From Clostridiales bacterium (GTDB taxonomy: Bacteria > Bacillota > Clostridia > Christensenellales > CAG-314): 64,000 nt of DNA. The stretch is from positions 91,729-155,728 of the forward strand of contig JAFLVM010000002.1 in assembly GCA_022508305.1 (NCBI GenBank), written 5' to 3'. The notes beneath the pieces were generated by a model. It saw only the letters and a program-made list of their open reading frames with translations. It ran no database searches and was not told where the DNA came from. The position numbers were made by a program, and so were the translations under genes. Of this stretch, positions 1 through 64,000 are shown one piece after another; within the stretch, counting starts at the first letter, position 1, and every line of letters starts with the position of its first letter.

Positions 1-197
1 TGAGTTGTTTCGCTACCGTGACCTTCGCACTTATCTGCGCAAACTTTGTCCTCGCAGGTTGCGTCTGTGCACTTGTGGCAAGTTTCACATACGTGTCCGC
101 ACTCGTGAGGTTCAGCGCAAGCTGCAATAGCTGCAACGAACGTGAACAACATTGCTACAACAACCAAAAGAGCTACAATTTTCTTTGTTTTTGTCAT
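1..197 (-). CDS. Cys-rich secreted lipoprotein, N-terminal fragment (gene continues beyond the left edge)
   Basis: Absent from the ORF track because it has no stop in the window. The reverse strand reads GGAG, about 10 nt, then ATG (197..195), giving MTKTKKIVALLVVVAMLFTFVAAIAACAEPHECGHVCETCHKCTDATCEDKVCADKCEGHG. It has a signal peptide with lipobox IAAC followed by dense Cys/His. It is open to position 1. Confidence 0.6.
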   Translation of the reverse strand, partial: MTKTKKIVALLVVVAMLFTFVAAIAACAEPHECGHVCETCHKCTDATCEDKVCADKCEGHGSETT

Positions 198-363
198 TGT
201 TTTGTTTCTCCTTATAAAAATTTTTAAATTAAAAAAAGCGCAACGTACTTCTAACCGAAGAATTTGCGGCGCTTAAATTACAAAACTGTTCAATTCGTCA
301 CAGGTACAGCATTGCGTTAAATAAGTGTGAGTTATTATAGTCAAACCAACTTCGTTTATTCGC

Positions 364-392
364 TTGACAACATCTATAGTTATATTTATAAT
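364..392 (+). promoter_or_regulatory. SigA-type promoter for rplM-rpsI
   Basis: TTGACA (364-369), 17-nt spacer, TATAAT (387-392). It lies about 120 nt upstream of the rplM start, leaving a structured-looking leader. Confidence 0.6.
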
Positions 393-515
393 AATAAGGC
401 TGTGAGCAATTCGGCAAGGTATTTTAAGCTCTGCCTTGTTTAAACCGCATTTCCACTTGGCGGTAATTGTTCAACCGTGAACAGCAACTAATCTTAAATT
501 TCAGGAGAAACAACA

Positions 516-950
516 ATGGTAAAGACTTTTATGGCTAAAAAGGAAGCCGTTGAAAGAAAATGGTACGTAGTAGACGCTGCCGGCAAGCCCCTTGGACGTG
601 TGGCAAGTCAAGTAGCAAGCGTTCTGCGCGGAAAGCACAAGCCCACATTCACCCCTCACGTAGACTGTGGCGATCACGTAATCGTCATCAACTGCGACCA
701 AGTGGTGTTGACTGGTAACAAATTGCAACAAAAAATGTACGTTCGCCGTTCGCCCAGACCCGGTCACCTCAAGCAAACCAAGTACGCTAAGCTTTTGGCT
801 GAAAGAAGTGACTTTGCCGTGATGCACGCCGTAAAAGGCATGCTTCCTCACAACAGTCTCGGCAGAAAGATGCTCACAAAACTTCGCGTTTACAAGGGCG
901 CAGAACACAAGCACGAAGCGCAACATCCCGAAGTGCTGGTGTTGGACTAA
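516..950 (+). CDS. rplM: 50S ribosomal protein L13
   Basis: 144 aa. [19 protein letters not shown]...[21 protein letters not shown] is the L13 signature. SD AGGAG at 503-507. Confidence 0.97.
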
Positions 951-964
951 GGAGGGTATGAACA

Positions 965-1375
965 ATGGCAAAGGCAAAAGCAACTAAAAAAGTTCAATTT
1001 TGGGGAACTGGCAGAAGAAAGAAGTCCATCGCTCGCGTAAGACTTATTCCGGGTGGCACTGGCGCTATCACCATCAACAAGCGTGATATCGACAACTACT
1101 TCGGTCTTGACACGTTGAAGTACATCGTCCGTCAACCCTTGAACGCTACGGAAACTCTCAACAAGTACGACGTAGTAGTAAACGTTAGCGGCGGCGGTTA
1201 CACAGGACAGGCAGGCGCAATTCGTCACGGTATTTCCCGCGCGTTGGTTATCGCAGGCGAAGACAAGGCAATCTTGAAGAAAAACGGATTCTTGACCCGT
1301 GACCCCCGTATGAAGGAAAGAAAGAAGTACGGCTTGAAGAAGGCTCGTAAAGCTCCTCAATTCAGCAAGAGATAA
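965..1375 (+). CDS. rpsI: 30S ribosomal protein S9
   Basis: 136 aa ending in the typical S9 tail [12 protein letters not shown]. Starts 14 nt after rplM, the canonical rplM-rpsI operon arrangement. Confidence 0.97.
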
Positions 1376-1404
1376 TCTTTCAACATCTTTACAATTCAAA
1401 TCAA

Positions 1405-1432
1405 AAACCTCGGCTTACGTCCGAGGTTTTTA
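1405..1432 (+). terminator. Rho-independent terminator of rplM-rpsI
   Basis: ACCTCGG (1407-1413), 7-nt loop, CCGAGGT (1421-1427), followed by TTTTTAT. Confidence 0.8.
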
Positions 1433-1516
1433 TGTCAATAGTGTAAAGGAAAATGCAATATTTTACAAGTTACGCTTGTGTAACTGAGTTAACATAGAGT
1501 AACACAAAGGAGAATT

Positions 1517-2425
1517 ATGAAAAAAGTTGCAATCATAGGCGGTGGCGTTGCAGGACTGTCCGCGGCTGTTTACGCATTGCGTAGCGGAGCCGAAGTGACC
1601 TTGTTTGAACAGTTTGGTTTGGGCGGACTTGTGGCAACCATCGACAAGATAGAAAACTACCCGTCATACGTGTCTGTTGAGGGTTGGAAGCTTGCAAGCG
1701 ACATGGCTGCTCAGGCAAAAGCGCTTGGGCTTAAAACCCTTCGTCAAAAGGTGCTGTCGCTCACAAAGAACGGCGACAGTTTCATTGTCACAACCGACAA
1801 GGGCGAACAGGAATTCCCCGCTGTTGTAATTGCTACGGGAACGGCGCACAACAAGCTTGGCATTGAAGGCGACCTTGTAGGTAAGGGCGTCAGCTACTGC
1901 GCAACCTGCGACGGCGCATTCTACCGCGACTGTCCTGTGGTAGTCGTTGGCAGCGGAAGCATTGCCGTAAACGAGGCAACTTACCTTGCCGATTTGTGCA
2001 GTACTGTCTACGTTGCCGTTGCTCAAGCAGAATTTACGGCAGAAGAAAGGGCAGTAAACAACTTGCTTGAAAAAAGTAACGTCAAGCCACTGTACAAGAC
2101 GACGGTTGCGGAAATTGTAGGTGACGACGTTGTCAAGTCCGTCAAGGTTTTCAGTGATGGCAAATTGCAGGAGCTTGATGTGAACGGCGTGTTTGTGGCA
2201 ATTGGCGCAGCACCCGTAACCGACTTCGTACAAATTGAAGGCGTGGAAATGCAACGCGGCTACGTCGTGGTGGACGGCAGGTGTGAAACGACCGTCAAAG
2301 GTCTGTTTGCCGCCGGCGACGTCACCAATGGCGCGTTGAAACAAATCGTCACCGCATGCGCGGACGGAGCAAAGGCAGGCAGTTTTGCTTCTGCTTATTC
2401 GGCAGTTATAATAAACAAAAAATAA
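1517..2425 (+). CDS. trxB: Thioredoxin-reductase-family flavoprotein (TrxB-like, NADPH-binding motif not conserved)
   Basis: 302 aa. Has the FAD motif IIGGGVAGLSAA and the redox-active VSYCATCDGAFY. The second dinucleotide motif reads VVGSGSIAVNEA, and the position of HRRxxxR reads AVAQAEFTAEE. SD AAAGGAG precedes the ATG. Confidence 0.85.
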   Translation: MKKVAIIGGGVAGLSAAVYALRSGAEVTLFEQFGLGGLVATIDKIENYPSYVSVEGWKLASDMAAQAKALGLKTLRQKVLSLTKNGDSFIVTTDKGEQEFPAVVIATGTAHNKLGIEGDLVGKGVSYCATCDGAFYRDCPVVVVGSGSIAVNEATYLADLCSTVYVAVAQAEFTAEERAVNNLLEKSNVKPLYKTTVAEIVGDDVVKSVKVFSDGKLQELDVNGVFVAIGAAPVTDFVQIEGVEMQRGYVVVDGRCETTVKGLFAAGDVTNGALKQIVTACADGAKAGSFASAYSAVIINKK

Positions 2426-2527
2426 TCGTTTTTCTACCCCATATTCATTTTTTGTTGAAATGGGGTGAGAAAAATCAACGAAAAAATAACGGCGTACAAA
2501 AGAAGTAACGACATTTTGGAGGTAAAT

Positions 2528-3844
2528 ATGAACTTCTTTGGTACGGACGGAATACGCGGAACTTACGGCAGTACCCTCAAGGACAGTACTGCCTTTTTGT
2601 TAGGCAAAAGCTTGGCGCTTTTAGGTGATTGTCCAATCGTCGTCATTGCTCGCGACACACGGCTTTCGGGCGACAACCTGTTCACGGCGCTTGCGCAGGG
2701 TGTGTACTCGGGCGGCGGTAACGTCATCAATCTCGGCATACTCCCGACCAACTCGGTGGGACATTTCGTTCGAAAGATGGGCGGCGACTACGGCGTTATG
2801 ATTACGGCGAGTCACAACCCTCCGTGTGACAACGGTTTGAAAGTTTTTGACAGATACGGAGTCAAACTGTGTGAGTCCAAGCAGCTCGTTGTTTCCCGAA
2901 TGATGGACAGTCTTGTTAACGAACGCGCAGAAGTGAACAAAATTTACGAGCCTGTGTTTTACGACATCGAAAACATATACTGCGACGACATGTTGAAAAA
3001 CGTTGACGTCAAGCTGCCCTTTATCAAAATTGCCTTGGACTGTTGTTACGGCGCAAGCTACCGTGTAGCCCCTTTGATTTTCAGTAAGGCGGGCGCAAAC
3101 GTTACTGCCTTTTGCAATCAGAATATCGGCGCAAAGGTCAACGTAGACTGCGGCGCAACGCATACTGAATATTTATTAAACAAGCTCAAGCAGGGAGACT
3201 ACCAACTGGGGTTCGCCTTTGACGGCGACGCCGACCGCCTTGCCGTTTTCGAGGGCGCGGAGCTTGTGCCCAACAACCGCATTTTCTACGCATTCGCCAA
3301 GTACCTTCACGAAAAGGGCAAGCTTTTAAGCAATACGGTTTGCGGCACCGTGCTTACTAACGGCGGAGTAGAACATGCGCTCAACAAACTTGGTATCAAG
3401 CTTGTACGAAGTAGCGTCGGCGACACAAACGTATTCAACAAGATGGTGGAGGAAAGTCTCAATTTTGGCGGGGAAGAAAGCGGACACTATTTGCTGTGCG
3501 ACTACGCGACCAGCTCCGACGCGCTTGTAAACGCCCTGTTTGTGAGCAAAATTTACGCCGAAAAGGGCAGTCTGCTCAAATACACCGCCGAGTGCTGTGA
3601 CAAGCCCTGCGCAACCGCCAACATTCCGATAACGCGGGCAAACCAACGGCTAACAACCAATCAAAGCTTGACTGCAACTGTCAGCCGAATCACTGCGCTT
3701 TACCCGAATTGCCGAGTAGTGCTTCGAAAAAGCGGTACGGAAAACACCGTTCGCGCCTACCTTGAGGGCGAACAGGCAAACGAAGCAATGAGCGCAGTTG
3801 TTGCCACCTTTGCGCAAAATCTTTTACCAACTGACGAAGATTAG
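2528..3844 (+). CDS. glmM: Phosphoglucosamine mutase (alpha-D-phosphohexomutase family)
   Basis: Carries the FGTDGIRG, TASHNP, FDGDADR and GEESGH motifs. ATG 2528 has SD GGAGG (2518-2522) at 5-nt spacing, so I prefer it to the GTG at 2465 used by the ORF track. Confidence 0.85.
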   Translation: MNFFGTDGIRGTYGSTLKDSTAFLLGKSLALLGDCPIVVIARDTRLSGDNLFTALAQGVYSGGGNVINLGILPTNSVGHFVRKMGGDYGVMITASHNPPCDNGLKVFDRYGVKLCESKQLVVSRMMDSLVNERAEVNKIYEPVFYDIENIYCDDMLKNVDVKLPFIKIALDCCYGASYRVAPLIFSKAGANVTAFCNQNIGAKVNVDCGATHTEYLLNKLKQGDYQLGFAFDGDADRLAVFEGAELVPNNRIFYAFAKYLHEKGKLLSNTVCGTVLTNGGVEHALNKLGIKLVRSSVGDTNVFNKMVEESLNFGGEESGHYLLCDYATSSDALVNALFVSKIYAEKGSLLKYTAECCDKPCATANIPITRANQRLTTNQSLTATVSRITALYPNCRVVLRKSGTENTVRAYLEGEQANEAMSAVVATFAQNLLPTDED

Positions 3845-3889
3845 GCTTGGGCGCACTGTAGATACGGTTTCTTGCAAAATTCAATAAGA

Positions 3890-3919
3890 GGCTCGCCCTA
3901 TTAGGCGAGCCATTTTTTT
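3890..3919 (+). terminator. Rho-independent terminator after glmM
   Basis: GGCTCGCC (3890-3897), CTATTA loop, GGCGAGCC (3904-3911), then ATTTTTTT. Confidence 0.85.
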
Positions 3920-4047
3920 GCGCCGTTGTCGAATTGGGCGAAAATTTTGACAAAATTACGGCGAAAAGTTTTCATTATGTATAGTAATACATATATTTCT
4001 ATGCTATAATATTATCGCAAAAAAGCATATATCGGGAGGAAATTTAT

Positions 4048-5241
4048 ATGCAAAGAAAAAAAGAGTGTGTAGCAATGCTCCTCGCAGGAGGACAGGGCAG
4101 CAGACTTTACGCGCTCACGAACAATATTGCAAAACCCGCAGTAGCTTTTGGCGGCAAGTATCGCATAATTGATTTTCCGCTCAGCAACTGCATCAATTCG
4201 GGAATTGACACTGTGGGCGTACTCACCCAATACGAGCCGCTTGAGCTTAACGAGTACATAGGCAACGGACAGCCGTGGGATCTCGACCGCGCATTTGGCG
4301 GAGTGCACATTCTTTCTCCCTATCAGGCGAAAAAGAAGTCGTCTTGGTACGAGGGCACGGCAAACGCCATTTACCAAAACATGAGCTTTATGCGTAAGTA
4401 CAATCCCGACTACGTGCTCATCATTTCCGGCGACCACATTTACAAGATGGACTACGCCGACATGCTTCGCTCGCACAAACGCAGCGGCGCAGCCTGCACG
4501 ATAGCGGCAATTGAGGTGCCCATTTCCGAAGCGTCGCGTTTTGGTATACTTAACACCAACGCGGACGGTTCCATCTATCAATTTGAGGAAAAACCCAAGG
4601 AACCCAAGAGTAATCTTGCGTCAATGGGTATCTACATTTTTACCGCAAGCAAGCTGTACGAGTATCTCGAGGCGGACGAGCAAAATTCATCTTCAAGCAA
4701 GGATTTCGGCAAGGACGTGTTGCCTGCAATGCTTAACGCCGGCGAAAAAATGTTCAGTTACCGTTTTAGCGGCTACTGGAAAGACGTCGGAACCGTATCT
4801 GCTCTTTGGGAATCCAACATGGATTTGCTTGGCAGAGAGCCTGCTTTCGACGTCAGCGACCCCGATTGGAAAATTCACTCGCGCAGTCCGCTTGCTCCGC
4901 CCGTATACGTTGGGCTAAAGGGTAAGGTGGACAACTCAATCATGGCGCAAGGGTGTGAAATTAACGGTTTGGTTGTCAATTCGGTTCTAAGTAGCAACGT
5001 TGTTGTGGAAGAGGGCGCAGAGGTGAAAAACAGCGTCATTATGGCTAACACCGTCATAAAAAAAGGCGCGGCAGTAAGTTTCGCTATAATTGACGAAAAC
5101 GTCGTTGTAGAAAGCGGCGCCACCGTAGGCGAGGAAACCAAATCACGCTCAATTGCCGTTTTGGGCAGAAACGTTACCGTCTCTGCAGGCGCGAAAGTTG
5201 CTGCAGGCAAGATTATCGACAAGGACTTCAAGGGGGAATAG
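4048..5241 (+). CDS. glgC: Glucose-1-phosphate adenylyltransferase
   Basis: 397 aa. N-terminal [10 protein letters not shown]...[20 protein letters not shown], a C-terminal hexapeptide-repeat region, and SD GGGAGGA upstream. Confidence 0.95.
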
Positions 5242-5245
5242 GACC

Positions 5246-6355
5246 ATGGCAAATTCGACGTTAGGTATCATTTTTTCCAACACTCAAGATAGAAACGTTC
5301 CCGAGCTTTCCAAGGTCAGGACGATGGCGTCCATTCCCTTCGCGGGAAGATATCGCCTCATTGACTTTGCGCTGTCCAACATGGTAAACGCAGGCATAAC
5401 AGCGGTGGGAATCGTCACCAAAAACAATTATATGTCGCTAATAGACCACCTTGGCAGCGGTAAGGACTGGGATCTTGCAAGGAAGGGCGGCGGAATAATT
5501 TTGCTCCCTCCCTACAGCAGCGAGACGGAAGTGCCCTACAACACGCGCCTTGAGGCATTTAAGGGCATTTTGGATTTTCTTGCGCATCGCAGGGAGGAAT
5601 ACGTCGTCATTTACGACTGCGACGGTGTTGCCAAGATTGACATTGCCGACTTTTTGCGCTTCCACGAGGCGAACAACGCCGACGTTACCATGGCTTATCA
5701 TGAGGAAAATTCGGTTGAGGCTTATCACTACATGACTCTCAATACGGACAAGACGGGTAGAGTTACGGCATTGAACGTCAACCCGAGAGTGAACGGCAAA
5801 TTTAATTTGTACATAAACGTCATGGCAATTCGCCGCGAATTTCTTATGGACGTCATACAAAATTCCGTTCAGCGCGGCTACACAAGCTTCAGCAAGGACG
5901 TACTGGCAAAGAACGTGGACACTATCCGCATTTTCGGCTACAAATACGACGGCTATTACGCAGGTATAGACTCTTTGCAGGCGTATTACAGGCACAGCAT
6001 GGAGCAACTGGACAAGAAAGTTCGCGACGAGCTGTTTGGCGCGCGCGACGTCTACACAAAGGTACGCGATTCTGCTCCAAGCAGGTATCTTGAAGGCGCA
6101 ACGGTCACCAATTCGCTAATTTCCGACGGCTGCACAATAGAGGGCACTGTGGAAAACAGTATTTTGTTCCGCGGAGTCAAGGTGGGCAAGGGTAGCGTCG
6201 TTAAAAATTCTATAATAATGCAAAAGACGACCATTGGCTCTAACGTTTCTCTCGACTGCGTTATTACCGACAAAAACGTAGTCATCAGCGACAAGAGGCA
6301 CCTTGCGGGCTGCGAGGAACTTCCGTACTTTATCGCCAAGGGCAGAATGGTGTAA
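5246..6355 (+). CDS. glgD: Glucose-1-phosphate adenylyltransferase regulatory subunit GlgD
   Basis: GlgC paralogue (ASIPFAGRYRLIDFALSNMVNAG). ATG 5246 lies 4 nt after the glgC stop with AAGGGGGA upstream. The 5153 start in the ORF track would overlap glgC and is rejected. Confidence 0.9.
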   Translation: MANSTLGIIFSNTQDRNVPELSKVRTMASIPFAGRYRLIDFALSNMVNAGITAVGIVTKNNYMSLIDHLGSGKDWDLARKGGGIILLPPYSSETEVPYNTRLEAFKGILDFLAHRREEYVVIYDCDGVAKIDIADFLRFHEANNADVTMAYHEENSVEAYHYMTLNTDKTGRVTALNVNPRVNGKFNLYINVMAIRREFLMDVIQNSVQRGYTSFSKDVLAKNVDTIRIFGYKYDGYYAGIDSLQAYYRHSMEQLDKKVRDELFGARDVYTKVRDSAPSRYLEGATVTNSLISDGCTIEGTVENSILFRGVKVGKGSVVKNSIIMQKTTIGSNVSLDCVITDKNVVISDKRHLAGCEELPYFIAKGRMV

Positions 6356-6426
6356 TTTTGAAAGTTGCCCACCTACCACGCGACTGCATTTTCAAAAAAA
6401 TGAGATAGGGAGTTTATAATATAAAT

Positions 6427-7863
6427 ATGGCAAAAGCTAAAAAGAGAATTTTATTCGTCGCTTCCGAGGCTGCGCCCTTCATTGCAACGGGCGGTCTGGC
6501 AGACGTAATCGGTTCGCTTCCCAAGGCGCTTGCAGCAAGCAAACGCTTTGACGTAAGAGTAGTGTTGCCGCTTTACGAGGACGTAAAGGCTGAGTACCGC
6601 AAGGATTTCCGCTTTTTGGGTAGTATCAACGTGCCTCTTGCTTGGCGTAGACAGTATTGCGGCTACTTTGAGTACAAGTTGGACGGCGTAACCTTCTACT
6701 TTGTGGACAACGAGTACTATTTCAAGCGTCACGGCTGCTACGGTCACTACGACGACGGCGAGCGGTTTGCATTTTTCTCCAAGGCGGCGTGCGAGCTTAT
6801 GTCATTCGTCGGCTTCTACCCGAACGTACTGCACTGTCACGATTGGCAGGCGGCGCTTGCGGCGTTGTACCTCAAAACCTACTACTGTCACCGCAGTGAA
6901 TTCAGTCAAGTGAAAGCGGTGTTCACAATTCACAACATAGAGTATCAAGGCAAGTATTCTTTGGACATACTTGAAGACGTATTAGATATTTCCAACGCTC
7001 ACAGAGACCTTGTTGAGTACGACGGCGCGGTAAATCTCATGAAGGGCGCGATAGAGTGCTGCGAACGCGTAACTACCGTTTCTCCCACCTACGCCGACGA
7101 AATAAGATATTCCTTCTTCGCGCACGGACTTGACCCTATCATTCGTCGCAATGCCTGGAAGCTTTGCGGTATACTCAACGGAATTGATTACGACTACTAC
7201 AATCCACAAACGGATAAGGCGCTTTTTGCCAACTACTCGGCAGAGGACGTATCGGGCAAGGCAACCTGCAAAAAACAGCTGCAACGTATGCTCAATCTGC
7301 CCGAAAGAAATGGCGTACCCATTGTCGCTGTGATTAGCCGACTGGCTTCGCACAAGGGTTTGGATTTAGTCAAAGCGGTGTTAGAGGAGTTTATTGCCAA
7401 CAACGACGTACAATTCGTGTTGTTGGGTACGGGCGAGTACGAATACGAGCAGTTTTTCAGGGGTCTTGCGGCGCGTCATCCCGACAAGGTGTCGGCCAAC
7501 ATCGCATTCAACGGCGATTTGTCGCGCAAAATTTACAGTGGCGCAGACTTGTTCCTGATGCCGTCGAAAAGCGAACCCTGCGGACTTTCGCAGATGATTG
7601 CTTCCCGCTACGGAACGGTTGCCGTAGTTCGCGAAACGGGCGGACTGCAAGACAGCATCACTCCGTACGGCGCGGGCGGCAACGGGTTCACCTTCCACAA
7701 CTACAACGCGCACGACATGCTTTACGTCTTGAGGGAAGCTGTTGAACTCTTCCGCAACAAGAAGGAGTGGAACGAACTCGTAATTAAGGCGATGACTTCG
7801 GACTTTTCTTGGAGCAAATCCGCCGAAAGCTACGGACAAATGTACATCGAAATGACAAAATAA
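6427..7863 (+). CDS. glgA: Glycogen synthase (ADP-glucose type, GT5)
   Basis: 478 aa. N-terminal ILFVASEAAPFIATGGLADVIGSLPKAL and a C-terminal LMPSKSEPCGLSQM motif. Confidence 0.95.
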   Translation: MAKAKKRILFVASEAAPFIATGGLADVIGSLPKALAASKRFDVRVVLPLYEDVKAEYRKDFRFLGSINVPLAWRRQYCGYFEYKLDGVTFYFVDNEYYFKRHGCYGHYDDGERFAFFSKAACELMSFVGFYPNVLHCHDWQAALAALYLKTYYCHRSEFSQVKAVFTIHNIEYQGKYSLDILEDVLDISNAHRDLVEYDGAVNLMKGAIECCERVTTVSPTYADEIRYSFFAHGLDPIIRRNAWKLCGILNGIDYDYYNPQTDKALFANYSAEDVSGKATCKKQLQRMLNLPERNGVPIVAVISRLASHKGLDLVKAVLEEFIANNDVQFVLLGTGEYEYEQFFRGLAARHPDKVSANIAFNGDLSRKIYSGADLFLMPSKSEPCGLSQMIASRYGTVAVVRETGGLQDSITPYGAGGNGFTFHNYNAHDMLYVLREAVELFRNKKEWNELVIKAMTSDFSWSKSAESYGQMYIEMTK

Positions 7864-7888
7864 AACACCGCCACAAGGAGAATGCGTA

Positions 7889-9394
7889 ATGGACAAGCAA
7901 CGCCAATACATAGCGATAGACCTCAAGTCCTTTTACGCATCGGTGGAGTGCAGAGAACGCGGACTGGACCCGATTACTACCCATCTCGTCGTAGCAGACG
8001 AAAGCCGCACGGAAAAGACGATTTGTCTTGCCGTGTCGCCCGCCTTGAAGTCCTACGGGATTGCAGGCAGGGCAAGGCTGTTTGAGGTGGTGCAAAAGGT
8101 CAAGTCCGTTAATTCTATTCGCCGCTACAATGCTCCGAATAAGCAACTTACGGGCAAGTCGCAGGACGAAAAAGAACTAAAACGCGACCTCGGGTTAGCT
8201 TTGGACTACATTGTGGCGCCTCCACGTATGGGGTTGTACGTCGAGTACAGCACTCGGATTTTCAAAATTTATCAAAGCTACGTCGCGCCCGAGGACATTC
8301 ACGTCTATTCTATTGACGAGGTGTTTATTGACGCGACGGATTATCTCAAGATTTACAACATGACCGCGCGTGAACTTGCTACCAAAATGATAAAGGACGT
8401 TTTGGGGCAGACAGGCATCACGGCAACGGCGGGCATAGGCACCAATTTGTATTTGTGCAAGGTGGCAATGGACATAGTGGCAAAGCACATTCCCGAGGAT
8501 AAGGACGGAGTACGCATTGCCGAGCTTGATGAAATGAGTTACCGCGAAATACTTTGGGAGCACAAACCGCTTACGGACTTTTGGCGAGTGGGGCACGGTT
8601 ACGCGCGCAAACTTGAGCGGTACGGACTGTTCACAATGGGTGACGTCGCCCGCTGCTCATTAACCAACGAACAACTGTTGTACAAGTTGTTCGGTGTCAA
8701 TGCCGAGCTGCTGATAGACCACGCTTGGGGCTGGGAACCATGTACTCTTGCCGACGTCAAGTCCTACAAGCCAAGCGCGAACAGTATTAGTTCAGGACAG
8801 GTTTTGTCCACCCCATATTCATTTGAAAAGGGTAAATTGATTGTTCGCGAAATGACGGATTTGTTGGTGTTGGATTTGGTGGACAAGCATCTAAAAACCA
8901 ACCAAATGGTTCTTACCGTCGGCTACGACATTGAAAATCTTACAAATCCCGAAATTAGCAAACTGTACAAGGGGGAAATCACCGTTGACCACTACGGACG
9001 CAGAGTACCCAAGAGCGCGCACGGAACAATCAACCTCAAGGGATACACGTCCTCAACGCGACAAATAACGGACGCTGTAATGGAACTGTACGACAGAATT
9101 GTAGACAGGAATTTGCTTGTGCGCCGAATGTACGTTGTGGCAAATCACGTCTTGGACGCCAACGACGCGCCGCAAGAACGGTATCAACAGTTGGACATAT
9201 TTACAAATTACGACGAGGCGGAAGAAATCAAGGAAAGAGAAGAAGCTGCCCAACAAAAAGAAGAGAGTATGCAAAAGACGGTGCTAACGATACACAAAAA
9301 GTACGGTAAGAATTCGTTGATTAAGGGCATGAACATGGAAGAGGGCGCAACGACCGTTGAGCGCAACAACCAAATTGGCGGACACAAAAAATAG
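7889..9394 (+). CDS. Y-family (UmuC/ImpB/MucB-like) translesion DNA polymerase
   Basis: 501 aa. N-terminal YIAIDLKSFYASVECRERGLDP and YSIDEVFIDATDY (catalytic acidic residues). SD AAGGAGA. Starts 25 nt after the glgA stop with no terminator between. Confidence 0.9.
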   Translation: MDKQRQYIAIDLKSFYASVECRERGLDPITTHLVVADESRTEKTICLAVSPALKSYGIAGRARLFEVVQKVKSVNSIRRYNAPNKQLTGKSQDEKELKRDLGLALDYIVAPPRMGLYVEYSTRIFKIYQSYVAPEDIHVYSIDEVFIDATDYLKIYNMTARELATKMIKDVLGQTGITATAGIGTNLYLCKVAMDIVAKHIPEDKDGVRIAELDEMSYREILWEHKPLTDFWRVGHGYARKLERYGLFTMGDVARCSLTNEQLLYKLFGVNAELLIDHAWGWEPCTLADVKSYKPSANSISSGQVLSTPYSFEKGKLIVREMTDLLVLDLVDKHLKTNQMVLTVGYDIENLTNPEISKLYKGEITVDHYGRRVPKSAHGTINLKGYTSSTRQITDAVMELYDRIVDRNLLVRRMYVVANHVLDANDAPQERYQQLDIFTNYDEAEEIKEREEAAQQKEESMQKTVLTIHKKYGKNSLIKGMNMEEGATTVERNNQIGGHKK

Positions 9395-9408
9395 CGGAGC
9401 AGGCAAAG

Positions 9409-9819
9409 TTGAAAGAAGAAAACAAGTACAGCGATATAATAAATTTGCCCCATCATCAGTCAAAAAACCGACCCCATATGTCGAATTTTGACAGGGCTGC
9501 GCAATTTTCACCCTTTGCCGCGCTCAAAGGCTACGACGACGAGATTGACGAAGCGGCGCGGCTAACGGAAATGCAGCTGGAGGCTGACGACGAGAGAATA
9601 CGTGAGATAAACGAAAAGCTACTGCTGCTGAAAGAATTGGCAAGCCAACACCCATTGGTTGCGATTACCTATTTCAAGCCTGATGACAAAAAGGACGGCG
9701 GCGCCTATCTCACATCCGAGGGCGCGCTCAAGAAACTGGACGAGTACAACCGTCAACTCCTACTGTCAACTAATGTGAAAATACAGTTTGATGACATTAT
9801 AAAAATAGATTTTATTTGA
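9409..9819 (+). CDS. Small accessory protein of the Y-family polymerase (YolD-like / UmuD-analogue, putative)
   Basis: 136 aa, immediately downstream of the polymerase. The motif DIINLPHHQSKNRPHMSNFDRAAQFSPFAAL resembles the partner proteins of Firmicute UmuC-like polymerases. TTG start at 9409 with GGAG 8 nt upstream. The conserved N-terminal motif lies upstream of the first ATG (9478). Confidence 0.55.
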   Translation: MKEENKYSDIINLPHHQSKNRPHMSNFDRAAQFSPFAALKGYDDEIDEAARLTEMQLEADDERIREINEKLLLLKELASQHPLVAITYFKPDDKKDGGAYLTSEGALKKLDEYNRQLLLSTNVKIQFDDIIKIDFI

Positions 9820-9871
9820 TGCAGTGTAGAAAACTAAATATCTATTGTAAAAATATAATTTACAAAAAGCG

Positions 9872-9905
9872 ACTCCGCCGAGAATTTCGGCGGAGTTTTG
9901 ATTTT
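9872..9905 (+). terminator. Terminator between convergent genes
   Basis: ACTCCGCCGA (9872-9881), 5-nt loop, TCGGCGGAGT (9887-9896), then TTTGATTTT. The A-run upstream gives partial bidirectional function. Confidence 0.8.
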
Positions 9906-9971
9906 GTGTATTTTATTTTGTTTTAGTCTTTATCTACGGTTTAGTCGTTTCCGTTTGGCGTTGTTGCGCTC

Positions 9972-12629
9972 TTACGCAAGCTTTGTAAGTGTGTTATTGG
10001 ACAGGTTAATGCTGTACAGATGTCCGTCGCCGTCGCCCTTACTCGGATAGTCGGCGGAGTAGGTTATTGAAATACTGATGAAATACAGTTGTCCGTTTGC
10101 CACTGTCAATCCATGTCCAACCTTGTTTGTCAGTTTTATAGTTGCTCCTGTTGCAATGTCGTAAGCGTATATGCCGATAGTTTTGCTATTGGTACTTGTG
10201 TAGTATACGACGCCGTCGTTTAAGTACAGATCGGTGACTTCCAAGTCTGTCGCGATTGTTTTCACGTCCGTTCCGTCCAGCATGCACGACTTAAATCCCT
10301 TACTCGTATGATCGAAGTAGTAGTATCTGTTTCCGTAAATAACGAAGTTGTCCGACTTTATATTAGTACTGGTAGCATCTTCCAAGCCGTCGGTAATATT
10401 GTGAGTGTAAATATACTTGTAACCTACCGCCGGGTTGATGGTGAAGTGGAACTGTCCGTTTAGCAGGAAGAGTTTAGTAATGTGGACGTTCTTCTTTTTG
10501 TACAGCTCCGTTTCATTCTGTCCGTCCAAATCCATACGAACAATACGGTTGGTGTTTTCCTGTCCTACAATTATCGGGGGTTGTACGCGCAAAGCGTAGA
10601 TGTAATCCCCTTCGAATATTAGGTGTTCGTATCTATGGGAGGAAATTTTTTCCGGTTCTGCCTCAACGTTTGACAAATCCAACCGCCACAGCGCGTAATT
10701 GGTGACGATATACGTGCTGTAGTACATATAGTTGCCGTTGAAGTAAACGTTAGATACGTTGTCAGTCAGCACCTTGAAGTTGCCCTTGGTTTGAGGGTTG
10801 TACTTGTACAAGCTGTTGCCGTCCAGTACGTTGGTGTAGTAGATTTCACCCTTGTAGGTAGCCAGATGCGCGTACGGGTATGCGGAGAATGTGGGTGTAT
10901 CCTCAACGGGTTGGAAGTTGCGCATCAAGTCCGTTTCTGCTTCCGTAGTCGTGTTGTAGCGATACAAATGTTGGTCGCTGAGCTTGTAGTAGTAGAGGTA
11001 CACGCTGTCGCTTGCAAGGGCAAAATAGCCGTCGCCGTCGTTGCTTTCAAGCACTTTTTCGCCCGTGAGCAGATTGCCGCTGACTGAAACTCTGTAGATT
11101 CCCTTTCCGAAAATGTTACTCGTCACCAAATCCTTGTTGACGTAGTAAATGTATTCTCCAACCTTGGTGAGATACGCGCCGTTGTCAACACACAGTTTAG
11201 TTGTCTGACCGTTACTTATATGGTATTTGTGAATGGACGAGCCTGTCAGCGTGTGTTCGGTAAAGAATACGTCGCCGTCCTCTACGAGAATATCCGACAC
11301 CTTGTTGTCGTGGAGCTTGGTTCCGTTGCCGTTGTTTGCAGTGACGGATATGCGGTAAAGTCTACTGCCGTCCGACGTGTTGGAGTAGTATATGTAACCG
11401 CCGTAGTAAGCAATATAGTCCGCCTTGTCCGTCGTCAGACGTACGGGGCTTTGGTCGTCCGAATTGACGTTGACCTTGTAAATGCCGTTTTCGCCTTTGG
11501 TATCTATTAAATTTGCTTTAGCGTAATAAATATTACCGTCGTTGTCGCACGTAAGATAGGTGGCTCTTCCGGGATTAAATACCGACGTCGGCTGCCCCGT
11601 CGTGAGCGATTTGATGGATTGGTTGAGTAATCCGCCGCTGTAGAAGTACAACGCCGAGCCGTTAGTGGCAAAGTAGGTCGCTACGTCGTTGGACACCTTT
11701 GTTACGTTGCCGTTACTTACGCGGTACAACTTGTTGCCGTCAAGACTGTTTTGGAAATATATTTCTCCGTTGAAGAACGCCACGTAAAGCATTTGCTCGT
11801 TGGAGTAGATTGTGAGCGTTGCGTTGAGCTTTAGCGTGACGTAGTTGTCGCCGCTAAGAATTGCAGTAACTGTGTGTTTGCCAACTGTTGTAACGCCCGT
11901 TGCTTCCTCGCCGTCGTAAAGGTACTTGACGGTGACGCCTGCGGGAACGTTGCCAACTACGAATATTGAATGAGATAATTGGTCGTACTCGACACGGTTA
12001 TCACTAAGCGTCACACCTTCAATTTGCGCCTTGTTTATTATCAGTTTTGCCTCAAGCGTCAAGGTGTTGTAACATTCGCCACTAAGCGTAGCGGTAGCGT
12101 TGTACGTGCCTGCGTTGGTGCCTTTGTTGCTTTCGTAGCTAACGGATACGCCCTCGGGGATTGTTCCCGAAACGGTAATTTCGTGCTCGTTGCCGTCGTA
12201 AGTCACGGTGAGGCTACTGAACGTTACACCCGTTATTGTTGCCTTATTTATTGTTAGTTTGGCTGTAAGTGTCAAGGTGTTGTAACCTTCGCCACTAAGA
12301 GTAGCGGTGGCATTGTACACGCCTACCTTCGTCCCCTTGTTATTGACGTACTGTACCGTAACGTCCTCGGGGATTGTTCCCGAGACGGTGATTTCATGCT
12401 CCTCGCCATCGTAAGTCACGGTGAGGTTGTCGAACGTCACGCCCGTTATCGTCTTCTTGGACGGGTCAACCGGATCGGTAGGCGTTGGGTCATTGGGTTC
12501 TGTAGAACCTGCTGGCGGTCCGCTTGGCGTTTCCGGCGTATCATTGCACGCGCCAATTAGCGTCAGCGCAAACGCTAACACCACAAACAAAACTACAATC
12601 AGACTGAGTTTGGTAAACCTTCTCATCAA
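9972..12629 (-). CDS. Surface lipoprotein: 3 MBG-type Ig-like repeats plus a long beta-propeller-like (DUF5050-like) repeat region
   Basis: 885 aa. Signal peptide with lipobox LIGAC, then a Pro/Thr linker. Three units of about 73 aa follow (ITGVTF..LTVTYDG.EHEITVSG.IPE.V.V.Y...KGT..G.Y.ATATLSG). After these come many degenerate repeats of the type G.IYY.N..D...LYR. Confidence 0.8.
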   Translation of the reverse strand: MMRRFTKLSLIVVLFVVLAFALTLIGACNDTPETPSGPPAGSTEPNDPTPTDPVDPSKKTITGVTFDNLTVTYDGEEHEITVSGTIPEDVTVQYVNNKGTKVGVYNATATLSGEGYNTLTLTAKLTINKATITGVTFSSLTVTYDGNEHEITVSGTIPEGVSVSYESNKGTNAGTYNATATLSGECYNTLTLEAKLIINKAQIEGVTLSDNRVEYDQLSHSIFVVGNVPAGVTVKYLYDGEEATGVTTVGKHTVTAILSGDNYVTLKLNATLTIYSNEQMLYVAFFNGEIYFQNSLDGNKLYRVSNGNVTKVSNDVATYFATNGSALYFYSGGLLNQSIKSLTTGQPTSVFNPGRATYLTCDNDGNIYYAKANLIDTKGENGIYKVNVNSDDQSPVRLTTDKADYIAYYGGYIYYSNTSDGSRLYRISVTANNGNGTKLHDNKVSDILVEDGDVFFTEHTLTGSSIHKYHISNGQTTKLCVDNGAYLTKVGEYIYYVNKDLVTSNIFGKGIYRVSVSGNLLTGEKVLESNDGDGYFALASDSVYLYYYKLSDQHLYRYNTTTEAETDLMRNFQPVEDTPTFSAYPYAHLATYKGEIYYTNVLDGNSLYKYNPQTKGNFKVLTDNVSNVYFNGNYMYYSTYIVTNYALWRLDLSNVEAEPEKISSHRYEHLIFEGDYIYALRVQPPIIVGQENTNRIVRMDLDGQNETELYKKKNVHITKLFLLNGQFHFTINPAVGYKYIYTHNITDGLEDATSTNIKSDNFVIYGNRYYYFDHTSKGFKSCMLDGTDVKTIATDLEVTDLYLNDGVVYYTSTNSKTIGIYAYDIATGATIKLTNKVGHGLTVANGQLYFISISITYSADYPSKGDGDGHLYSINLSNNTLTKLA
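11804..12461 (-). repeat. Three tandem coding repeats of about 219 nt (MBG-like modules)
   Basis: Approximately residues 57-275 of the 885-aa protein. Units 1 and 2 are nearly identical at the protein level and unit 3 is diverged. Confidence 0.7.
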
Positions 12630-12789
12630 CGTACTCCTTTTTCCTCGCTAACGTGTATTTTAGTAATACTACTGTATTTTTTGTTATAAACATTTTACCA
12701 AAAACAAAAGGCTTTGTATATAGTTTCTTTTCAACTAAAAGTTGAATTTATCGACTTATCGTAGAATTTCGCAAGTTTCGACTGTATAT

Positions 12790-12818
12790 TTGACGGCAGC
12801 GGTGTATTTTGGTACAAT
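12790..12818 (+). promoter_or_regulatory. SigA-type promoter for thyA
   Basis: TTGACG (12790-12795), 17-nt spacer, TACAAT (12813-12818). Confidence 0.5.
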
Positions 12819-12853
12819 ACAAGCAAGTAATTGCGACCTAAGAGGAAGTGCAA

Positions 12854-13684
12854 ATGAGCAGAGCAGACCAATTGTTTATTCAAAATATTCGCGACATTCT
12901 CGACCACGGTGTATCGGATGAGGGAATGGACGTGCGTCCTCGTTGGGCGGACGGAACACCCGCGCATACGAAGAAGCTTTTTTGCGTAGTTAATCGCTAC
13001 AATCTACAAGAGGAATTTCCCGTAATCACACTCAGGCGTACTGCTTTTAAGTCGGCGGTGGACGAGCTGTTGTGGATTTGGCAGAAGAAGAGTAACAATA
13101 TTAGCCAGCTCAAATCTCACATTTGGGACAGTTGGGCGGATGAAACGGGAAGTATTGGCAAGGCGTACGGCTATCAACTGGGAGTAAAGCACGTTTACCC
13201 CGAAGGCGAGTTCGATCAGGTGGACAGGGTACTGTACGACTTGAAACACAATCCGCAAAGCCGTAGAATAATCACCAACATCTACGTTCACGCGGACTTG
13301 CACGAGATGAATTTGTACCCTTGCGCCTATTCGGTAACCTTTAACGTGTGTAACGGCAGGCTCAACGCCATACTCAATCAACGTTCCAACGATATGGCAG
13401 TTGCCAACAACTGGAACGTGGCGCAGTACGCGGTTCTTGTACACATGTTGGCTCAGGTCAGCGGACTTCAAGTAGGCGAGCTTGTACACGTCATTGCCGA
13501 CGCTCACGTGTACGACAGGCACGTTCCGCAGTTGGAACGTATGCTTGAAGGTACACCGCACCCCGCTCCCAAGTTTGTAATCAACAAGAACGTTACGGAT
13601 TTTTACAAATTTACCGTGGACGACGTAGCCCTCGTTGACTACGAATTTGAGCCTTTCAACGAAAAATTTGAAGTGGCAATCTGA
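12854..13684 (+). CDS. thyA: Thymidylate synthase (ThyA, B. subtilis ThyA-like subtype)
   Basis: Co-linear with my recollection of B. subtilis ThyA (DVRPRWADGTPAHT, ELLWIWQKKSN, NPQSRRII, YPCAY, RSNDMAVANNWNV, DAHVYDRH). ATG 12854 follows SD AAGAGGAAG. The GTG at 12848 is too close to the SD. Confidence 0.93.
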   Translation: MSRADQLFIQNIRDILDHGVSDEGMDVRPRWADGTPAHTKKLFCVVNRYNLQEEFPVITLRRTAFKSAVDELLWIWQKKSNNISQLKSHIWDSWADETGSIGKAYGYQLGVKHVYPEGEFDQVDRVLYDLKHNPQSRRIITNIYVHADLHEMNLYPCAYSVTFNVCNGRLNAILNQRSNDMAVANNWNVAQYAVLVHMLAQVSGLQVGELVHVIADAHVYDRHVPQLERMLEGTPHPAPKFVINKNVTDFYKFTVDDVALVDYEFEPFNEKFEVAI

Positions 13685-13847
13685 TAGGAATTGCTACGGT
13701 AATATAACACGTATCAGCCCTCTAAAAAGCCGAAATTCAACCGCAGAACTTCGGTTTTTTAAATTTTCAAAGATATTTCGGTAAACGTGGGACAAAATCT
13801 TCTTGAAAATGGTTATATTGTTGGAAAACAATTCTAAGGTGAATGAA

Positions 13848-15035
13848 ATGTCAAGAAACAAACGAATTCTAATTTCAGTAATTTTGCTTGTACTTATGTG
13901 CGCGTCGGCGCTTATAACGCTTTCTGCGTGTAGTTTGACGGATTTGGGAAGCGGTATACACGTACATTCGAATGGCGTGTACTATACCGTCTACCCGTTT
14001 AAATTCTATGCAACGGTACACGGATTTGACCAAACGGATGATGCTGCGCAAATTTATGCCATACCTTCTCACGTAAGGTATTTGGGCGCCAAGTATGCTG
14101 TAACAAAATTTGATATTCCCAGCAACTTAGACGGTATAGATTCTGATTGGTACAGGATAGTACACGGCGGTGGCTACGCGAAAGAACTCGTAGTGCCCAA
14201 AACAGTAGAGTCAATAAGTTTGAGAGAGCCAATAGGTTTGAGCGACTCGAATTATGACTTCAAAAATTTGACTTCCATTACCGTCGATGCAGAAAACGAG
14301 CATTACAAGAGCGTAGACGGAGTACTGTACACGGCGGACGGCAGCGGGATGTTATTTTATCCACCCGCGAAATCAAACGCGTACTTTACTATGCCCAAAG
14401 AAGTCACTCACATTTACTCTACCGCAAAGTTCGACAAAATCGAAGCCATACGGGAATTTTACGTGGAGAGTGGCAGTCAAACCTACCGCGCAATAAACGG
14501 CGCGATATATACTTTTGACGGAAGCAAGCTTTTGTATTACCCGCGCGGCAAACACACCGATACGTTTGTAATTCCCAAGGAGATGACGTATTTTGACTGT
14601 AACTTTTTCCGTAACAACAAATATATCAAATATTTTCAGGCGGAAGAGGGAAACAGTGTTTACAGCGCGATAGATGGCAACGTGTACTCGGCAGACGGTG
14701 GAATACTGTTGTTCCGAAAGTCGAGCGACGATAACGTAGCGTTGGCGCTCCCGCAGTCCGTCAAGATTGTTTATGGAGATGCATTATCAGGCGTGAAATA
14801 TTTGTATATACCTTCGAGCTTGGAAAAAGTCGTTTTCGAAGTGGGTTCTTTCTATGGCGAAATAAACTCAAAAAATCCACTCGGTAAGGTACAATACGTA
14901 TTTTTCGAAAGCGACACGCTACCCGATTACGCGAGATACGTTCAGTTTAAATCGGCGTATTTGGGTGTTACGCGTGAACAGTTTCGTCTGGCAGTGGACG
15001 GAGATTTCGGGCAATTACAGCCTTTAAATTTGTAG
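13848..15035 (+). CDS. BspA-type leucine-rich-repeat (LRR_5) lipoprotein
   Basis: Start MSRNKRILISVILLVLMCASALITLSACSL (lipobox LSAC) with SD AAGGTGA. Repeats of the form ENEHYKSVDGVLYTADGSGMLFYPPAK are typical of LRR_5 surface proteins. The upstream TTG at 13803 is rejected. Confidence 0.75.
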   Translation: MSRNKRILISVILLVLMCASALITLSACSLTDLGSGIHVHSNGVYYTVYPFKFYATVHGFDQTDDAAQIYAIPSHVRYLGAKYAVTKFDIPSNLDGIDSDWYRIVHGGGYAKELVVPKTVESISLREPIGLSDSNYDFKNLTSITVDAENEHYKSVDGVLYTADGSGMLFYPPAKSNAYFTMPKEVTHIYSTAKFDKIEAIREFYVESGSQTYRAINGAIYTFDGSKLLYYPRGKHTDTFVIPKEMTYFDCNFFRNNKYIKYFQAEEGNSVYSAIDGNVYSADGGILLFRKSSDDNVALALPQSVKIVYGDALSGVKYLYIPSSLEKVVFEVGSFYGEINSKNPLGKVQYVFFESDTLPDYARYVQFKSAYLGVTREQFRLAVDGDFGQLQPLNL

Positions 15036-15056
15036 AAGACGCAAGGAGACGTGTAC

Positions 15057-16061
15057 ATGACTAACAGAAAAAAAATCATATCGTTCGTTTTAATATCTCT
15101 GCTTATCGTTACTTCAATGTTGCTTTTGTGTAGCTGTGTAGACGATTACGAAGAGTATCACGGCGACGGCGTATATGCAATCTTGTACCGTAACGGAACC
15201 GCAAGGGTTTACGCTTTTGACAAAGCGCTCGACGCCGGTTGGTACGACGCTCAAATCTGTATCGTTCCGAGTATTATTGAGGACGACGGCAAAACGTATA
15301 CGGTTACGGCATTTGGAGGAGACGATGACTTTACTAAGGCGTTAGTCAACGACGGCGGACATGCCAAAGAAATCGTAATTCCTGAAACGGTAACGGAAAT
15401 AGAATTGGACTACTATTCTTTGTCCGATACCTTTGACTATCTCGAACGTTTTACCGTTGATTCGGACAATCCGCAGTACAAAAGTGAAAACGGCGTGCTG
15501 TACAACAAGGACGGTAGCCGTCTTATCATGTATCCGCCTGCAAAAAAAGATACGACCTTCGTGATACCGAGCCAACTTGCCCAAATTGATAGCGTGCAGT
15601 ACAACTACTGTAACAAATACATCAAAGAAATAGAGGTGGAGAAAGGTAACGCATTTTTTAAGGTTTGCGACAACGCTTTGTATTCGATAGACGGCGAAAC
15701 GCTCGTGTACGTTCCTTACGGTCACAGCGAAAACCTCGCCTTGCCCGACGGAATCGTAACGATTGACTATTGCGCGTTACGTTATGCCAATATCGTCAAT
15801 TTGTACGTGCCGCAACGCATATTTAGAGATGAGCAAAACGACTACCAATTTATTCTTAACGTCGTTTACGACAGCAGGCGTAACCTTTCCGATAACCACC
15901 CGTTTAGGTACGTACGAAACGTCTATTTCTACGACGGGGAATTGCCAAAATTTTTGAATAATATCAACCTGCCGTACACGGAGTTCCACTTTGGAGTTTC
16001 GCGCGACGCCTTTTGGGAAACGGTCGGCGGTAGCGTTGAAAGTGACGGAAATTTAGCGTAA
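15057..16061 (+). CDS. BspA-type leucine-rich-repeat (LRR_5) lipoprotein, paralogue of the preceding gene
   Basis: MTNRKKIISFVLISLLIVTSMLLLCSCVDD (lipobox LCSC). SD AAGGAG lies 8 nt upstream of ATG 15057. Shares the motif DSDNPQYKSENGVLYNKDGSRLIMYPPAKKDTTFVIP with the neighbouring gene. Confidence 0.75.
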   Translation: MTNRKKIISFVLISLLIVTSMLLLCSCVDDYEEYHGDGVYAILYRNGTARVYAFDKALDAGWYDAQICIVPSIIEDDGKTYTVTAFGGDDDFTKALVNDGGHAKEIVIPETVTEIELDYYSLSDTFDYLERFTVDSDNPQYKSENGVLYNKDGSRLIMYPPAKKDTTFVIPSQLAQIDSVQYNYCNKYIKEIEVEKGNAFFKVCDNALYSIDGETLVYVPYGHSENLALPDGIVTIDYCALRYANIVNLYVPQRIFRDEQNDYQFILNVVYDSRRNLSDNHPFRYVRNVYFYDGELPKFLNNINLPYTEFHFGVSRDAFWETVGGSVESDGNLA

Positions 16062-16147
16062 TATCCCAAAATACCCGTAAATCCTTGCCAATATAGCCAA
16101 ACGATAGTACAATTTTTGTAACGTATGGTTTATCGGGAGTTGCAGTT

Positions 16148-16639
16148 ATGAATTTAATCGTAGTCGTAGACGAAAAATGGGGAATAGGCAAAAACAACGG
16201 TTTGTTGTTCCGCTTGAAAAAAGACATGGAGTATTTTAAGCAGACCACAACGGGCAAGGTCGTGGTCATGGGCGCGAACACCTACGCAAGCTTTCCCAAC
16301 GGCGCGCTTAAAAACAGGGTGAACGTTGTGTTGGACGACAGTGGGAAAACATACCCCGACGCGACAGCCGTTTCGAGCGTGGAAAGTCTTTTCGAATTGC
16401 TGAAATCCTACTCCGACGACGATATATTCGTAATAGGCGGCGCTTCAGTCTACAAGCTGTTACTCAACGATTGCAAGCGCGCTTTTGTCACAAAAGTCGA
16501 GGCGGACGGCGGCGCAGAACTGTTTTTCCCCAATCTCGACCAACTACCCAACTGGCAGCTTGTGGATACGAGCGACGAAATTCAAGACGGCAATTACAAA
16601 ATCCGCTTTTGCATATACGTAAACAATGAATTAGCCTAA
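16148..16639 (+). CDS. folA: Dihydrofolate reductase
   Basis: 163 aa. MNLIVVVDEKWGIGKNNGLLFRLKKDMEYFKQTTTGKVVVMGANTY and a GGASVYK motif. Confidence 0.92.
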   Translation: MNLIVVVDEKWGIGKNNGLLFRLKKDMEYFKQTTTGKVVVMGANTYASFPNGALKNRVNVVLDDSGKTYPDATAVSSVESLFELLKSYSDDDIFVIGGASVYKLLLNDCKRAFVTKVEADGGAELFFPNLDQLPNWQLVDTSDEIQDGNYKIRFCIYVNNELA

Positions 16640-16787
16640 AAAAAGAGAAAAATACGGCAGTAACGCACAATTTCAGGCGTTTTTGCTGCCGATTACCCTC
16701 ATTTGATTGTATAAAAACAGGTTTTATGTTAAAATATTCAACGACTGCCAAGCTTGGCGGTCGTTTGTTTGTGAGAGGAATAAATTT

Positions 16788-18437
16788 GTGACTAAAAAGA
16801 CCAAAGATAAAGTAAATAATATGCCACCCGTAGAGGAAAAAATTACTGCTGATGGCGATAATTCGACTGAGAGTTCGGTCGGCTTTGCGGAAAGCACTGT
16901 AGACGAGAATAGACTTGATTTAGAGGCAAATGACGCAGAAGAACCTACACGCCCCACCGGCGAGGCGTTGCAGTCGGACAAGATGCGTAACACCAAGATT
17001 GGCAAATTGCTTTTGACTATGAGCTTGCCCGCAATCTTCTCTATGCTTGTTCAGGCGCTGTATAACGTCGTTGACTCGCTGTTTTTGACAGGTATCAGCT
17101 ACACCGTAGACGGTTACGTCGGCTCCAACATCGGTAAGGATTCCTTCAATGCGGTAAGCGTGGTTATGCCAATTACGATGATTGTCGTAGCCTTGGGCAT
17201 TGGTATAGGCGTCGGCGCGAACGCGTATATTGCCCGCAAACTCGGCGAAGGCAACCGCGAAAAAGCCAACAAAGCGGCAAAAACGGCGGTAGTGATGGCA
17301 ATATTTGCCTGGGTACTAATGGCGGCGCTTGCATTCGTAGTGTCCAAGCCCTTTATGCGCGCGTACGTCACAAGCGAAAACGCCACCGACGTGGACTACG
17401 TGGTAGAGCAGGGCGCATTGTACCTTGCAATCTACATGGCGGGCAGTATTGGCGTAATAATGGACATTACGCTTGCGCGTATTTTGCAGGCAACGGGCAA
17501 CATGAAAGTACCCATGATAACTCAGCTTGTGGGCGCGCTGACCAACATTGCCCTTGACGCGCTGTTTATCGTGGGCTTCAAAATGGGCGTGTTTGGCGCA
17601 ATTTTGGCGACGGTGATCGGTCAGTGGGCTGCTGCGGGCATAGACGTAGCGGTGTTCATATTCAAAAAACAGGATGTTTCCATTTCCCTCAAGGGCTTCC
17701 GTTTCGAAAAGAAATATTTTGGCAGAATTTTGCGTATCGGTACGCCTGCATTTATCATGAACGCTATGAGCTCCGTTGTGACTCTTATTATGTACGCGCT
17801 GCTAAGAAAGTACGGCAACGGCATCACGGTGCTGTCGGCGTACTTCAAGGTTCAGTCCTTCATATTTATGCCCATTTTCGGACTTATGCAGGGCGCAATG
17901 CCAATACTCAGCTACAACTACGGCGCCAACCAAAAAAAGCGCTTCAACGACACCTTCAAGTTGGCGTTGTACATTTCGCTTGGCGTAATGGTGGTGGGAA
18001 CGCTACTGTTCCAAATTTGTCCTGACGCATTGATGTCGATATTTGAGAGTAAACCCACTGCGGACATGACCGCCGAGGAGCTTATTAAGCTTGCAAACGA
18101 CAACAAGGTACTGATACAAGAGGGAGCCTACGCTTTCCGAGCGATAAGCATTGCCTTTATTCCCGCGGCGTTTAGCATACTGATTATCAACATGCTGCAG
18201 TCCATCAACTGTCCGATTTCCAGTTTGCTTATGAGCTTGTCCCGTCAGCTTATATTCCTTATTCCGTCGGCGTTCCTATTTGAATACTTGTGGCAACAAA
18301 GCGGAATTTGGTTCTGCTATCCCGTTGCGGAAGTGCTGTCGGTACTGGTGTATTTGCCATTTGCAATCCGCGACTACCGCAAGCAATTTGCCTACAAGGA
18401 AAAGCAATATCTTGAGAAAAAATTAGGCAACAATTAA
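16788..18437 (+). CDS. MATE family efflux transporter with an acidic N-terminal extension
   Basis: The core starts at MRNTKIGKLLLTMSLPAIFSMLVQALYNVVDSLF and has 12-TM-type hydrophobicity. GTG 16788 has SD GAGAGGA at 8-nt spacing. The ATG alternatives at 16821 and 16983 lack an SD. The start is uncertain. Confidence 0.8.
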   Translation: MTKKTKDKVNNMPPVEEKITADGDNSTESSVGFAESTVDENRLDLEANDAEEPTRPTGEALQSDKMRNTKIGKLLLTMSLPAIFSMLVQALYNVVDSLFLTGISYTVDGYVGSNIGKDSFNAVSVVMPITMIVVALGIGIGVGANAYIARKLGEGNREKANKAAKTAVVMAIFAWVLMAALAFVVSKPFMRAYVTSENATDVDYVVEQGALYLAIYMAGSIGVIMDITLARILQATGNMKVPMITQLVGALTNIALDALFIVGFKMGVFGAILATVIGQWAAAGIDVAVFIFKKQDVSISLKGFRFEKKYFGRILRIGTPAFIMNAMSSVVTLIMYALLRKYGNGITVLSAYFKVQSFIFMPIFGLMQGAMPILSYNYGANQKKRFNDTFKLALYISLGVMVVGTLLFQICPDALMSIFESKPTADMTAEELIKLANDNKVLIQEGAYAFRAISIAFIPAAFSILIINMLQSINCPISSLLMSLSRQLIFLIPSAFLFEYLWQQSGIWFCYPVAEVLSVLVYLPFAIRDYRKQFAYKEKQYLEKKLGNN

Positions 18438-18496
18438 CCGTATTTTCTCGCCTGAAAATTGACATGGGGTGGGAAAAATTGCATATGAATCAACAA

Positions 18497-18528
18497 ATGG
18501 GGTGAGATTTTTTCTCACCCCATTTTTT
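18497..18528 (+). terminator. Rho-independent terminator after the MATE gene
   Basis: ATGGGGTGAGA (18497-18507), TTTTT loop, TCTCACCCCAT (18513-18523), then TTTTT. Confidence 0.9.
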
Positions 18529-18571
18529 AAACTTGACAGCCGACAGCACTGTCGAAGCCGTTTTTAGCGGA

Positions 18572-21187
18572 ATGCCCGAGCGCTCTTGTTCATATACTTT
18601 ACGGAAGTACTTTCGGGAGAATAGACCTTTGACAACTACTGACAATATTGTAAAAAATTCCTTGACGGACGAAGAGGTGGCGTCGCGGCTTGCTCAGTAC
18701 GGCGAAAATGCCGCTGAAGAAAAGGTCAAGCGCGGTTTTTTGCGTAAATTCATCAGTCAGTTCGGCGACTTGATGATTATCATTTTGCTGGTTGCTGCTG
18801 CCTTGTCCTTCGGTATGGCGTTGTACACAGGCGACAGGGCGGATTTGCTTGAACCAATCATAATCGTTGCAATAGTGCTTGTAAACGCCATTTTGGGTAC
18901 CGTGCAGGAGTTTCGCGCGGAAAAGTCGCTTGAAGCGTTGAAGCAGCTTACCTCGCCCAAAACCAAGGTAATACGAAACGGCGTGGTAACCTTGTTGGAC
19001 AGCAGACAGCTTGTGCCCGACGACGTGGTTATTTTCGAGGCGGGCGACGTGGTTACTGCCGACTGTAAACTGTTATTTTCCGAAAGCTTTTTCGTTAATC
19101 AATCGGCGTTGACGGGCGAAAGCGTACCCGTTGAAAAGCAGGCGTCAACGCGAAGCAAGAAAGGCGACGTAAACAAAATTTTCAGCGGTAGCTTCGTTAC
19201 GAAGGGTAGATGCTACGCCGTCGTCACAGCTACGGGCAAGCGTACGGAGCTTGGCAAAATCGCCGGCATGCTTGCCAATTCGCAAAATAATCTTACCCCA
19301 TTACAACAAAAACTCAAGCAACTGTCCAAAGTTATCGGTCTCGTTTGCCTTGCGGTTTGCCTGTTGGTGCTCATCATCGGCTTTGTCAAGGGCGTCAAAA
19401 ATATGTCCGCCGACGCAACGCTGACGAGTGTTTTCGTGGAAATTTTGCTCACTTCCGTATCTTTAGCCGTTGCGGCAATCCCCGAAGGCTTGCCCGCTGT
19501 GGTGACAATCGTTCTTGCTAAAGGAATTGAACAAATGGCAAGCAAAAACGCCGTCGTGAAAAGACTCACGGCAGTAGAGGCTTTGGGGTCGGCTACTGTA
19601 ATTTGTTCGGACAAGACGGGTACTCTCACGCAAAACAAGATGAGTCTCGTTGGCGTATTCGACGGTCAAAGCTACACTCTTGCGGACAATCTCGACAAGC
19701 AAGGTCACCTTTTGCAAGCGTACTGTTGGTGCAGTGACGCGCAAGTGAATGCCGAAGGTCAGTGGCTCGGAGACCCCACGGAAATTGCCGTGACGTCCGT
19801 TACTAAACTCACGAGGCGCTCGCTTAGGCTGTTCGAAATCCCCTTTGACAGCGCGCGCAAATTGATGACGGTGGTTGTCAAGGTGGACGGCAGGTACTAC
19901 GCCGTAACAAAAGGTAGTTTAGAGGCAATGAAGGATGCCACAAACTACAAGCAGTTCCACAAGACCTACCGCGTGTACACCAAGAAGGGTTTGCGCGTGA
20001 TGGCAATGGCTGTAAGAGAGGTTGGACACGACTTTCCCCGCTCGCAGGCTCTTGAAAAGCAGCTCACAATCTCCGCGCTGTTTACCATCGTAGACCCGCC
20101 GAGACCTGAAGCGGCAGATGCGGTAGCAACCTGCAAAAGCGCGGGAATTCGCCCCGTCATGATTACCGGCGACAACCTTGACACAGCAAGAGAAATTGCC
20201 ATGGAGTTGGGGATTTTTGGTGCTGACGACGTTGCAGTGGACGGCGAGGCCCTTGCTAAAATGTCAGACAAGGAGCTTGCCGAACAGGTTAGCAGAATAG
20301 CCGTCTACGCCCGCGTAACTCCTGCAGACAAGTTGCGAATTGTAAACGCTTGGCAAAGTAGCGGCGCAGTCGTGGCGATGACGGGCGACGGCGTAAACGA
20401 TGCGCCTGCCTTGAAAAACGCCGACATAGGCTGCGCAATGGGTAGCGGCACCGAGGTTGCCAAGGACGCCTCGGACATAATCCTCACCGACGACAATTTT
20501 GCTACCATCGTAGACGCCGTGTCTTTGGGCAGAAGCGTGTACGAGAACATAAAAAAATCCGTCACGTACCTACTCACCTGCAACATAGGCGAAGTGCTGT
20601 CCGTTTTCGTGGCGATATTGATTTGGAACGTGTCGCCGCTTTCGGCAATGCAGCTACTGTGGATTAACCTCGTCACCGACGGACTCCCCGGGTTAGCGCT
20701 CGGCATTTACAAACAGGAAAGCGACGTAATGCTACGTCCGCCCAAAGGCAAGCAGGAAACCTTCTTTAGCGGTGGCGGAGCGCGGAGTGTGGCGCTTGGC
20801 GGAGTGCTGTTTGGCGCGGCAACGATAGCAGGTTACGCTATCGGCAACACCGTCAGTAGCGCTGCGGGATGTACAATGGCATACTTGGTGCTTAGTATGT
20901 CGCAGCTATTTTACGTACTCGAAATGCGCAACAACGCGGGACTGTTCAAGGGCGGCATCACCAAGTTCATGTTGCTCAGCTTCTTCATTTCGGTGGGGCT
21001 TGTGGCAGTGGTCGCGTTCGTACCATTTTTCCAAGGTATTTTCGGCTTGCAGCTACTGAAATGGCAATTCTACCTGATTGCAATCGGACTTTCGCTGTTG
21101 CCTACGGTTGCTCACGAGCTTTCGCGACTTATTCAAAGGGGCAGAGGAAGAACGCTTGCAAGGAAAAAAGGGGCAAAAAAAGCATAA
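18572..21187 (+). CDS. P-type ATPase, Ca2+-transporting (P2A-like)
   Basis: Carries LTGESVPV, IPEGLPAVVT, CSDKTGTLTQNKM, MITGDN and MTGDGVNDAPALKNADIG. The start is uncertain: ATG 18572 has no SD, while TTG 18629 has GGGAGA 8 nt upstream. The TTG at 18533 in the ORF track sits directly after the terminator and is unlikely. Confidence 0.9.
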   Translation: MPERSCSYTLRKYFRENRPLTTTDNIVKNSLTDEEVASRLAQYGENAAEEKVKRGFLRKFISQFGDLMIIILLVAAALSFGMALYTGDRADLLEPIIIVAIVLVNAILGTVQEFRAEKSLEALKQLTSPKTKVIRNGVVTLLDSRQLVPDDVVIFEAGDVVTADCKLLFSESFFVNQSALTGESVPVEKQASTRSKKGDVNKIFSGSFVTKGRCYAVVTATGKRTELGKIAGMLANSQNNLTPLQQKLKQLSKVIGLVCLAVCLLVLIIGFVKGVKNMSADATLTSVFVEILLTSVSLAVAAIPEGLPAVVTIVLAKGIEQMASKNAVVKRLTAVEALGSATVICSDKTGTLTQNKMSLVGVFDGQSYTLADNLDKQGHLLQAYCWCSDAQVNAEGQWLGDPTEIAVTSVTKLTRRSLRLFEIPFDSARKLMTVVVKVDGRYYAVTKGSLEAMKDATNYKQFHKTYRVYTKKGLRVMAMAVREVGHDFPRSQALEKQLTISALFTIVDPPRPEAADAVATCKSAGIRPVMITGDNLDTAREIAMELGIFGADDVAVDGEALAKMSDKELAEQVSRIAVYARVTPADKLRIVNAWQSSGAVVAMTGDGVNDAPALKNADIGCAMGSGTEVAKDASDIILTDDNFATIVDAVSLGRSVYENIKKSVTYLLTCNIGEVLSVFVAILIWNVSPLSAMQLLWINLVTDGLPGLALGIYKQESDVMLRPPKGKQETFFSGGGARSVALGGVLFGAATIAGYAIGNTVSSAAGCTMAYLVLSMSQLFYVLEMRNNAGLFKGGITKFMLLSFFISVGLVAVVAFVPFFQGIFGLQLLKWQFYLIAIGLSLLPTVAHELSRLIQRGRGRTLARKKGAKKA

Positions 21188-21267
21188 TTACTCTTTTTCC
21201 CTTGAAAATCTTGCAGTTGTTTGGTACAATAGAATTAATATTTGTTAAAAATATACGTAGGTGAAAA

Positions 21268-23730
21268 ATGCAATCGGAAACTTTGCAAAACGTATTTGAA
21301 TTTGCCGCAATGTTTGCGCGCAATCAAAGGGAATCGAAACTTGCCAGCAAGCACGTTTTGTACGCCTTGGCAAGGGTGGACAACGAGGCGCGGCATTATC
21401 TTACGGAATTCGGCTTGACGGTCAACAACCTCGAACCCAAGGAAAAGGGGCATGGCGGAACGCTTACGGAATCGTCCGAGATACGCCAACTCAACGCGCG
21501 TGCTGCCTACCTTGCCCGAGAGCTTGGAGAGGACGACACCAACTGCATTCACATGCTGTTGGCTTTGCTTTCAATGCCGCAAACCTACGCCTACGAAAAG
21601 ATAGTGTACCTGCTGAAAAAGGACGGCAAAGAACCGCAACATCTCTTTGAGGCCATTTTGAGTAGTCTCAACAATGCCGACAAGCTCAAAGACGTGGGCA
21701 AAGACGTTGAAAAAGTAAGTACGGAAGCGAATTTTGACTCTCTTGATGCCTTTACCGAAGTGGAATTGGCGGCAGGCTTTTCAACTCAACCGCAGGACAA
21801 TGCAATTCAGTACGGTATTGACTTGACGGAACGCGCGGCAATTGACGGATTTGACCCAGTAGTGGGCAGAGAGATGGAAACGGAACGGGTTATTCAGACG
21901 TTGACCCGCCGTACCAAAAACAATCCCGTGCTTGTGGGCGAGGCGGGCGTTGGCAAAACAGCCGTCGTCGAAGGGCTTGCAATGTGCATGGCGAAAGGCA
22001 AAGTCCCCGCCGAACTTCAAGGAAAACGCTTGATTCAATTGGACATGGCGGGCATGGTTGCAGGTACCCGTTACCGCGGCGACTTCGAAGAAAGGCTTAC
22101 AAACCTTGTCAATCAGGTCACCTCGGCAGGCGACGTCATTTTGTTTATTGACGAAATTCACAACATGGTAGGAGCAGGCGGCGCGGCAGGCGCAATGGAT
22201 GCAGCGGAAATTTTGAAGCCTGCGTTAGCAAGGGGTGAGCTACACGTAATTGGCGCAACGACTACTCGCGAGTACAGGCTGTACATAGAAAAGGACCCCG
22301 CGCTGGAACGCCGTTTCCAACCTATCACGGTGGACGAGCCGTCGCCCGAGCTGGCTGTTAGGATTGTCAAAGGCGTCAAAAGCAAGTATGAGTCTCACCA
22401 TGGGGTTACGATAACCGACGAAGCTATAGAAACTGCGGTGCAGTTGTCCGTCAGATACGTCACGGACAGATTTTTGCCCGACAAGGCTTTTGACATCATT
22501 GACGAGGCGTGCAGCAAGCTCAAGATTGCCACCTATCAAGTACCCCGCGATTTGGTGGAACTGACTAACGCGTTAACTACGGTAAAACGCAAGTTGGATT
22601 TAGCTAAAACGTCCTCGGACATTGAGCAGATAAATTCCATTCAAAAACAGTACAACGAACTGCGCATGAAGTACGAATACGAATACGCCGATTATCAACA
22701 GCAGCTTGCGGACTACCCATGCGTGCTCACTGCCGATTACGTTCGCGTTGTTGTGTCGGAAATGACGGGAGTACCCGTTGCCGAGCTTTCCCGCGCCGAA
22801 AAGGACAAGCTCGTTCACCTCGAAGAGGAACTGAGCGAGCGGGTCATCGGTCAAAGCGAGGCGGTCAAGGTGGTGTCGCGAGCGGTACGCCGTCAGCGCG
22901 CAGGACTCAAAGACCCCAACCGACCGATAGGCAGCTTCATTTTCGTAGGACCTACGGGCGTTGGCAAAACGGAACTTGCCAAGGCTTTAAGTGACTGTCT
23001 TTTCGGCTCGAACAGTGACGTTATACGAATTGACATGTCCGAATACATGGACAAGTCGTCCGTTGCCAAGCTTATCGGCGCGCCTCCCGGGTACGTCGGG
23101 TACGACGAGAGCGGTTACCTCACGGAAAAGGTACTTCGCAGACCCTACAGTGTGGTGCTGTTCGACGAAATTGAAAAGGCTCACCCCGACGTGTTCAATT
23201 TGCTGTTGCAAATTTTGGACGAGGGCAGACTGACCGACAGCCACGGCAAAACGGTAGATTTCCGCAACACGGTGATTATTTTAACGAGTAACATCGGCGT
23301 AACGAATGCCGCTCCGAGCGCAATAGGTTTCGGCGCAAGCAGCGATTACCAAACGATGCAGGACAACGTTGACAGGGCGCTGCGTTCCTTCTTCCGACCC
23401 GAATTTTTGAACAGACTGGACGAGATAGTAACATTCAACTACTTGGGCAATGCGGAAATGTGCAAAATTGCCGAACTTATGTGTCGCTCATTGCACAAAC
23501 GCCTCAAGGGAACGCTAAACGTCAGGTTTACCGAGCGCGCAATACAGTGTCTGGCAGCCGACGGCTACGACAAAAACTACGGTGCCCGCCCCTTGAAGAG
23601 GGCAATTCAGCGTAAGGTTGAGGACGCTTTGGCGGAAAAACTGCTCATCGGCGAAATCAACAAGGGTGACAGCGTAACGGTGGATGCTTCTTGCGGCAAT
23701 CTGCGCTTTGTCACCACCAAAGCAAAATAG
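21268..23730 (+). CDS. clpC: Clp/Hsp100 AAA+ chaperone, ClpC-like (ClpP-interacting type)
   Basis: 820 aa. N-terminal Clp_N-like region. AAA-1 has [10 protein letters not shown] and [14 protein letters not shown]. The middle domain is short. AAA-2 has [12 protein letters not shown] and [14 protein letters not shown]. An IGF-type loop (SAIGFGAS) suggests ClpP docking, unlike ClpB. Confidence 0.85.
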
Positions 23731-23737
23731 AACAGAT

Positions 23738-23774
23738 TTTAGGTGCGTGCGTTAAGTATGCGCCTAAATTTTTA
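23738..23774 (+). terminator. Terminator after clpC-like gene
   Basis: TTTAGGTGC ... GCGCCTAAA (one G-U pair) followed by TTTTT. Confidence 0.6.
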
Positions 23775-23887
23775 TCGGTGGCGGGACAAATCTGTTTTTC
23801 CTTGTGTTGTATTGGTGAAAAGGGTTGCATTAGTTATGTTGTTTTCAAATAATTGCAACAGTTAAAACCGTAAACAAGGAGTTGGAT

Positions 23888-24484
23888 ATGTCTAAATTGA
23901 CTACGAGACAAAAGGTAGCGTTGTTCGTGTGCCTCGGCATTGTTGCAAACATACTGACAATCGGCGGAATTGGCTTCTTTTATTATATGATTTTTGCTTA
24001 CGCAGACTATGGCAAAATGTACAATTTGTACGCTGCGGCTGACGACAGTGATTACGAGTACTTCAATATGACGGTCTCTCACGTTATAAGAAACGAAGGA
24101 GCGGACAGCGCGTATATATACGTTGACAGCATTGATACCGAGGATTTTTACAGCCGTTACGCTGACAAATATACAAAAGATACGGTTAAAACCAATTTGC
24201 CGTACTACTTTGGCGCATTGCAAGTACAAGGTCAATCGTATTTAATTCTTTTAGAAAGCGGTTTTTTTGAAAAAGCCGAGCAAGATGGCGTTGTGCTTAC
24301 CGTTTATTCGCATCCCGAATACTGGTGGCACGAATGGGATTGCCCGTTAATTGCTGTTTCAATCGGCGACGAAGTGTACCTTGACTTTGAAACGGGCAAG
24401 CAAAACTGGCTTGACTGGCTCAAGTTCAAGAGCGAGGACTACGGATTTTTGCAAACGCCCATAAAAGAAAGAGGTGTAGTATGA
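23888..24484 (+). CDS. Hypothetical membrane-anchored protein
   Basis: SD AAGGAG lies 6 nt before ATG 23888. One N-terminal TM segment (VALFVCLGIVANILTIGGIGFFYYMIF). No recognisable motif. Confidence 0.6.
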   Translation: MSKLTTRQKVALFVCLGIVANILTIGGIGFFYYMIFAYADYGKMYNLYAAADDSDYEYFNMTVSHVIRNEGADSAYIYVDSIDTEDFYSRYADKYTKDTVKTNLPYYFGALQVQGQSYLILLESGFFEKAEQDGVVLTVYSHPEYWWHEWDCPLIAVSIGDEVYLDFETGKQNWLDWLKFKSEDYGFLQTPIKERGVV

Positions 24485-25107
24485 AAAAAGTAATTTCGTT
24501 TGTTTGCGCAGTCTTCTTGTCATTGAGCTTGTTGTTTGCATGCTCCGCTTGCGGGCTGTCGGACGTCAATGAACATCAAGCTAAAGAAATCGCGCAAGAT
24601 AAATTTAATCTTGATACGGTTTTGTTTGCAGAAGTCTGTTCGTCGTCTGCTTTGTACTACGTTACTCAAAACGGCGAACCTATTTACTGTATTGATGAAA
24701 ACAATCCGGAGCTTTATAGGTTGCCTACGTGCAAATACGGTATATTTGTAATGGGTGTAAAGGGGAACGAGGAAGTTTTGATTCTCGTGTACAGCGACCC
24801 CACCATGGAACCCATTGCTATAGATTGGTCTTTCAACAAGTCCTATCGGGAAATTGTAGCCTTGCTAAACGACAACGACAGAGGACTGGCGGTAGAGGAG
24901 TGTGGCGATCTTGTTTTGCGCCCGTACGACCCTGATACTTGGATTGGCTCTCCGTATATGGGATTGGCATACGAAAGCGACAAAATTTTGATTAAGAGTT
25001 TGGAATGGGACGCTCCCTTCCTGCTTGTAAGCAAGTATTTTATAGTGATTCAAGTAAACGGCGAGCTTATGATTTTTGATACAGCTAATGTATTGTACGC
25101 CCAATAA
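24481..25107 (+). CDS. Hypothetical lipoprotein
   Basis: ATGA overlap with the previous gene. MKKVISFVCAVFLSLSLLFACSACG carries a lipobox. Confidence 0.65.
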   Translation: MKKVISFVCAVFLSLSLLFACSACGLSDVNEHQAKEIAQDKFNLDTVLFAEVCSSSALYYVTQNGEPIYCIDENNPELYRLPTCKYGIFVMGVKGNEEVLILVYSDPTMEPIAIDWSFNKSYREIVALLNDNDRGLAVEECGDLVLRPYDPDTWIGSPYMGLAYESDKILIKSLEWDAPFLLVSKYFIVIQVNGELMIFDTANVLYAQ

Positions 25108-25129
25108 AATCTACGGTAATCAAACAAAG

Positions 25130-25162
25130 ACAGTCTTTGAGCAATCAAGGACTGTTTTGTAT
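25130..25162 (+). terminator. Terminator
   Basis: ACAGTCTTTGA, GCAA loop, TCAAGGACTGT (one mismatch), then TTTTGT. Confidence 0.65.
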
Positions 25163-25300
25163 TACGTACGGAAATCTTGTAAAAAATACGTAAAAATTCC
25201 TTTTTCAGATATTGAAACTAATGGTATAATTATGGTATAATAGATATAGGAAAATTCAGATAAGATTTTCCGTTGTAACAAAAAAGTTGGAGGTAAAATT

Positions 25301-25831
25301 ATGAAACTTGAAATTGTTGCAAAAAATTACCGTGTAACGGACAGGCTGGAGCAAATTCTCGAAGCCAAGACCAAACGTCTGGACAAATACTTCCCGGACG
25401 ACAAAACTCCCTGCAAGGTTGTGCTTAGCGACCTCGGCAGACAGTGCAAAATGGAAATTTCCATCAACTACCACGGTACGCACATTCGCTCGGAGGTGGT
25501 TGGTGACACAATGTACTACAACGTTGACGCCGCGTTGCCGAAACTTGAACGTCAGCTCATCAAGCACCGCGAAAAGCTCAACAAATCCTACAAGATGCCC
25601 GAGCGCCCCGCCGAATACGAATTCGTGTCCGACGTAGAGGTAACTCCGCTGAAAATTGCCAAGACAAAACGCTTCGTTGTAGACACGATGACGGCGGTCG
25701 AAGCGGCGGAAAACTTGGAACTTGTAGATCACGATTTTTACCTGTTTGTAAACGTAGAAACGGGCAACGTAGAGGCAGTGTACCGTCGTAAGGACGGCGC
25801 AATCGGTCTTTTGCAGCCCTACATTGAATAA
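25301..25831 (+). CDS. hpf: Ribosome hibernation promoting factor (long HPF)
   Basis: 176 aa. MKLEIVAKNYRVTDRLEQILEAKTKRLDKYF (S30AE/RaiA fold) plus the C-terminal dimerisation domain (KRFVVDTMTAVEAAENLELVDHDFYLFVN). Confidence 0.92.
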   Translation: MKLEIVAKNYRVTDRLEQILEAKTKRLDKYFPDDKTPCKVVLSDLGRQCKMEISINYHGTHIRSEVVGDTMYYNVDAALPKLERQLIKHREKLNKSYKMPERPAEYEFVSDVEVTPLKIAKTKRFVVDTMTAVEAAENLELVDHDFYLFVNVETGNVEAVYRRKDGAIGLLQPYIE

Positions 25832-25846
25832 AAGGAGGAAGAAAAT

Positions 25847-26866
25847 ATGAACACAATTTTGACGCTTTTGGGAGAAGTTACCTATCTCAATTGGCTAATT
25901 CCCGTAATAGTAGTGGCGGTGGTATTGCTGATAGTTTTGATGCTTGTACCCATTCCCACTTGGTTTATTGCTCTTGTCAGCAACGCGCACGTATCAATGA
26001 GCCGTCTTGTCGGCATGAAATTGCGCCGTATCAAGTACCGTATGCTTGTTGACGTGTACATTCGCGCGCGCAAAGCAGGCTTGGACATCGACATCGCCGA
26101 ACTTGAAAGCCACGTAATGGCAGGCGGTAACATTAGTAACGTTGTAAACGCTTTAATTTCAGCTCACAGCGCGAACATTGATTTGTCCTTGCAGTCAGCT
26201 AAGGCAATCGACCTTGCAGGTCGCGACGTGTTGAACGCGGTTAAGGTGTCCGTAAACCCCAAGGTTATCGAAACGCCCGTTATTTCAGCAATTGCCAAGA
26301 ACGGTATCGAGCTTAGAGTTAAAGCCCGCGTAACGGTTCGCGCAAACATCGCTCGCCTCATCGGTGGCGCAGGTGAAGAAACCATCATTGCCCGCGTAGG
26401 CGAAGGTATCGTAACAACCGTAGGCTCATCCGAAAACCACAAGGAAGTGCTTGAAAACCCCGACCTTATTTCCAAAACCGTTTTGAAAAAAGGTCTTGAC
26501 GCAGGCACGTCCTACGAAATTCTCAGTATCGACATCGCAGACGTTGACGTAGGCAGAAACATTGGCGCACAACTTCAAATGGACCAAGCGGAAGCGGACA
26601 AGCGCATAGCTCAAGCAAACGCCGAGGAACGCCGCGCAATGGCAATCGCAACCGAGCAGGAAATGAAGGCTCACACGCAGGAAATGCGCGCAAAGGTTGT
26701 GGAAGCGGAAGCAGAAGTACCCAAGGCAATGGCAGAGGCTTTCAGAAGCGGCCGTTTGGGAATCATGGACTACTATCAAATGCAAAATATTCAAGCGGAC
26801 ACTTCTATGCGTAACGCAATCAGCGGTAACGGCGAAGGTTCCGTTGGAAAGGGTGGCAAGAAGTAA
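25847..26866 (+). CDS. floA: Flotillin-like protein FloA (YqfA family)
   Basis: 339 aa, almost co-linear with B. subtilis FloA as I recall it ([86 protein letters not shown]). Confidence 0.93.
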
Positions 26867-26890
26867 AGAGGATTCTTTTAGGAGAAGAAT

Positions 26891-27394
26891 ATGCCAGAAG
26901 GAAGTATCATAGCGATGGTTATGGGCTTGACTGTCACGGCGGTTGTTGTGATTGGCTTTGTGGTGGCGTTCGTTACCATTTTTAAGAAAGCGCAGCAGCA
27001 AAAGACTCAACAAGAGTACGCCGAGAAATATCGCGCAAGGAATGAAGCCGAAAAAGCAGCCGCCAGACCCAACCAAAACAGCTTGACGGCGCAGCAACAG
27101 AAAAAGCTTGACGCCGTTCGCGACCGCTACAAGGAGCAACGCGACAGGCATCAATTAGACGCGGACAAGCACGAACACTTGGGTGAAGAAGAGCATTACG
27201 ATGATATTGTAGGCTCGCTTGGCGAAGTAAACGACGAAGGCTGCGTGGATTTGAGCGGCGTGCGGTTTATCGCTCACGACATTGCTTACGAAACGGAACA
27301 CGACCGCGCCGACTACTCCAAGGTAGCGCAAGCAATGGTGCTGGGTGAAATACTGAATAACCCCCGTTTCCAAAAGCCCTATACGCGCAAATAG
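26891..27394 (+). CDS. Hypothetical membrane-anchored charged protein
   Basis: 167 aa. SD AGGAGAAG. One N-terminal TM segment, then a Lys/Gln/Glu-rich region. Directly follows floA. Confidence 0.6.
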   Translation: MPEGSIIAMVMGLTVTAVVVIGFVVAFVTIFKKAQQQKTQQEYAEKYRARNEAEKAAARPNQNSLTAQQQKKLDAVRDRYKEQRDRHQLDADKHEHLGEEEHYDDIVGSLGEVNDEGCVDLSGVRFIAHDIAYETEHDRADYSKVAQAMVLGEILNNPRFQKPYTRK

Positions 27395-27396
27395 CG

Positions 27397-27509
27397 AATC
27401 AAAAACAAAAAACAATAAAACCAAACAAAACAATACAATACAAACATAACAATTAAAACAATTAAAACTAACAAAACCAACAAAACAATTAAAAAATAAC
27501 AAAAAAACA
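27397..27509 (+). repeat. 113-nt G-free, A/C-rich low-complexity tract (3' UTR)
   Basis: There is no G between 27397 and 27509. It contains three copies of AACAATTAAAA and lies between the stop at 27394 and the terminator hairpin. Confidence 0.9.
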
Positions 27510-27537
27510 GCGACAGTCAATTCTGTCGCTGTTTTTG
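27501..27537. terminator. Bidirectional terminator
   Basis: ACAGCGACAG (27507-27516), 6-nt loop, CTGTCGCTGT (27523-27532). Flanked by an A-run and a T-run and located between convergent genes. Confidence 0.85.
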
Positions 27538-27553
27538 ATTGAATTAGAGTTTG

Positions 27554-28483
27554 TTATTTCTTGCCCAAGTAGATATTGACAAGCTTGACGTATTCCTGTT
27601 CGGTAATGGCGTTGGTTGCCAGCAGCAAACGCAGCTTGTTTATCTTTGCAACTGCTTCGGGGCTAAGCTCCTCGTTTTGAGCGCCGTAGGTGTTGGCAAC
27701 GACGTCGTTTACGGTAACGTCCGTTTGAGGTACGTATTCCGTTGCGGGCGTTTCATCAATTTGAGCTTCCTCAACTTCAACGGGCGCCTCTTGAGGTTCT
27801 TCCACGTCAGTAGTTATGAGAGGTTCTTCGATTGTCGGTTCAACTGCTTCGGTTTGCTCTTCAGCTTCGTCTGCGCTTACTTCTTCGGGCTGCGATTGTT
27901 CAATCTCCTGTTCCGTAGAGGGTTCAGCCTCGCTTGCCACTGACTCGTCGGAAGCTGCAACCTTCTCACGCTTGGGTTTTACGCCCAACGCGCTACCTGC
28001 AAAGATTACGAAGATTCCAAGCAAACCCGCGCTTGCAAAGCGAACGATTGTGTCCAATGCCGTCCAGGAAAATTCCGCATGGCTTTCCCAATCTTGACCG
28101 TATACCAGTTGCGGCGCGCAAACGATAGTGTACACTGTCAGTATCGTTACGGCGATTAGAGCAAGCGCGCTACCTGCAACGTATTTCGCTTGCTTCGGTG
28201 TTTTGTGAACAAACAGCAGCACTGCCGCAAGGAAAAACAGCAAGCAGGGCAGGCCGTAAGCCAGTAGTGACACGACGAATGACAAATCCTCCGTCAAGCC
28301 CAATTTTTCTGCCACGATGTTTTGTCCTTGATAGAAAGCGGATGCAACAGCGGAACCTGTTTCAAACGCTCCGTCACGCGCGTAAAGCAAAAATACGATT
28401 GCTAACGCGGCAACAATCAGGCACGCTACCAAAAGCAGCGACAGTACGCCAACGATAATCTGTAACGCTCTGCGAGTTTTCAT
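27554..28483 (-). CDS. Multi-pass membrane protein with acidic linker and C-terminal SHOCT-like domain
   Basis: Start MKTRRALQIIVGVLSLLL (ATG 28483, AAGGAG 11 nt upstream). Several TM segments, then an E/P/T-rich acidic stretch. The C-terminus KINKLRLLLATNAITEQEYVKLVNIYLGKK resembles SHOCT. Confidence 0.65.
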   Translation of the reverse strand: MKTRRALQIIVGVLSLLLVACLIVAALAIVFLLYARDGAFETGSAVASAFYQGQNIVAEKLGLTEDLSFVVSLLAYGLPCLLFFLAAVLLFVHKTPKQAKYVAGSALALIAVTILTVYTIVCAPQLVYGQDWESHAEFSWTALDTIVRFASAGLLGIFVIFAGSALGVKPKREKVAASDESVASEAEPSTEQEIEQSQPEEVSADEAEEQTEAVEPTIEEPLITTDVEEPQEAPVEVEEAQIDETPATEYVPQTDVTVNDVVANTYGAQNEELSPEAVAKINKLRLLLATNAITEQEYVKLVNIYLGKK

Positions 28484-28671
28484 AACAAATTTTACTCCTT
28501 TGTTAAACTCAAAATTGAGTTCAAAGTTCATTATGTTACATTGTACCACGCCGTAATTTATTTTGCAAGAAATAAATTAAAGTTTTTCACAGGGTGGAAA
28601 GTGAAGTTTTAACTCACCTGTCGCAATTTCGCGCAAATGCGACAAGCTTCACTCGCGTTAGCGAAATTCAC

Positions 28672-29862
28672 TTAATTAGCTCCTTGCGCCACGGGTTCTT
28701 TGTAGAGCAACTTGTCCCAAAAGGTGCTTGCGTCATCAATTTCCGCGTTGGGCGTCTCAATTTCACGCACCACGTAGTTGTTTTTGTCCGCGCCGATTAG
28801 AGTCACGCCGTTTGCAATTATTCTTTGTTTGCCAATGCCCGCATCCTCAAAGCTGACGCTAATGTTGCCTATCGCAACGCTGTCGCCGGGGCACACGCCG
28901 TTGAGTGTTCCCATCTTGTCAATGGTGGCTTTCGTAGTGCCGTCGTACATCTTGCTTTTTACCGTAAGACCCACAACCTCAATTTGTTTGGGGGTAATTT
29001 TGCCGCACACAAAGTCGGGCAAAACGTAGTTGCAAGCGTTTTCGCCGCACAGCTCCACGTTTCCGAGCATGATCAGCTTGTCGCAGCCTACGTTTTTGTT
29101 GTCAAAGTACAGTAAGTCCGTTTGAGCGTACACATTGTCGCCTTTAACAACGTTACTTAAACGTAATTCGGGGTTTTCAACGGTGTTAGTGCCGTCGTAT
29201 ACTTTGCAAATTTCGTTTTCAAGGCAGAGCTGTCTGGGCAGTACCGTAAGCTTGCCGTATTGGTACTGTGTTTCGTAGTCAAGGTAGCAACAATCCTTGT
29301 TTAGACTTATGTCGTACACGCCTACGTCCAGTCTGTCCGCCATGGTCACACAGCTGCCGTCGTAGCAGAAGTCTGCTTCCTCGCCCTCAACGAATCCGCT
29401 AACGGTGTAGTTGATTTCGGGTAGCGTATCGCCGTACACAACCGTAATGTCGGGAACTGTTACTGTCAGCTGCGGTCCAAGCACGTCAACGGTTAGGGTT
29501 TGATGGTAGTTGCCAACCGTTGCAACGACGCTCAGCTTGCCCGTTTCTTTCGGCGTGTATGCAAGCTCTACAACTTCGCCCGCCTTGTAGGCGCCTTCGT
29601 AGACGCGTTCGCCGTTTACCGTCCAAGTTACCATCGCGCCGTCCACGATATTTTCTTTGTTCGGTTCGTAGGTAAACACCTGTTCGCTGCCTCTGCGCGT
29701 TTGCCCAAGCGCCGTAATTTGACCGGAAACGTTTGCAAGATTGTTACTTGCTCTGCGTCCAAGACTGATCAGCAACCAGCCAAATAGTGCAAGTACAACC
29801 ACCACGGTTACGATACCGACAATCAGGTCGATTCTTTCTTCGCTATATTTTTCTTTTCGCAT
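28672..29862 (-). CDS. Membrane-anchored surface protein with MBG-type repeats
   Basis: 396 aa with an N-terminal TM anchor. Repeats match the MBG pattern: VVYGDTLPEINYTVSGFVEGEEADF, KVYDGTNTVENPELRLSNVVKGDNVYA and KMYDGTTKATIDKMGTLNGVCPGDSVAIGNISVSFEDAGIGKQRIIANGVTLIGADKNNYVV. Confidence 0.7.
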   Translation of the reverse strand: MRKEKYSEERIDLIVGIVTVVVVLALFGWLLISLGRRASNNLANVSGQITALGQTRRGSEQVFTYEPNKENIVDGAMVTWTVNGERVYEGAYKAGEVVELAYTPKETGKLSVVATVGNYHQTLTVDVLGPQLTVTVPDITVVYGDTLPEINYTVSGFVEGEEADFCYDGSCVTMADRLDVGVYDISLNKDCCYLDYETQYQYGKLTVLPRQLCLENEICKVYDGTNTVENPELRLSNVVKGDNVYAQTDLLYFDNKNVGCDKLIMLGNVELCGENACNYVLPDFVCGKITPKQIEVVGLTVKSKMYDGTTKATIDKMGTLNGVCPGDSVAIGNISVSFEDAGIGKQRIIANGVTLIGADKNNYVVREIETPNAEIDDASTFWDKLLYKEPVAQGAN

Positions 29863-29937
29863 AATTTCCTCCTGCGCTTAGTATGCCAAGCCGTTGAAAA
29901 AAAATTATAAATTGGCGAAAAAAAGTCTTTTTTGCTA

Positions 29938-29966
29938 TTGACACACACCGTTGACATTATTATAAT
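29938..29966 (+). promoter_or_regulatory. SigA-type promoter upstream of the giant lipoprotein gene
   Basis: TTGACA (29938-29943), 17-nt spacer, TATAAT (29961-29966). This leaves a leader of about 220 nt. Confidence 0.5.
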
Positions 29967-30016
29967 ATATATTATATTGTAACCAAAAAACATATTTCAA
30001 GTGTTTGGGAGGGGAA

Positions 30017-30118
30017 ATGCGCGCAACACCTTTCAAAAACTACTCAATATGCAATTGGCAACGCGAGCATATGTACACCTGTACAGTGCGCGTAGGCTTT
30101 TATACACTAAATTTGTAA
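30017..30118 (+). CDS. Possible 33-aa small ORF in the leader of the giant gene
   Basis: GGGAGGGG (30007-14) sits 2 nt before ATG 30017. Translation is MRATPFKNYSICNWQREHMYTCTVRVGFYTLNL, stop at 30116-18. It is below the ORF-track size cut-off and has no homology evidence. Confidence 0.25.
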   Translation: MRATPFKNYSICNWQREHMYTCTVRVGFYTLNL

Positions 30119-30193
30119 AATCAAGCGCTGCGGGGCAATTTGACGCCTGCGGTGCTTTTGTATTTTAGTCAAAAACAAAAAGGAGAAATCGCA

Positions 30194-33100
30194 ATGAAGA
30201 AATCTATCCGAATTTTGCTGTTGATTGCTCTTGTAGCGGCGCTTGTCTTGTCGCTGGCTGCATGCAATCCCTGCAGAAATGGACACAGCTGGGGCGAATG
30301 GGGCCCGAGTGAGATTGAGGGCAAGGAGGAACGCGTTTGCCGCGTTTGCCGTTTACCGGATTACCGCGACATTGTAGCTTGCGAACACCCGTCCCCCATC
30401 CATCACGATGCAGTACCCGCTGTCTGCATGCCCCAAAGCAGTAGCAACGGCAGTATCGAGTACTGGGAATGCGGCAATTGCAACAAGCTGTTCCGCGATG
30501 CAGCTTGTACAGACGAAATCACGCAAGCAGACACGGTTGTTTTGCCGTCTCACTCGCTTGGAACGTTGCAACCCGCCGTTCCAAGCACGTCCTGTCAACA
30601 AGACGGCACGGTTGCTTACCGCGAGTGTACTGTATGCCACAAGTACTGGGTAAACGAGAATGGCGTCGAACTTGACAGCATCTACGACGGAAACGTAGCG
30701 GCGCACGACTACGGAACTTTGCACCAAGCCGTAGCGGGTGACTGCATGAACAAGGGTACGGTTGCTTACTATCAATGCTCAATGTGCGATCAGTACTTCG
30801 ATTCCAACAAACAGTTGGTCACAAGCATTGACGGCGAGTACGGCAATCACAAGTACGACCAAGACGTTGCGGCAAATGATGCATCCTGCACACAGGACGG
30901 CAACTACGCCTACAAACATTGCGAAATTTGCGACAAGTACTTCAACGGTGAAGGCATTGAAATCAACGAAAACGATTGGGTAATTCCACAGGGTCACCTT
31001 TGGACAGGCGTTGAACCCACGTGGGAATTGAGCGGAAGTACTGCAACGGCAACCTTCGCGTGCGCAAGAAGCTGCGGTCACACCGAACAGGTAACGGACA
31101 GCGATTTGGATTCGACAGTCACGACTCCCGCAACCTGCACAAGCAACAGCAAGAGCGGACTGTCCGCAAGCGTAGTGTTCGAGGGCAACACCTTCACAAA
31201 AGCTTTTGAAGAGGTTGAAAATAATGACACCGCACTTGGTCACAGTTGGAAGTTGGCGGAAACTCCCTACACTTGGGAAGACGCAAGCAAGGTTACGCTT
31301 CACTTCGTTTGTGAAAGAGACTGCGGCTCAACAAAAGACGCTGAAATTTCCGACGGTATTGCAAAAGACCCCGAAGCAAGCTTTGAGGCTGACTGCAACG
31401 CGGAAGGTAAAGACGTTTACAAGGTAACTGTTACCTCGGCAAGCCTGTTGGACGGCATCAAGCTTACCGCTAAAGACGTCTTCGCTTCAAGCGTTGGCGC
31501 AGAAATAACTGCAACCTACGAAGTGACGCTTCCCGCTCGTCACACCTATGGTGCAGGCGATTGGCACGAAGCTAAACGCGGCGCTGACTGTAAAAACGTA
31601 GGCGAAGTAGAGCACTACGTATGCAGCAAATGCGGCGAGTGGCTTGACGCTCAAGGCGAACTAATCCCCGAAGACGAACGCGCAGGCGAGCTTGGCGACC
31701 ACGTTATCGGCGCGCAAGCGATAGTGCAAGCTCCCACCTGCTTGACGAACGGTATCGTTGAGCACTACAAGTGTAGCGTTTGCGAAAAGACCTTCAAAGA
31801 CGTTCTTGGACAACAGGAAATCACCAACCTCGTTGACCCCGCAACAGGTCACAGCTTCCCTGCTACCTGGACGCCCGACAATGCAGGCAAACACTACAAA
31901 GAGTGTCAGAATAACTGTAACGAAGACGGACACAGAGAGGAAGACGATTGCAGCGGTAGTTACACCGAAACACCCGACAAGCTCAGCCACGTATTCACAT
32001 GCGACAAATGCGGCTACAGCGTTACGGCTGCTCACGACTTCGGCAATGCAGAAGAAGGCAGACACGACTGCGAATGCGGTGTAAAGCTGTGTGGCGAGAC
32101 GACGACAACGAAGAGCGCAGACGTCACTCTTACTTCATCAACTTCAGGCGTTGGCACGAGCAACACCGGTGTTGAAGAACAGTCTGTTACGTTCACTGAC
32201 GGCAAATACACGTTCACGTTGACGCTTTCTAAGGGTACTAACAAGACTAACAATCCTATGCGTCATGAAGGTGAGGCTGAAATCAGAGTTTACGGAGCAA
32301 ATACGTTCCAAATCACTGCTCCCGCAGGTATAAAAATAACGAGTGTTGTATTTACTGCATCCGGTACAAGTTACGTCTCGTTGGGAAACGGCGCTTCTGA
32401 CAGTGGTTCAATCACTACCAGCGGCACGACGGTTACGTGGACTAATGCTGGCGGTGTTGGAGCTGTTAAATTCACCAACAACGCAAGCACACAGTTCAGA
32501 TTTAAGAGTTTCGTAGTAACCTACTCCTATGAGGAAAAAGTAGCAGTTGGCGAGCACGTTTGGGACAGCGGTGTTGAACATCAACCCACCTGTACCGAAG
32601 CTGGCTACACCGAGTACACGTGCGTACGCTGCGGATCAACCAACAGAGTGGAAGGCGAAGCGGCAACAGGTCACAGCTGGGAAAACAGCCAACCCACTTG
32701 GACTTGGGATTGGGAGCAAATGTCGGCAACGGCAACCTTCAAGTGCGACAAGTGCGATCACACCGAATCCGTTACGGACAGCGACCTTGAAGTAAACAAA
32801 GTAGCTGATGAAGATTGCGAAAACAACCGCAAAGTTACCTACAAAGCTCAAGTTCAATTCAACGAAAAATCTTTCGAGCAAACGAGCGAACAAAGAGAAA
32901 TCCCGGAAACTGCTCTCGGACACGATTATACGGGAAAAGAGTGGGCTCCTCTTGCAGGAACTGAACAACACTACATGGACTGCACGCGTTGTCAAGAGGC
33001 AGGCAGAAAGACCGCCAACTGCGACAAGGAAGGTTTGGGTTACGAAGAGGACGACGAAGAAGGTCACTGGGTTGTTTGTACGGTATGCGGCAACGACTTT

Positions 33101-35620
33101 GGCAAAGAGACCAAGATTCCTCACGACTACGAAAACGACGATCAAGTTTGCGAATGTGGTAAACCCAGTCCTACGCACGAACACGAGTGGGATACACAAT
33201 GGACTAAGGGGCCGCAAGGTCACTGGCACAAGTGCTTGAGCTGCGACGAAATTCAAGAAGAAGTTGAAGGCGATGGCATTCCTTCTCACACCTACAACAG
33301 CTACAACAGCAACGACGTTGAACACTGGCAAGTTTGCGGCGCATGTAATTACGAAGACGAAGCAAACAAGCAAGATCACGGCTTCACTTACAACGCGAAC
33401 GACAGCGAAAAACACACTGCAACCTGCGATACGTGTAGCAAGACTCTTGAACTCAATCACCAATTTGGAGCATGGACTACCAAGGACGGCGAGGAACATC
33501 AACACACTTGTAGCGATTGTCACGAATCGTACAGCGAACAACATACGCTCACTCGTCAGAACATCGACGACGACCATCAACACCGCGTATTCTGCTCCGA
33601 CTGCGATTACGACGTGCAAGAAGACCACGTATTTGAAGGTAAGGACTGCGTATGTGGCGAACCTTTGTGCGACAAGCGCACCGAGAACGATAATGTAACG
33701 TTCACAGCGGCGGGTTCAGGCTTTAATACGAATAATGGTAAAACCGCATCGATATCTCCTGTAGAGTTTGGCGACGGTAAATTCTCGTTTACAGGTTCTG
33801 TTGGAACCGGCAGTAGTTCGCCTGCGCTATTTACAAGTGAGATAAGGGCTTACGCAAATAACACGCTAACAATTACGGCTCTCTCGGGCGCGAAAATAAA
33901 GAGTATTGTATTTACTGCGTCTTCGGGTTATGCATCGTTAGGTACTGGCGCGGCAAGTAGCGGTTCAATTTCAACCAGTGGCACGACTGTAACGTGGACT
34001 GACGAAAATGGCGTTGACTCCGTTACGTTTACCAACAAGAGCGGTGCTCAATTCCGATTCACGAAATTTGTAGTCACATTCTCAGTTGAAATAGTAAAAG
34101 GTCATCACGTATGGGACGGAGGTCAAGTTCACGAACCTACTTGTACCGAAGCAGGCTACACTGAATTCACTTGTATTCGTTGTAACGCAACCAGAAAGGA
34201 AGCAGGCGAAGGCGCAACAGGTCACGTCTGGGAAAACAGTGAGCCCACTTGGACTTGGGATTGGGCTGCAATGTCCGCAACTGCAACCTTCAAGTGCGAC
34301 AAGTGTGAACACACCGAAACAGTTACGGACAGCCACCTTGAAGAAACTGAAGTAACGCACGAGGATTGCTTGAACAACCGTCAATCTACCTACAAGGCAG
34401 AAATTCAATTCCAAGGCAAATCCTTCGACACAACAAGCGAACAAAGAGAAGTTGTCGGCACGGCTCTCGGTCATGACTACGTTGGACAAAAATGGGCTCC
34501 AGTAGAGGGCGATTATGAACACTACATGGATTGCACCCGTTGCCAAGAGGCAGGTAGAAAGACTGATAGCTGCGACCTTGACGGTTGGGATTACGACGAT
34601 GATACTCACTGGGCAGTTTGCCCAATCTGCGGCAACGACTTTGACAAAGAGTTCGAAGATAGCCACGACTTTGAAGGAAAGGACAAGTGCGAATGCGGTA
34701 AACCAAGCCCGTCACACGTACACAACTGGGCAACCGACGACAATTGGACGTCTGACGTAAGCGGTCACTGGTATGCATGTCTCAACGGCTGTGAAGAAAG
34801 ACAAGGTTTTGTTTCTCACGACTGGGATTCGATAACGGACTACGAGCACGATAACGACTCTCACTGGAAGTATTGCGAAGATTGCCTGTTTGAAAATGAT
34901 TCCGAAGAGGCAAAAGAAGAGCACCAGTTCGACAGCTACAGCTGGAACAGCGGCGACAAGCACAGCGCGCATTGCTCAATTTGTGACTCCAACATCGAAC
35001 TCGACCACAGCAAGGTTCTTGACAGCTCTAAAACAAGCACAGCGGACGTACACTATTTGAAGTGTGCTTTCGGTTGCGGTTGGACTGGCGAAGAAGGACA
35101 CCATTTCACCGATAAAACTTGCGACGACTGCGGTTACGAGAAGAAGGTTACTACTCCAACGGAAGTGTATACTATCGCGTTCAATTCCACAAACAACAGT
35201 GGTAGTGTATCATCGTATACGAACAATTGGTATGTAACTTGCAACGGTTTCAAATGGAATATCGCCAATTGCAACAATAACAACAATGGGTGGGACTACA
35301 TAAAAGCAGGTAGCAAAAGCGCCGCCTCTGTTGCATCTATTACTACAGACAAAGCAATGCCGGAAACAATTACTAAGGTTTGTTTGACCATTGATGCAAT
35401 AACGGCAAGTTCTATCAACAGCATTAAGTTGTACGTTTCGAGTAGTTCTGACTTTACAGGTGTAACAGCAGAGGGTACGTTTACCAAAGCAAAGGGTACT
35501 CAAGAGATTACAATAAGTAATCCTCAGCCTAATCTATACTACAAAATAGAGATAGATTGCGCTAAAGCATCATCAAATGGAACCATAACAATTTCAGGTG
35601 TGTCTTATTGGGGATACTAA
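30194..35620 (+). CDS. Giant (1808 aa) Cys/His-rich surface lipoprotein with duplicated beta-sandwich-like modules
   Basis: ATG 30194 with SD AAAGGAGA. MKKSIRILLLIALVAALVLSLAACNPC (lipobox LAAC). Long arrays of C..C / H..(W/Y) zinc-ribbon-like motifs alternate with three Cys-free modules of about 130-150 aa (for example IRVYGANTFQITAPAGIKITSVVFTASG...FRFKSFVVTYS). Confidence 0.85.
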   Translation: MKKSIRILLLIALVAALVLSLAACNPCRNGHSWGEWGPSEIEGKEERVCRVCRLPDYRDIVACEHPSPIHHDAVPAVCMPQSSSNGSIEYWECGNCNKLFRDAACTDEITQADTVVLPSHSLGTLQPAVPSTSCQQDGTVAYRECTVCHKYWVNENGVELDSIYDGNVAAHDYGTLHQAVAGDCMNKGTVAYYQCSMCDQYFDSNKQLVTSIDGEYGNHKYDQDVAANDASCTQDGNYAYKHCEICDKYFNGEGIEINENDWVIPQGHLWTGVEPTWELSGSTATATFACARSCGHTEQVTDSDLDSTVTTPATCTSNSKSGLSASVVFEGNTFTKAFEEVENNDTALGHSWKLAETPYTWEDASKVTLHFVCERDCGSTKDAEISDGIAKDPEASFEADCNAEGKDVYKVTVTSASLLDGIKLTAKDVFASSVGAEITATYEVTLPARHTYGAGDWHEAKRGADCKNVGEVEHYVCSKCGEWLDAQGELIPEDERAGELGDHVIGAQAIVQAPTCLTNGIVEHYKCSVCEKTFKDVLGQQEITNLVDPATGHSFPATWTPDNAGKHYKECQNNCNEDGHREEDDCSGSYTETPDKLSHVFTCDKCGYSVTAAHDFGNAEEGRHDCECGVKLCGETTTTKSADVTLTSSTSGVGTSNTGVEEQSVTFTDGKYTFTLTLSKGTNKTNNPMRHEGEAEIRVYGANTFQITAPAGIKITSVVFTASGTSYVSLGNGASDSGSITTSGTTVTWTNAGGVGAVKFTNNASTQFRFKSFVVTYSYEEKVAVGEHVWDSGVEHQPTCTEAGYTEYTCVRCGSTNRVEGEAATGHSWENSQPTWTWDWEQMSATATFKCDKCDHTESVTDSDLEVNKVADEDCENNRKVTYKAQVQFNEKSFEQTSEQREIPETALGHDYTGKEWAPLAGTEQHYMDCTRCQEAGRKTANCDKEGLGYEEDDEEGHWVVCTVCGNDFGKETKIPHDYENDDQVCECGKPSPTHEHEWDTQWTKGPQGHWHKCLSCDEIQEEVEGDGIPSHTYNSYNSNDVEHWQVCGACNYEDEANKQDHGFTYNANDSEKHTATCDTCSKTLELNHQFGAWTTKDGEEHQHTCSDCHESYSEQHTLTRQNIDDDHQHRVFCSDCDYDVQEDHVFEGKDCVCGEPLCDKRTENDNVTFTAAGSGFNTNNGKTASISPVEFGDGKFSFTGSVGTGSSSPALFTSEIRAYANNTLTITALSGAKIKSIVFTASSGYASLGTGAASSGSISTSGTTVTWTDENGVDSVTFTNKSGAQFRFTKFVVTFSVEIVKGHHVWDGGQVHEPTCTEAGYTEFTCIRCNATRKEAGEGATGHVWENSEPTWTWDWAAMSATATFKCDKCEHTETVTDSHLEETEVTHEDCLNNRQSTYKAEIQFQGKSFDTTSEQREVVGTALGHDYVGQKWAPVEGDYEHYMDCTRCQEAGRKTDSCDLDGWDYDDDTHWAVCPICGNDFDKEFEDSHDFEGKDKCECGKPSPSHVHNWATDDNWTSDVSGHWYACLNGCEERQGFVSHDWDSITDYEHDNDSHWKYCEDCLFENDSEEAKEEHQFDSYSWNSGDKHSAHCSICDSNIELDHSKVLDSSKTSTADVHYLKCAFGCGWTGEEGHHFTDKTCDDCGYEKKVTTPTEVYTIAFNSTNNSGSVSSYTNNWYVTCNGFKWNIANCNNNNNGWDYIKAGSKSAASVASITTDKAMPETITKVCLTIDAITASSINSIKLYVSSSSDFTGVTAEGTFTKAKGTQEITISNPQPNLYYKIEIDCAKASSNGTITISGVSYWGY
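32089..35150 (+). repeat. Internal tandem duplication (two units of about 1.55 kb) inside the giant gene
   Basis: The block starting at 32669 (GGTCACAGCTGGGAAAACAGCCAACCCACTTGGACTTGGGATTGGGAGCAAATG...) recurs at 34220, an offset of 1551 nt (517 codons). Nucleotide identity is high there and the proteins are co-linear across the whole unit. The boundaries are approximate. Confidence 0.85.
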
Positions 35621-35647
35621 GATAAGTTTATAGTAAAGAGCACAAAA

Positions 35648-35675
35648 GCAAGGGCAATTTGCCCTTGCTTTTTGC
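35648..35675 (+). terminator. Terminator after the giant gene
   Basis: GCAAGGGC (35648-55), AATTT loop, GCCCTTGC (35661-68), then TTTTTGCTTT. Confidence 0.85.
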
Positions 35676-35706
35676 TTTGTTCTTTATGTTTCTTGTGACA
35701 AACAAA

Positions 35707-35736
35707 TAAAAAACTGCCGAATTGCTTTTCGACAGT
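35707..35736 (-). terminator. Terminator after plsX
   Basis: On the minus strand: CTGTCGAA, loop, TTCGGCAG (G-U wobble), followed by a T-run. Confidence 0.6.
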
Positions 35737-35769
35737 TTTGTATTTCATTTAATCAACTTATTGTGTATC

Positions 35770-36795
35770 TTATAGGTTACTTACTTCGCTAGCAAGACGG
35801 ATTTCCTCTGCGATTGCCGTGATTAGCTCGTTCTTTTCCATTGTGTACGCCTGTTTAATGCAGTTGTAGATTGCCGTTTCGTTGCTGCTTCCATGACCTT
35901 TAACAACCGTCTTTGCCGCGCCAAGTAGCACCGCTCCGCCGTAGTTGTTGTAGTCCATCAGGTCTTTTATCTCGTACAGCTTGCTCTTTACAAGCAGCGC
36001 GCCGATTTTGGACTTAAAGCTGCTCTTCATTGCGTTTTTGATGAGCCTCATCAGCTCTATGCAGGTGCCTTCGGTGGATTTCAGCAGTACGTTGCCGCTA
36101 AATCCGTCGCAAACAACGAGGTCAACCTCGCCCTTCAACAGGTCACGCGCTTCCATGTTGCCCACGAAATTGATAGAAGCGGTGTTTTTGAGCAGTTCGT
36201 ACGCTTCTTTTGTCATCGCGTCGCCTTTTTCTTCCTCTACGCCAATGTTAAGCAATGCAACGCGTGGATTTTCAATTCCGAACGCTTTGTTGAGGTACAG
36301 GCTGCCCATCACGGCAAATTGTTGCAGGTACAAGGCGTCGCAGTCTACGTTTGCGCCGCTGTCGCAAATAGATACAATTTTGTTTGGAACAACCGTTGGC
36401 AAAATGGGACAGAAAGCGGGGCGTTTTACTCCGCGAATACGTCCGACGCGCAGTACGGTTCCCGCTAAGAGAGCGCCTGTAGAGCCAATGCTTACCATTG
36501 CCCGCGCCTCGCTGTCACTGCGAAGCAACTCGAACGCTTTGGACATGCTGCTGTCCTTTTTGTTCTTGATGGCTTCCGTCGGTTTGTCGTTGCAAGAAAT
36601 TACGTCTGGCGCGTGGAGCACTTCCAAACGCGATTTGTCGTAACTTTCGGTATCGAGTAGCGGTTGAAGCTGCGCCTCATCGCCTACCAAAACTACTTGC
36701 AAGTCGTCAATTTCCTTCAAAGCGGACACCGCGCCTTTAACGTTTACGACAGGGCTATTGTCGCCGCCCATTGCGTCAACTACAATCTTTATCAT
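35770..36795 (-). CDS. plsX: Phosphate acyltransferase PlsX
   Basis: 341 aa. The N-terminus MIKIVVDAMGGDNSP is the PlsX signature. The length is typical. Confidence 0.93.
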   Translation of the reverse strand: MIKIVVDAMGGDNSPVVNVKGAVSALKEIDDLQVVLVGDEAQLQPLLDTESYDKSRLEVLHAPDVISCNDKPTEAIKNKKDSSMSKAFELLRSDSEARAMVSIGSTGALLAGTVLRVGRIRGVKRPAFCPILPTVVPNKIVSICDSGANVDCDALYLQQFAVMGSLYLNKAFGIENPRVALLNIGVEEEKGDAMTKEAYELLKNTASINFVGNMEARDLLKGEVDLVVCDGFSGNVLLKSTEGTCIELMRLIKNAMKSSFKSKIGALLVKSKLYEIKDLMDYNNYGGAVLLGAAKTVVKGHGSSNETAIYNCIKQAYTMEKNELITAIAEEIRLASEVSNL

Positions 36796-36997
36796 AAGTC
36801 ACCTCGCTTCTCATTTTATCATTTTTGACCGTGTTAGTCAATTATTACCGCCTTAAACCCCATTTCAAACTATACATTTATTTAACAAACATTGACAATT
36901 ACTTCCAAAAATGATAAAATATACATAACTATTGCTTTTGTGACAATAGAAATGAATTTTATAAGAAATATCGCGATAACGCGTGGTCAGAGGACGT

Positions 36998-38119
36998 ATG
37001 ATTGAAATTAGAGAAGTAAAGACGAAAAAAGAGCGCAAGGAATTTGTAGAGTTTCCGCTCAACCTGTACAAAGGCAACGAATATTTCGTTCCACCGCTTT
37101 ACGGTGACGAAATGAGCATTTTCAAGCCCGACTACGTTTACTACGAGCAGGCAGACGCGGTGTACTTCAACGCTTACCGCGACGGCAAGATTGTAGGCCG
37201 TATTTCTGGTATATTGCAGCGCGCTGCAAACAAAAAGTGGAATCAAAAGCAAATTCGCTTTACCCGCTTTGACGCTATTGACGACCAAGAAGTAGCAAAC
37301 GCGCTGTTTGAAGCTGTGGAAAACTGGGGTCGCAGCAAGGGTATGGAGGAAATCGTAGGTCCCTTGGGATTTTCCGACCTCGAACGCGAGGGCTTGCTCA
37401 TTGCCGGTTTTGACCAAATGAACACCTTTGAGGAGCAGTACAACTACCCGTATTACCAAAAGCTGATTGAAAACTGCGGCTACGGCAAGGACGTGGACTG
37501 GGTAGAGCATCAGCTACGCGTACCCGAGGGCGGTTTTGACCCCAAGTATAGGAAAATCGGCGACATGATGCTGCAAAAGTACAACTTGCACTTTGGCGAG
37601 GCGAAGAACACGCGAGAGTTCATCAACAAGTACGCTGAAGACATCTTCAAGATTTGGGATGAAACCTACGACAAAATTTACGGCACGGTACCCTTCACCG
37701 ACAAGCTCAAGAAGTCGATAGTTGCGCAGTTCAAGCTGCTAATCAACAAAAAATACATTCGCGTGCTGTTTGACGAGCACGGAACGATAGTGGCGTTCGG
37801 ATTTCTGTTCCCGTCTATATCGGATGCGGTGCGCCCGTCAGGTGGCAGACTGACGTTACCCTGCATTATCCGAATACTCAAGGCTATTCGTCATCCCAAG
37901 GTGTTGGATTTGGCAATCATCGGCGTAATCGACTCTTACAAGAACAAAGCCCTAAGCGCATCAATGCTTGCAGAGCTTGGCGAAGCCATGATAAGAGACG
38001 GTATTGACCACTGCGAAACCAACCTCAATTTGGAGCACAACATTCCTATTCAAAACGCATGGAAGTACTTTGACGCTTATCAAAACAAACGTCGCCGTTG
38101 CTTTATTAAAAAACTGTAA
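36998..38119 (+). CDS. Conserved hypothetical protein, GNAT-like N-acetyltransferase fold (putative)
   Basis: The N-terminus MIEIREVKTKKERKEFVEFPLNLYKGNEYFVPPLYGDE resembles a family of about 380 aa commonly annotated as GNAT. This rests on recollection only. The start is uncertain (ATG 36998 or GTG 36983). Confidence 0.45.
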   Translation: MIEIREVKTKKERKEFVEFPLNLYKGNEYFVPPLYGDEMSIFKPDYVYYEQADAVYFNAYRDGKIVGRISGILQRAANKKWNQKQIRFTRFDAIDDQEVANALFEAVENWGRSKGMEEIVGPLGFSDLEREGLLIAGFDQMNTFEEQYNYPYYQKLIENCGYGKDVDWVEHQLRVPEGGFDPKYRKIGDMMLQKYNLHFGEAKNTREFINKYAEDIFKIWDETYDKIYGTVPFTDKLKKSIVAQFKLLINKKYIRVLFDEHGTIVAFGFLFPSISDAVRPSGGRLTLPCIIRILKAIRHPKVLDLAIIGVIDSYKNKALSASMLAELGEAMIRDGIDHCETNLNLEHNIPIQNAWKYFDAYQNKRRRCFIKKL

Positions 38120-38134
38120 AATCAACTACTAACA

Positions 38135-38166
38135 AAAGTCCCAACTTTGCTTGGGACTTTATGTTT
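38135..38166 (+). terminator. Terminator
   Basis: AAAGTCCCAA (38135-44), CTTTGC loop, TTGGGACTTT (38151-60). Confidence 0.7.
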
Positions 38167-38179
38167 GGGTTTTGTGGAG

Positions 38180-38208
38180 TTTGACAAGAAGATATATTTA
38201 TTGTATAA
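38180..38208 (+). promoter_or_regulatory. SigA-type promoter for the 1011-aa lipoprotein gene
   Basis: TTGACA (38180-85), 17-nt spacer, TATAAA (38203-08). Confidence 0.55.
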
Positions 38209-38281
38209 ATAGGTTAGTATTATATGTAAAGAGTATACAATACCTTGGCAACTTAACGTAAAAAAACTAAGATGGGGTAAC

Positions 38282-41200
38282 ATGAAAAAATACTTAATTT
38301 TAGTGTTAGTAATAGTTTTGGCGCTGTGTTTGACGGTTGCTTTGACGGCATGTAACGTACACAAGCACGTGTTGAGCGAGTTGATAGACGAAGTTCCGGC
38401 TACTTGCGCTGACGGTGTCAAGGCTCACTACGAATGTACGGGCTGCGACGCGTTATTTGACGAGAACAAACAAGAGGTCAAGGCGTCGGATTTGGTTATT
38501 CCCGCGACAAAGGAACATACTCCCGAACTTGTTGTAGGCGTACCTCAAACGGACTGCTCGGTGGCAGGACTTACAGACGGCTACAAATGCGCAGTTTGCG
38601 GCGAGATACTCGTTCCGCAAGAGGTTATTCCCGCCAAAGCCCACACTTTCGGCGAATGGGACGAAGTGTACCGGGCTACGGAGACAACTTCCGGCTTGAA
38701 GACCCGCAAGTGCGAAGTATGCGGACAAATTGAATCGCAGTATACCGATTTGTTGCCTCACGAGTGGAGCAACTGGACGGATAACGGCGACGGTACGCAC
38801 ACCCGTACCTGTTCGCAAAAAGATTGTCAAATAGGCATTCAAACGGAAACCTGCCTGTACAACGACGGCGAGGCTACTGCCGCAACCTGTCTTGACGGCG
38901 GATTTACCACCTACAAATGTACGGTTTGCGGACATATCGAAAAGAGAGAAGAAGTGTCGGCGCTCGGTCACGACTACGGCGACGGTAAGTATACGGCAGA
39001 TTACGTCGGATTGGAAAATTTGGACAACCACACCCACACTCATTCCCGTATTTGCAGACGTTGCAGCGAGGTTGACACCCAAAACTGTGTATTTTCAACT
39101 ACGGAAGTCGTACAGCCAACCTGTGAACTGGGCGGTTACACCAAGCATATTTGCGCTGAATGCGGCAGCATTCACGAAGATACTTTGACTAACGCTACAG
39201 GACACGATTGGGGGCAATGGACGTACGACGAAACAACGGCTGACACCCACAGGCGTACCTGTTCTAACGATTTAACGCACGTGGAAACTCAAAGTTGCGT
39301 GTACGTTGACGAAGTAACCCAACCTACGTGCAATAGCGTAGGATTCACAACTCACACCTGCTCCGTGTGTAAACACTCCACAAAGGACAGCGAAACGGCA
39401 ATGCTTCAACACGTTTTCGGCGATTGGGAGTACGCAGGACAGGATGACGGAGTTCACAAACATCAACATACATGTTTGCTGTGTCAAACGGTATTCAAAG
39501 AAAACTGTAAGATAGTGAACATTGAGCAGGCGGCAAACTGCTTGCAAAGCGGCAGCGATTCGGAAGTATGTGAAGTTTGTCTTACCTGCGTTTCCGAAAC
39601 GGAAATCAAGCCTCTCGGACACAATTGGGGAAGCTGGACGGACAACGGAGACGGCACTCACTCCCGCGTTTGCAAAAACGACAACTCTCACGTTGAAGCA
39701 AATATCAACCACAACTACACAGTAGAAGTAACGCCTGCCGACTGCCTCAACGCAAGAGTAGACCGTTACACCTGTGTTGACTGCAACAGTACCAAGACGG
39801 AAACGGTTGGCGAGCCTCTCGGACACAGCTGGGGCGCTTGGGTAGTTACCGCTACTGAACACTCGCGTACGTGTCTGTTGGATACCAATCACCGTGAACA
39901 GGCGGCTCACAGCTGGACTACTACAAACCTTTGCAACAGCTGCGAATTCGACGCTCTCACCTACGTGTTGATGGGCGGCAGCTACGTCGTAGCTAACGAC
40001 AACAAATTGCCCGCCACAGTCAAGACGGTAATTATCCGCTCAACCTATACGGCAGCGGGAGACATCACTTCGCGCGTAGTTACGGAAATTGCGCACTCGG
40101 CATTCTACGGCAACAGCAAAATAACGTCGGTAGTGCTGCCCGAAACGTTGACGGTAATCAACTACGAAGCCTTCTACAACTGCACGTCGCTTGCAAGTGT
40201 AACGTTCGGCGACAGGTCGGCGCTTGTAACGATAGACAATAGCGCGTTCTATGGCTGCGCGGCGCTTGAAAGCATTGAAATTCCCAATTCTGTTACGACC
40301 ATTGGTTTAAGCGCTTTCTACAACTGTTCAAGTCTTCGCGACGTAACGATGCCCGACTCTGTTACCTCTATCGGAAGTCGCGCGTTCTACAACACCGCTT
40401 TGTACAATGCTCACGGCAACTGGACGGACGGCGTTCTGTATCTCAACAAACACCTCATCAAGGCAGATGCAAGCGTAAGCGGCGAGTACGTAGTAGCAAA
40501 CGGTACAATTACGATTGGTTGGCAGGCGTTTAGCGATTGTGTAAACCTTACCAAAATCTCCCTTCCCGCAACGCTTTGCTACGTTGAGCGCGACGCATTC
40601 TTGGGTTGCTTGGTATTGACGGAAGTAGAGTATAGCGGAACCATGTACAACTGGTTTGACATTACCTTCGTCAACGACGCGTCCAGCCCGCTGTACTACG
40701 CGGCAAGACTGCACATCGAGGGAGCGATTGGCGAAATAGTAATTCCCGATCACGTCAAGGCAATCCCTGCAGGCACGTTCCGTGGCACTGGCATCACAAG
40801 CGTAGTTATTCCTAACGGCGTAACGAGCATAGGCGAAGAAGCGTTTGAAAACTGCGTAAATCTCACTTCCATTACCATTCCCGATAGCGTTACCTACATC
40901 GGCGCAAACGCATTTACAGGTACCGGGTACTATCTCAACGATAGCAACTGGAACAATGACGACGGAGTAAACGGTGTACTGTACATCAACAATCATCTCA
41001 TTGCTGCCAAAGCAGACGTTGTAACAGGCGAATTGACGGTTCGCGACGGCACGATAACGATAGGCGTTGACGCATTCAAGGATTGCGTAGATATCACCAA
41101 GGTTACAATTGCTGCAAGTGTAGTGCGTATCGGCGCAGGCGCGTTTGGCGGTTGTACAAATCTCAAAAACGTGGTATTTGCCAATAGCAACAGCAGTTGG

Positions 41201-41317
41201 ATGGCAAATAGAGTACAAAGCATAAGTAGAGTAGTAAAAGTCGCCAATTTGACGTCTAATGAAATTGCCGAACAGTTTACCTTCTACAACGGCGAATGGA
41301 AGCTTTTGAACCAATAA
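38282..41317 (+). CDS. Surface lipoprotein: Cys/His-rich zinc-ribbon-like repeat array fused to BspA-type LRR (LRR_5) domain
   Basis: 1011 aa with lipobox LTAC. The N-terminal half has about 6 modules of the type GH.WG.W...DGTH.R.C....E...C.Y......TC...G.T...C..CGH. The C-terminal half has LRR_5 repeats (IPNSVTTIGLSAFYNCSSLRDVTMPDSVTSIGSRAFYN). Confidence 0.85.
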   Translation: MKKYLILVLVIVLALCLTVALTACNVHKHVLSELIDEVPATCADGVKAHYECTGCDALFDENKQEVKASDLVIPATKEHTPELVVGVPQTDCSVAGLTDGYKCAVCGEILVPQEVIPAKAHTFGEWDEVYRATETTSGLKTRKCEVCGQIESQYTDLLPHEWSNWTDNGDGTHTRTCSQKDCQIGIQTETCLYNDGEATAATCLDGGFTTYKCTVCGHIEKREEVSALGHDYGDGKYTADYVGLENLDNHTHTHSRICRRCSEVDTQNCVFSTTEVVQPTCELGGYTKHICAECGSIHEDTLTNATGHDWGQWTYDETTADTHRRTCSNDLTHVETQSCVYVDEVTQPTCNSVGFTTHTCSVCKHSTKDSETAMLQHVFGDWEYAGQDDGVHKHQHTCLLCQTVFKENCKIVNIEQAANCLQSGSDSEVCEVCLTCVSETEIKPLGHNWGSWTDNGDGTHSRVCKNDNSHVEANINHNYTVEVTPADCLNARVDRYTCVDCNSTKTETVGEPLGHSWGAWVVTATEHSRTCLLDTNHREQAAHSWTTTNLCNSCEFDALTYVLMGGSYVVANDNKLPATVKTVIIRSTYTAAGDITSRVVTEIAHSAFYGNSKITSVVLPETLTVINYEAFYNCTSLASVTFGDRSALVTIDNSAFYGCAALESIEIPNSVTTIGLSAFYNCSSLRDVTMPDSVTSIGSRAFYNTALYNAHGNWTDGVLYLNKHLIKADASVSGEYVVANGTITIGWQAFSDCVNLTKISLPATLCYVERDAFLGCLVLTEVEYSGTMYNWFDITFVNDASSPLYYAARLHIEGAIGEIVIPDHVKAIPAGTFRGTGITSVVIPNGVTSIGEEAFENCVNLTSITIPDSVTYIGANAFTGTGYYLNDSNWNNDDGVNGVLYINNHLIAAKADVVTGELTVRDGTITIGVDAFKDCVDITKVTIAASVVRIGAGAFGGCTNLKNVVFANSNSSWMANRVQSISRVVKVANLTSNEIAEQFTFYNGEWKLLNQ

Positions 41318-41385
41318 ACAGTTGAAAATTGTATCTTCGTACAATTTAAGCTAAAATGCACAAAACTTTCCAATTGAAAAGAACA

Positions 41386-41416
41386 AAATTCGGTTGCCTC
41401 CGCAACCGAATTTTTG
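41386..41416 (+). terminator. Terminator
   Basis: AAATTCGGTTGC, CTCC loop, GCAACCGAATTT, then TTT. Confidence 0.9.
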
Positions 41417-41617
41417 TTTGTGAGACTTATTATTCAACGCTTACATTTATACTTGATGTTTGTTCATGACGCAAGATTTCTTCAATATGTGTTTCTTTAT
41501 TTTATTTATCACTTATTTAATAAAAAACAAACAATTGCTTAACAAAAACGCAATGAAACAGGTATATATAATAATCTTTACAATAGTAGTGTAAAGCCCT
41601 AAAACGCTAATTTTTTA

Positions 41618-41639
41618 CTAAGATAACATTCAATTATTG
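41618..41639 (+). promoter_or_regulatory. Shared 22-nt 5' element, copy 1 (upstream of the 762-aa gene)
   Basis: CTAAGATAACATTCAATTATTG ends 12 nt before ATG 41652 and abuts the SD (GAAGG). It matches copy 2 on the opposite strand at 21 of 22 positions. Confidence 0.7.
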
Positions 41640-41651
41640 AAGGTATAACCG

Positions 41652-43940
41652 ATGTACACACTGGACGAAACGATTTCCAAAACCATTAAAGAACGGCTTG
41701 ACGACGGACAACGAGTAATCAGTCTTAAGCTACCCTACGGAGAAGTTTATACAAACTATTTAAATATTCCTGATTACAAGCTATATTACTGGGACAATAC
41801 CAAAGACAAACTTTGTTTTAGAAACGACAAAACTAAGATTATTTTCAAGTTTTTGTTTTGGTTGGCAGAAGTTGTCTTGTTTGCTTTGCAGTGTATATTA
41901 CAAGTTCCGGTAGATCCGATGAGCGTACTTGCGCTTACGGGCGAGTTTGCCGAACTAAGCATACAGTTTTTTGACACAACGTCTAATATCAACAATGACG
42001 TTTTTAAATCACTTTCCAAACATATAAAAATCAAAAAACGTCCCTGTAAAGAATACAAAAAAATTAAAAAGGTGTTTTATATCTTCCTAGACAAAAATAC
42101 GTCTAAGGACTTATACAATACCGCTCTTTTGCTTGCAGATTTAGTTAACAATGGGTACGTGGATAATTTGGCGGTAGTATTTTTGTCTACCGTGGACTTA
42201 AAAAATCCCCATCAAGAGCTGCTGAAACTTGACGGACTATCCGAAGAAGAAAACGAATTTGCCTGTAATTTCGGGCGCGATATTCTTGTTTGCATTCGTG
42301 ATAAGCGATATGCGGACGCCGCGATTCAAATAGGCAAATTTATATCAAATCAAGGACTTGAAAACGCAGACATATTTAATTTTGCTATGCAATGCTTATC
42401 CTTTTGTTACGAAAGGTTGAACGAAGCAGATTTTCGACGTCTGTTTGAAGAGAATGAAATAAATATTCATGAGGAACTGAACTTTGGTAAAAACAATAAT
42501 TTTATCGAAAATTTGCAAATCAACAATTCATTTTTGAGATTTTGTTACGGTTGTTTACAACATTACTACCGAAAGAGCAGCGGCGTTCATTCGAATAGTC
42601 TTGACGACAATTTTTTGCAAATAGTAAAAGCTATTCAAAGTAACTTGGTTACAAACAACGACTACTATTCCGCGGCGCAACTGTTTGCAAAGTTCGGCGG
42701 CGTTGAGGAGACCGTAGACGCGTATATTTTGGCATACGTTCACTCTCAATACGTCAATTATTCTGTCAGTGATGAAATATTGCTTGCCATTGAACAATAC
42801 AGTCTTGCATCGTCGAAAGCAAAACTGTTTTTGCAATTGCACGAATTGAACAAGGAGGAAAATCCCGACCCCATATCCGTAAAATCTTTCATAGCGCAGG
42901 TGGAAAATATTAAATTTTCCGACCCCATATTGAAAATATGCTTTTATTACTATCTTGTAAACCCAATTTACAAGAGTGATTGCTGTGATGTAAAGTTTAT
43001 GCGCAATTATATAAGCGCTTACACCTCGTTGAATAGTCAAAACAAAGCGTTTAGGTGTCTGTTTGGCGCGCAGTTTTTGTTACTTTACACAACTATCGAA
43101 GACGTCGAATTGCGCAACAAATTTGGCAAATCAGTAGACACAATTTTTCATTATGTTCGTGAAAATATCTATTTAATAAAAGACAAGGTTGTATATTTCA
43201 AGATTTACCGTTCGTTAAACGGTATATACGTTGACAGATTTCACGAAAATCTCCGTCAGATGTTATCAATAAAAAAGAACGTAGCGGTATATGAAAAAGA
43301 AAATATACTTTACAACATAAATTTGGGCGCAACGTATGCCTTTTGCGGAGACTACAAGTCGGCGCTAACCACGTACAAAAACTTGAAGAAAAAACAGCTA
43401 AACCTGCTGCCACTGTATGTAAAAGCATCGCATCAAAATAACTTCGCGGTATTGCAATATCTGGACAACCCAACCGTAGATAATGCAAAGATTCTGTACA
43501 AACAAACAGATGATTTCTTACGCAAATTCTACGATGAAAAAACCGTTACGGAAGAGACGCGACACTTAGCAATCAACAGGGCATTGTTTGCTATTTTGGG
43601 GCAGTTGCCGAGCAAATTGATTCAACTTGCAATCAACGAGGCGAATGCTCTTTGCGACGACAACTATTTCAAATTTTATATGCAGCAGGCGCAATGGCTT
43701 TACAACGTATTGCGCCACGAACAAATATCCGAGGAAATAATAGAAAGCGTATTTTTCTCAAACAAGATATCTTTCTTCGAGCAAAAAATTGCCGTTATGA
43801 ACTCTGCAACCGATATCAAACAGTTATCTGTCGGTAAGTTAAACGCTATACTTAAAGAAGAATTATCAGACTTTGATGACGACTACGATTATTTCAAAAA
43901 TGCTGCTGTATTTAGTTTAGTGGAGCGTTGGTACGAGTAA
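41652..43940 (+). CDS. Large helical-repeat protein of unknown function (possible degenerate KAP-type P-loop with TM insertion)
   Basis: 762 aa, AT-rich codons. RVISLKLPYGEVYTNYL sits where a Walker A would be (G and K lost). A TM-like segment IIFKFLFWLAEVVLFALQCILQV follows, then KVFYIFLDKNTS (Walker-B-like), then about 550 aa of helical, TPR-like sequence. There is no intact NTPase motif. Confidence 0.7.
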   Translation: MYTLDETISKTIKERLDDGQRVISLKLPYGEVYTNYLNIPDYKLYYWDNTKDKLCFRNDKTKIIFKFLFWLAEVVLFALQCILQVPVDPMSVLALTGEFAELSIQFFDTTSNINNDVFKSLSKHIKIKKRPCKEYKKIKKVFYIFLDKNTSKDLYNTALLLADLVNNGYVDNLAVVFLSTVDLKNPHQELLKLDGLSEEENEFACNFGRDILVCIRDKRYADAAIQIGKFISNQGLENADIFNFAMQCLSFCYERLNEADFRRLFEENEINIHEELNFGKNNNFIENLQINNSFLRFCYGCLQHYYRKSSGVHSNSLDDNFLQIVKAIQSNLVTNNDYYSAAQLFAKFGGVEETVDAYILAYVHSQYVNYSVSDEILLAIEQYSLASSKAKLFLQLHELNKEENPDPISVKSFIAQVENIKFSDPILKICFYYYLVNPIYKSDCCDVKFMRNYISAYTSLNSQNKAFRCLFGAQFLLLYTTIEDVELRNKFGKSVDTIFHYVRENIYLIKDKVVYFKIYRSLNGIYVDRFHENLRQMLSIKKNVAVYEKENILYNINLGATYAFCGDYKSALTTYKNLKKKQLNLLPLYVKASHQNNFAVLQYLDNPTVDNAKILYKQTDDFLRKFYDEKTVTEETRHLAINRALFAILGQLPSKLIQLAINEANALCDDNYFKFYMQQAQWLYNVLRHEQISEEIIESVFFSNKISFFEQKIAVMNSATDIKQLSVGKLNAILKEELSDFDDDYDYFKNAAVFSLVERWYE

Positions 43941-44972
43941 CTTTTGAAACAGCAGAATTTGATAAATTGTTCTGTCATCATTGCTTACCTGTTTTAACGC
44001 AGTGTTGGCAGAACTGCATCTGGAAATAGTTGGGTTTGGCGTTATGTCAAAAAGGTACGTTTTGTCGCCACTTACCATGAAATCAAAACGCGCAATGGAT
44101 TCAAAACCAAGTATAGAATAAGCGCGCAAGGCTTGTTCCATAACCATTTTACTCGTTTTTCCTGTGTATATTTCAAAATCGTATTGGTCGTATGCCACAG
44201 TTGTGTAGTCTAAGTATTCACCCTGTTTTACTATTTTGACAGGCGTGGAGACGTATAGTTGATCGTACCAAGGCAGTACGGTACATTCCACCTCATCGCC
44301 TTGAATAAACTCTTCCAAAAAGACAGACTTGTATTCCTCTAATGATTTAGATATGATTTGCTTTGCATCTTCGTCATCTACGTCTTTCGTTATCTTTTCT
44401 ATTCCTATACTTGCCGATTCGCTGTTTGGTTTGAGCAGTACGGCATCCACTGTACGTCTAAAACCGTTTGCAAGATTCATGTCGTTCTCCGGCATAAAGA
44501 GCCTATGGGGTAAAGAAACTTCGTTTTCTAAAAGTTGATGCATGAGTTTTTTGTCTCCGCCTAAAAATGAAGAACGCGAATTTGAAGAGATGTTGACAAA
44601 TCCGTAGTATTCACAAACAAGCGGAACAAAACAGCGCCGTCCGACACCGAACAAGTTTTGCGCCATAGAGTAGACGTATACGTTATCGTACCTGTTTTTT
44701 AGCTTTGGCGCTTGAGCGATAAATTGGTCTTCCCCGTCAATCAAAATTACTTTCAGTCCGCGTACCGAATGTAACGCATCGCTGATAAGTGCTATTTCAT
44801 CATCATAAACGCATTCCGAACGGTGAACTTCATCTATCTCATTGTTATCTAAGGAATTGTAAACAAAAACAACGCAACTGTTGTCAAAATCTTTACCTTT
44901 TAACTTTATGCTTTGTTTTACTTCATTAAATTCTTGCTTTAATTGCTCGCTTGTAATTACACCTTTTATCAT
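43917..44972 (-). CDS. ATP-grasp enzyme, D-Ala-D-Ala-ligase-like
   Basis: 351 aa. LGGDKKLMHQLL, VLLKPNSESASIGI, EEFIQGDEVECTVLP and ARFDFMVSGDKTYLFDITPNPTIS parallel the Ddl/ATP-grasp motifs. SD GAGG lies 7 nt before the ATG. The 3' end overlaps the convergent 762-aa gene by 24 nt. Confidence 0.75.
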   Translation of the reverse strand: MIKGVITSEQLKQEFNEVKQSIKLKGKDFDNSCVVFVYNSLDNNEIDEVHRSECVYDDEIALISDALHSVRGLKVILIDGEDQFIAQAPKLKNRYDNVYVYSMAQNLFGVGRRCFVPLVCEYYGFVNISSNSRSSFLGGDKKLMHQLLENEVSLPHRLFMPENDMNLANGFRRTVDAVLLKPNSESASIGIEKITKDVDDEDAKQIISKSLEEYKSVFLEEFIQGDEVECTVLPWYDQLYVSTPVKIVKQGEYLDYTTVAYDQYDFEIYTGKTSKMVMEQALRAYSILGFESIARFDFMVSGDKTYLFDITPNPTISRCSSANTALKQVSNDDRTIYQILLFQKLLVPTLH

Positions 44973-44993
44973 TAGAATACCTCAATTTGACGA

Positions 44994-45015
44994 CAATAAT
45001 TGAATGTTATTTTAG
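44994..45015 (-). promoter_or_regulatory. Shared 22-nt 5' element, copy 2 (upstream of the ATP-grasp gene)
   Basis: The minus strand reads CTAAAATAACATTCAATTATTG, 21 nt before ATG 44972. A TTGACA (minus strand, 45055-45060) lies upstream. Confidence 0.7.
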
Positions 45016-45042
45016 TGAGATGAGGAGACAATTAAGCGTGAA

Positions 45043-45080
45043 AATAACTGCCATTGTCAAATAGCAATGGCAGTTTGTGT
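45043..45080 (-). terminator. Terminator after the PadR-hydrolase operon
   Basis: AACTGCCATTG (45051-61), 8-nt loop, CAATGGCAGTT (45070-80). The minus-strand downstream sequence is ATTTTC. Confidence 0.7.
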
Positions 45081-45130
45081 GAAAAAGTAGTGTAGACTAT
45101 TCGCGTGAGCGATCTATAATTCTTAGCGTT

Positions 45131-45919
45131 TTATTTACGGTAATTTAGCCAAAAGTTTTCCATATAGTTATTGAACTCGTTTGGTTTGTCCATATTTACG
45201 CAATGCCCCGCGCCTTGAAAAATAACTTTGTCACAGTTTTCGTATTCTGCCCACTCGTTGACAATTTCTATTTCCATTGGGATGTCGTGTTCACCGCAAC
45301 CAACTAACAAACTGTAAGGTCTTTGCTTTTGTGGGTATTTATTGACAAAATTTTGCAGTTTTGCCAAATACATAAAGGAGCTCTTTTTGAACTGTAAATT
45401 GAGTCGGTAAAATTCTTCCTGCGCCTCAGTGGTGTAAGCGGAAATCTTTTTATTTGCCTTTGCAAACCACTTTATTGAAAAGAGCGCTTTTAGCATCATC
45501 ATCATTTGACCCTTGGAGTTGCTTTGTTGTCTTTTGAGGTCAAAATTGTTTATGTCATAACCGCCGAAACATGCAAGTGAGAGAACTTTGTCTTCGTATT
45601 TATTTGCAAAGTCTTGTATAAACACTGAGCCCAACGAAACGCCCACAAAATGCGCGGCAGCGATATTGTGTTTTTGGAAAATCCCGCTAATCCAGTCGGA
45701 CATTTTCTCAATAGTGTCGCCTTTCTTTGCGTTAATTGAATTTCCGTGACCTAAAATATCAATTGCGAGCAAGTTGTATTTACCGGCAAAGTAATTAAAT
45801 TGTTTTTCAAACATTCTGTGGTCTACGAAAGCCGCGTGAACAAATACTACCCAGTCGTTGTTCGCCGTATCATCAATGTAGTATGCAATAGGGGAGTTTT
45901 CAAGATATAACGTTTGCAT
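45131..45919 (-). CDS. Alpha/beta-fold hydrolase
   Basis: 262 aa. VVFVHAAFVDHRMF, GHGNS, nucleophile elbow GVSLGS, and a C-terminal GAGHCVNMDKP. SD AAGGAG. Confidence 0.8.
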   Translation of the reverse strand: MQTLYLENSPIAYYIDDTANNDWVVFVHAAFVDHRMFEKQFNYFAGKYNLLAIDILGHGNSINAKKGDTIEKMSDWISGIFQKHNIAAAHFVGVSLGSVFIQDFANKYEDKVLSLACFGGYDINNFDLKRQQSNSKGQMMMMLKALFSIKWFAKANKKISAYTTEAQEEFYRLNLQFKKSSFMYLAKLQNFVNKYPQKQRPYSLLVGCGEHDIPMEIEIVNEWAEYENCDKVIFQGAGHCVNMDKPNEFNNYMENFWLNYRK

Positions 45920-45931
45920 TTCATTCGCTCC

Positions 45932-46459
45932 TTACCTTATTTTTTCTAAGAATTTCTTGTACCATTCTAAATTAAACAGCATCAAATCGCGTCCGTAGAT
46001 AGCAGTTTGCAATTGGTAAAACAATAGATCATTGTCTTGTAGTCCAGTTGATAAACGTTCTCCCTCTTTACAAATTACGTCTAATTCAGAATAAAGTTTG
46101 TGCAATTCGTCAATATGCTTTTCTATCATATTGATACGGTTTTCTTTTTCGGAAAAACCCATAAAGTAGATTTTGGCAAGCTCAGGATTCTTGGCGGAAT
46201 TGTTTTCAATTGGACTGTTTACCCATCTGTTGAAATAATCTTTTCCTTCTTCAGTAATGCTGTACAACTTTTTCAATTTGCCGTTTTCAGTTACTTCATT
46301 AACGCAAATATATCTGCTTTTCAAGAGTTTTTTGATAGCTGCTTGTATACTTCCCGTACTACAGCTGTACATCAAATTCAAACCCTCGTTTATACGCTTG
46401 CGTAATTGATATATCGTTCTCGCTTGTAATAACAGTAACCCTAAAATTATATTTTCCAT
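45932..46459 (-). CDS. PadR-family transcriptional regulator
   Basis: 175 aa. ILGLLLLQARTIYQLRKRINEGLNLMYSCSTGSIQAAIKKLLKSRYI...KLYSITEEGKDYF is a PadR winged helix. The stop is 12 nt before the hydrolase start. Confidence 0.85.
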   Translation of the reverse strand: MENIILGLLLLQARTIYQLRKRINEGLNLMYSCSTGSIQAAIKKLLKSRYICVNEVTENGKLKKLYSITEEGKDYFNRWVNSPIENNSAKNPELAKIYFMGFSEKENRINMIEKHIDELHKLYSELDVICKEGERLSTGLQDNDLLFYQLQTAIYGRDLMLFNLEWYKKFLEKIR

Positions 46460-46474
46460 GCTTCCCCTCCGATA

Positions 46475-46487
46475 TTACTAATAGTAA
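46475..46487. promoter_or_regulatory. Perfect palindrome TTACTA-A-TAGTAA in the padR 5' region (candidate autoregulatory operator)
   Basis: Located 16-28 nt upstream of the padR start codon. It is a 6-1-6 perfect inverted repeat. Confidence 0.4.
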
Positions 46488-46860
46488 CATATTTGTGTAT
46501 CGTTGTCAATAATATTTACGGCAAGAAACATGAAACAATAGCAAATGTTGTTCTTAATCATGCGGTGGATAGGATGGTCGCTTTTTGAGTTATATGTTTT
46601 ATGGAAATATCTTTTGAGATAAAAGAAACTTTAGATTGAATAAGTGTGATTTAATATTGAAAATTATCTAAAATTTTTTTTAATTTTATTTTCACAATTA
46701 TCTTAACAAATATGGTCGATATCAAGTATATATGTAAAATTGAATTATTAATTGTGCATTTAATGAGATTTTTCAATGATTTACTTCAATCATTAGTGAC
46801 TACGGTTCGCAACATTATTGGAGTATATATTCTTTATGTGATTAAACGGGAGGAATATAG

Positions 46861-47673
46861 ATGGATATTGAGCAGGGAAGTATCATTTTTGGTTTGAATT
46901 CAAAAAAATATCCGGAACAAGCGTGTTTTGGAGTGATTATAACTGCTAGTTGTGATATTGCCAATCAAAAAGTGGGAGAAGTGTATTATTTGACGGCAGT
47001 AAATGTTAAGGAATGGCTTTGTACTAAAAGGGGACACGCTTTGGTAATAAAAAATAAGCGAAAAGCACTATATAATAAACTTCAGCAGCAAGTCCGAAGT
47101 CAGCGGTTGAACGAATCACTACTTGTTAAACTGTCACTTGAAGAAGTAAAAACAGTAATTAACGAAACTGTCACTCATGATAAAACAAGAGAAGACATTC
47201 TAAACAATATTCACAATTATTTAGAACTTATAAACGACAGTACGATTGAAAAAAGAAAAGGGGATGCACAGCTGTATTCGCACGATTGTGGTGAACTGCT
47301 TAATCAAATTAGCAAGGGTGATTATCATCGATTTATATATTTGCCAGAAATTGCATATATGGAAAGTTCTAAGAAAGATAACGGAATAATTGTAGATTTT
47401 CAAGAAATAAATTGTCTGCCAATGGAAGAGATACGACTTTTAGTCAATGGTGAAATTGACTATATGATACAAGAAGACAATTTAGATAATTTGCAAAAGT
47501 TGAAAGAAGGATTTTGGTTGAAAAATAAAGATGATTTTGCTTTTTTGTATGGTAAAATTTCGTCTCCTTGGCGAGAACACCTAATGCAACATTTTTCTTT
47601 TTATTTCACTCGTATAGGGTTAGATGGTGCAGAAACAAAAGATTTTCAAAAAATAAGTGAAGGAATAAAATGA
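46861..47673 (+). CDS. Hypothetical protein, partner of the SF1 ATPase (candidate defence-system component A)
   Basis: 270 aa. Strong SD GGGAGGAA. N-terminal GSIIFGLNSKKYPEQACFGVIITASCDIANQKVGEVYYLTAV and a helical C-terminal half. No signal peptide, no TM segment, and no motif I can assign. Confidence 0.75.
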   Translation: MDIEQGSIIFGLNSKKYPEQACFGVIITASCDIANQKVGEVYYLTAVNVKEWLCTKRGHALVIKNKRKALYNKLQQQVRSQRLNESLLVKLSLEEVKTVINETVTHDKTREDILNNIHNYLELINDSTIEKRKGDAQLYSHDCGELLNQISKGDYHRFIYLPEIAYMESSKKDNGIIVDFQEINCLPMEEIRLLVNGEIDYMIQEDNLDNLQKLKEGFWLKNKDDFAFLYGKISSPWREHLMQHFSFYFTRIGLDGAETKDFQKISEGIK

Positions 47674-47681
47674 GGTAAATT

Positions 47682-50000
47682 ATGAGTAACAAGTTTTTAC
47701 TATTTGATAAAGCGGCTATAGACATATTAGTTAGCACACGCACATTTCAAAGTATTGAGTATACGAACGGCATGAGACTTGTGGAACATGCATGTGGTAA
47801 ACATTCTTCAGAAATTTTAGGAGATATAAATATTCGATACTGTTATGATGGAATAATTTTTAGTGGGAAGCGTGGTAATGTGTATTCTGAAGAACAAGAA
47901 AGCAGTAGTTTAAAAAACCATAAGCTTTTCTGCATAGATTTAACAACCTGTGATATATTGTCAGAAAAAGATAGACCCAGTGATTTGTTTACTGTATTGC
48001 AAAAGTCATTTAGAGTATGTCTAAAAATTTGGAATCGTCTGCCATTTGGATTTTCTGAACGTATTCACGAGTCCAAATCTATTGTTTTTCCATTTGCAAT
48101 CACAGATAAGAGAAGGATTGTAATTGAGCGTTCTAATAATATTTCAAGATTGGAGAAAAGGGGAGTTATCAGCCCTCTTCTTGCATATAAATATAATGCC
48201 GAAGAGCCTCGTCCTGGTGTTGAAATTGCAGATACAACTGTACTTAGAAAGGCAGGCGAGGCCTATGTGGATGTAATTTATGAACTTCAAAATGAATTGA
48301 AAGCAAACGAAAATATAGCTTTTTTACCTATAGATAGTAACCTATTCAATCAAGTTACAGCGACTAAGGCTGTGGGGAGAGATGATTTTATGTTTTGGGA
48401 TTTTAAAAGACAGTATGATAACTTGACAGAAACCCAAAAGTATATTGTTGATGTTGAATCTATAGATTCACCTTTGCGTATAGATGGTCCTGCAGGAACT
48501 GGCAAAACCATATCCATGATATTGAGAGCCTATAAAATATTGAAGCAATATAGAGAAAATGGAAAGCCAATTAAAATCGCATTTTTTTCCCATAGCGAAT
48601 CGACTTGTGAGCGTAATCAGTATGTGTTTGGGTTGTATGAAGAAAGCAGTTATTTCTTGAATGAAAAGTCACCGCAAAATATTATTTTTACAACACTATT
48701 AAAGTATTGTTGTGACTACGCAGATATACAGAGGGATAGGTTAATCGAAAAAGATGCGGATGATGCTAAAACATATCAATTGTACCTAGTTGAAGAAGTA
48801 TTGCAGAAAGCTAAAGATATGCATAAAATTCGCACCCTAAGACCATTGATGTCTAAGGGCTTGCAAGAAATATTCGACGATGAAAAAACCCCTACGGCGA
48901 TACAATGTGCCTTGTTACAGCATGAATTTAGTATACAAATAAAAGGGCGAACAGATTGCACATTTGATTCCTATTGTGATATAGAATCAATAACTAACGG
49001 ATTGCCCTGCAAAAATCAAAAGGACAAAGAATGCATATTCTTGTTATTTAATGATTATCAAGATTACTTAAAAGGGATGGGCAATTTCGATGTGGATGAT
49101 GTAGTTATTGAAGCAATGTCACGTCTAAATGCTCCAATATGGAGACGGGAGAGAATAGACAGCGGCTTTGATTATTTGTTCGTGGATGAAATGCATCTGT
49201 TTAATATTAATGAGCAAAGTATTTTTCACTATCTAACAAAAAATTTAGATCCCAAACAGGTGCCAATATGTTTTGCGCTTGATTATAGTCAAGCCATTGG
49301 CGATAGAGGAAATGTGAATCTCGATTATATTGAGAAAAACTTCGGTGATAATGCGGAAAGGAAAAATTATCATACAGTATTCCGTAATTCACCGCAAATA
49401 GCGGATTTCTGCGCTGCAATTGCTTCATCGGGAACATTGATGTTTCAAGAATCATTTTCTAACCCTTATAATGGAATCCAAAACAATTTTGTGGAGGCCG
49501 AAGAGCGTAATTGTGAGATTCCCAAACTCTGTATGTATCCTAATGACGACAAAATGATGGAGGCTCTGGGATATCACATTCAAGAGATAAGCCGTAAGTT
49601 ACAGTGCCAATTGGGTGATATTGCCGTAATCTCGTTTAATAATATGGCTAGTGAGGAAGGTGTCAATGAATTAAGCGCAAAAACAGGAAAAGCGTTTTCC
49701 TTGCTCAAAAACAGAAATAATAACATGAAATCAATTGTCTTGGCATCGCCCTATGAAATAAACGGACTAGAGTTTAAAGCGGTGATACTGTTGGGCGTAG
49801 ATGAAGGAAGAGTCCCGCAAACTGCGGGTGTTAGTGATATTTCACAGCACTTCATTAAATATTCGGCTTATAACTTTTTATATCTTACATCATCAAGGGC
49901 TAAATATCAACTCGTACTACTTGGTAGTAAACTTAACGGATGTTCTTCATGTTTAGAGCATGCAATAAAAACGGAAAGGATAAAATATGAAGAGTTCTAG
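47682..50000 (+). CDS. UvrD-like superfamily-1 helicase/ATPase with an N-terminal domain of about 260 aa of unknown function (candidate defence-system component B)
   Basis: 772 aa. LTETQKYIV...PLRIDGPAGTGKT (Q motif and Walker A), YLFVDEMHLFN (Walker B), TVFRNSPQIADF (motif IV-like), INGLEFKAVILLGVDEGRVP and YLTSSRAKYQLVLL (motifs V/VI-like). SD GAGG (47672-75) overlaps the upstream stop codon. Confidence 0.85.
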   Translation: MSNKFLLFDKAAIDILVSTRTFQSIEYTNGMRLVEHACGKHSSEILGDINIRYCYDGIIFSGKRGNVYSEEQESSSLKNHKLFCIDLTTCDILSEKDRPSDLFTVLQKSFRVCLKIWNRLPFGFSERIHESKSIVFPFAITDKRRIVIERSNNISRLEKRGVISPLLAYKYNAEEPRPGVEIADTTVLRKAGEAYVDVIYELQNELKANENIAFLPIDSNLFNQVTATKAVGRDDFMFWDFKRQYDNLTETQKYIVDVESIDSPLRIDGPAGTGKTISMILRAYKILKQYRENGKPIKIAFFSHSESTCERNQYVFGLYEESSYFLNEKSPQNIIFTTLLKYCCDYADIQRDRLIEKDADDAKTYQLYLVEEVLQKAKDMHKIRTLRPLMSKGLQEIFDDEKTPTAIQCALLQHEFSIQIKGRTDCTFDSYCDIESITNGLPCKNQKDKECIFLLFNDYQDYLKGMGNFDVDDVVIEAMSRLNAPIWRRERIDSGFDYLFVDEMHLFNINEQSIFHYLTKNLDPKQVPICFALDYSQAIGDRGNVNLDYIEKNFGDNAERKNYHTVFRNSPQIADFCAAIASSGTLMFQESFSNPYNGIQNNFVEAEERNCEIPKLCMYPNDDKMMEALGYHIQEISRKLQCQLGDIAVISFNNMASEEGVNELSAKTGKAFSLLKNRNNNMKSIVLASPYEINGLEFKAVILLGVDEGRVPQTAGVSDISQHFIKYSAYNFLYLTSSRAKYQLVLLGSKLNGCSSCLEHAIKTERIKYEEF

Positions 50001-50040
50001 TAATGCTTAATTAGTGTTTCTCTATGTGGTAATCTTGACA

Positions 50041-50086
50041 AACAAAACAAATACGCACGCCCTTGAAGGGTGTGCGTATTTGTTTG
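50041..50086. terminator. Bidirectional terminator shared by the helicase gene and ssrA
   Basis: CAAATACGCACGCCC (50048-62), TTGAA loop, GGGTGTGCGTATTTG (50068-82). Confidence 0.85.
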
Positions 50087-50089
50087 TAA

Positions 50090-50464
50090 TGGTGGAGCTG
50101 ACGGGACTTGCACCCGTGTACCAACGTAAGACTACTTGACTTTCTCCGCGTTCAGTTTGCTTTTGACGTCACAACGATAAGATAGCAAACCAACTTTTCG
50201 TTGCCTGCAACGAATGAGTTTTCGACAAGTGGCGGTTCGTTGCAACCGTCACCGTCTATTTGCGTGATATTACGCAGGACGTTTCACGACGCAAAAATGT
50301 GAAAGCCTACGCGCTGGCGTAAATTAGGCAGCGTATGCCAATCTCATGGATTGGCTGTTTGTGCTATTGTTAGCGTTTAATTTAGTTTTGCCTTGATGCG
50401 CAGTGGGCGCTGCGACGCGCTTATCAAATCTCCTTTAACGCCGGGCGAATCTAAAAACAGCCCC
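50090..50464 (-). ncRNA. ssrA: tmRNA (transfer-messenger RNA)
   Basis: On the minus strand, 5' GGGGCUGUUUUUAGAUUCGCC... pairs with ...CAGCUCCACCA 3' to form a 7-bp acceptor stem with the G3-U pair and an encoded CCA. The T-arm is ACGGG-UGCAAGU-CCCGU. The internal tag frame GGC AAA ACU ... GCU GCC UAA (50392..50324) encodes GKTKLNANNSTNSQSMRLAYAA. Length is 375 nt. Confidence 0.85.
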
Positions 50465-50672
50465 ATATAAAAAGGATATTTACAAGTTTAGTATAGTATA
50501 TATCATTTTGTTCCGTTTGTAAACTTTTTCAATCGGATTGCAGCATTAAGTCAATTTGTCAAGCAATATTTTTTAGATAAACAGTTGTCTAAATCGGCAA
50601 AATAATGTAAAATAAATACGTATGGGCGCAAAACCATATTTAACTTGTAATAAAATTTTGGAGGAAAAAACA

Positions 50673-53318
50673 GTGGCAAAAAAGTATACTTATTTGTTTA
50701 GCGAAGGCAACGCCAAAATGCGTGAAAAGCTTGGCGGCAAGGGCGCAAACCTTGCAGAAATGACCAACATCGGTCTTCCCGTTCCTCAAGGCTTTACCAT
50801 CAGCACAGAAGCGTGTACGCAGTACTACGAAGACGGTCGTAAGATCAACGACGAGATCAAGGAGCAAATTCTCAAGTACATAACAAAGCTTGAGAAGATT
50901 GCTGGCAAGAAGTTCGGCGACAAGGAAAACCCCTTGCTCGTTTCCGTACGTTCCGGCGCTCGCGCATCCATGCCCGGCATGATGGACACAATCTTGAACC
51001 TTGGTTTGAACGACGAAGTTGTTGAAGTTCTTGCGGCAAAGTCCGGTAACCCCCGTTGGGCTTGGGACTGCTACAGAAGATTCATTCAAATGTTTAGCGA
51101 CGTCGTTATGGAAGTCGGCAAGAAGTACTTTGAAGTTCTCATCGACGAAATGAAAGAAAAGCGCGGCGTTAAGCAAGACGTTGAACTTACCGCAGAGGAT
51201 TTGAAAGAGCTTGCAGGTCAATTCAAGGCAGAGTACAAGAAGGCAATCGGAAAACCCTTCCCGCAAGATGCGAAAGAACAGCTTTTCGCAGCAGTAGAAG
51301 CAGTATTCCGTTCTTGGGACAACCCCCGCGCAAACATCTACCGTATGGACCACGACATTCCTTACAGCTGGGGTACCGCTGTTAACGTACAAATGATGGC
51401 ATTCGGTAACATGGGCGACGATTGCGGAACAGGTGTTGCATTCACGCGTAACCCCGCAACAGGCGAAAAGGGTCTTATGGGCGAATTCCTTATGAACGCT
51501 CAAGGCGAAGACGTTGTTGCAGGTGTTCGTACACCGATGCCCATTTCCCAAATGGCAGAAGTTTTGCCCGACGTTTACAAACAATTCCTTCAAGTTTGCG
51601 ATACATTGGAACATCACTACAGAGACATGCAAGACATGGAGTTCACCATCGAAAAGGGTAAGCTTTACATGTTGCAAACACGTAACGGTAAGCGTACGGC
51701 TGCCGCTGCTATCAAGATTGCATGCGACCTCATCGACGAAGGCATGATCAGCGAACAAGAAGCTCTCATGCAAATCGACGCTAAGTCGCTTGACATGCTT
51801 CTTCACCCCACGTTTGACGCTAAGGCTCTTGCCGAAGCAGACAAGAAAAACATTGTAGGTAAGGGTATTGCAGCAAGCCCCGGAGCAGCTGCAGGTACCG
51901 TTGTATTCACTCCTGAAGACGCAGTAGTTCTTGGCAAGCAAGGCAAGAAGGTTATCCTTGTTCGTCTTGAAACGTCTCCCGAAGACATCGAGGGTATGAA
52001 GTACGCTCAAGGTATCTTGACCGTTCGCGGCGGACAAACATCTCACGCAGCAGTTGTTGCTCGCGGTATGGGTACTTGCTGCGTTAGCGGTTGCGGCGAC
52101 ATCAAGATGGACGAAGCTAACAAGCAATTCGAGCTTGGCGGCAAGATGTTCCACGAAGGCGACGACATCTCCTTGGACGGCTCCACAGGTAAGATTTACG
52201 ACATCGCAATCAAGACAGTTCCTGCTGACCCCAGCAGCGGTTACTTCGGACGCATCATGAAGCTTGCCGACAAGTACAAGGCGCTGGAAGTTCGCACAAA
52301 CGCCGACACTCCGCAAGACGCAGAGCGCGCAGCAGAACTTGGCGCAGAAGGTATCGGTCTCTGCCGTACAGAGCATATGTTCTTCGGCGAAGGTCGTATC
52401 GACAAGATTCGCGAAATGATCGTTTCCGAAACAGTAGAGGAGCGCGAAAGAGCACTTGCTAAGATCGAACCTCTTCAACAGGCAGACTTCGAAGGCCTCA
52501 TGGAAGCTTTGAAGGGACAACCCGTTATCATTCGTTTCCTTGACCCGCCGCTTCACGAGTTCGTTCCCACCGATGAACACGACATCGAGGAACTTGCAAA
52601 GGCTCAAGGCAAGACTGTTGCTCAAGTTAAGCAAATTTGCGAATCTCTGCACGAATTCAACCCCATGATGGGTCACCGCGGATGCCGTTTGGCAGTTACC
52701 TACCCCGAAATTGCAGCAATGCAAACACGCGCGGTAATCAAGGCTGCTTTGAACGTTCACCGTCGTCACCCCAAGTGGCACGTTGTTCCCGAAATCATGA
52801 TTCCGCTTGTTGGCGAAGTTAAGGAATTGGCTTTCGTTAAGAAGATCGTCGTTGAAACGGCAGACAGAGTTATCAAGGAAAGCCGTTGCAAACTTGAATA
52901 TCAAGTTGGTACCATGATCGAAATCCCCAGAGCAGCACTTACCGCTGACGAAATTGCAAAAGAAGCAGAGTTCTTCAGCTTCGGTACAAACGACTTGACG
53001 CAAATGACCTTCGGCTTCAGCCGTGACGACGCAAGCAAATTCTTGCCCAGCTACTACAGCACGAAGATTTACGAAAGCGACCCGTTTGCACGTCTTGACA
53101 CAATTGGTGTTGGTAAACTCATGCAGATGGCTGTAACTCTTGGTAGAAAGACCCGTCCCGAACTTCAATGCGGTATCTGCGGCGAACACGGCGGTGATCC
53201 CAGCAGTATCGAGTTTGCTCACAGCATCAATCTGACTTACGTTTCCTGCTCACCTTACCGCGTACCCATCGCTCGTTTGGCAGCAGCTCAAGCAAACATC
53301 AAGAACCCCAGAAAGTAA
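50673..53318 (+). CDS. ppdK: Pyruvate, phosphate dikinase
   Basis: The N-terminus KKYTYLFSEGNAKMREKLGGKGANLAEMTNIGLPVPQGFTIST, the phosphohistidine region TVRGGQTSHAAVVARGMG, and a C-terminal PEP-utiliser TIM barrel (GLCRTEHMFF, FFSFGTNDLTQ). GTG 50673 has SD GGAGGA at 7-nt spacing. Confidence 0.95.
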   Translation: MAKKYTYLFSEGNAKMREKLGGKGANLAEMTNIGLPVPQGFTISTEACTQYYEDGRKINDEIKEQILKYITKLEKIAGKKFGDKENPLLVSVRSGARASMPGMMDTILNLGLNDEVVEVLAAKSGNPRWAWDCYRRFIQMFSDVVMEVGKKYFEVLIDEMKEKRGVKQDVELTAEDLKELAGQFKAEYKKAIGKPFPQDAKEQLFAAVEAVFRSWDNPRANIYRMDHDIPYSWGTAVNVQMMAFGNMGDDCGTGVAFTRNPATGEKGLMGEFLMNAQGEDVVAGVRTPMPISQMAEVLPDVYKQFLQVCDTLEHHYRDMQDMEFTIEKGKLYMLQTRNGKRTAAAAIKIACDLIDEGMISEQEALMQIDAKSLDMLLHPTFDAKALAEADKKNIVGKGIAASPGAAAGTVVFTPEDAVVLGKQGKKVILVRLETSPEDIEGMKYAQGILTVRGGQTSHAAVVARGMGTCCVSGCGDIKMDEANKQFELGGKMFHEGDDISLDGSTGKIYDIAIKTVPADPSSGYFGRIMKLADKYKALEVRTNADTPQDAERAAELGAEGIGLCRTEHMFFGEGRIDKIREMIVSETVEERERALAKIEPLQQADFEGLMEALKGQPVIIRFLDPPLHEFVPTDEHDIEELAKAQGKTVAQVKQICESLHEFNPMMGHRGCRLAVTYPEIAAMQTRAVIKAALNVHRRHPKWHVVPEIMIPLVGEVKELAFVKKIVVETADRVIKESRCKLEYQVGTMIEIPRAALTADEIAKEAEFFSFGTNDLTQMTFGFSRDDASKFLPSYYSTKIYESDPFARLDTIGVGKLMQMAVTLGRKTRPELQCGICGEHGGDPSSIEFAHSINLTYVSCSPYRVPIARLAAAQANIKNPRK

Positions 53319-53340
53319 TTTCTAATAAACCCAAATACAA

Positions 53341-53372
53341 AAAGCAACTTGCAATTCGCAAGTTGCTTTTTT
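53341..53372 (+). terminator. Terminator after ppdK
   Basis: GCAACTTGC (53344-52), AATTC loop, GCAAGTTGC (53358-66), then TTTTTT. Confidence 0.9.
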
Positions 53373-53465
53373 ATGTAGTTCGGTAGAAAATTGTATTTTG
53401 ATTGATTAGAGAACTACAATTATGGTATAATTATCTCACGACAAACAGTAATTTGGTGGTGCTTT

Positions 53466-54032
53466 ATGGATACGAAACAATTTAACGCAGCGATGAAAAA
53501 GCAAAATTATATCGGCGCAGGCTCGGAAATGCACTTACACATGCACGAAATGGCAGACAGAGCAAGGAAAATAACGTCAGAAATAAATAACAGTTATCAC
53601 ACAATGGCAGAAATAAGAGGGCTCTTTTCGGAGTTGATAGGGCAGCAAGTCGATGAGCAATTTGGCTTGTTTCCGCCTTTTTACACGGACTACGGAATGA
53701 ATATCAAGGTGGGCAGTCACGTTTTTATCAACTCGGCGTGTTGCTTTCAAGACCAAGGCGGAATTGAGATAGGCGACAACGTTCAAATCGGTCATCAAAC
53801 GGTCATAGCAACGCTCAATCACGATCTCAACCCCGAAAAACGCTGGAATATGATTCCTGCACCCGTAAAAATAGGTAACAACGTGTGGATAGGCTCCCAT
53901 GCGACAATTCTTTCAGGTGTAACCGTCGGTGATAACGCTGTAATTGCTGCGGGCGCGGTTGTAACTAAAGACGTTCCCGCAAACACCGTTGTAGCGGGCG
54001 TTCCTGCCAAAGTAATCAAAACGATAGAGTAG
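53466..54032 (+). CDS. Sugar O-acetyltransferase (maltose/galactoside acetyltransferase family, hexapeptide repeat)
   Basis: 188 aa. An N-terminal Mac-like region and a left-handed beta-helix with [47 protein letters not shown]. Confidence 0.85.
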
Positions 54033-54100
54033 CTGTGACGACAGGCATTGATTGAGTATGCCCTTGACATCAATTTTAGAAATGTGTAAAATTATATATT

Positions 54101-54673
54101 ATGAAAGAAAAATTTGAAATTGCAAATAGCGCCTTAGAGCGTTTGAAAGAAGGAAACAAACTGTATATCAATTCGGAAAAGTGCGTAGGAGACGTTTCGC
54201 AGGAAAAACGCCGTGACACTTTTACAAACGGACAACACCCCTATGCCGTCATAGTGAGCTGCTCCGATTCGAGAGTAATCCCCGAAAGCATCTTTTCCGC
54301 AGGCATTGGCGACCTGTTCGTAATTCGCGTTGCGGGCAACGTTGTGGATAACGTTCAACTTGGCAGCGTTGAGTACGCAGTGGAGCATCTTGGTTGCCGT
54401 CTTGTGGTTGTACTCGGTCACACAGGCTGCGGAGCGGTAAGCGCGGCGATGAGCGACAACTGCGGGTTCGTAAAGCATATAACCGACGAAATAAAACGCG
54501 CGATTGGCGAGGAAACGGACACGGTAAAAGCAAGCGTATTGAACGTCAAGCAAAGCGTGTACAAGGTGCAGACCAGCCTTGCCAAGACGGAAGGTTTGAA
54601 GGTTTGCGGCGCGCTGTACCACACCGACAGCGGCGTTGTTAACTTTGATTTGAATAATTGCACCCATATTTAA
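54101..54673 (+). CDS. Beta-class carbonic anhydrase
   Basis: 190 aa. CSDSRVIPE and GHTGCGAV zinc-ligand motifs. Confidence 0.88.
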   Translation: MKEKFEIANSALERLKEGNKLYINSEKCVGDVSQEKRRDTFTNGQHPYAVIVSCSDSRVIPESIFSAGIGDLFVIRVAGNVVDNVQLGSVEYAVEHLGCRLVVVLGHTGCGAVSAAMSDNCGFVKHITDEIKRAIGEETDTVKASVLNVKQSVYKVQTSLAKTEGLKVCGALYHTDSGVVNFDLNNCTHI

Positions 54674-54767
54674 TTTATGTTGACTTTGAAGTGCCAGTAT
54701 GGTATATTAACTATACAAATTTTTCCCCATTTGAGTGGAATTTCAAATGAAAAAACAGGAGTACAAT

Positions 54768-55220
54768 ATGAGAGAATTTGATTTGCTTTGCAGAGAATTA
54801 GAACAAATGGATCCGCTAACCTACTCGGTGATACTTGCGGAAAAGTCCTTAAAAATACTTCCCGCGCTTGTAGTGATAGAGCAGGACGGCGTTGACGCAG
54901 TACTGGAATACGCAACGTTTATTCTCGGCGCTATGGCGGCAGACGGCAGACTTTCCGAAGAGGAGTACCTTGTTTGCGAGCCGCTGTTGAAAGCGTTTTT
55001 CGGTGACGCAATAGATTACGCAACTTGCAGGGCTTTAGTGAGAATATGCCGTAGTGAAACGCGCGCCTTGAAAAGAGCCGTGGACAACATGGTTCACATC
55101 ATTGGACTGTTGTCAGAAGAATTGAAGAGTGACGTTATACTTGTTTGCATGATGATTTGCGCAATCGACGGCAAAATCTCATTGAAGGAAAAGCACTGGA
55201 TCAAGCAACTCATTCGCTGA
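54768..55220 (+). CDS. TerB-like (tellurite-resistance TerB / DjlA N-terminal fold) protein
   Basis: ILGAMAADGRLSEEEYLVCEPLL and ICAIDGKISLKEKHWIKQLI are paired ADG/IDG helices. ATG 54768 follows SD AGGAG at 6-nt spacing. The starts at 54735 and 54747 are less likely. Confidence 0.6.
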   Translation: MREFDLLCRELEQMDPLTYSVILAEKSLKILPALVVIEQDGVDAVLEYATFILGAMAADGRLSEEEYLVCEPLLKAFFGDAIDYATCRALVRICRSETRALKRAVDNMVHIIGLLSEELKSDVILVCMMICAIDGKISLKEKHWIKQLIR

Positions 55221-55284
55221 TTTCTATAAAAAAGTTGACATGGGGTGGAAATTTTCATCCCATGTTGTAATTTTAGGAGGCAAA

Positions 55285-56409
55285 ATGTCAGATTATTTTG
55301 GTAAAGAAGTGTTCAAATTGGGCTTTGGGCTAATGCGTTTGCCGCAAAATGCCGACGGCAGCATTAACGTTGAAGAGACGTCGGCAATGGTGGACAAGTT
55401 TATTGCGGCGGGCGGAACCTACTTCGATACGGCGTTCGTGTACGGCAACGGCGAATCGGAAATTGCCACTCGCAAGGCTCTTGTGGAAAGATATCCGCGT
55501 GACAAGTACACCCTTTGTACCAAGTTGTGCGCTTGGCAACAATGTCACGACGAGGCAAGCGCAAAGCAGCAGTTCTACACCAGCCTTGAGCGGACGGGCG
55601 CGGGCTACTTCGATTACTATTTACTGCACGCACTGCAACAAGGCAATTACAAAAAATACGACGAGTATCACATTTGGGATTTTGTCAAAGAACTTAAGCA
55701 AAAGGGGCTTGTCAAATACTTCGGTTTTTCCTTCCATGCGTCTCCCGCGTTGCTTGAAGAACTACTTAAGGCGCATCCCGAGGTGGACTTTGTGCAACTG
55801 CAAATCAACTACGCCGATTGGGACAATCCCGACGTTGCTTCACGCGAATGCTACGAAATTGCCCGCAAACACGGTAAATCCATCACTATCATGGAACCCG
55901 TCAAGGGTGGCGCGCTGGCAAATCCCCCACATAGCGTCAAAGATGTATTCAACGCTGCAAATCCCAAAGCGTCCTACGCATCTTGGGCAATAAGATACGC
56001 GGCAAGCTTGGACGGAATTATCACGGTGCTTTCGGGCATGTCCAATGTTGCGCAAATGGAAGACAATCTTTCCTACATGACACATTTCAAACCGCTATCG
56101 GCAGCAGAACAAGCGGTGATTGTACGCGCGCAGGACGCCTTGAAAAACATCAGTACCATTGCGTGCACGGCGTGTCATTACTGCACGGACGGTTGTCCAA
56201 AGAACATTCCCATTCCGGAAATTTTTGCCGCTCGCAACAGACATTTGCGCGAACTCAACGCGTGGCGCGCGCGTGGCGACTACCAAAAAGTTACACATGG
56301 GGTGGGAAAAGCGTCCGATTGCATACGTTGTGGACAGTGTGAAGGCGCTTGTCCGCAGCAACTCAAAATCACGGATTTGCTTAACGAATGTGTAGAAAAT
56401 TTGGAATAA
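55285..56409 (+). CDS. Aldo/keto reductase with C-terminal 4Fe-4S ferredoxin-type domain
   Basis: ATG 55285 after SD AGGAGG. LGFGLMRLP...FDTAFVYGNGESE (AKR) and a C-terminal CTACHYCTDGCP ... CIRCGQCEGACP. Confidence 0.85.
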   Translation: MSDYFGKEVFKLGFGLMRLPQNADGSINVEETSAMVDKFIAAGGTYFDTAFVYGNGESEIATRKALVERYPRDKYTLCTKLCAWQQCHDEASAKQQFYTSLERTGAGYFDYYLLHALQQGNYKKYDEYHIWDFVKELKQKGLVKYFGFSFHASPALLEELLKAHPEVDFVQLQINYADWDNPDVASRECYEIARKHGKSITIMEPVKGGALANPPHSVKDVFNAANPKASYASWAIRYAASLDGIITVLSGMSNVAQMEDNLSYMTHFKPLSAAEQAVIVRAQDALKNISTIACTACHYCTDGCPKNIPIPEIFAARNRHLRELNAWRARGDYQKVTHGVGKASDCIRCGQCEGACPQQLKITDLLNECVENLE

Positions 56410-56432
56410 TTCCTTATCACCAAAATAAAATA

Positions 56433-56465
56433 ACGGCATAGATAAACATGTCTATGCCGTTTTTC
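56433..56465. terminator. Bidirectional terminator between convergent genes
   Basis: CGGCATAGA (56434-42), 8-nt loop, TCTATGCCG (56451-59), with A-run and T-run flanks. Confidence 0.85.
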
Positions 56466-56487
56466 AATTATTTTATATACGTCTTTA

Positions 56488-57966
56488 TCAATTTTGTTCG
56501 CTTTGTTCGTTATTTTCAATTTCTTTATCAATTCTGTCATTATTTTGTTGATTGTCTGTTGGTACTTGTTCGGTTTCTTTCTCTAATCTTGTTAAGGATT
56601 TGAAAAACATAATTGTTAAGACTGCGGCAACAATCATTGCGATAAAATCTGCTGCGGGCGCGGCGTACAGTATACCCTCAATTCCGAAGAAGATGGGAAA
56701 TACGGTAATAAGCGGAATAAAGCAGACGATATCTCTAATCATAGAGGAAATTACCGCGCGGATGGGTTTGCCCACTGCTTGGAAGAAAATGGACGTCATC
56801 TTGATTGTGCAGGTAAAGGTTACAAGGCTTAGGAATATGCGGAAGGTTTTTACGCCGAATTCCCAATAGTACTCGGGGTTGACTTGTTTGGGATCAGGGT
56901 CGCCGAACAAGCCAACGACAGCGCGCGGAGCAAGTTCAAACAGTAGTGTGGAAATCACGCCTATCACCACTGTGCAAAGCAGTATTCTAAGATACAGTCC
57001 TCTGACACGGTCGTATTTTTTCGCCCCCATGTTGTAACTTATGATAGGTTGACAGCCCAAAACGATACCCACTACGATATTTATTACAACGGTAAACACC
57101 TTACTTTCAATTCCGATAATAGCAATTGGAATGTTTTCGCCGTATTCCGACATGGCGCCGTACTCGGCGAGCATTATGTTGCAAACCAACGAAATAATGA
57201 CGATTGTCATTTGTGTAATAAATGAAGAAGCCCCGAGCTTCAACGCGTGCTTAAACTCATTGAAATCGGGAATTAGACTTTTTAAGTTAAGCTTGAAGGT
57301 TTTTGTTTTGAATATGAAGTAAATCAACGATACGACGAATGAAACTGTCTGACCTATTACGGTTGCCACTGCCGCGCCTGTCATTCCCCAAATGGGAATC
57401 AACACGGGGTCGAGTATGATATTGATAAGTGCGCCGCCGAGCATAGAAACCATGGAAATAGCAGGTCTACCGTCAGCGCGAATAACGGCGTTCATCATGT
57501 TGGACAGCATGTAAAAGGGGAAGAATGCCAAAATCCAATTGAAATATTCCACGGCGTAATCGATAACTATCTTGTCACGCGCACCGAACAAAGTGATAAT
57601 TTGTGTTTTCAGCGGAAAGAACACCGCCATGAGTACCAAACTAATGGCAATGGTAGCAACGATGCCTGTACCTATTGCTTTGTGGGCGTTTTGCGCATTC
57701 TTCCGTCCCTGACATATGTTTAGATAGGCAGCGCAGCCGTCGCCAATGCACCAAGCAAACGCTTGCGCAATGATAAATATCGGGAAAACAACGCCTGTTG
57801 CGGCATTGCCCAAGGCGTTCAATTCGCTGTTTCCGACAAAGATTTGGTCAACGATATTGTATAGCGCGCTTACCAAAAGAGATAGCACACATGGAATGGA
57901 AAATTTCAGCATCAGTTTGGAAATCTTCATTTCCCCTAAAAATTTTGATTTTTCTTCTTGTTCCAT
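56488..57966 (-). CDS. MATE family efflux transporter
   Basis: 492 aa. ISKLMLKFSIPCVLSLLVSALYNIVDQIFVG and a 12-TM pattern. SD GGAGG before ATG 57966. Confidence 0.9.
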   Translation of the reverse strand: MEQEEKSKFLGEMKISKLMLKFSIPCVLSLLVSALYNIVDQIFVGNSELNALGNAATGVVFPIFIIAQAFAWCIGDGCAAYLNICQGRKNAQNAHKAIGTGIVATIAISLVLMAVFFPLKTQIITLFGARDKIVIDYAVEYFNWILAFFPFYMLSNMMNAVIRADGRPAISMVSMLGGALINIILDPVLIPIWGMTGAAVATVIGQTVSFVVSLIYFIFKTKTFKLNLKSLIPDFNEFKHALKLGASSFITQMTIVIISLVCNIMLAEYGAMSEYGENIPIAIIGIESKVFTVVINIVVGIVLGCQPIISYNMGAKKYDRVRGLYLRILLCTVVIGVISTLLFELAPRAVVGLFGDPDPKQVNPEYYWEFGVKTFRIFLSLVTFTCTIKMTSIFFQAVGKPIRAVISSMIRDIVCFIPLITVFPIFFGIEGILYAAPAADFIAMIVAAVLTIMFFKSLTRLEKETEQVPTDNQQNNDRIDKEIENNEQSEQN

Positions 57967-57992
57967 ACAAACCTCCGATAGTTACACTAAAG

Positions 57993-58022
57993 CAAAAAAC
58001 GACACTTCGTCGAGTGTCGTTT
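57993..58022 (-). terminator. Intrinsic terminator inside the MATE leader, 26 nt upstream of the start codon
   Basis: 8-bp stem ACGACACU/AGUGUCGU, 6-nt loop, U6 tail. It lies between the promoter (58122-58150) and the SD. Confidence 0.75.
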
Positions 58023-58095
58023 GCATAAAAATACGACACCTGTGACCGCTCCGTACCGTAATCAGATTTACGCGCATTTGCGCCACATGTGTCGT
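57993..58095 (-). promoter_or_regulatory. Structured 5' leader of the MATE gene: three-way alternative pairing (attenuator or riboswitch candidate)
   Basis: On the minus strand, segment A is ACGACACATGTG (58095..58084), segment D is CACAGGTGTCGT (58044..58033, followed by AUUUUUA), and hairpin E is ACGACACU-CGACGA-AGUGUCGU plus UUUUUU (58020..57993). D can pair with either A or the left arm of E. Confidence 0.6.
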
Positions 58096-58121
58096 TAAGC
58101 TTTGTATATTCGTTTTGTAAA

Positions 58122-58150
58122 ATTATATCAAAATTTCAACCGCAAGTCAA
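58122..58150 (-). promoter_or_regulatory. SigA-type promoter for the MATE gene
   Basis: Minus strand: TTGACT (58150..58145), 17-nt spacer, TATAAT (58127..58122). Confidence 0.65.
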
Positions 58151-58199
58151 ATTTAATTTGACGTGCTACTCAAAAATTTCTTGCTGTATTTAGTAGCTA

Positions 58200-59183
58200 C
58201 TACAAGTTGTCTTTTTCGTTGTCAGATGGCGGTGTGTCGCTATCTGCATTGTCACTTTTGTGCTTGTGTCGCTGGTGGAGCGTTGGCGCAACCTCTACCA
58301 AAATGACCGCGGCAAGCACCAACAGCCCGCCTACAACCGTTTGCCAGCTGAAGGGCTCGATGAGTAGCGCCATTGAAAAGATTGCGCCTATTGCCGATTC
58401 GCAGCCCAGTATAAGCGACGTTTCGGTAGGGGGAACTATCTTTTGCGCGTATGTTTGCGCGTAGTAGGCAAACGCCGTTCCGCCGAAAATTACTATCAGC
58501 AGCTGCCACCAGTTGTCACCCACAGCCACGAAATCAATTGACGCGTAGCTCTTGCTCTCGAAAATTACCGAGTACAGCAACAGCAGTACCGCCGCAAACG
58601 CCACCTGCCAGAAGGTAAGCTGTACGCGGTCGATTGTGTTCTTTTTGAAGCTGTAGTCCGTCCAAAATATTTGCAACGCAAACACAATTGCGCACGCTAC
58701 GGTAAGTCCGTCGCCGACTAACGTGTTGGTTGCGCCCAGTTCGTCGACGTTGAAGTTGAGTACGACTAAGCCAACAACGGCTACGGCAACGCCGACAAAG
58801 CAAAACCAACCGGGGCGTTTTTTGTAGGCTATCCAGGTGATAAAGGGAACGTACATGACGTACGACGCGGTAAAAAAGCCGCTATGCGATGGAACGGTGT
58901 ACTTCAGACCTATCGTTTGCATCAAGAAGCCCGCAAAAAGCAACACTCCGCCCACGCCGCCGTACAACAAAACCTGCTTGTTGAGGCGTATTCTCTTGTT
59001 GAAAATGGCAAGCAAGCACAGCGCAGAAATACCGAATCTCAGCGTAAGCAACAGTGACGGCGTATCGTAGAATACGGCGTCTAACAGTTGGTCATTGAGT
59101 ACGAATCCCGCTCCCCAAAACAGTGCGGTCATCGACAGCATCACCAAGCCTATTGCGTATTGTTTTTTACTTGTCTTTGTCAT
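58200..59183 (-). CDS. DMT-superfamily (EamA-type) transporter
   Basis: Start MTKTSKKQYAIGLVMLSMTALFWGAGFV (ATG 59183). 10-TM pattern with two EamA halves. The longer ORF running to 59264 would run through the leader terminator and is rejected. Confidence 0.85.
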   Translation of the reverse strand: MTKTSKKQYAIGLVMLSMTALFWGAGFVLNDQLLDAVFYDTPSLLLTLRFGISALCLLAIFNKRIRLNKQVLLYGGVGGVLLFAGFLMQTIGLKYTVPSHSGFFTASYVMYVPFITWIAYKKRPGWFCFVGVAVAVVGLVVLNFNVDELGATNTLVGDGLTVACAIVFALQIFWTDYSFKKNTIDRVQLTFWQVAFAAVLLLLYSVIFESKSYASIDFVAVGDNWWQLLIVIFGGTAFAYYAQTYAQKIVPPTETSLILGCESAIGAIFSMALLIEPFSWQTVVGGLLVLAAVILVEVAPTLHQRHKHKSDNADSDTPPSDNEKDNL

Positions 59184-59188
59184 CTTTC

Positions 59189-59226
59189 TAAAAAAATAAC
59201 GACACACTAAAATATTAGTCTGTCGT
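59189..59226 (-). terminator. Intrinsic terminator inside the DMT leader, immediately upstream of the start codon
   Basis: Minus strand: ACGACAGAC (59226..59218), 10-nt loop, GUGUGUCGU (59207..59199), then UUAUUUUUUU. It sits downstream of a consensus promoter, and no upstream same-strand gene needs it. Confidence 0.7.
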
Positions 59227-59297
59227 TGAATTCCCGAGGCGAATGGACACGGGATTTCTCCCACATTTCCGTCGGTTATTTTGTTTTGTTACGATAT

Positions 59298-59326
59298 ATT
59301 ATATGCAAATTTCCAAATTTTGTCAA
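59298..59326 (-). promoter_or_regulatory. Consensus SigA promoter for the DMT gene
   Basis: Minus strand: TTGACA (59326..59321), 17-nt spacer, TATAAT (59303..59298). Confidence 0.7.
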
Positions 59327-59545
59327 CAAACAAATCCACATAATTTGCCGTCATTCCCTTAAAGTGGAGTACACAATGTTGTTGCTGCCGTGAGTTTTGG
59401 GTACGTAAGTTAAATTTAGTCCTCGTTTCTTGGCATTCCGCTTGAGATGGCAAGCAGTAAAAATAGAGCAAAATAACAGGATTGTATTATTGAGTTGTTT
59501 TCAAATAATTGCATTTGGTAAATATAAATGATAAAATATTATATA

Positions 59546-59561
59546 TGTGAGTATGCTCACA
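59546..59561. promoter_or_regulatory. Perfect palindrome TGTGAG-TATG-CTCACA upstream of malQ (candidate LacI/GalR-type operator)
   Basis: The 6-bp arms are identical to the half-sites of the symmetric lac operator (TGTGAGC/GCTCACA) but have a 4-nt centre. It lies 29 nt upstream of the malQ ATG, next to an AT-rich -10-like region. Confidence 0.45.
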
Positions 59562-59589
59562 TAGTGTATATCTCATATTTGAGGCATTT

Positions 59590-61056
59590 ATGAAATCAAG
59601 CGGTATATTGTTGCATATCACCTCGTTGCCCTGCGCCAGCGGCGTGGGATCTCTCGCCGAGGTGGACAGATTTATTGAATTTTTGCGTGAGTCCAAGCAG
59701 AAGTATTGGCAGATTTTGCCCATTACGCCTACCGATTTCGTCAATTCGCCCTACGCGTCGCCGTCGGCGTTTGCAGGTAACACCCTGTTGATTGACGCGG
59801 ACGAGCTTGAACGCTGCGGGCTTGTAAGCGACGAAACGCTTGCGCAGTCGAAAAACGCCCGTGGCAACGACTACGGCTACGCAATCTACCACAAGGAATT
59901 GATACTGCGCGAGGCGTACGCTAATTTCATACGGGACATTCCTCCAAGGGATTTCGTTGATTTTTGCGACAAAAACAGCTATTGGCTCAACGACTACGCG
60001 CTGTTTTGCGCGCTCAAGAAGCATTTTGAGGGCAAATCTTGGTTGGAGTGGTCGGACGAAAAGGCGCGCATGCGCAACGAAGACGCACTCAAGGCGTATT
60101 CAGTTCAGCTTGCCGACGAAATCGAGTTCGTACAGTTTTGTCAGTACCTGTTCGACAAGCAGTGGAAAAACTTTCGCCAAAAGCTCAAGGACGCTGACGT
60201 AAAATTGATTGGCGACATTCCTATCTACGTTGCCTACGACTCGGCGGACGTGTGGGCGCACCCCGAGCTGTTCGAACTAACAAAGGAGAGACGTCGCCCC
60301 CGTCTTGTAGCAGGTGTTCCGCCCGATTACTTTTCGGCAGACGGACAGCTGTGGGGCAATCCGCTGTACAAGTGGTCTGCGATGAAAAAAGATAACTACG
60401 ACTGGTGGACGAAACGAGTCGGACGCTGTGCGGAGCTGTTTGACGTACTGCGTATTGACCATTTCCGCGCATTCGACAGCTACTACGCAATCAAGTACGG
60501 CGCGACAACCGCCCGTGTGGGAACTTGGAAAAAGGGAGTTGGCTACAATTTCCTCAAGCATATTCAGGACAGTTTTCCCAGTCTGACGATAGTAGCGGAG
60601 GATTTGGGCGATATTCCGAAGAGCGTTCTTGAACTACGCGACAAATGTGGACTTGCAGGCATGAAAGTGATGCAGTTCGGCTACGACGGCAATCCGTCAA
60701 ACGCGTTTCTTCCGCAAAACTTCGAGGAGCATTGCGTAGCCTACCTCGGCACTCACGACAACGACACGACTGTCGGTTGGTGGAATAGTCTCAACGATTG
60801 GCAACGCGGAACGGTACGCGGCATGAGCGGCGTTGACGGTGAGCATATCAGTCTTGAGCTCATCGAAAAGTTAGCGTTCAGTCGCGCCGAACTGGTAGTG
60901 TACAGCATGCAGGATTTGGCAGAAGAGGACACTAACAGCAGAATGAACGTTCCCGGAACACTCGGCTGCTGGAAATATATGGCAAAACGCGGAGATTTTT
61001 CGCAGGCAAACGCCAAGTGGCTTGCGGAACTCACAGTAAAAAGTCACAGAGCATAA
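59590..61056 (+). CDS. malQ: 4-alpha-glucanotransferase (amylomaltase)
   Basis: 488 aa. The N-terminus SSGILLHITSLPCASGVGSL, then RIDHFRAF, and AEDLG with catalytic residues. Confidence 0.93.
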   Translation: MKSSGILLHITSLPCASGVGSLAEVDRFIEFLRESKQKYWQILPITPTDFVNSPYASPSAFAGNTLLIDADELERCGLVSDETLAQSKNARGNDYGYAIYHKELILREAYANFIRDIPPRDFVDFCDKNSYWLNDYALFCALKKHFEGKSWLEWSDEKARMRNEDALKAYSVQLADEIEFVQFCQYLFDKQWKNFRQKLKDADVKLIGDIPIYVAYDSADVWAHPELFELTKERRRPRLVAGVPPDYFSADGQLWGNPLYKWSAMKKDNYDWWTKRVGRCAELFDVLRIDHFRAFDSYYAIKYGATTARVGTWKKGVGYNFLKHIQDSFPSLTIVAEDLGDIPKSVLELRDKCGLAGMKVMQFGYDGNPSNAFLPQNFEEHCVAYLGTHDNDTTVGWWNSLNDWQRGTVRGMSGVDGEHISLELIEKLAFSRAELVVYSMQDLAEEDTNSRMNVPGTLGCWKYMAKRGDFSQANAKWLAELTVKSHRA

Positions 61057-61071
61057 CTTATTGGAGACAAA

Positions 61072-62934
61072 ATGGCTAACAGATTTACAGAATTTTACAA
61101 TGGCGAAAGCGTCAACGCCTACGAGCTGTTGGGTTGTCACAAAGAGAGCGAAGGTCTTTACCACTTTGCAGTGTGGGCACCCAACGCCAAAGACGTTTGC
61201 GTAGTGGGTGACTTCAACAACTGGCTGTTTGCTCACGACAAACTTCAGCTTGTTGACGGCATTTGGCAGCTTACGGTGGAGGCGCGCGCGGGTGACTGCT
61301 ACAAGTACGCCATCACCACGCAAACGGGCGCAGTGCTGTACAAAGCCGACCCGTACGCGCGTTTTTCCGAGGTCAGACCGAATACGGCAAGCGTAATTTA
61401 CGACCCCATTGAGCCATTTCAATGGACGGACGACAAGTTTGTCGCCAAGCAGAAGAAAAAGGACGTTTACAAAAGTCCCGTCAACATTTACGAGGTGCAC
61501 GCAGGTTCGTGGCGGCGTCACTACGACGGAAGGCTGTACAGCTATCGCGATTTGGCAAAGCATTTGGTGCCCTACGTCAAAAAAATGGGCTACACCCACG
61601 TGGAATTTATGCCCCTTGCCGAGCACCCCTTTGACGGTTCCTGGGGGTATCAAATCACGGGTTTTTACGCCCCTACAAGCCGCTACGGAACGCCCGACGA
61701 CCTTAAATATTTGATAAACGAATTTCACAAGGCGGGCATAGGCGTTATCATGGACTGGGTACCCGCGCATTTCTGCAAGGATTCCCACGGACTGTACGAA
61801 TTTGACGGCACTTGCTGTTACGAATCTGCCGACGAATTCAAGAAGGAACACAAGGGCTGGGGTACGCGCATATTCGACTACTCTCGCTACGAAGTACAAA
61901 GCTTTCTCATTTCCAACGCCTTGTACTGGCTCAAGGAATTCCACTTTGACGGATTGAGAGTGGACGCAGTGGCGAGCATGCTGTATCTTGACTACGACCG
62001 CAAGGACGGCGAGTGGCGACCCAACAAGTGGGGCGGAAAGGAAAACCTCGAAGCAATCGACTTTTTGAGGAAATTGTCCGTCAAGGTGTTTGAGGCTTGC
62101 CCCTACGCGCTGTTCGTAGCAGAAGAATCCACGGCATTCCCCAAGGTTACTCACCCAACGTACGTGGGGGGCTTAGGTTTCAACTACAAATGGAACATGG
62201 GGTGGATGAACGACGTACTTTCCTACATGAAAACGGACACCTTGTGGCGCGGTGACAACCACAACAAACTCACCTTCTCAATGTGTTACGCGTATAGCGA
62301 AAACTACGTTTTGCCTCTGTCGCACGACGAAGTGGTACACATGAAGGGAAGTCTCATCAACAAGATGTTCGGCGACTACGACACTAAGTTCGCGCAACTC
62401 AAGGCATTGCTTGGCTTCCAATTTTCTCACCCCGGTAAGAAACTGAACTTCATGGGCGTGGAACTCGCGCAGTGGAACGAGTGGAGCGAAGCGCGTGAGT
62501 TGGATTGGCTGCTGCTAACCTACCCCAAGCACGACAGTCACAAGCTGTTTGTTCAGGAGCTAAATAAGGCTTACAAGAAGTACAAACCGCTGTACCAAAA
62601 CGATTCCAACTGGGAAGGCTTCAAGTGGCTGCTGCCCGACGACAGCGTAAACAGCGTTCTTGCTTACGAGCGCAAGGACAAGAAGGGCAACACTGTGCTT
62701 GCAATCGTCAATTTCAGCATTTACGACTACACTAACTACGGTTTCTACATGGACGCAGGAGAGTACAAGCTCGTATTAAACAGCGACGAACAACGCTTTG
62801 GCGGTAGAGGAGTGGACGTTGCTTGCGAATTTGCAACAAACGAAGATGGCTATGCAGAAGTAAACATTCCCGCTTCGTCCGTGATCTACTACTACAAAAA
62901 AGCAACAAAACAAACAAAAAAGAAGGAAAAATAA
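61072..62934 (+). CDS. glgB: 1,4-alpha-glucan branching enzyme
   Basis: 620 aa. GYTHVEFMPLAEHPFDGSWGYQ, DWVPAHF, FDGLRVDAVASMLY and the EESTAFP GH13 motifs. Confidence 0.95.
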   Translation: MANRFTEFYNGESVNAYELLGCHKESEGLYHFAVWAPNAKDVCVVGDFNNWLFAHDKLQLVDGIWQLTVEARAGDCYKYAITTQTGAVLYKADPYARFSEVRPNTASVIYDPIEPFQWTDDKFVAKQKKKDVYKSPVNIYEVHAGSWRRHYDGRLYSYRDLAKHLVPYVKKMGYTHVEFMPLAEHPFDGSWGYQITGFYAPTSRYGTPDDLKYLINEFHKAGIGVIMDWVPAHFCKDSHGLYEFDGTCCYESADEFKKEHKGWGTRIFDYSRYEVQSFLISNALYWLKEFHFDGLRVDAVASMLYLDYDRKDGEWRPNKWGGKENLEAIDFLRKLSVKVFEACPYALFVAEESTAFPKVTHPTYVGGLGFNYKWNMGWMNDVLSYMKTDTLWRGDNHNKLTFSMCYAYSENYVLPLSHDEVVHMKGSLINKMFGDYDTKFAQLKALLGFQFSHPGKKLNFMGVELAQWNEWSEARELDWLLLTYPKHDSHKLFVQELNKAYKKYKPLYQNDSNWEGFKWLLPDDSVNSVLAYERKDKKGNTVLAIVNFSIYDYTNYGFYMDAGEYKLVLNSDEQRFGGRGVDVACEFATNEDGYAEVNIPASSVIYYYKKATKQTKKKEK

Positions 62935-64000
62935 ATGGCAACGCAAAACATAACGAAATCCTACCTGAAGGACATGATTGAGAGCGCCTCCAACAAAACC
63001 TACGGAGTGTCCGCAACGGAAATTACCAACCAACAACTGTACAAGTGTGTTGCAACGGTTGTCCGCGACATGCTGCTGGACAAACGCACGGCGTTCAACA
63101 GACAACACAAGGCAAGAGACAGAAAGAGAATTCACTACCTGTCTATGGAATTTTTGATGGGTCGCAGCCTCAAAAACAACCTTTTCAACATGCAAATGGA
63201 AGGTTTGTTTGCCGAAACGTTGAAAAAATACTATTACGTAGACTTGAACGACTTGTACGAATTCGAGCCGGATGCAGGCTTGGGTAACGGCGGTTTGGGA
63301 AGACTTGCCGCCTGCTATCTGGACTGTCTTGCCAAGGAAAACTACCCCATAATGGGTCACTCGCTCCGCTTTGAGTACGGTTTCTTCCAACAAAAGATAG
63401 TGGACGGTTGGCAGACGGAATTGCCCGAAAACTGGCTGCCGGGCGGCGAAGTGTGGCTCAAGGAACGCGCCGACAAGGTTCAAATAGTACGTTTCGGCGG
63501 CGAAGTTACGGAAATTTGGACGGATCAAGGTCCTATGTACCAACAGGTCAACTGTCAAGAGGTCAAGGCGTTCCCCTACGACATGGTGGTAGAGGGCTAC
63601 GACGCAACGGCGGTGGGCGTGCTAAGACTGTGGGCTGCCCGCAACAACAAACCATTTGACTTCCGCACCTTCGGTCAAGGCGAGTATCTTCGCGCCCTTG
63701 AGGAACAGTCGCAAGCAGAAATGATTACAAAGGTTCTGTACCCCAACGACGACCATGAGGAAGGCAAAATTTTGCGACTCAAGCAGGAATATTTCCTCGT
63801 GTCAGCCGCAATGCAAAACATCGTTTCCGACCACTACCAAAGGTACGGCAACTTTGACAAGTTCACTCAACTTGTAGCGGTGCACATCAACGATACGCAC
63901 CCGGCACTTGCAGGACCGGAGTTGATGCGTATATTTATCGACGAATACCACATGGATTGGGACAAGGCGTGGGGGCTTGTCAAGAGCGTGACCGCCTACA
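62935..64000 (+). CDS. glgP: Glycogen/maltodextrin phosphorylase (5' part, runs off the right edge)
   Basis: Absent from the ORF track because it has no stop in the window. The ATG directly abuts the glgB stop. HYLSMEFLMGRSLKNNL and EPDAGLGNGGLGRLAACYLD are GT35 signatures. Confidence 0.92.
   Translation, partial: MATQNITKSYLKDMIESASNKTYGVSATEITNQQLYKCVATVVRDMLLDKRTAFNRQHKARDRKRIHYLSMEFLMGRSLKNNLFNMQMEGLFAETLKKYYYVDLNDLYEFEPDAGLGNGGLGRLAACYLDCLAKENYPIMGHSLRFEYGFFQQKIVDGWQTELPENWLPGGEVWLKERADKVQIVRFGGEVTEIWTDQGPMYQQVNCQEVKAFPYDMVVEGYDATAVGVLRLWAARNNKPFDFRTFGQGEYLRALEEQSQAEMITKVLYPNDDHEEGKILRLKQEYFLVSAAMQNIVSDHYQRYGNFDKFTQLVAVHINDTHPALAGPELMRIFIDEYHMDWDKAWGLVKSVTAY

Follow-up and report, generated by a model that had tools for sequence, protein, structure and literature searches.

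Inverted dif-like sites bound a 3.4-kb segment found in both orientations and carrying convergent genes for an ATP-grasp ligase and a TPR-like protein

The DNA analyzed here, referred to as the window, is a 64-kb stretch from a Clostridiales MAG. It contains two convergent genes, which encode proteins of 762 and 351 aa and whose coding 3' ends overlap by 24 nt (Table 1); an earlier note on this DNA had described this arrangement, and the reading frames agree with it. No terminator was found between the two genes. The view of the 762-aa protein as largely helical was borne out, its helices forming a TPR-like solenoid. The motif that the overlap encodes at the C-terminus of this protein reads ERW[YF]E in the family. 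Neither the 762-aa protein nor six distant partner proteins had matches in Pfam, NCBIfam, or PADLOC, and a PDB sequence search with the profile of the 762-aa family returned no match. When the model of the 762-aa protein was compared to PDB and BFVD with Foldseek, only generic TPR matches (Rap/NprR, LGN, APC) were obtained, with E-values of at least 6e-3.

Table 1. Coordinates of the features in and around the cassette (positions in the window).
Feature	Position	Strand	Description
Left outer flank	41415..41616	+	200-nt AT-rich intergenic region, after the BspA-LRR gene terminator (hairpin 41385-41414)
Left arm, 23 nt	41617..41639	+	dif-like core GATAAC-ATTCA-ATTATT at 41622-41638
762-aa protein gene	41652..43940	+	N-terminal alpha/beta region, then TPR-like helical solenoid
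24-nt overlap of convergent 3' ends	43917..43940	.	codes for ERWYE, the conserved C-terminus of the large protein
351-aa ATP-grasp ligase gene	43917..44972	-	full D-Ala-D-Ala-ligase fold
Right arm, 23 nt	44994..45016	-	core AATAAC-ATTCA-ATTATT (minus strand)
Right outer flank hairpin	45046..45075	-	terminator-like, alpha/beta-hydrolase gene; ends 28-30 nt before the right arm

The 351-aa protein had been assigned to the ATP-grasp ligases, correctly so (PF07478, 5e-17). It has the full three-domain fold of Ddl; the top 50 Foldseek matches are all Ddl or Van ligases, with TM values of 0.64-0.83, and the ATP-grasp motifs K-P..S.G, E-E, and R-x-D are kept. However, the identity to Ddl and Van ligases is only 14-19%, the E-x-N metal motif of Ddl reads D-I-[TG]-[PA]-N, and the N-terminal GG.S.E.EVS motif is replaced. 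Membership in the Ddl family was rejected: the NCBIfam scores of about 69 bits fall far short of cut-offs of 245 bits and more (TIGR01205, 69.3 bits against 245.65 bits), which leaves the ligase Ddl-like in fold and outside the family in sequence. Given the low identity, the scores below the cut-off, and the altered motifs, the substrate of the ligase probably differs from that of Ddl. The fold suggests that the enzyme joins an amino acid in an ATP-dependent reaction, possibly giving a D-Ala-D-X-type dipeptide. The PADLOC-DB 2.0 models of defense systems matched neither the ligase nor the 762-aa protein.

The two genes are enclosed by an inverted repeat. Direct reading and a pattern search both recovered the 22-nt pair reported previously, CTAAGATAACATTCAATTATTG at 41618-41639 (+) and CTAAAATAACATTCAATTATTG on the minus strand of 44994-45015, which match at 21 of 22 positions; a repeat finder added one more base, giving 23 nt (22/23; 41617-41639 (+) and 44994-45016 (-)). 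The earlier note had considered a chance match unlikely, and in 100 dinucleotide-preserving shuffles no match with three or fewer mismatches was seen. The pattern search found no third copy of the 22-mer in the window, and the degenerate core ATAACN5ATTAT occurs at these two places only (0.10 occurrences expected). The two arms share 17 identical bp, at 41623-41639 on the left and 44994-45010 on the right. Each arm is an imperfect palindrome immediately upstream of a ribosome-binding site: both genes carry their own Shine-Dalgarno (SD) sequence inside the cassette (AAGGT for the 762-aa gene, GAGGT for the ligase gene), and the distances from arm to ATG are 12 nt and 21 nt, respectively, as noted before, with nothing but the SD sequence in between. 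Twelve nucleotides leave no room for a promoter of the 762-aa gene; with only 12 and 21 nt between arm and start, both genes must be transcribed from outside the cassette, and an inversion would therefore swap their upstream regions.

Such an inversion was found in the public contig L011 (ENA ERZ27293309). Its strain is essentially identical, and it has the flanks of the window with the 3.4-kb segment in the opposite orientation. Positions 1-6691 of this contig correspond to window positions 51684-44994, 6669-10068 to 41617-45016, and 10046-18992 to 41639-32693. Identity in the left flank is 100% across 8947 nt; in the right flank, more than 6 kb pass before the first mismatch. No bases were gained or lost, and the breakpoints lie inside the repeats; the two orientations come from two different assemblies (the window and L011) and not from reads of one clonal culture. 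Over the central 3400 nt, the two sequences differ solely at 41622 and 45011, the arm-specific bases, which remain with their flanks in L011; the exchange thus took place within the 17-bp identical core ATAACATTCAATTATTG. Further contigs break at the same points. Logan contig L012 equals window positions 41623-45010 exactly and ends at the first arm-specific base on both sides, an indirect hint of switching within a population; the contigs L017, L019, L031, and L033, 3.4-3.5 kb in length, have an arm at or near each end (exactly at both ends in L031 and L033), and in L016 one contig end is an arm. It is highly probable, in our view, that the 22/23-nt elements serve as inverted recombination sites and that the 3.4-kb segment between them is invertible, a Xer-like tyrosine recombinase being the enzyme that would flip it.

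The same architecture recurs elsewhere: in about 16 distinct loci, which range from Clostridia MAGs to Paenibacillus, the ligase and the large protein gene are convergent and 3'-overlapping and are surrounded by inverted repeats of 17-61 nt. The earlier proposal that the two genes act as one module is supported by this, as they co-occur in the convergent, overlapping arrangement across all subfamilies; the 3' overlap (24 or 33 nt) is kept in L001, L002, L006, L013, and L014. In all relatives the arms lie in the 5' leaders, just before the start codons. The only part common to the repeats of these loci is the dif-like core RATAAY-N5-RTTATY, in which the inverted half-sites RATAA and TTATY stand on either side of a short asymmetric center. 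The 5-nt center is the same in both arms of a locus and differs from locus to locus. The family is small (17 representative clusters) and patchily spread between Paenibacillus and Clostridia. A scan of the GTDB representative genomes with the 762-aa family added one further locus only (L013). Only one member, L006, lies in the context of a defense island, and at this locus alone a large serine recombinase is found 5 kb from the cassette.

Where both flanks of a relative are visible, a gene for a Xer-like tyrosine recombinase usually neighbors the cassette; the loci in which the two directly adjoin are L002/3, L006-9, L013, L014, L021, L026, L032, and L036, which represent eight lineages. These recombinases contain the domains PF02899 and PF00589 and score best against the XerC/XerD models, at 212-246 bits with cut-offs of about 330 bits. 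A switch driven by a serine invertase (Gin/Hin/Cin) was rejected, the recurring neighbor being a tyrosine recombinase. A tblastn search with two cassette-adjacent recombinases detected no recombinase gene in the window; however, the MAG from which the window derives encodes a 64%-identical homolog, MCH5152186.1, on another contig, with an accession number close to that of the 762-aa protein (MCH5152084.1), and this homolog is also present in the sample that gave L011. No core site was found near MCH5152186.1 or near the family members P0101, P0117, and P0140, so not every member of the recombinase family is tied to a cassette. A second cassette with other cargo is formed by L038 and L039, whose recombinase is 85% identical to that of L002 and which share the core AATAACTATTGATTATT. 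In L038 the flank on the recombinase side leads into a gene for a 1177-aa protein, in L039 into a glycosyltransferase gene, so that this cassette, too, is present in both orientations.

The arms had alternatively been read as terminal inverted repeats of a 3.4-kb cassette. They do delimit a discrete unit; this unit, however, is an invertible segment and not a transposon. The target-site duplication to be looked for outside the arms is absent (CGCTAATTTTTT versus GAGATGAGGAGA), no transposase domain was found, and the window holds only two copies of the arm, on which grounds a transposon, IS, or MITE was rejected. A broader version, in which the arms move or swap the 3.4-kb unit between sites and genomes and inversion is a side reaction, is rather unlikely but accounts for several observations. 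Near-identical cassettes are joined to unrelated outer flanks that start exactly at the core (L010 versus the window, on the right side; L035 versus L036, 98.5% identical from the core onward; L021 versus L022/L024-L030; and L002 versus L004), which implies that the sites do more than two-state inversion or are hot spots for other rearrangements. The patchy taxonomy and the tiny family would fit mobility as well, as would the position of the cassette, which adjoins a variable island located at the tmRNA gene's 3' end. Against mobility speak, in addition to the missing transposase and target-site duplication, the single copy per locus, the lack of any empty site or circular form among the loci seen, and the inverted orientation of the sites, which gives inversion and not excision. 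Nor did the plasmid, phage, and viral-contig collections searched contain a homolog: no relative of the 762-aa protein was found in PLSDB or INPHARED, and none of the ligase in IMG/VR.

That the element is primarily a shared operator or 5'-UTR control site, through which a transcription factor (e.g., PadR) or an RNA-binding factor co-regulates both genes, was the first suggestion made for this locus, and we now regard it as improbable. The palindromic element before both ribosome-binding sites would suit such a role, and its transcribed copy can fold into a small hairpin; in L014, folding predicts a hairpin that includes the core and sequesters the SD sequence. A regulatory role may exist alongside recombination. 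However, the inversion breakpoints lie within the element, and identity of the centers within a locus is needed by recombination and not by an operator; centers that are identical in the two arms and variable between loci point to recombination sites and not to operators. Only the tyrosine recombinase gene is found beside the cassette repeatedly. The PadR gene, to which the earlier note had drawn a link, is missing there both in L010, a relative with 94% identity, and in every other locus, and a PadR operator was rejected for lack of this conservation.

Very improbable is an L011 orientation that was not programmed, arising by RecA-dependent recombination at a chance inverted repeat or as an assembly artifact: for this strain both orientations are documented by two assemblies only, but an identity of 17-23 nt is very short for homologous recombination, the site architecture, gene pair, and adjacent recombinase recur across many independent loci and assemblers, the second cassette type is also found in both orientations, five independent contigs end in arms, and the arm-specific bases fit a conservative exchange inside the core exactly.

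Transcription of the two genes has to come from the outer flanks. The earlier note had placed a promoter-like region upstream of each element; neither flank in the window contains a good match to the sigma-70 consensus, and the scores are no better than those of shuffled sequences. The left flank is nevertheless the likely source of transcription into the cassette. On the right side, the terminator-like hairpin (dG -16.9 kcal/mol, z -4.0; none of 200 shuffles folds as well) lies so close to the arm that little room is left for a promoter. Among the relatives, a strong sigma-70-like promoter is present on one flank only in L006, L021, L026, and L015, and terminator hairpins abut one arm in L013 and L014, as in the window. 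A strict one-promoter toggle is at odds with L002, in which the same extended -10 promoter is apparently present on either side.

We propose that a Xer-like tyrosine recombinase, in this genome putatively the MCH5152186.1 homolog encoded in trans, pairs the arms, exchanges strands inside the common 17 bp, and flips everything between them. The two promoter-less convergent genes would be read from the outer flanks through the arms, and a flip would exchange their upstream regions. Effective transcription would come from one flank only, here the AT-rich left one, while the right flank would act as a terminator. In the orientation of the window, the TPR protein would be ON and the read-through transcript antisense to the ligase gene; in the orientation of L011, the ligase would be ON. 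We infer that the ligase and the TPR protein are expressed in a mutually exclusive manner.

The G segment of phage Mu and the C segment of P1, each of about 3 kb, are bounded by short inverted repeats and contain two convergent gene sets that are read alternately from one outside promoter; their cargo is alternative tail-fiber genes with a constant 5' part, and the invertases Gin and Cin are serine recombinases that need an enhancer and Fis. The cassette shares with them the segment of about 3 kb between short inverted repeats and the two convergent gene sets; it differs in its tyrosine recombinase, its dif-like sites, and its being a chromosomal element. The dif site of E. coli is GGTGCGCATAA-TGTATA-TTATGTTAAAT. 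The cassette core, ATAA-(spacer)-TTAT, corresponds to the inner dif arms, but the spacer has 7 bp instead of 6 bp, the sequence of the outer arms is not dif-like, and the cassette recombinases fall below the XerC/XerD cut-offs. Moreover, dif is a single site at the terminus, whereas the cassette sites are an inverted pair around the cassette.

In the mycoplasma vpma, vsp, and vsa loci, a gene for a Xer-type tyrosine recombinase (Xer1, Mbr, HvsR) lies beside the locus, the sites are in 5' untranslated regions, and site-specific inversion brings promoter-less genes under a fixed outside promoter (PMC2268961). The cassette likewise has its recombination sites in the 5' leaders of promoter-less genes. 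However, the mycoplasmas switch a multigene family of paralogous, variable surface lipoproteins with a common 5' end, whereas the cassette has exactly two unrelated genes, convergent and overlapping; it occurs in Clostridia and Paenibacillus, the genome of the window has no recombinase gene adjacent to it, and the single promoter is inferred. In the UU172 element and the mba locus of Ureaplasma parvum, inversion at short inverted repeats alternates the expression of two different neighboring genes (UU172 and UU171), and Xer-type recombinases are suspected (PMC3047005; PMC3599477). There, one of the repeats is within coding sequence, chimeric genes arise, and the products are surface antigens, whereas both cassette sites are in leaders. 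No export signal or lipobox was recognized in the cassette proteins. The cassette is a new variant of the switch type known from mycoplasma vpma/vsa and the phage Mu G segment, and apparently a member of an undescribed family of flip cassettes in Firmicutes; in the literature on ATP-grasp proteins with invertible elements, phase variation, or defense systems, nothing was found that describes it.

Our best guess for the role of the cassette is a phase-variable change of cell-envelope chemistry. More tentatively, and with some doubt, it might be one of a broader, as yet undescribed group of Xer-driven "gene-swap" invertons in Firmicutes. In this group, dif-like leader sites would let one outside promoter serve either of two unrelated, convergent, and overlapping genes while the other is silenced by antisense read-through. 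The cargo would vary (Ddl-fold ligase and TPR protein; GT2 glycosyltransferase and Mrr/AAA protein), and the switch could serve bet-hedging between envelope or anti-phage states, for instance by turning an alternative D-Ala-D-X-type ligase on or off in part of a population.

Systematic searches for invertible DNA switches, a main route to phase variation, have centered on short promoters that invert and on intragenic inversions, and kilobase-sized segments that flip whole unrelated genes are easy to miss. The cassette is a clean natural example, with both orientations in near-identical genomes and a conserved dif-like site. Its recombinase family is abundant in gut Clostridia, and the same type of recombinase and site flips at least one other cargo. 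Such cassettes also break metagenome assemblies at defined points, and many stand-alone 3.4-kb contigs were found. If the switch controls the Ddl-like ligase, subpopulations with altered cell-wall precursors are possible, which would matter for glycopeptide tolerance, phage adsorption, and host recognition.

Near-identical 22-nt elements upstream of the two convergent genes had been described in the earlier note, and we recovered both at the same positions. The match between them grows by one base, to 23 nt with 22 of 23 positions identical. In 100 dinucleotide-preserving shuffles of the window, no match with three or fewer mismatches was found, and there is no third copy within the window. 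The convergent, overlapping reading frames and their distances from the elements also proved correct, as did the identity of the 351-aa product, a Ddl-type ATP-grasp enzyme (PF07478, 5e-17). The window is from a Clostridiales MAG, in which the 762-aa protein has the accession MCH5152084.1 and the locus tag J1F65_05460. The features are collected in the table, in which L numbers denote related contigs from other assemblies.

Coordinates of the cassette, its relatives and neighbouring features
Feature	Contig	Positions	Details
Left element	window	41618-41639 (+)	CTAAGATAACATTCAATTATTG; 12 nt to ATG 41652, only Shine-Dalgarno sequence between
Right element	window	44994-45015 (-)	CTAAAATAACATTCAATTATTG; 21 nt to ATG 44972, only Shine-Dalgarno sequence between
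17-bp shared part of arms	window	41623-41639 / 44994-45010	ATAACATTCAATTATTG
Gene pair	window	41652-43940 (+) / 43917-44972 (-)	762 aa and 351 aa; convergent, 24-nt overlap
Terminator hairpin	window	45046-45075	dG -16.9, z -4.0
270-aa protein and helicase genes	window	46861-50000 (+)	
tmRNA gene	window	50090-50464 (-)	Rfam RF00023, 98.5 bits; no ARAGORN report
Cassette and GC-rich sequence	L004	1-421	
Invertible segment	L006 (also L007-L009)	9350-13747	4.4 kb; perfect 33-nt arms
Cassette	L013		GTDB Clostridia MAG
Cassette	L014		Paenibacillus sp. FSL H8-0034
Hairpin, recombinase-side flank + core	L014	9957-9999	dG -23.8, z -5.5
Cassette	L015 (Allocoprobacillus halotolerans CP101620.1)	9974-13363	arms GATAAT-ATCAG-ATTATC
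Rearranged pieces	L022 / L024	2296-2558 / 7951-8566	
Second cassette type	L038 / L039	2747-7936 / 1-141	core AATAACTATTGATTATT
Stand-alone recombinase locus	L042	9001-16798	
Core examples			AATAAC-TCTTT-ATTATT, AATAAC-TATGA-ATTATT, GATAAT-ACTTA-ATTATC, GATAAC-TTAAA-ATTATC

An exact-protein look-up retrieved a 51-kb ENA contig with the same neighbourhood (L011, sample ERZ27293309). The alignment has three blocks: L011 1-6691 corresponds to window 51684-44994, reversed; 6669-10068 to 41617-45016, forward; and 10046-18992 to 41639-32693, reversed. The two assemblies thus have the same flanks but carry the segment between the repeats in opposite orientations. Over 8947 nt the left flanks agree at every position, and the first mismatch in the right flank lies more than 6 kb away. 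The central 3400 nt differ solely at 41622 (G/A) and 45011 (T/C), the single position that distinguishes the two arms, and in either assembly this base remains with the outer flank. The two sequences, from essentially the same strain, differ by a conservative reciprocal exchange within the 17 bp common to both arms. The arms are very probably the recombination sites of an invertible segment. The earlier suggestion of a cassette delimited by terminal repeats held in part: the unit is bounded by inverted repeats, but the mechanism is site-specific inversion and not transposition. Its other suggestion, that the shared element is an operator, is not supported, the breakpoints of the inversion lying within the repeats.

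The Logan contig L012 (SRR13619862) is exactly window 41623-45010, and both of its ends are at the first arm-specific base. The usual word length in assembly exceeds 17 nt. Because the 17-nt repeat is shorter than this, the breaks at the arm-specific bases suggest that the SRR13619862 sample contained both types of junction. Contigs L017, L019, L031, and L033 contain only the cassette (3.4-3.5 kb). Each has arms at its two ends or close to them (at the exact ends in L031 and L033), and one end of L016 is also an arm.

The family of the 762-aa protein is very small (5 proteins in a word-indexed search, 17 clusters in a profile search of 1.84 billion representatives); that of the ligase is larger, with 63 matches. 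In every locus with enough visible DNA (L001, L002-5, L006-9, L013, L014, L016, L017, L019, L021/23, L026, L031-34, and L036), the gene for a 350-370-aa ligase is convergent with that for a 750-810-aa protein, the two overlap by 24-33 nt, and inverted repeats of 17-61 nt lie directly before both start codons. Across their full length, the large partners in distant cassettes are homologous to the 762-aa protein (hhalign probability 100%, E 2e-72), and they have the C-terminal motif ERW[YF]E in common with it. The recurrent arrangement and the homology of the large partners make the two genes an evolutionarily linked pair. In L006-9, the segment holds a third gene upstream of the ligase gene, encoding a protein of about 331 aa that matches no family and has a hydrophobic stretch at the N terminus; a 402-aa gene-caller ORF that crosses the right arm in this lineage is probably over-extended.

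The sole feature common to the repeats across loci is the core RATAAY-N5-RTTATY. Its five central bases are the same in both arms of one locus and differ between loci. Such a pattern is the hallmark of tyrosine-recombinase core sites, in which two inverted half-sites for binding flank an asymmetric spacer where crossover takes place. The dif site of E. coli is GCGCATAA-TGTATA-TTATGTTAAAT, and the cassette core is similar to the inner arms of Xer sites.

The gene for a 291-317-aa tyrosine recombinase (PF02899 + PF00589) directly adjoins the cassette, on either side, in L002/3, L006-9, L013, L014, L021, L026, L032, and L036. The best models for these recombinases were XerC/XerD, at 212-246 bits, below the cut-offs of about 330 bits. 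The family is large (2326 proteins at E < 1e-40), and some members are encoded on their own, without a core site in their vicinity. The window contains no recombinase gene of this family. The recombinase MCH5152186.1 (P0117), 64% identical to that of L002, has an accession about 100 away from that of the 762-aa protein, which places both proteins in one MAG submission; sample ERZ27293309, the source of L011, contains this recombinase as well. This homologue in the same MAG makes it plausible that a recombinase acts in trans on the sites in the window, and RecV of C. difficile offers a precedent for such trans action (PMC7446863).

In L042, the gene for a stand-alone homologue (73% identity to the L002 recombinase) precedes a row of four unknown genes, each of 330-470 aa, and then a different integrase (PF14659 + PF00589). 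This locus has no RATAAY-N5-RTTATY site and may represent a variable region of a different type.

P0086, a recombinase with 85% identity to the L002 enzyme, is encoded beside a 5.1-kb segment with AATAACTATTGATTATTGG arms (L038). Here, the gene for a GT2 glycosyltransferase (537 aa) is convergent and overlapping with that for a 1177-aa Mrr_cat/AAA_22 protein. The same recombinase-side flank leads into the 5' end of the 1177-aa protein gene in L038 but into that of the glycosyltransferase gene in L039, a contig of another assembly. L038 and L039 are a second case in which both orientations are seen, here relative to the promoter on the recombinase side. The contig L040 ends 6 nt past the core site that adjoins the recombinase gene. 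From these three contigs, the site and the recombinase type are not restricted to the ligase and TPR cargo.

The cassette lies in a defence island in L006 (AbiH, RloB/AAA_21, HamA plus helicase, large serine recombinase), among housekeeping genes in L014, and next to a cell-surface polysaccharide cluster in L015 (NusG-like, Polysacc_synt_2, DegT, Bac_transf, glycosyltransferases). The large partner in L015 is split into ORFs of 540 and 159 aa, a probable pseudogene, and there is no recombinase within 10 kb of this cassette. No homologues were found among plasmids, phages, and viral contigs.

Near-identical cassettes have unrelated outer flanks that start exactly at the core (L035 vs L036, L021 vs L022/L024-30, and L002 vs L004). 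To the right in the window, the 5-kb block from the arm to the tmRNA 3' end encodes an alpha/beta-hydrolase, PadR, a 270-aa protein, and a UvrD-like protein. In the 94% identical relative L010, an HTH + Big_2 block takes its place, and the two sequences become homologous again at positions 45011 (the core) and 50085; the invertible cassette therefore adjoins a variable island at ssrA. The joining of different flanks at the core suggests that the sites may also serve for the exchange of cassettes or flanks, or for larger inversions that involve additional sites.

Directly after the gene for the 270-aa protein, which has no family match, comes that for the UvrD-like helicase (772 aa), for which PADLOC GajB models gave matches (best E 7e-11) and HelD/PcrA only weak ones; the two genes may form a defence pair, Gabija-like or other, within the variable island. 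L004 carries a cassette identical to the L002 one, which passes at the core into GC-rich sequence, the minus strand of which reads by eye as an internal SpoVAD-like gene fragment and then a GC-rich hairpin; the junction reflects either insertion into a genome of high GC content or a chimeric contig of low coverage. In the L024-L029 subfamily, the ligase gene still has its upstream core site, but about 80 nt at its 3' end are missing, as is the convergent partner. Pieces downstream of the ligase gene in L024 are upstream in L022 on the same strand; the L022 and L024-L029 loci look like decayed or rearranged cassettes.

The G segment of phage Mu contains convergent gene sets in an invertible segment of about 3 kb. 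The geometry of the cassette is the same; the Mu enzyme, however, is a serine invertase. The closest known design is that of the mycoplasma vpma/vsp/vsa loci, where a Xer-type recombinase gene adjoins the locus, the recombination sites are in 5' leaders, and inversion sets a unique promoter before successive silent genes (PMC2268961). In the Ureaplasma UU172/UU171 switch, two different genes alternate (PMC3047005). The present cassette differs from known systems in its cargo of two unrelated, apparently cytoplasmic proteins, one of them an enzyme of Ddl fold, in its strict two-gene convergent overlapping layout, in its dif-like core sites, and in its hosts (Clostridia and Paenibacillus). It is not mentioned in searchable systematic surveys of programmed inversions (PMC9881135 among them).

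For the structure model of the ligase (pLDDT 90.3), the 50 top-ranking PDB entries were without exception Ddl or Van ligases (TM 0.64-0.83, identity 14-19%). The ATP-grasp motifs are kept, the Ddl E-x-N metal motif is replaced by D-I-[TG]-[PA]-N, and the sequence score is far under the Ddl cut-offs. We treat the protein as a putative Ddl-fold carboxylate-amine ligase. The 762-aa protein had no match in Pfam, NCBIfam, or PADLOC. Its model (pLDDT 80.8, pTM 0.66) has an N-terminal alpha/beta region, which includes a poorly predicted hydrophobic stretch (residues 58-112), and then a TPR-like solenoid; fold searches returned generic TPR matches only.

The arms lie just 12 and 21 nt before the start codons, too close for either gene to have a promoter inside the segment. 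Transcription of both must therefore enter from the flanks across the arms, and flipping exchanges their upstream regions, as follows directly from the sequence. That the switch makes expression of the ligase and TPR genes mutually exclusive is an evenly balanced possibility, with evidence on both sides. A single promoter is favored by the strong sigma-70-like promoter found on one flank only in L006, L021, L026, and L015; the recombinase-side flank of L002 and L038 has TTGAAA-17-TGgTAAAAT reading into the cassette. A silent flank is favored by terminator hairpins against one arm in the window, L013, and L014. The L014 hairpin takes in the core and the Shine-Dalgarno sequence, followed by U7, and pairs CCUCC with GGAGG of the ligase gene; the other arm has no CCUCC partner. 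The gene facing this flank would be terminated and translationally masked. Against a strict toggle, however, are the extended -10 sequence, present on both L002 flanks, and the background-level scores that a promoter scan gave for the flanks in the window. In the orientation of the window, a 200-nt AT-rich left flank precedes the TPR gene, and the hydrolase terminator precedes the ligase gene. There is no terminator between the convergent genes, so transcription of either gene continues antisense through the other, and this read-through would strengthen mutual exclusion.

Follow-up and report, generated by a model that had tools for sequence, protein, structure and literature searches.

A gene pair beside ssrA in an uncultured gut Clostridiales genome as a likely distant member of the type II Gabija (Liu-DS1) anti-phage family

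Background

Type II Gabija, or Liu-DS1, is a two-gene system of E. coli that combines GajC and GajB (Liu et al., Nucleic Acids Res 2026;54(6):gkag308, PMC13069673; preprint 10.64898/2025.12.08.692795). In that description GajC has a MazF-like fold that is split and carries a helical insertion, and the GajB of this type is a UvrD helicase to which a further domain is added, its function being given there as unknown. In E. coli the system acted by abortive infection and gave protection from 20 of 70 phages, only at MOI <1, and defence was lost both when the Walker A residues of GajB were mutated (K252A-T253A) and when the beta1-beta2 loop of GajC was swapped for glycines; prevalence was stated as '>1.5%', and the published census was made with DefenseFinder on complete RefSeq genomes (PMC13069673).

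We report here on a gene pair in a 64,000-nucleotide window (the whole stretch of DNA that was analysed) from a Clostridiales bacterium (GCA_022508305.1 JAFLVM010000002.1:91729-155728). An earlier note on this DNA had called the pair a candidate uncharacterised defence system, of a type that could not be placed. That part of the claim is not supported: the architecture is published as type II Gabija / Liu-DS1, with anti-phage data (PMC13069673). The homologues of the first gene fit a component of this named system, and the module is therefore real but not novel, an outcome which the earlier note had itself foreseen. The pair is almost certainly an anti-phage defence module, and we think it likely that it is a Bacillota (gut Clostridia/Oscillospiraceae-type) and distant member of the type II Gabija (Liu-DS1) family.

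The locus and its signals

The genes, their ribosome-binding signals and the adjoining elements are the following.

46861-47673, plus strand: ORF1, 270 aa, ATG at 46861, TGA at 47671-47673; putative GajC-like small subunit
47682-50000, plus strand: ORF2, 772 aa, ATG at 47682, TAG at 49998-50000; SF1A/UvrD-type helicase with an N-terminal extension
46848-46854, plus strand: Shine-Dalgarno GGGAGGA of ORF1, 6 nt upstream of its ATG (direct reading)
47672-47675, plus strand: Shine-Dalgarno GAGG of ORF2, overlapping the ORF1 stop, 6 nt upstream of the ORF2 ATG (direct reading)
50042-50087, no strand: hairpin in the gap that separates the ORF2 stop from the ssrA 3' end; both genes likely share it as a bidirectional terminator
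50090-50464, minus strand: ssrA (tmRNA), Rfam RF00023, 98.5 bits; context only, at the edge of the AT-rich region

By the ORF call both genes lie on the plus strand, 8 nt apart; this spacing, the strong Shine-Dalgarno before ORF1 and the overlap of the second one with the ORF1 stop had all been reported beforehand, and each was verified in the sequence. At the level of sequence the earlier observation is borne out entirely. The overlap suggests translational coupling. The hairpin announced as a bidirectional terminator after ORF2 is indeed strong: its stem of about 21 bp folds at -33 kcal/mol, with z = -5.05 relative to shuffled sequences. With one arm rich in A (5' side) and the other rich in U (3' side), it could plausibly terminate in both directions; a simple terminator scan did not return it, and we would call a terminator function shared with ssrA likely. 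The surroundings had been described as an AT-rich island beside ssrA. GC content is 0.31-0.39 over about 41-50 kb of the window against about 0.45-0.52 on both flanks, and ssrA is detected by Rfam (not by ARAGORN), but the search around the pair in the window gave neither an integrase nor a repeat of the ssrA 3' end of att type, so that 'island' here refers to composition and gene content only.

The helicase

Four segments of ORF2 matter for what follows.

47682-48326, plus strand: N-terminal domain, residues 1-215, conserved, with no recognised fold
48483-48509, plus strand: Walker A / motif I DGPAGTGKT (K275, T276), intact in the window copy
49179-49196, plus strand: motif II FVDEMH (Walker B), residues 500-505 (direct reading)
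49764-49922, plus strand: C-terminal SF1 motifs V-VI, GLEFKAVILLGVDEGRVP ... SSRAKYQLVLL, in the segment matching GajB and UvrD_C models

The complete SF1/UvrD motif set claimed for ORF2 is there, all five motifs being located by residue: DGPAGTGKT (268-276), FVDEMH, FRNSPQI (567-573), GLEFKAVILLGVDEGRVP (695-712) and SSRAKYQLVLL (737-747). Since the Pfam UvrD-helicase match begins at residue 258 (E 7.7e-8), about 250 N-terminal residues are left without a Pfam assignment, in agreement with the earlier description of about 260 residues holding no known motif. The best matches of ORF2 in PADLOC are GajB models, and they are partial (E 7e-11, about 39 bits, mainly residues 658-750; the match to PDLC00121 starts at residue 247). 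A search of the PDB with the family profile gave PcrA, Rep and UvrD1 as the best solved relatives, and no solved GajB at E up to 1. By these comparisons, ORF2 is not demonstrably nearer to canonical GajB than to PcrA, Rep or UvrD.

The search for ORF2 homologues yielded more than 356 of full length. The N-terminal domain gives a good AF2 model (pLDDT 85, core >90) and has no match in Pfam; Foldseek against the PDB returned no match with E <0.1 and no nuclease fold, the weak hints of HigB/YafQ/RelE (probability 0.3-0.38, E >0.18) not being significant. Mean pairwise identity is 52% in this domain versus 56% in the helicase core, and D9, Q23, S24, D86, Q107, R111, E126, R145, R150 and K170 are its invariant polar residues.

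The small protein

In ORF1 the segments of interest are these.

46897-46923, plus strand: beta1-beta2 loop NSKKYPEQA, residues 13-21, between strands 7-12 and 22-26 of the model
46930-46971, plus strand: strand-helix motif GVIITASCDIANQK, residues 24-37 (alignments A1 and A4)
47026-47313, plus strand: hypervariable helical insertion, residues 56-151, helices in the model
47563-47628, plus strand: C-terminal signature SPWREHLMQHFSFYFTRIGLDG, residues 235-256, with P236, R251 and G253 invariant

ORF1 has no match in Pfam, NCBIfam or PADLOC. Its AF2 model (pLDDT 91.6) is laid out as strands (residues 7-48), helices (49-151) and strands again (158-232). In Foldseek the only fold class hinted at is that of MazF/Kid/PemK, which accounts for almost all 50 PDB matches listed and for the top BFVD match, at E 0.26-2 over about 45-50 aligned residues with a target-normalised TM-score of at most 0.5, values that are not significant. 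The hhalign comparison of the ORF1 family with MazF sequences gave nothing (probability <1%), and Pfam PemK does not match ORF1 at E up to 1. We would thus say that the predicted beta core weakly resembles MazF/PemK and is split by a helical insertion, with a topology that fits and a likeness that is not significant.

An exhaustive profile search gives 663 cluster representatives for this protein family. Among 63 diverse members C31 and K37 are invariant and D32 is at least 90% conserved, which bears out the earlier choice of the N-terminal strand plus Cys-Asp as the most distinctive feature of ORF1; the residues conserved in the same set are Q5, G6, Y17, C31, D32, K37, E239 and R251, and those invariant family-wide are Q5, G6, C31, K37, P236, R251 and G253. 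In the loop, S14 and Y17 are invariant in alignment A1, and Y17 is at least 90% conserved in alignment A4. The tail follows the pattern SPW-E-LMQ-F...RIG-D. Mean pairwise identity falls to 24% in the insertion, versus 60% in the N-terminal core and 64% in the C-terminal tail. A nuclease chemistry for ORF1 may be presumed, but it is a guess, because no significant alignment to MazF could be obtained by which to map the conserved residues onto its catalytic Arg/Thr.

Comparison with the E. coli pair

The comparator was a pair carried by an E. coli plasmid, WP_224053116.1 with the helicase WP_039052447.1. ORF1 is a full-length homologue of its small protein, and ORF2 aligns with its helicase from end to end, N-terminal domain included (27% identity, E 3e-82, 404 bits). 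That this pair can be equated with Liu-DS1 rests on the description, on the residue numbering, as the Walker A Lys-Thr of WP_039052447.1 stands at 252-253, the same numbers as the mutated residues, and on prevalence, 2.1% here versus '>1.5%' in PMC13069673.

Type II Gabija and the window pair also agree in architecture. Each has two co-oriented adjacent genes and no GajA; the smaller product, about 260-270 aa long, has a beta core split by a multi-helix insertion (in ORF1 a predicted core whose likeness to MazF is weak), and the helicase, of about 755-772 aa, adds an N-terminal domain in front of its UvrD-type core. The window copy keeps the residues that match the tested ones, K275 and T276 and the loop 13-21, the latter being the probable counterpart of the GajC beta1-beta2 loop. 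The two pairs nevertheless differ in sequence (26-27% identity), in host (an uncultured gut Clostridiales, not a proteobacterium), in location (chromosomal beside ssrA, not on an IncF plasmid) and in clade-specific invariants, the clostridial VDLQEI and SPWREH facing VNLREI and SPFIEL in E. coli.

Distribution and genomic context

Every one of the 21 fetched loci with an ORF1 homologue has an ORF2 homologue immediately after it, and at these loci ORF1 diverges faster than ORF2 (30-39% versus 51-56% identity). The neighbours vary from locus to locus: serine recombinases, transposases, IS elements, ParB, conjugative-element genes and housekeeping genes, with defence-like genes among them (NB-ARC/TPR, PDDEXK_9, SWI2/SNF2, Fic, NOV_C). 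Clostridial copies adjoin serine recombinases, ParB and conjugative-element genes, and some copies are enclosed by housekeeping genes, away from any plasmid functions. Full-length homologous pairs, at 25-28% identity, are found at IS-flanked sites of E. coli IncF plasmids; another, also at 25-28% identity, belongs to a P2-like phage of Klebsiella, where it occupies the variable region flanked by the portal and replication genes, a site that we take to be the P2 tin/old anti-phage hotspot. In E. coli, 113 of 5426 complete genomes (2.1%) carry the pair, always on a plasmid and never on the chromosome, and 74 of the 78 PLSDB plasmids carrying it are conjugative. The cassette is one that moves between unrelated contexts: serine-recombinase elements, IncF plasmids and a P2-like prophage. 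The conservation of the gene pair across genomes, one of the checks proposed beforehand, thus holds at 21/21 loci, and with this mobility the idea of a self-contained two-gene defence or anti-MGE module is upheld. No small antitoxin ORF is conserved beside the pair in the window or at the homologous loci.

Other known systems

The earlier note had considered that neither Gabija nor Hachiman was close, and this judgement remains sound. Canonical Gabija (GajA-GajB) also has two genes and a UvrD-family SF1 helicase, with an ATPase motif required for defence, but it includes GajA, an OLD-family ABC-ATPase/TOPRIM protein that is absent here: ORF1 has no PADLOC or Pfam match to an ATPase or TOPRIM domain, and none is found in the flanks. 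Canonical Gabija was rejected for want of this partner. As ORF2 moreover has about 250 N-terminal residues that canonical GajB lacks, and no solved GajB was matched, 'Gabija' is a name taken from the helicase class and not a proof of shared mechanism.

Hachiman (HamA-HamB) likewise places a small effector, about 270 aa in length, ahead of a large helicase, and it acts in an abortive manner with DNA sensing as the supposed trigger; its HamB, however, is an SF2 helicase, whereas ORF2 is of SF1A/UvrD type. It was rejected, there being no DUF1837 match at E up to 1 and no PD-(D/E)xK in ORF1, and ORF2 matching SF1 models. Nhi and NERD-UvrD resemble ORF2 in having an SF1 core after an N-terminal accessory domain, and the helicases of E. 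coli and Klebsiella give weak matches to the PADLOC 'NERD+UvrD' model; yet these are single-chain systems, unlike a pair whose separate partner is always present (21/21 loci), and they were set aside, as Pfam and Foldseek find no nuclease fold or motif in the ORF2 N-terminal domain.

As for MazF/PemK/Kid (CcdB-MazF superfamily), the order of elements in ORF1 is compatible (beta1-beta2 hairpin, short helix, beta3, later strands), but ORF1 is enlarged by about 100 residues of helical insertion and by some 70 more at its C-terminus, its conserved C31, D32, K37, E239 and R251 differ from what MazF would lead one to expect, and no MazE-like antitoxin gene lies beside the pair. Membership of ORF1 in the PemK_toxin sequence family was rejected (no Pfam match, hhalign probability <1%).

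Proposed mechanism and alternatives

We propose that ORF1 and ORF2 are produced together from one coupled transcript and that they probably associate in a complex. ORF2 would be the ATP-dependent SF1A helicase subunit, with its family-specific N-terminal domain of about 215 residues, and ORF1 the GajC-like small subunit, with a compact beta core resembling the MazF/PemK barrel, a fast-evolving insertion of about 100 residues and a conserved tail. The helicase would spend ATP engaging abnormal DNA of phage infection, the sensed signal being presumably free ends, ssDNA or replication intermediates; this engagement would release or activate ORF1, the toxic effector and presumably a nuclease, and the infected cell would stop growing or die before phage release, by abortive infection. 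The window copy would presumably be active in its own host.

The distribution of roles could be the reverse, which we regard as unlikely: ORF1 would be a sensor or regulator whose insertion contacts phage proteins, and toxicity would reside in the helicase N-terminal domain or in ATP-driven DNA/fork damage. Surfaces exposed to phage proteins typically diverge fast, and the ORF1 insertion evolves much faster than its flanks (24% vs 60% and 64%), as does the whole of ORF1 relative to ORF2 at the same loci (30-39% vs 51-56%). There is no detectable sequence relation between ORF1 and MazF, and the helicase N-terminal domain is conserved like the motor (52% vs 56%), has many invariant polar residues and finds its sole fold hints, weak ones, in the RelE/HigB/YafQ toxin RNases. 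These hints are, however, not significant (E >0.18, probability at most 0.38), and the invariant C31, K37 and R251 of ORF1, with the near-invariant D32 and E239, resemble an active site; loss of E. coli defence on replacing the GajC beta1-beta2 loop (PMC13069673) also fits an effector, albeit a sensor role or misfolding would match it too. A somewhat better chance, still a doubtful one, goes to the family being an independent helicase-effector system, for which the labels 'Gabija' and 'MazF-like nuclease' may both mislead. The small subunit would then have a new active site (Cys31, Lys37 and Arg251, with Asp32 and Glu239) on a much-modified MazF-type barrel, the helical insertion would be the phage-recognising or phage-regulated part, and in the helicase the N-terminal domain, of a new and possibly RelE-like fold, would link the sensing of DNA to effector release; the gut-Clostridia clade would be a large branch with its own specificity.

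That the pair serves mainly in conflicts between mobile elements, or as an addiction module (plasmid or island stabilisation, exclusion of competitors) in which the helicase restrains ORF1 as a MazF-like toxin, seems to us quite improbable. It would suit the location of all E. coli copies on plasmids (113/113) and the conjugative nature of the PLSDB carriers (74/78), the serine recombinases, ParB and conjugative-element genes beside clostridial copies, and the toxin-like fold hints in both domains, which match a toxin-antitoxin-like logic. Yet the E. coli system was measured as anti-phage (20/70 phages, PMC13069673), copies also occur in the P2-like prophage variable region and among housekeeping genes without plasmid functions, and addiction and anti-phage roles are compatible with each other. 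The reading of the pair as a UvrD/PcrA-like helicase of housekeeping repair plus an accessory factor can be considered effectively refuted: ORF2 does have the full SF1A motif set, with PcrA, Rep and UvrD1 as its best solved relatives by family profile, but it scores 19-21 bits with the NCBIfam pcrA, rep and HelD equivalogs, whose cut-offs are 419-951, and the distribution is patchy and mobile, with unrelated neighbours, low-GC DNA and a presence in about 2% of E. coli genomes, on plasmids only.

Significance

Our preferred reading, that of a distant type II Gabija member, carries a recently validated defence family, seen on E. coli plasmids, into uncultured gut Clostridia. The published DefenseFinder census would miss most of the clostridial clade, because its helicases match the GajB models weakly and its hosts are MAGs. 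Comparison across phyla adds some leads to the E. coli study, namely the invariant residues of the small subunit, its hypervariable insertion and the N-terminal helicase domain conserved like the motor. Beyond these the pair opens no new question, and its value is that of a good annotation for proteins labelled hypothetical; at present, the database label of the pair is 'hypothetical protein'.

Gene pair and signals

The two genes considered here are not a new type of defence system; they are a distant gut-Clostridia member of a family named in 2025-26. An ORF scan and the raw sequence bear out the coupled, same-strand arrangement of the earlier note, with an 8-nt gap between ORF1 (the small protein) and ORF2 (the helicase) and with both Shine-Dalgarno sites, and each of the five SF1 motifs that had been read in ORF2 is present, at residues 268-276, 500-505, 567-573, 695-712 and 737-747. 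The peptide GVIITASCDIANQK occupies residues 24-37 of ORF1. As for the bidirectional terminator that had been placed after ORF2, a strong hairpin does stand there, and that it ends transcription both ways is a plausible reading of its structure. ARAGORN reported no tmRNA or tRNA in the whole 64-kb window, despite the Rfam match to ssrA that follows the hairpin.

The gene pair and its signals in the window (coordinates, strand, feature)
46848-46854, +, GGGAGGA, Shine-Dalgarno of ORF1, 6 nt 5' of its ATG
46861-47673, +, ORF1, 270 aa, with TGA at 47671-47673 (ORF scan and raw sequence)
47672-47675, +, GAGG, Shine-Dalgarno of ORF2, overlapping the ORF1 TGA, 6 nt 5' of the ORF2 ATG
47682-50000, +, ORF2, 772 aa (ORF scan and raw sequence)
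50042-50087, no strand, hairpin with a stem of about 21 bp (-33 kcal/mol, z = -5.05), between the ORF2 stop and ssrA
50090-50464, -, ssrA (tmRNA), full-length Rfam match, 98.5 bits

Enterobacterial relatives and type II Gabija

Searching with ORF1 by tblastn retrieved 78 plasmids (74 of them conjugative, and 70 from E. coli), besides one P2-like phage of Klebsiella. The pair on the IncF plasmid pS253-NDM5 is flanked by IS elements; its small member, WP_224053116.1, is a hypothetical protein of 262 aa, and its helicase, WP_039052447.1, has 754 aa and is annotated as 'UvrD-helicase domain-containing protein'. ORF1 aligns end to end with this small protein (26% identity, E 8e-16), as does ORF2 with the helicase, N-terminal domain included (27% identity, E 3e-82). 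Profiles of the clostridial families give the enterobacterial proteins 92-96 bits (small) and 402-404 bits (helicase), that is, E 5e-21 and 1e-115 even at a database size of 1.8 billion sequences. Of 5426 complete E. coli genomes, 113 (2.1%) carry a homologous pair, on a plasmid in every case and never on the chromosome. In some E. coli plasmids, IS1 or IS91 insertions interrupt the pair.

The Klebsiella copy (QBP07934.1 and QBP07933.1, locus L013, 6962-10023) lies between the portal and replication genes of the P2-like temperate phage ST16-OXA48phi5.4, an interval which we take to be the tin/old variable region of P2. That region counts among the known anti-phage hotspots of P2-like phages (PMC9122126); the published surveys of P2/P4 hotspots that were searched, this one included, do not mention the pair.

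A full-text literature search for UvrD-helicase defence with a MazF-like partner led to a single work in two versions, a December 2025 preprint and Liu et al., NAR 2026 (PMC13069673), where the E. coli GajC-GajB pair Liu-DS1 is named type II Gabija, GajC being described as a MazF-like fold divided by a helical insertion and GajB as a UvrD helicase that bears an additional domain; no other published description of the pair, or use of these names, was found in the literature searched. Liu-DS1 protected E. coli MG1655 against 20 of 70 phages; cultures survived only when the MOI was below 1, a sign of abortive infection. The system was inactive with GajB K252A-T253A, or with a glycine-substituted GajC beta1-beta2 loop, and its prevalence among E. 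coli genomes is given as >1.5% (PMC13069673). The Walker A Lys-Thr of the E. coli plasmid helicase, a protein found independently of that paper, falls at exactly 252-253. The evidence that the plasmid pair is Liu-DS1, namely the description, this numbering and the prevalence, is strong but indirect.

The earlier note had regarded the system as uncharacterised and of a type that could not be placed. This view has to be given up, the window pair agreeing with type II Gabija in both architecture and homology. It differs from canonical Gabija, whose defining GajA (an OLD-family ATPase-TOPRIM protein) it lacks, and from Hachiman, having neither the DUF1837 nor the SF2 helicase of that system. In profile searches ORF2 comes no nearer to solved GajB than to PcrA or Rep, and 'Gabija' here designates the helicase class only. 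ORF1 gave nothing usable against PADLOC, Pfam, NCBIfam or PHROGs, and its counterparts in E. coli and Klebsiella gave nothing against PADLOC either; since all three are unmatched there, we conclude that PADLOC-DB v2.0.0 does not contain the system.

The small protein

ORF1 is matched exactly by J1F65_05480, a Clostridiales MAG protein annotated as hypothetical. With a word-indexed search we recovered 38 homologues, all of 269-299 aa and without Pfam domains, and an exhaustive profile search extended the family to 663 cluster representatives at E <= 1e-3 (462 at E <= 1e-10). Against PDB sequences the ORF1 profile produced chance matches to RRN6 only.

The AlphaFold2 model from the 38-sequence alignment is confident (pLDDT 91.6, pTM 0.87). 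It predicts strands at 7-12, 22-26 and 40-48 with a short helix at 30-34, then a helical block at 49-151, strands at 158-162, 175-187 and 228-232, and C-terminal helices. Foldseek found no match for this model at E <= 0.001 in the PDB or BFVD. Of the 50 PDB matches listed, nearly all are MazF, Kid or MoxT toxins, at a non-significant E of 0.26-2, with about 45-50 aligned residues and, in a few cases, alignments of 190 columns with a target TM-score of 0.5. In BFVD the top match, also non-significant, is 'PemK-like'. Comparison by hhalign of the ORF1 family with MazF/Kid/ChpBK (a hand-entered alignment) was not significant, whether at full length or without the helical insertion. Its best local match pairs GIIVDFQEI of the ORF1 family with the MazF strand 'vvl.dQirtid' at E 0.17, and may be taken as suggestive only. 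By sequence, ORF1 does not belong to the MazF/PemK family, and at that level MazF-type catalysis is not supported.

Two other catalytic readings were considered and dropped. That ORF1 is a PD-(D/E)xK nuclease would require a fold that Foldseek did not find. The fold of a Cys-His protease was not found either, and the catalytic pair itself is argued against by H240, which is invariant in Clostridia but Leu in E. coli.

In a cross-phylum alignment of 63 sequences (Clostridia, Enterobacteria and distant representatives), the only invariant residues are Q5, G6, C31, K37, P236, R251 and G253, while Y17, G24, I27, D32, W52, S235, E239, Q243, F245, F249 and I252 are conserved in at least 90%. The conserved Tyr17-Pro lies in the beta1-beta2 loop (residues 13-21), which fits the published GajC loop mutant. 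Within the clostridial family the helical insertion (ORF1 residues 56-151, window 47026-47313) has a mean pairwise identity of 24%, the N-terminal core before it 60% and the C-terminal tail 64%. This variable insertion is a feature not reported in the E. coli study; it could be a phage-facing or regulatory surface.

The helicase

The Pfam UvrD-helicase match in ORF2 begins only at residue 258 (E 7.7e-8), the PADLOC GajB models match it partially (best E 7e-11, mostly residues 658-750), and its scores with the NCBIfam pcrA, rep and HelD models are far under the cut-offs. Compared by sequence with solved structures, ORF2 alone found nothing, and the profile of its family (at least 356 full-length homologues, at 48-87% identity) gave weak PDB matches to PcrA (3.5e-5), Rep (9e-4) and UvrD1 (4e-3), and recovered no GajB. 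We therefore consider ORF2 to be a divergent SF1A helicase behind a domain of about 250 residues.

This N-terminal domain is modelled confidently (pLDDT 85, core >90), and Foldseek found no PDB match for it at E <= 0.001; the sole coherent hints, non-significant at probabilities of 0.3-0.38, are HigB, YafQ and RelE. Within the clostridial family its mean pairwise identity is 52%, against 56% for the motor. Identity to the window proteins in the same loci is 30-39% for ORF1 and 51-56% for ORF2, ORF1 being the faster-diverging of the two.

Pairing and genomic neighbourhoods

Conservation of the pair across genomes, which the earlier note had singled out as a check on its reading, is found throughout: an ORF2 homologue lies immediately downstream, on the same strand, in 21/21 fetched loci with an ORF1 homologue (tblastn), and each of five diverse ORF1 homologues checked in their contigs has a UvrD-domain protein of 755-771 aa directly after it. 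A contig scan by exact peptide patterns gave 9 loci only, a count which, given this need for exact patterns, tells us little about true taxonomic breadth.

The neighbours vary. One locus has serine recombinases and prophage- or ICE-like genes by a rumA-type methyltransferase; other clostridial loci have a Transposase_mut pair, or an AAA-ATPase/PDDEXK_9 gene, a DUF4379 gene with a SWI2/SNF2 helicase and Fic, or an NB-ARC/TPR protein, or serine recombinases and ParB; at further loci the pair sits among plain housekeeping genes, or beside a NOV_C protein. No third gene is conserved beside it in the fetched loci. With changing neighbours and no third gene, the pair behaves as a self-contained mobile accessory cassette. 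The claim of a defence module has held, with good support from homology to what is very probably the tested system, from strict pairing and from mobile contexts.

Defence-like genes lie beside several clostridial copies (L007, 1-7464 and 11630-12619; L008, 936-3437; L014, 9616-10320): AAA-ATPase_like and PDDEXK_9, a 984-aa DUF4379 protein adjoining a SWI2/SNF2-type helicase, Fic, NB-ARC/TPR and NOV_C. In two lineages (L001-L006), the pair and serine-recombinase or transposase genes are inserted beside one shared set of conserved genes (recJ, relA/spoT, a rumA-like methyltransferase, and genes for an MBL-fold and a radical SAM protein), which suggests that integration recurs at a hotspot next to the rumA-type gene.

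Possible mechanism

The short gap, and the Shine-Dalgarno site that overlaps the ORF1 stop, suggest that the two genes would be co-expressed and translationally coupled, and strict pairing suggests that their products may form a complex. ATP would be required, as the Walker A mutant shows for E. coli, this motif being intact in ORF2, and so would the GajC loop, needed in E. coli and conserved in ORF1; the outcome would be abortive, as for the E. coli system. Liu et al. speculate that GajB detects DNA ends or ssDNA, by analogy with other nuclease-helicase systems, and switches on GajC, which would be a nuclease (PMC13069673). The conservation pattern is compatible with this model of a sensing helicase and an executing GajC; it equally allows that the variable GajC insertion faces the phage. 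Intact ORFs and conserved motifs suggest that the window copy is probably active in its host. The remaining interest is in the biochemistry of the family, and in ORF1 (PDB, BFVD) and the ORF2 N-terminal domain (PDB) as accessory domains without a significant structural match.

Low-GC surroundings

The pair had been placed in an AT-rich island next to ssrA. Low GC (0.31-0.39 from about 41 to 50 kb of the window, against about 0.45-0.52 on both flanks) and adjacency to ssrA both stand. Neither an integrase nor an att repeat derived from the ssrA 3' end was found in this stretch.

Other genes in and beside the low-GC stretch (coordinates, strand, feature)
36983-38119, +, putative 378-aa ORF, GTG start, no Pfam or PADLOC match
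38282-41317, +, BspA-type leucine-rich-repeat protein, 1011 aa (LRR_5, E 8e-70)
41652-43940, +, 762-aa orphan ORF, within the AT-rich stretch
43917-46459, -, three divergent genes directly upstream of the pair: ATP-grasp ligase-like (D-Ala-D-Ala ligase C-terminal domain), alpha/beta hydrolase and PadR-family regulator

None of these three divergent genes has a PADLOC match. The 762-aa orphan, which shares its last 24 nt with the convergent ATP-grasp gene, has no match in Pfam, PADLOC, PHROGs or, by sequence, the PDB; apart from a hydrophobic stretch around residues 63-85 it looks helical and repeat-like, and it could be a further accessory or defence gene. Just where the BspA-type gene ends, at the left border of the low-GC region, GC falls from about 0.50 to 0.37.

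Follow-up and report, generated by a model that had tools for sequence, protein, structure and literature searches.

A Conserved Terminator-Embedded Leader RNA Upstream of Clostridial Exporter Genes: A Candidate Riboswitch-Like Class

Genes and Features at the Locus

The window, i.e., the whole 64,000-nucleotide stretch of Clostridiales DNA that was analyzed, carries on its minus strand a gene for a MATE family (MatE) efflux transporter of 492 aa (56488..57966), the ATG of which lies at 57966 and is preceded by the Shine–Dalgarno (SD) sequence GGAGG, read at 57976..57972. All window coordinates given here refer to the minus strand. Upstream of the gene, a promoter scan found a sigma-70-type promoter, TTGACT-17 nt-TGaTATAAT (58122..58150), with an 11/12 match. 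Its –35 hexamer TTGACT (58150..58145) was apparent from both the scan and a reading of the sequence, the –10 hexamer TATAAT (58127..58122) follows at a distance of 17 nt, and the scan added an extended –10 TG (58130..58129). Transcription would start near 58115, about 20 nt upstream of the first element of the leader, segment A. The gene farther upstream encodes an EamA/DMT transporter. The stretch from the EamA stop codon (58200) to the promoter of the MATE gene (58150..58202) contains no recognizable intrinsic terminator, so that any read-through transcripts from EamA would also meet the switch in the MATE leader.

Direct reading of the sequence located every leader element of the original prediction at its given position on the minus strand, with agreement throughout. 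When folded, the 157-nt leader reaches –49.6 kcal/mol, relative to –36.1 ± 3.5 kcal/mol for shuffled sequences (z = –3.9), and none of 200 shuffles was as good. Within it, a conserved RNA motif spans 58028..58100 and is matched by a covariance model over its full length (model positions 1–72 of 72) at 84.1 bits; because the model was derived from relatives and matches 58100..58028 at E = 3.6e-18, the region is no chance structure. The motif is about 60–75 nt in size, with clear conserved and variable parts, and is laid out as a helix P1, formed by AACGACACAUGU with (C)AUGUGUCG and followed by a U-run, with hairpin P2 and a conserved core inside.

Segment A (ACGACACAUGUG, 58084..58095), the 5′ strand of P1, is nearly invariant across families. 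It is followed by hairpin P2 (GCGC-AAAU-GCGC, 58072..58083), which varies in sequence among relatives and keeps its pairing, and then by the near-invariant core GUAAAUCUGAUUACGG (58056..58071), which forms hairpin P3 (GUAA:UUAC, hexaloop AUCUGA). The original prediction had left the sequence between A and D as filler, and it is there that comparison reveals this core. Segment J (UACGGAGCGGU, 58045..58055) pairs in the minimum-energy fold with GUGG and the 5′ strand of P2, as the upper part of a rod-like terminator. Segment D (CACAGGUGUCGU, 58033..58044) provides the 3′ strand of P1 and has the left arm of a further hairpin, E, as an alternative partner. Directly after P1 comes a first U-tract, AUUUUUA (58026..58032), which is probably the primary termination site. 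Hairpin E with its U6 (57994..58022; stem 58022..57997) was listed by a terminator scan as a second intrinsic terminator, and its left arm, ACGACACU, copies segment A. Although E had been proposed as the terminator of this leader, the primary terminator in most relatives is A:D with the first U-run.

Occurrence across Genomes

The upstream regions of MATE orthologues in relatives share a common block consisting of AACGACACAUGUGG, a hairpin, and CGUAAAUCUGAUUACGG. A strict search pattern, GTGG-N4-16-CGTAAWTCYGRTTRCG, was found in 11 of 401 sampled genomes of the same order, with the reversed pattern, used as a control, giving 0. In a collection with one genome per species, the strict pattern matched at least 80 loci. 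Among the matches listed, about 51 were Clostridia or Bacillota records, and roughly 29 of the 80 listed loci were chance matches in coding DNA of unrelated phyla, a number close to that calculated for a pattern of such information content. Carriers among the matches listed included Lachnospiraceae, Oscillospiraceae, Acutalibacteraceae, Butyricicoccus, Gemmiger, Faecousia, Ruminococcus, Eubacterium, and Acetatifactor, as well as Clostridium bovifaecis (CP046522) and Desulfosporosinus nitroreducens. In the true matches, conservation reaches past the pattern, to AACGACACAUGU on the 5′ side and, on the 3′ side, through a variable segment to (C)AUGUGUC(G) with a U-run directly after it.

A covariance model (A1 and R1) built from 30 of the sequences found by pattern gave 68 matches at E ≤ 0.01 over the fetched loci among the matches listed, 66 of them on the forward strand and 2 being reverse-strand echoes. 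With stricter filters, 150 genomes drawn from across the phylum were searched with the covariance model, which matched nothing beyond the window's own genome, and the motif is therefore largely a feature of Clostridia. All searches together place it in at least about 60 Clostridia genomes of several families and at least three orders. The core GUAAAUCUGAUUACGG is unchanged in copies from Lachnospiraceae, Oscillospiraceae, Clostridium (C. bovifaecis), Desulfosporosinus, and others, which is the high conservation of junction and unpaired nucleotides across distant taxa that is characteristic of riboswitches. One 154-kb contig labelled as a Corallococcus sp. MAG (JAMPEJ010000005.1) has the same leader and the same MATE start as a Clostridia genome (G004, loci L003/L036), and the contig was probably mis-binned into the myxobacterial MAG.

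A pattern-independent test was provided by a protein search of 400 genomes of the class with a membrane protein of ~190 aa that often lies downstream of the motif. Protein similarity alone identified 16 close homologues, 11 of which had the motif upstream; four had no motif, all from one genus, and one was cut by a contig end. The copies obtained in this way show that the third position of GUGG in the search pattern is not fixed, the element being GU-N-G with G, U, or A as N.

Covariation

Covariation was measured on a model-based alignment of 65 distinct sequences, which are related to one another; the search pattern fixed the core and left the P1 and P2 columns free, and the alignment (A2) was fitted to the model. 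P2 is paired in 98–100% of copies (98% in the 65-sequence alignment), with 47 sequence-by-pair cells changed on both sides (CG to UA/AU, GC to AU/UA, and CG to GC). P1 is 81% paired in the same alignment, and here the U-A pair of AUG/CAU is replaced by A-U (AAG/CUU) or C-G (ACG/CGU). Altogether, 14 pairs change on both sides, as opposed to 5.9 ± 1.3 in shuffles, and 0 of 500 shuffles reach 14, a statistic that is inflated by kinship; in slid-partner controls, the signal collapses. The compensatory changes in P1 and P2 are those of a conserved 5′-leader structure, as in riboswitches, and the conservation and covariation that the original prediction had proposed to look for in orthologous leaders are present in orthologous and non-orthologous leaders alike.

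P3 (GUAA:UUAC) and its loop AUCUGA are almost without variation, and P3 thus rests on sequence conservation instead of covariation. Within P1, segment A is invariant whereas its partner D is variable and often mismatched, with an A.G mismatch in 19 of the 30 seed sequences. This asymmetry suggests that A has a role beyond its pairing with D, possibly in a bound state of the RNA. Inspection by eye of the conserved core revealed no Watson–Crick partners for strand A.

The same comparison bears on the possibility that the leader is an attenuator controlled by ribosome stalling on a mini-ORF, MWRKCA (AUG UGG CGC AAA UGC GCG UAA, 58068..58088), as the original prediction had offered. Ribosome-stalling attenuators are common before resistance genes in Bacillota, and a ribosome stalled on this frame, the AUG of which lies inside segment A of the window, would free D. 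Among 56 leaders, however, the AUG (58088 in the window, in the P1 strand) is missing from 12, which have AAG, ACG, or AGG at this place together with a compensating change in the partner strand. The reading frame that the AUG opens varies among copies and spans between 1 and more than 60 codons, an SD-like sequence precedes it in just 4 of the 56 copies, P2 is not a multiple of three in length, and the peptide has no conserved sequence beyond what the RNA core dictates. Leader-peptide attenuators have a conserved, translatable short ORF with a ribosome-binding site over the switching segments; here, the mini-ORF is an accidental frame that is not conserved, and attenuation by a leader peptide is consequently rejected as the least credible of the alternatives.

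Variants and Neighboring Leaders

In addition to the type 1 copies, a type 2 flavour was recognized that reads ACGUGUGGC, P2, GCGUAA(A/U)UCCGGUUGCG, and then GCCACACGU with a U-run. This flavour is found before the MATE genes of Oscillospiraceae-like genomes and has a weak covariance-model score. At one locus (L034; G136:C13, about 1490–1640), a single MATE gene is preceded by a tandem pair of complete type 2 copies, both of which have a terminator. At another (L004/L037; G039:C47), a type 2 copy lies about 280 nt upstream of the gene in L004, and a further variant, GCGUGUAGCUCUUUU...GGCGUAAAUCCGGC AAAAGAGCUGCACGC, is found just before the gene; it keeps GUAAAUCCGG and is without the 3′ strand of P3. 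Upstream of the MATE orthologue of L006 (G027:C29), the leader reads GGUGUGUAGCC GAUAAAA GG UGUAAGUCC AGCUU GGGACUUACACC U6 and may represent a third flavour. Its small CC/GG hairpin would take two G's at the base of the terminator stem, a plain antitermination geometry, and the covariance model gave no match to this leader.

Many relatives (e.g., L067, L071, L083, and L107) carry UUUUUUU-GYGC-AAAAAAA-GGAGG just after the motif, in which the spacer is G(C/U)GC and an A-run as long as the U-run stands directly before the SD. Given their equal lengths, the U-run could fold back on the A-run in read-through transcripts. The window is without this feature.

The EamA/DMT gene of the window has its own perfect promoter and a different conserved leader motif (59184..59326), CCGAcGG-AAAUG-U-GGGA GAAA UCCC-GUGUC-CAUUCG-CCUCGG, followed by the terminator AACGACAGACUAAUAUU...GUCGUU with a run of Us. 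Superficially this leader is like that of the MATE gene, with AUGUGG, a small hairpin, CGU, and an ACGACA terminator; as a copy of the motif, it was rejected on finding no match to covariance model R1 even at E ≤ 10, and it has no Rfam match. The EamA leader was present in all 12 orthologue leaders inspected and in 5 of 6 genomes of the genus, and shows one compensatory change (AUG/CAU to ACG/CGU in L191) among loci L181–L197; at the stringency used, a search of about 295 further genomes of the order gave no copy. It appears to be a separate, genus-restricted conserved leader.

Two Exclusive Folds

Fold analysis of 56 type 1 leaders uncovered two conserved folds that exclude each other. The minimum-energy fold places P1 next to the U-run in 54 of the 56, and the covarying P2 hairpin is present in only 6 of these folds and absent from 50. 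In its place, J, which lies between P3 and D, base-pairs with both GU-N-G and the 5′ arm of P2, generating one long, nearly continuous stem that is capped by P3 and constitutes a strong intrinsic terminator. Forcing P2 and P3 costs 8.2 kcal/mol on average across the 56 leaders.

Selection also acts on the rod pairing. J pairs more stably with the P2 of its own leader than with those of other leaders (mean –6.8 vs. –5.2 kcal/mol), the own-P2 rank having a median of 0.23 with 15 of 44 in the top decile (Wilcoxon p = 2e-7, for leaders that are related to each other). The window's own J:P2 pairing is weak and unremarkable, with a rank of 0.76. In leaders with a long J, this segment instead carries a 7–9-nt complement of the invariant core GUAAAUC(UG), which would take the place of P3.

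A platform fold that is exclusive with the sensor fold, as in riboswitches, is found here in the rod terminator and the P2 hairpin, and the fact that a hairpin and its competitor are both maintained beside a terminator is the anatomy of a switch. The exclusive folds, the U-run geometry, and the covariation of J with P2 together uphold the proposal of a conditional, riboswitch-like terminator. A simple thermodynamic account of antitermination was tried and fails: with P2 and P3 locked, P1 is still favorable by about –8 kcal/mol in nearest-neighbour energies.

Hairpin E

The three-way alternative pairing of A, D, and E that had been proposed for the window holds and recurs in its lineage. A second hairpin with a U-run follows the first in 12 of the 56 leaders, 11 of them from the window's order and one from an unrelated Clostridiales genome, and in each of the 12, D is complementary to the left arm of E, with pairing energies of –6 to –11 kcal/mol. 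In the window, this pairing amounts to –10.8 kcal/mol, and just 0.2% of shuffled left arms are as good. Since the left arm of E copies strand A, the second terminator, itself sensor-less, would come under the control of the first switch by way of D, and such mimicry makes sense only if there is a state in which D has been made and is unpaired from A. The pattern fits a second terminator slaved to the first through strand D. On the other hand, E may have arisen neutrally, as a decayed copy of the P1 stem from which the sensor was lost, and would then be no designed relay.

A second copy of the MATE leader was found by the covariance model in the same assembly, on a 508-nt contig (G000 contig C39:330-480, plus strand; L042) that has the end of a signal-peptidase-I-like gene upstream and stops 40 nt into a near-identical MATE start (MEQDEKSKFLG). 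This copy represents a paralogue or, alternatively, a strain variant that was collapsed during assembly. Its sensor is 100% identical to that of the window, and J, D, and E differ in sequence, D being GUGUGUCU and E being GGCACAGA...UCUGUGUC, with the D:A and D:E-left pairings retained.

Genes Associated with the Motif

Wherever downstream genes were readable, the gene had the same orientation as the motif and the promoter lay before the motif. Among the matches listed, about 34 MATE genes follow the motif. About 13–17 copies found by pattern among the matches listed, together with the 11 copies from the protein search, precede the gene for the ~190-aa membrane protein, a multi-pass protein that starts with MPRNQFQRM and has a sub-threshold match to DUF2798 as its sole family match. 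Two further copies among the matches listed precede DHA2 MFS efflux genes, one of whose products has CBS domains, and three type 2 copies among the matches listed precede a gene for a 79-aa protein. No metabolic enzyme genes were present at the loci with readable downstream genes. As is typical of riboswitches, then, the motif is associated with several downstream genes that are non-homologous and functionally related.

Some of the exporters carry additional domains. In Lachnospiraceae (L067, L075, L085, and L119), the MATE protein is about 656 aa long with a C-terminal cytidylate-kinase-like domain (PF13189), and the CBS domains of the MFS protein in L051 are likewise C-terminal. Such fusions of exporters to nucleotide-binding domains could be a clue to what is exported or to an additional level of regulation.

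Upstream neighbors vary, and include EamA, signal peptidase (C39), an Fe-S aldo-keto reductase (G017), and a tRNA. A sigma-70-like promoter was found 5′ of the motif in every relative looked at, with similar TTGACT..TAnAAT promoters lying 25–35 nt upstream of the motif. The varied upstream neighbors and the element's own promoter mark it as a cis-regulatory element of the exporter genes and rule out that it merely serves as the terminator of the upstream DMT gene, a possibility that the original prediction had allowed for.

Proposed Mechanism

It is proposed, with a probability of roughly 0.6, that the MATE leader is a copy of an uncatalogued class of cis-acting, riboswitch-like RNA, in which the sensor lies inside an intrinsic terminator and a compound switches the gene ON. 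In the free RNA, J would first pair with the 5′ strand of P2 together with GUGG. Pairing of D with A would follow and yield a long rod capped by P3 and ending at the U-run, where transcription would stop. The sensor fold would consist of P2, P3, and the invariant nucleotides GUAAAUCUGAUUACGG, and would most likely be stabilized by a small-molecule ligand. Once it is stabilized, J could not invade and the terminator would be left incomplete. In the window's lineage, the freed D would pair with the left arm of E and thereby disable the second terminator, letting polymerase enter the MATE gene. If P1 forms instead, D would be occupied and E would terminate those transcripts that escaped the first site. 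The MATE gene would in this way be switched ON by a compound that the pump presumably exports.

The ON direction is suggested by the folds. Selection maintains a terminator in the ligand-free fold, and formation of P2 is incompatible with the upper half of that terminator, so that read-through would be expected in the P2 state. An ON switch would also fit exporter genes. The persistence of P1 at about –8 kcal/mol, when P2 and P3 are locked, means that either a kinetic effect or a tertiary role of strand A must be assumed for P1 to be prevented in the bound state. Conceivably, the continuous zipper that runs from P3 through J into P1 would be lost, or the bound state would engage strand A.

An OFF switch would reverse this logic, with a ligand stabilizing a three-way junction of P1, P2, and P3, P1 and the U-run then acting as terminator, and the ligand-free RNA being expressed. 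Such a reading is improbable, even though P1 closes a conserved junction in the manner of purine or TPP aptamers and is still favorable once P2 and P3 have formed, and hairpin E is compatible with both directions. The minimum-energy fold of the ligand-free RNA is already the P1-containing terminator in 54 of 56 leaders, with a selected upper helix J:P2, so that both states would terminate under an OFF reading, and no ligand-free antiterminator was found. All of the regulated genes are, moreover, exporter-like, and the known riboswitches before exporters (guanidine-I to -IV and fluoride) switch ON.

It is somewhat easier to imagine, and still unlikely, that the conserved RNA is bound at its core or at segment A by a trans-acting protein or another RNA that controls the terminator, for which PyrR, TRAP, LicT, and ANTAR proteins are precedents. 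The long invariant stretches ACGACACAUGU and GUAAAUCUGAUUACGG would suit such an effector, as would an antitermination step that goes beyond thermodynamics and a segment A that is more strongly conserved than its partner D. Against this, no conserved regulator gene lies beside the motif, the upstream neighbors being different ones, and its presence in several families and at least three orders, always before unrelated exporter-type genes, is typical of metabolite sensing. The loops are also unfit for ANTAR proteins. ANTAR antiterminators consist of a pair of tandem hairpins, each closed by a hexaloop in which position 1 is A and position 4 is G; an antiterminator of this protein-bound type was considered for the present leader and rejected, as the G of the P3 hexaloop AUCUGA occupies position 5 and the loop of P2 varies from 3 to 7 nt. 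The conserved motif, the covariation in P1 and P2, the two exclusive folds, the terminator geometry, and the associated genes are observations; a small-molecule effector, its identity, the ON direction, and the way in which P1 would be kept from forming in the bound state are inferred.

What the Motif May Mean

The motif is a well-supported orphan riboswitch candidate with an unusual platform, i.e., a class that would be new within a known kind of regulator. In its broader form, the proposal is about an even bet: that gut and anaerobic Clostridia possess an undescribed riboswitch class which responds to a small toxic compound, perhaps a gut metabolite or a xenobiotic of cationic or aromatic nature, and switches on at least three unrelated exporter families by means of a terminator-embedded aptamer, with a sensor-less second terminator slaved to it by a shared strand in some lineages. 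If the element is indeed a riboswitch, its ligand would name the natural substrate of many MATE, MFS, and DUF2798-like exporters in the dominant gut Firmicutes. Such substrates are unreadable from protein sequences, and may include drugs and diet- or host-derived toxins. Since the motif is short, with clear conserved and variable parts, the question is directly testable. The architecture is also a compact design for tight transcriptional switches, with a sensor in the terminator and an optional second terminator that operates through strand mimicry. Finally, the motif adds a family to the orphan riboswitch candidates that are absent from Rfam.

Comparison with Known Systems

The original prediction had matched the leader to no recognized riboswitch class and had suggested a search of Rfam. 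Rfam 15 (4227 models), searched with permissive thresholds, gave no meaningful match in a 4-kb region, in a 166-nt slice, even at E ≤ 10, or in the loci of 13 relatives, and the assessment stands. The best overlapping matches were noise, e.g., ylbH with 17.7 bits against 50 and miRNA models with about 13 bits. In full-text literature that is readable without subscription, searches with the core sequences and with DUF2798 or MATE together with riboswitch turned up no account of this RNA.

Guanidine-IV (the mepA motif) and Gd4v are terminator-based leaders before MATE and other exporter genes in Firmicutes; guanidine-IV consists of two hairpins with a loop–loop pseudoknot and conserved ACCGGG and UUAGGUC-type loops, and Gd4v is an orphan class enriched in gut bacteria (PMC7736828, PMC9788692). 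The present motif shares with them the MATE gene family, the terminator-based platform, the occurrence in Firmicutes and gut habitats, and the presumed ON direction, and might be thought a diverged member of one of these or of another known class. This is very improbable, however, as no Rfam 15 match was obtained in the window slice (E ≤ 10) or in the 13 relatives' loci, and the published guanidine-IV and Gd4v alignments read GCGCCACCGGGUGC...UUAGGUCU... and are without the present core; 7-mers of the core occur there solely within non-homologous flanking sequence. Identity with guanidine-IV or Gd4v was rejected on this absence of both an Rfam match and the core. There is no resemblance in sequence or structure, P1 enclosing P2 and P3 with the core GUAAAUCUGAUUACGG here, and the present motif is without the association with sugE, GNAT, or transaminase genes.

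Attenuators of the ermC, cat, and bmrCD type are alike in having three or four exclusively pairing segments, terminator/antiterminator logic, and a resistance-type gene; what is conserved in them is a translated short ORF with an SD, whereas here it is the RNA fold. Tandem or double-terminator riboswitch platforms, reviewed in PMC9481103, likewise feature two successive termination sites in one leader, and locus L034, with its two complete motif copies, is a similar case. In contrast, the second terminator of the window comes without a sensor and has a left arm that duplicates strand A.

Functionally, the nearest known counterpart is the HMP-PP riboswitch (thiS motif), described as a “terminator-embedded aptamer”, which acts as an OFF switch on thiamin genes (PMC6478431). 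The two differ in that their consensus sequences are unrelated, no Rfam model matches the present motif, and exporter genes are here under the control of what would be an ON switch. In both, the sensor lies inside the terminator hairpin instead of upstream of it, and the aptamer and terminator folds share nucleotides.
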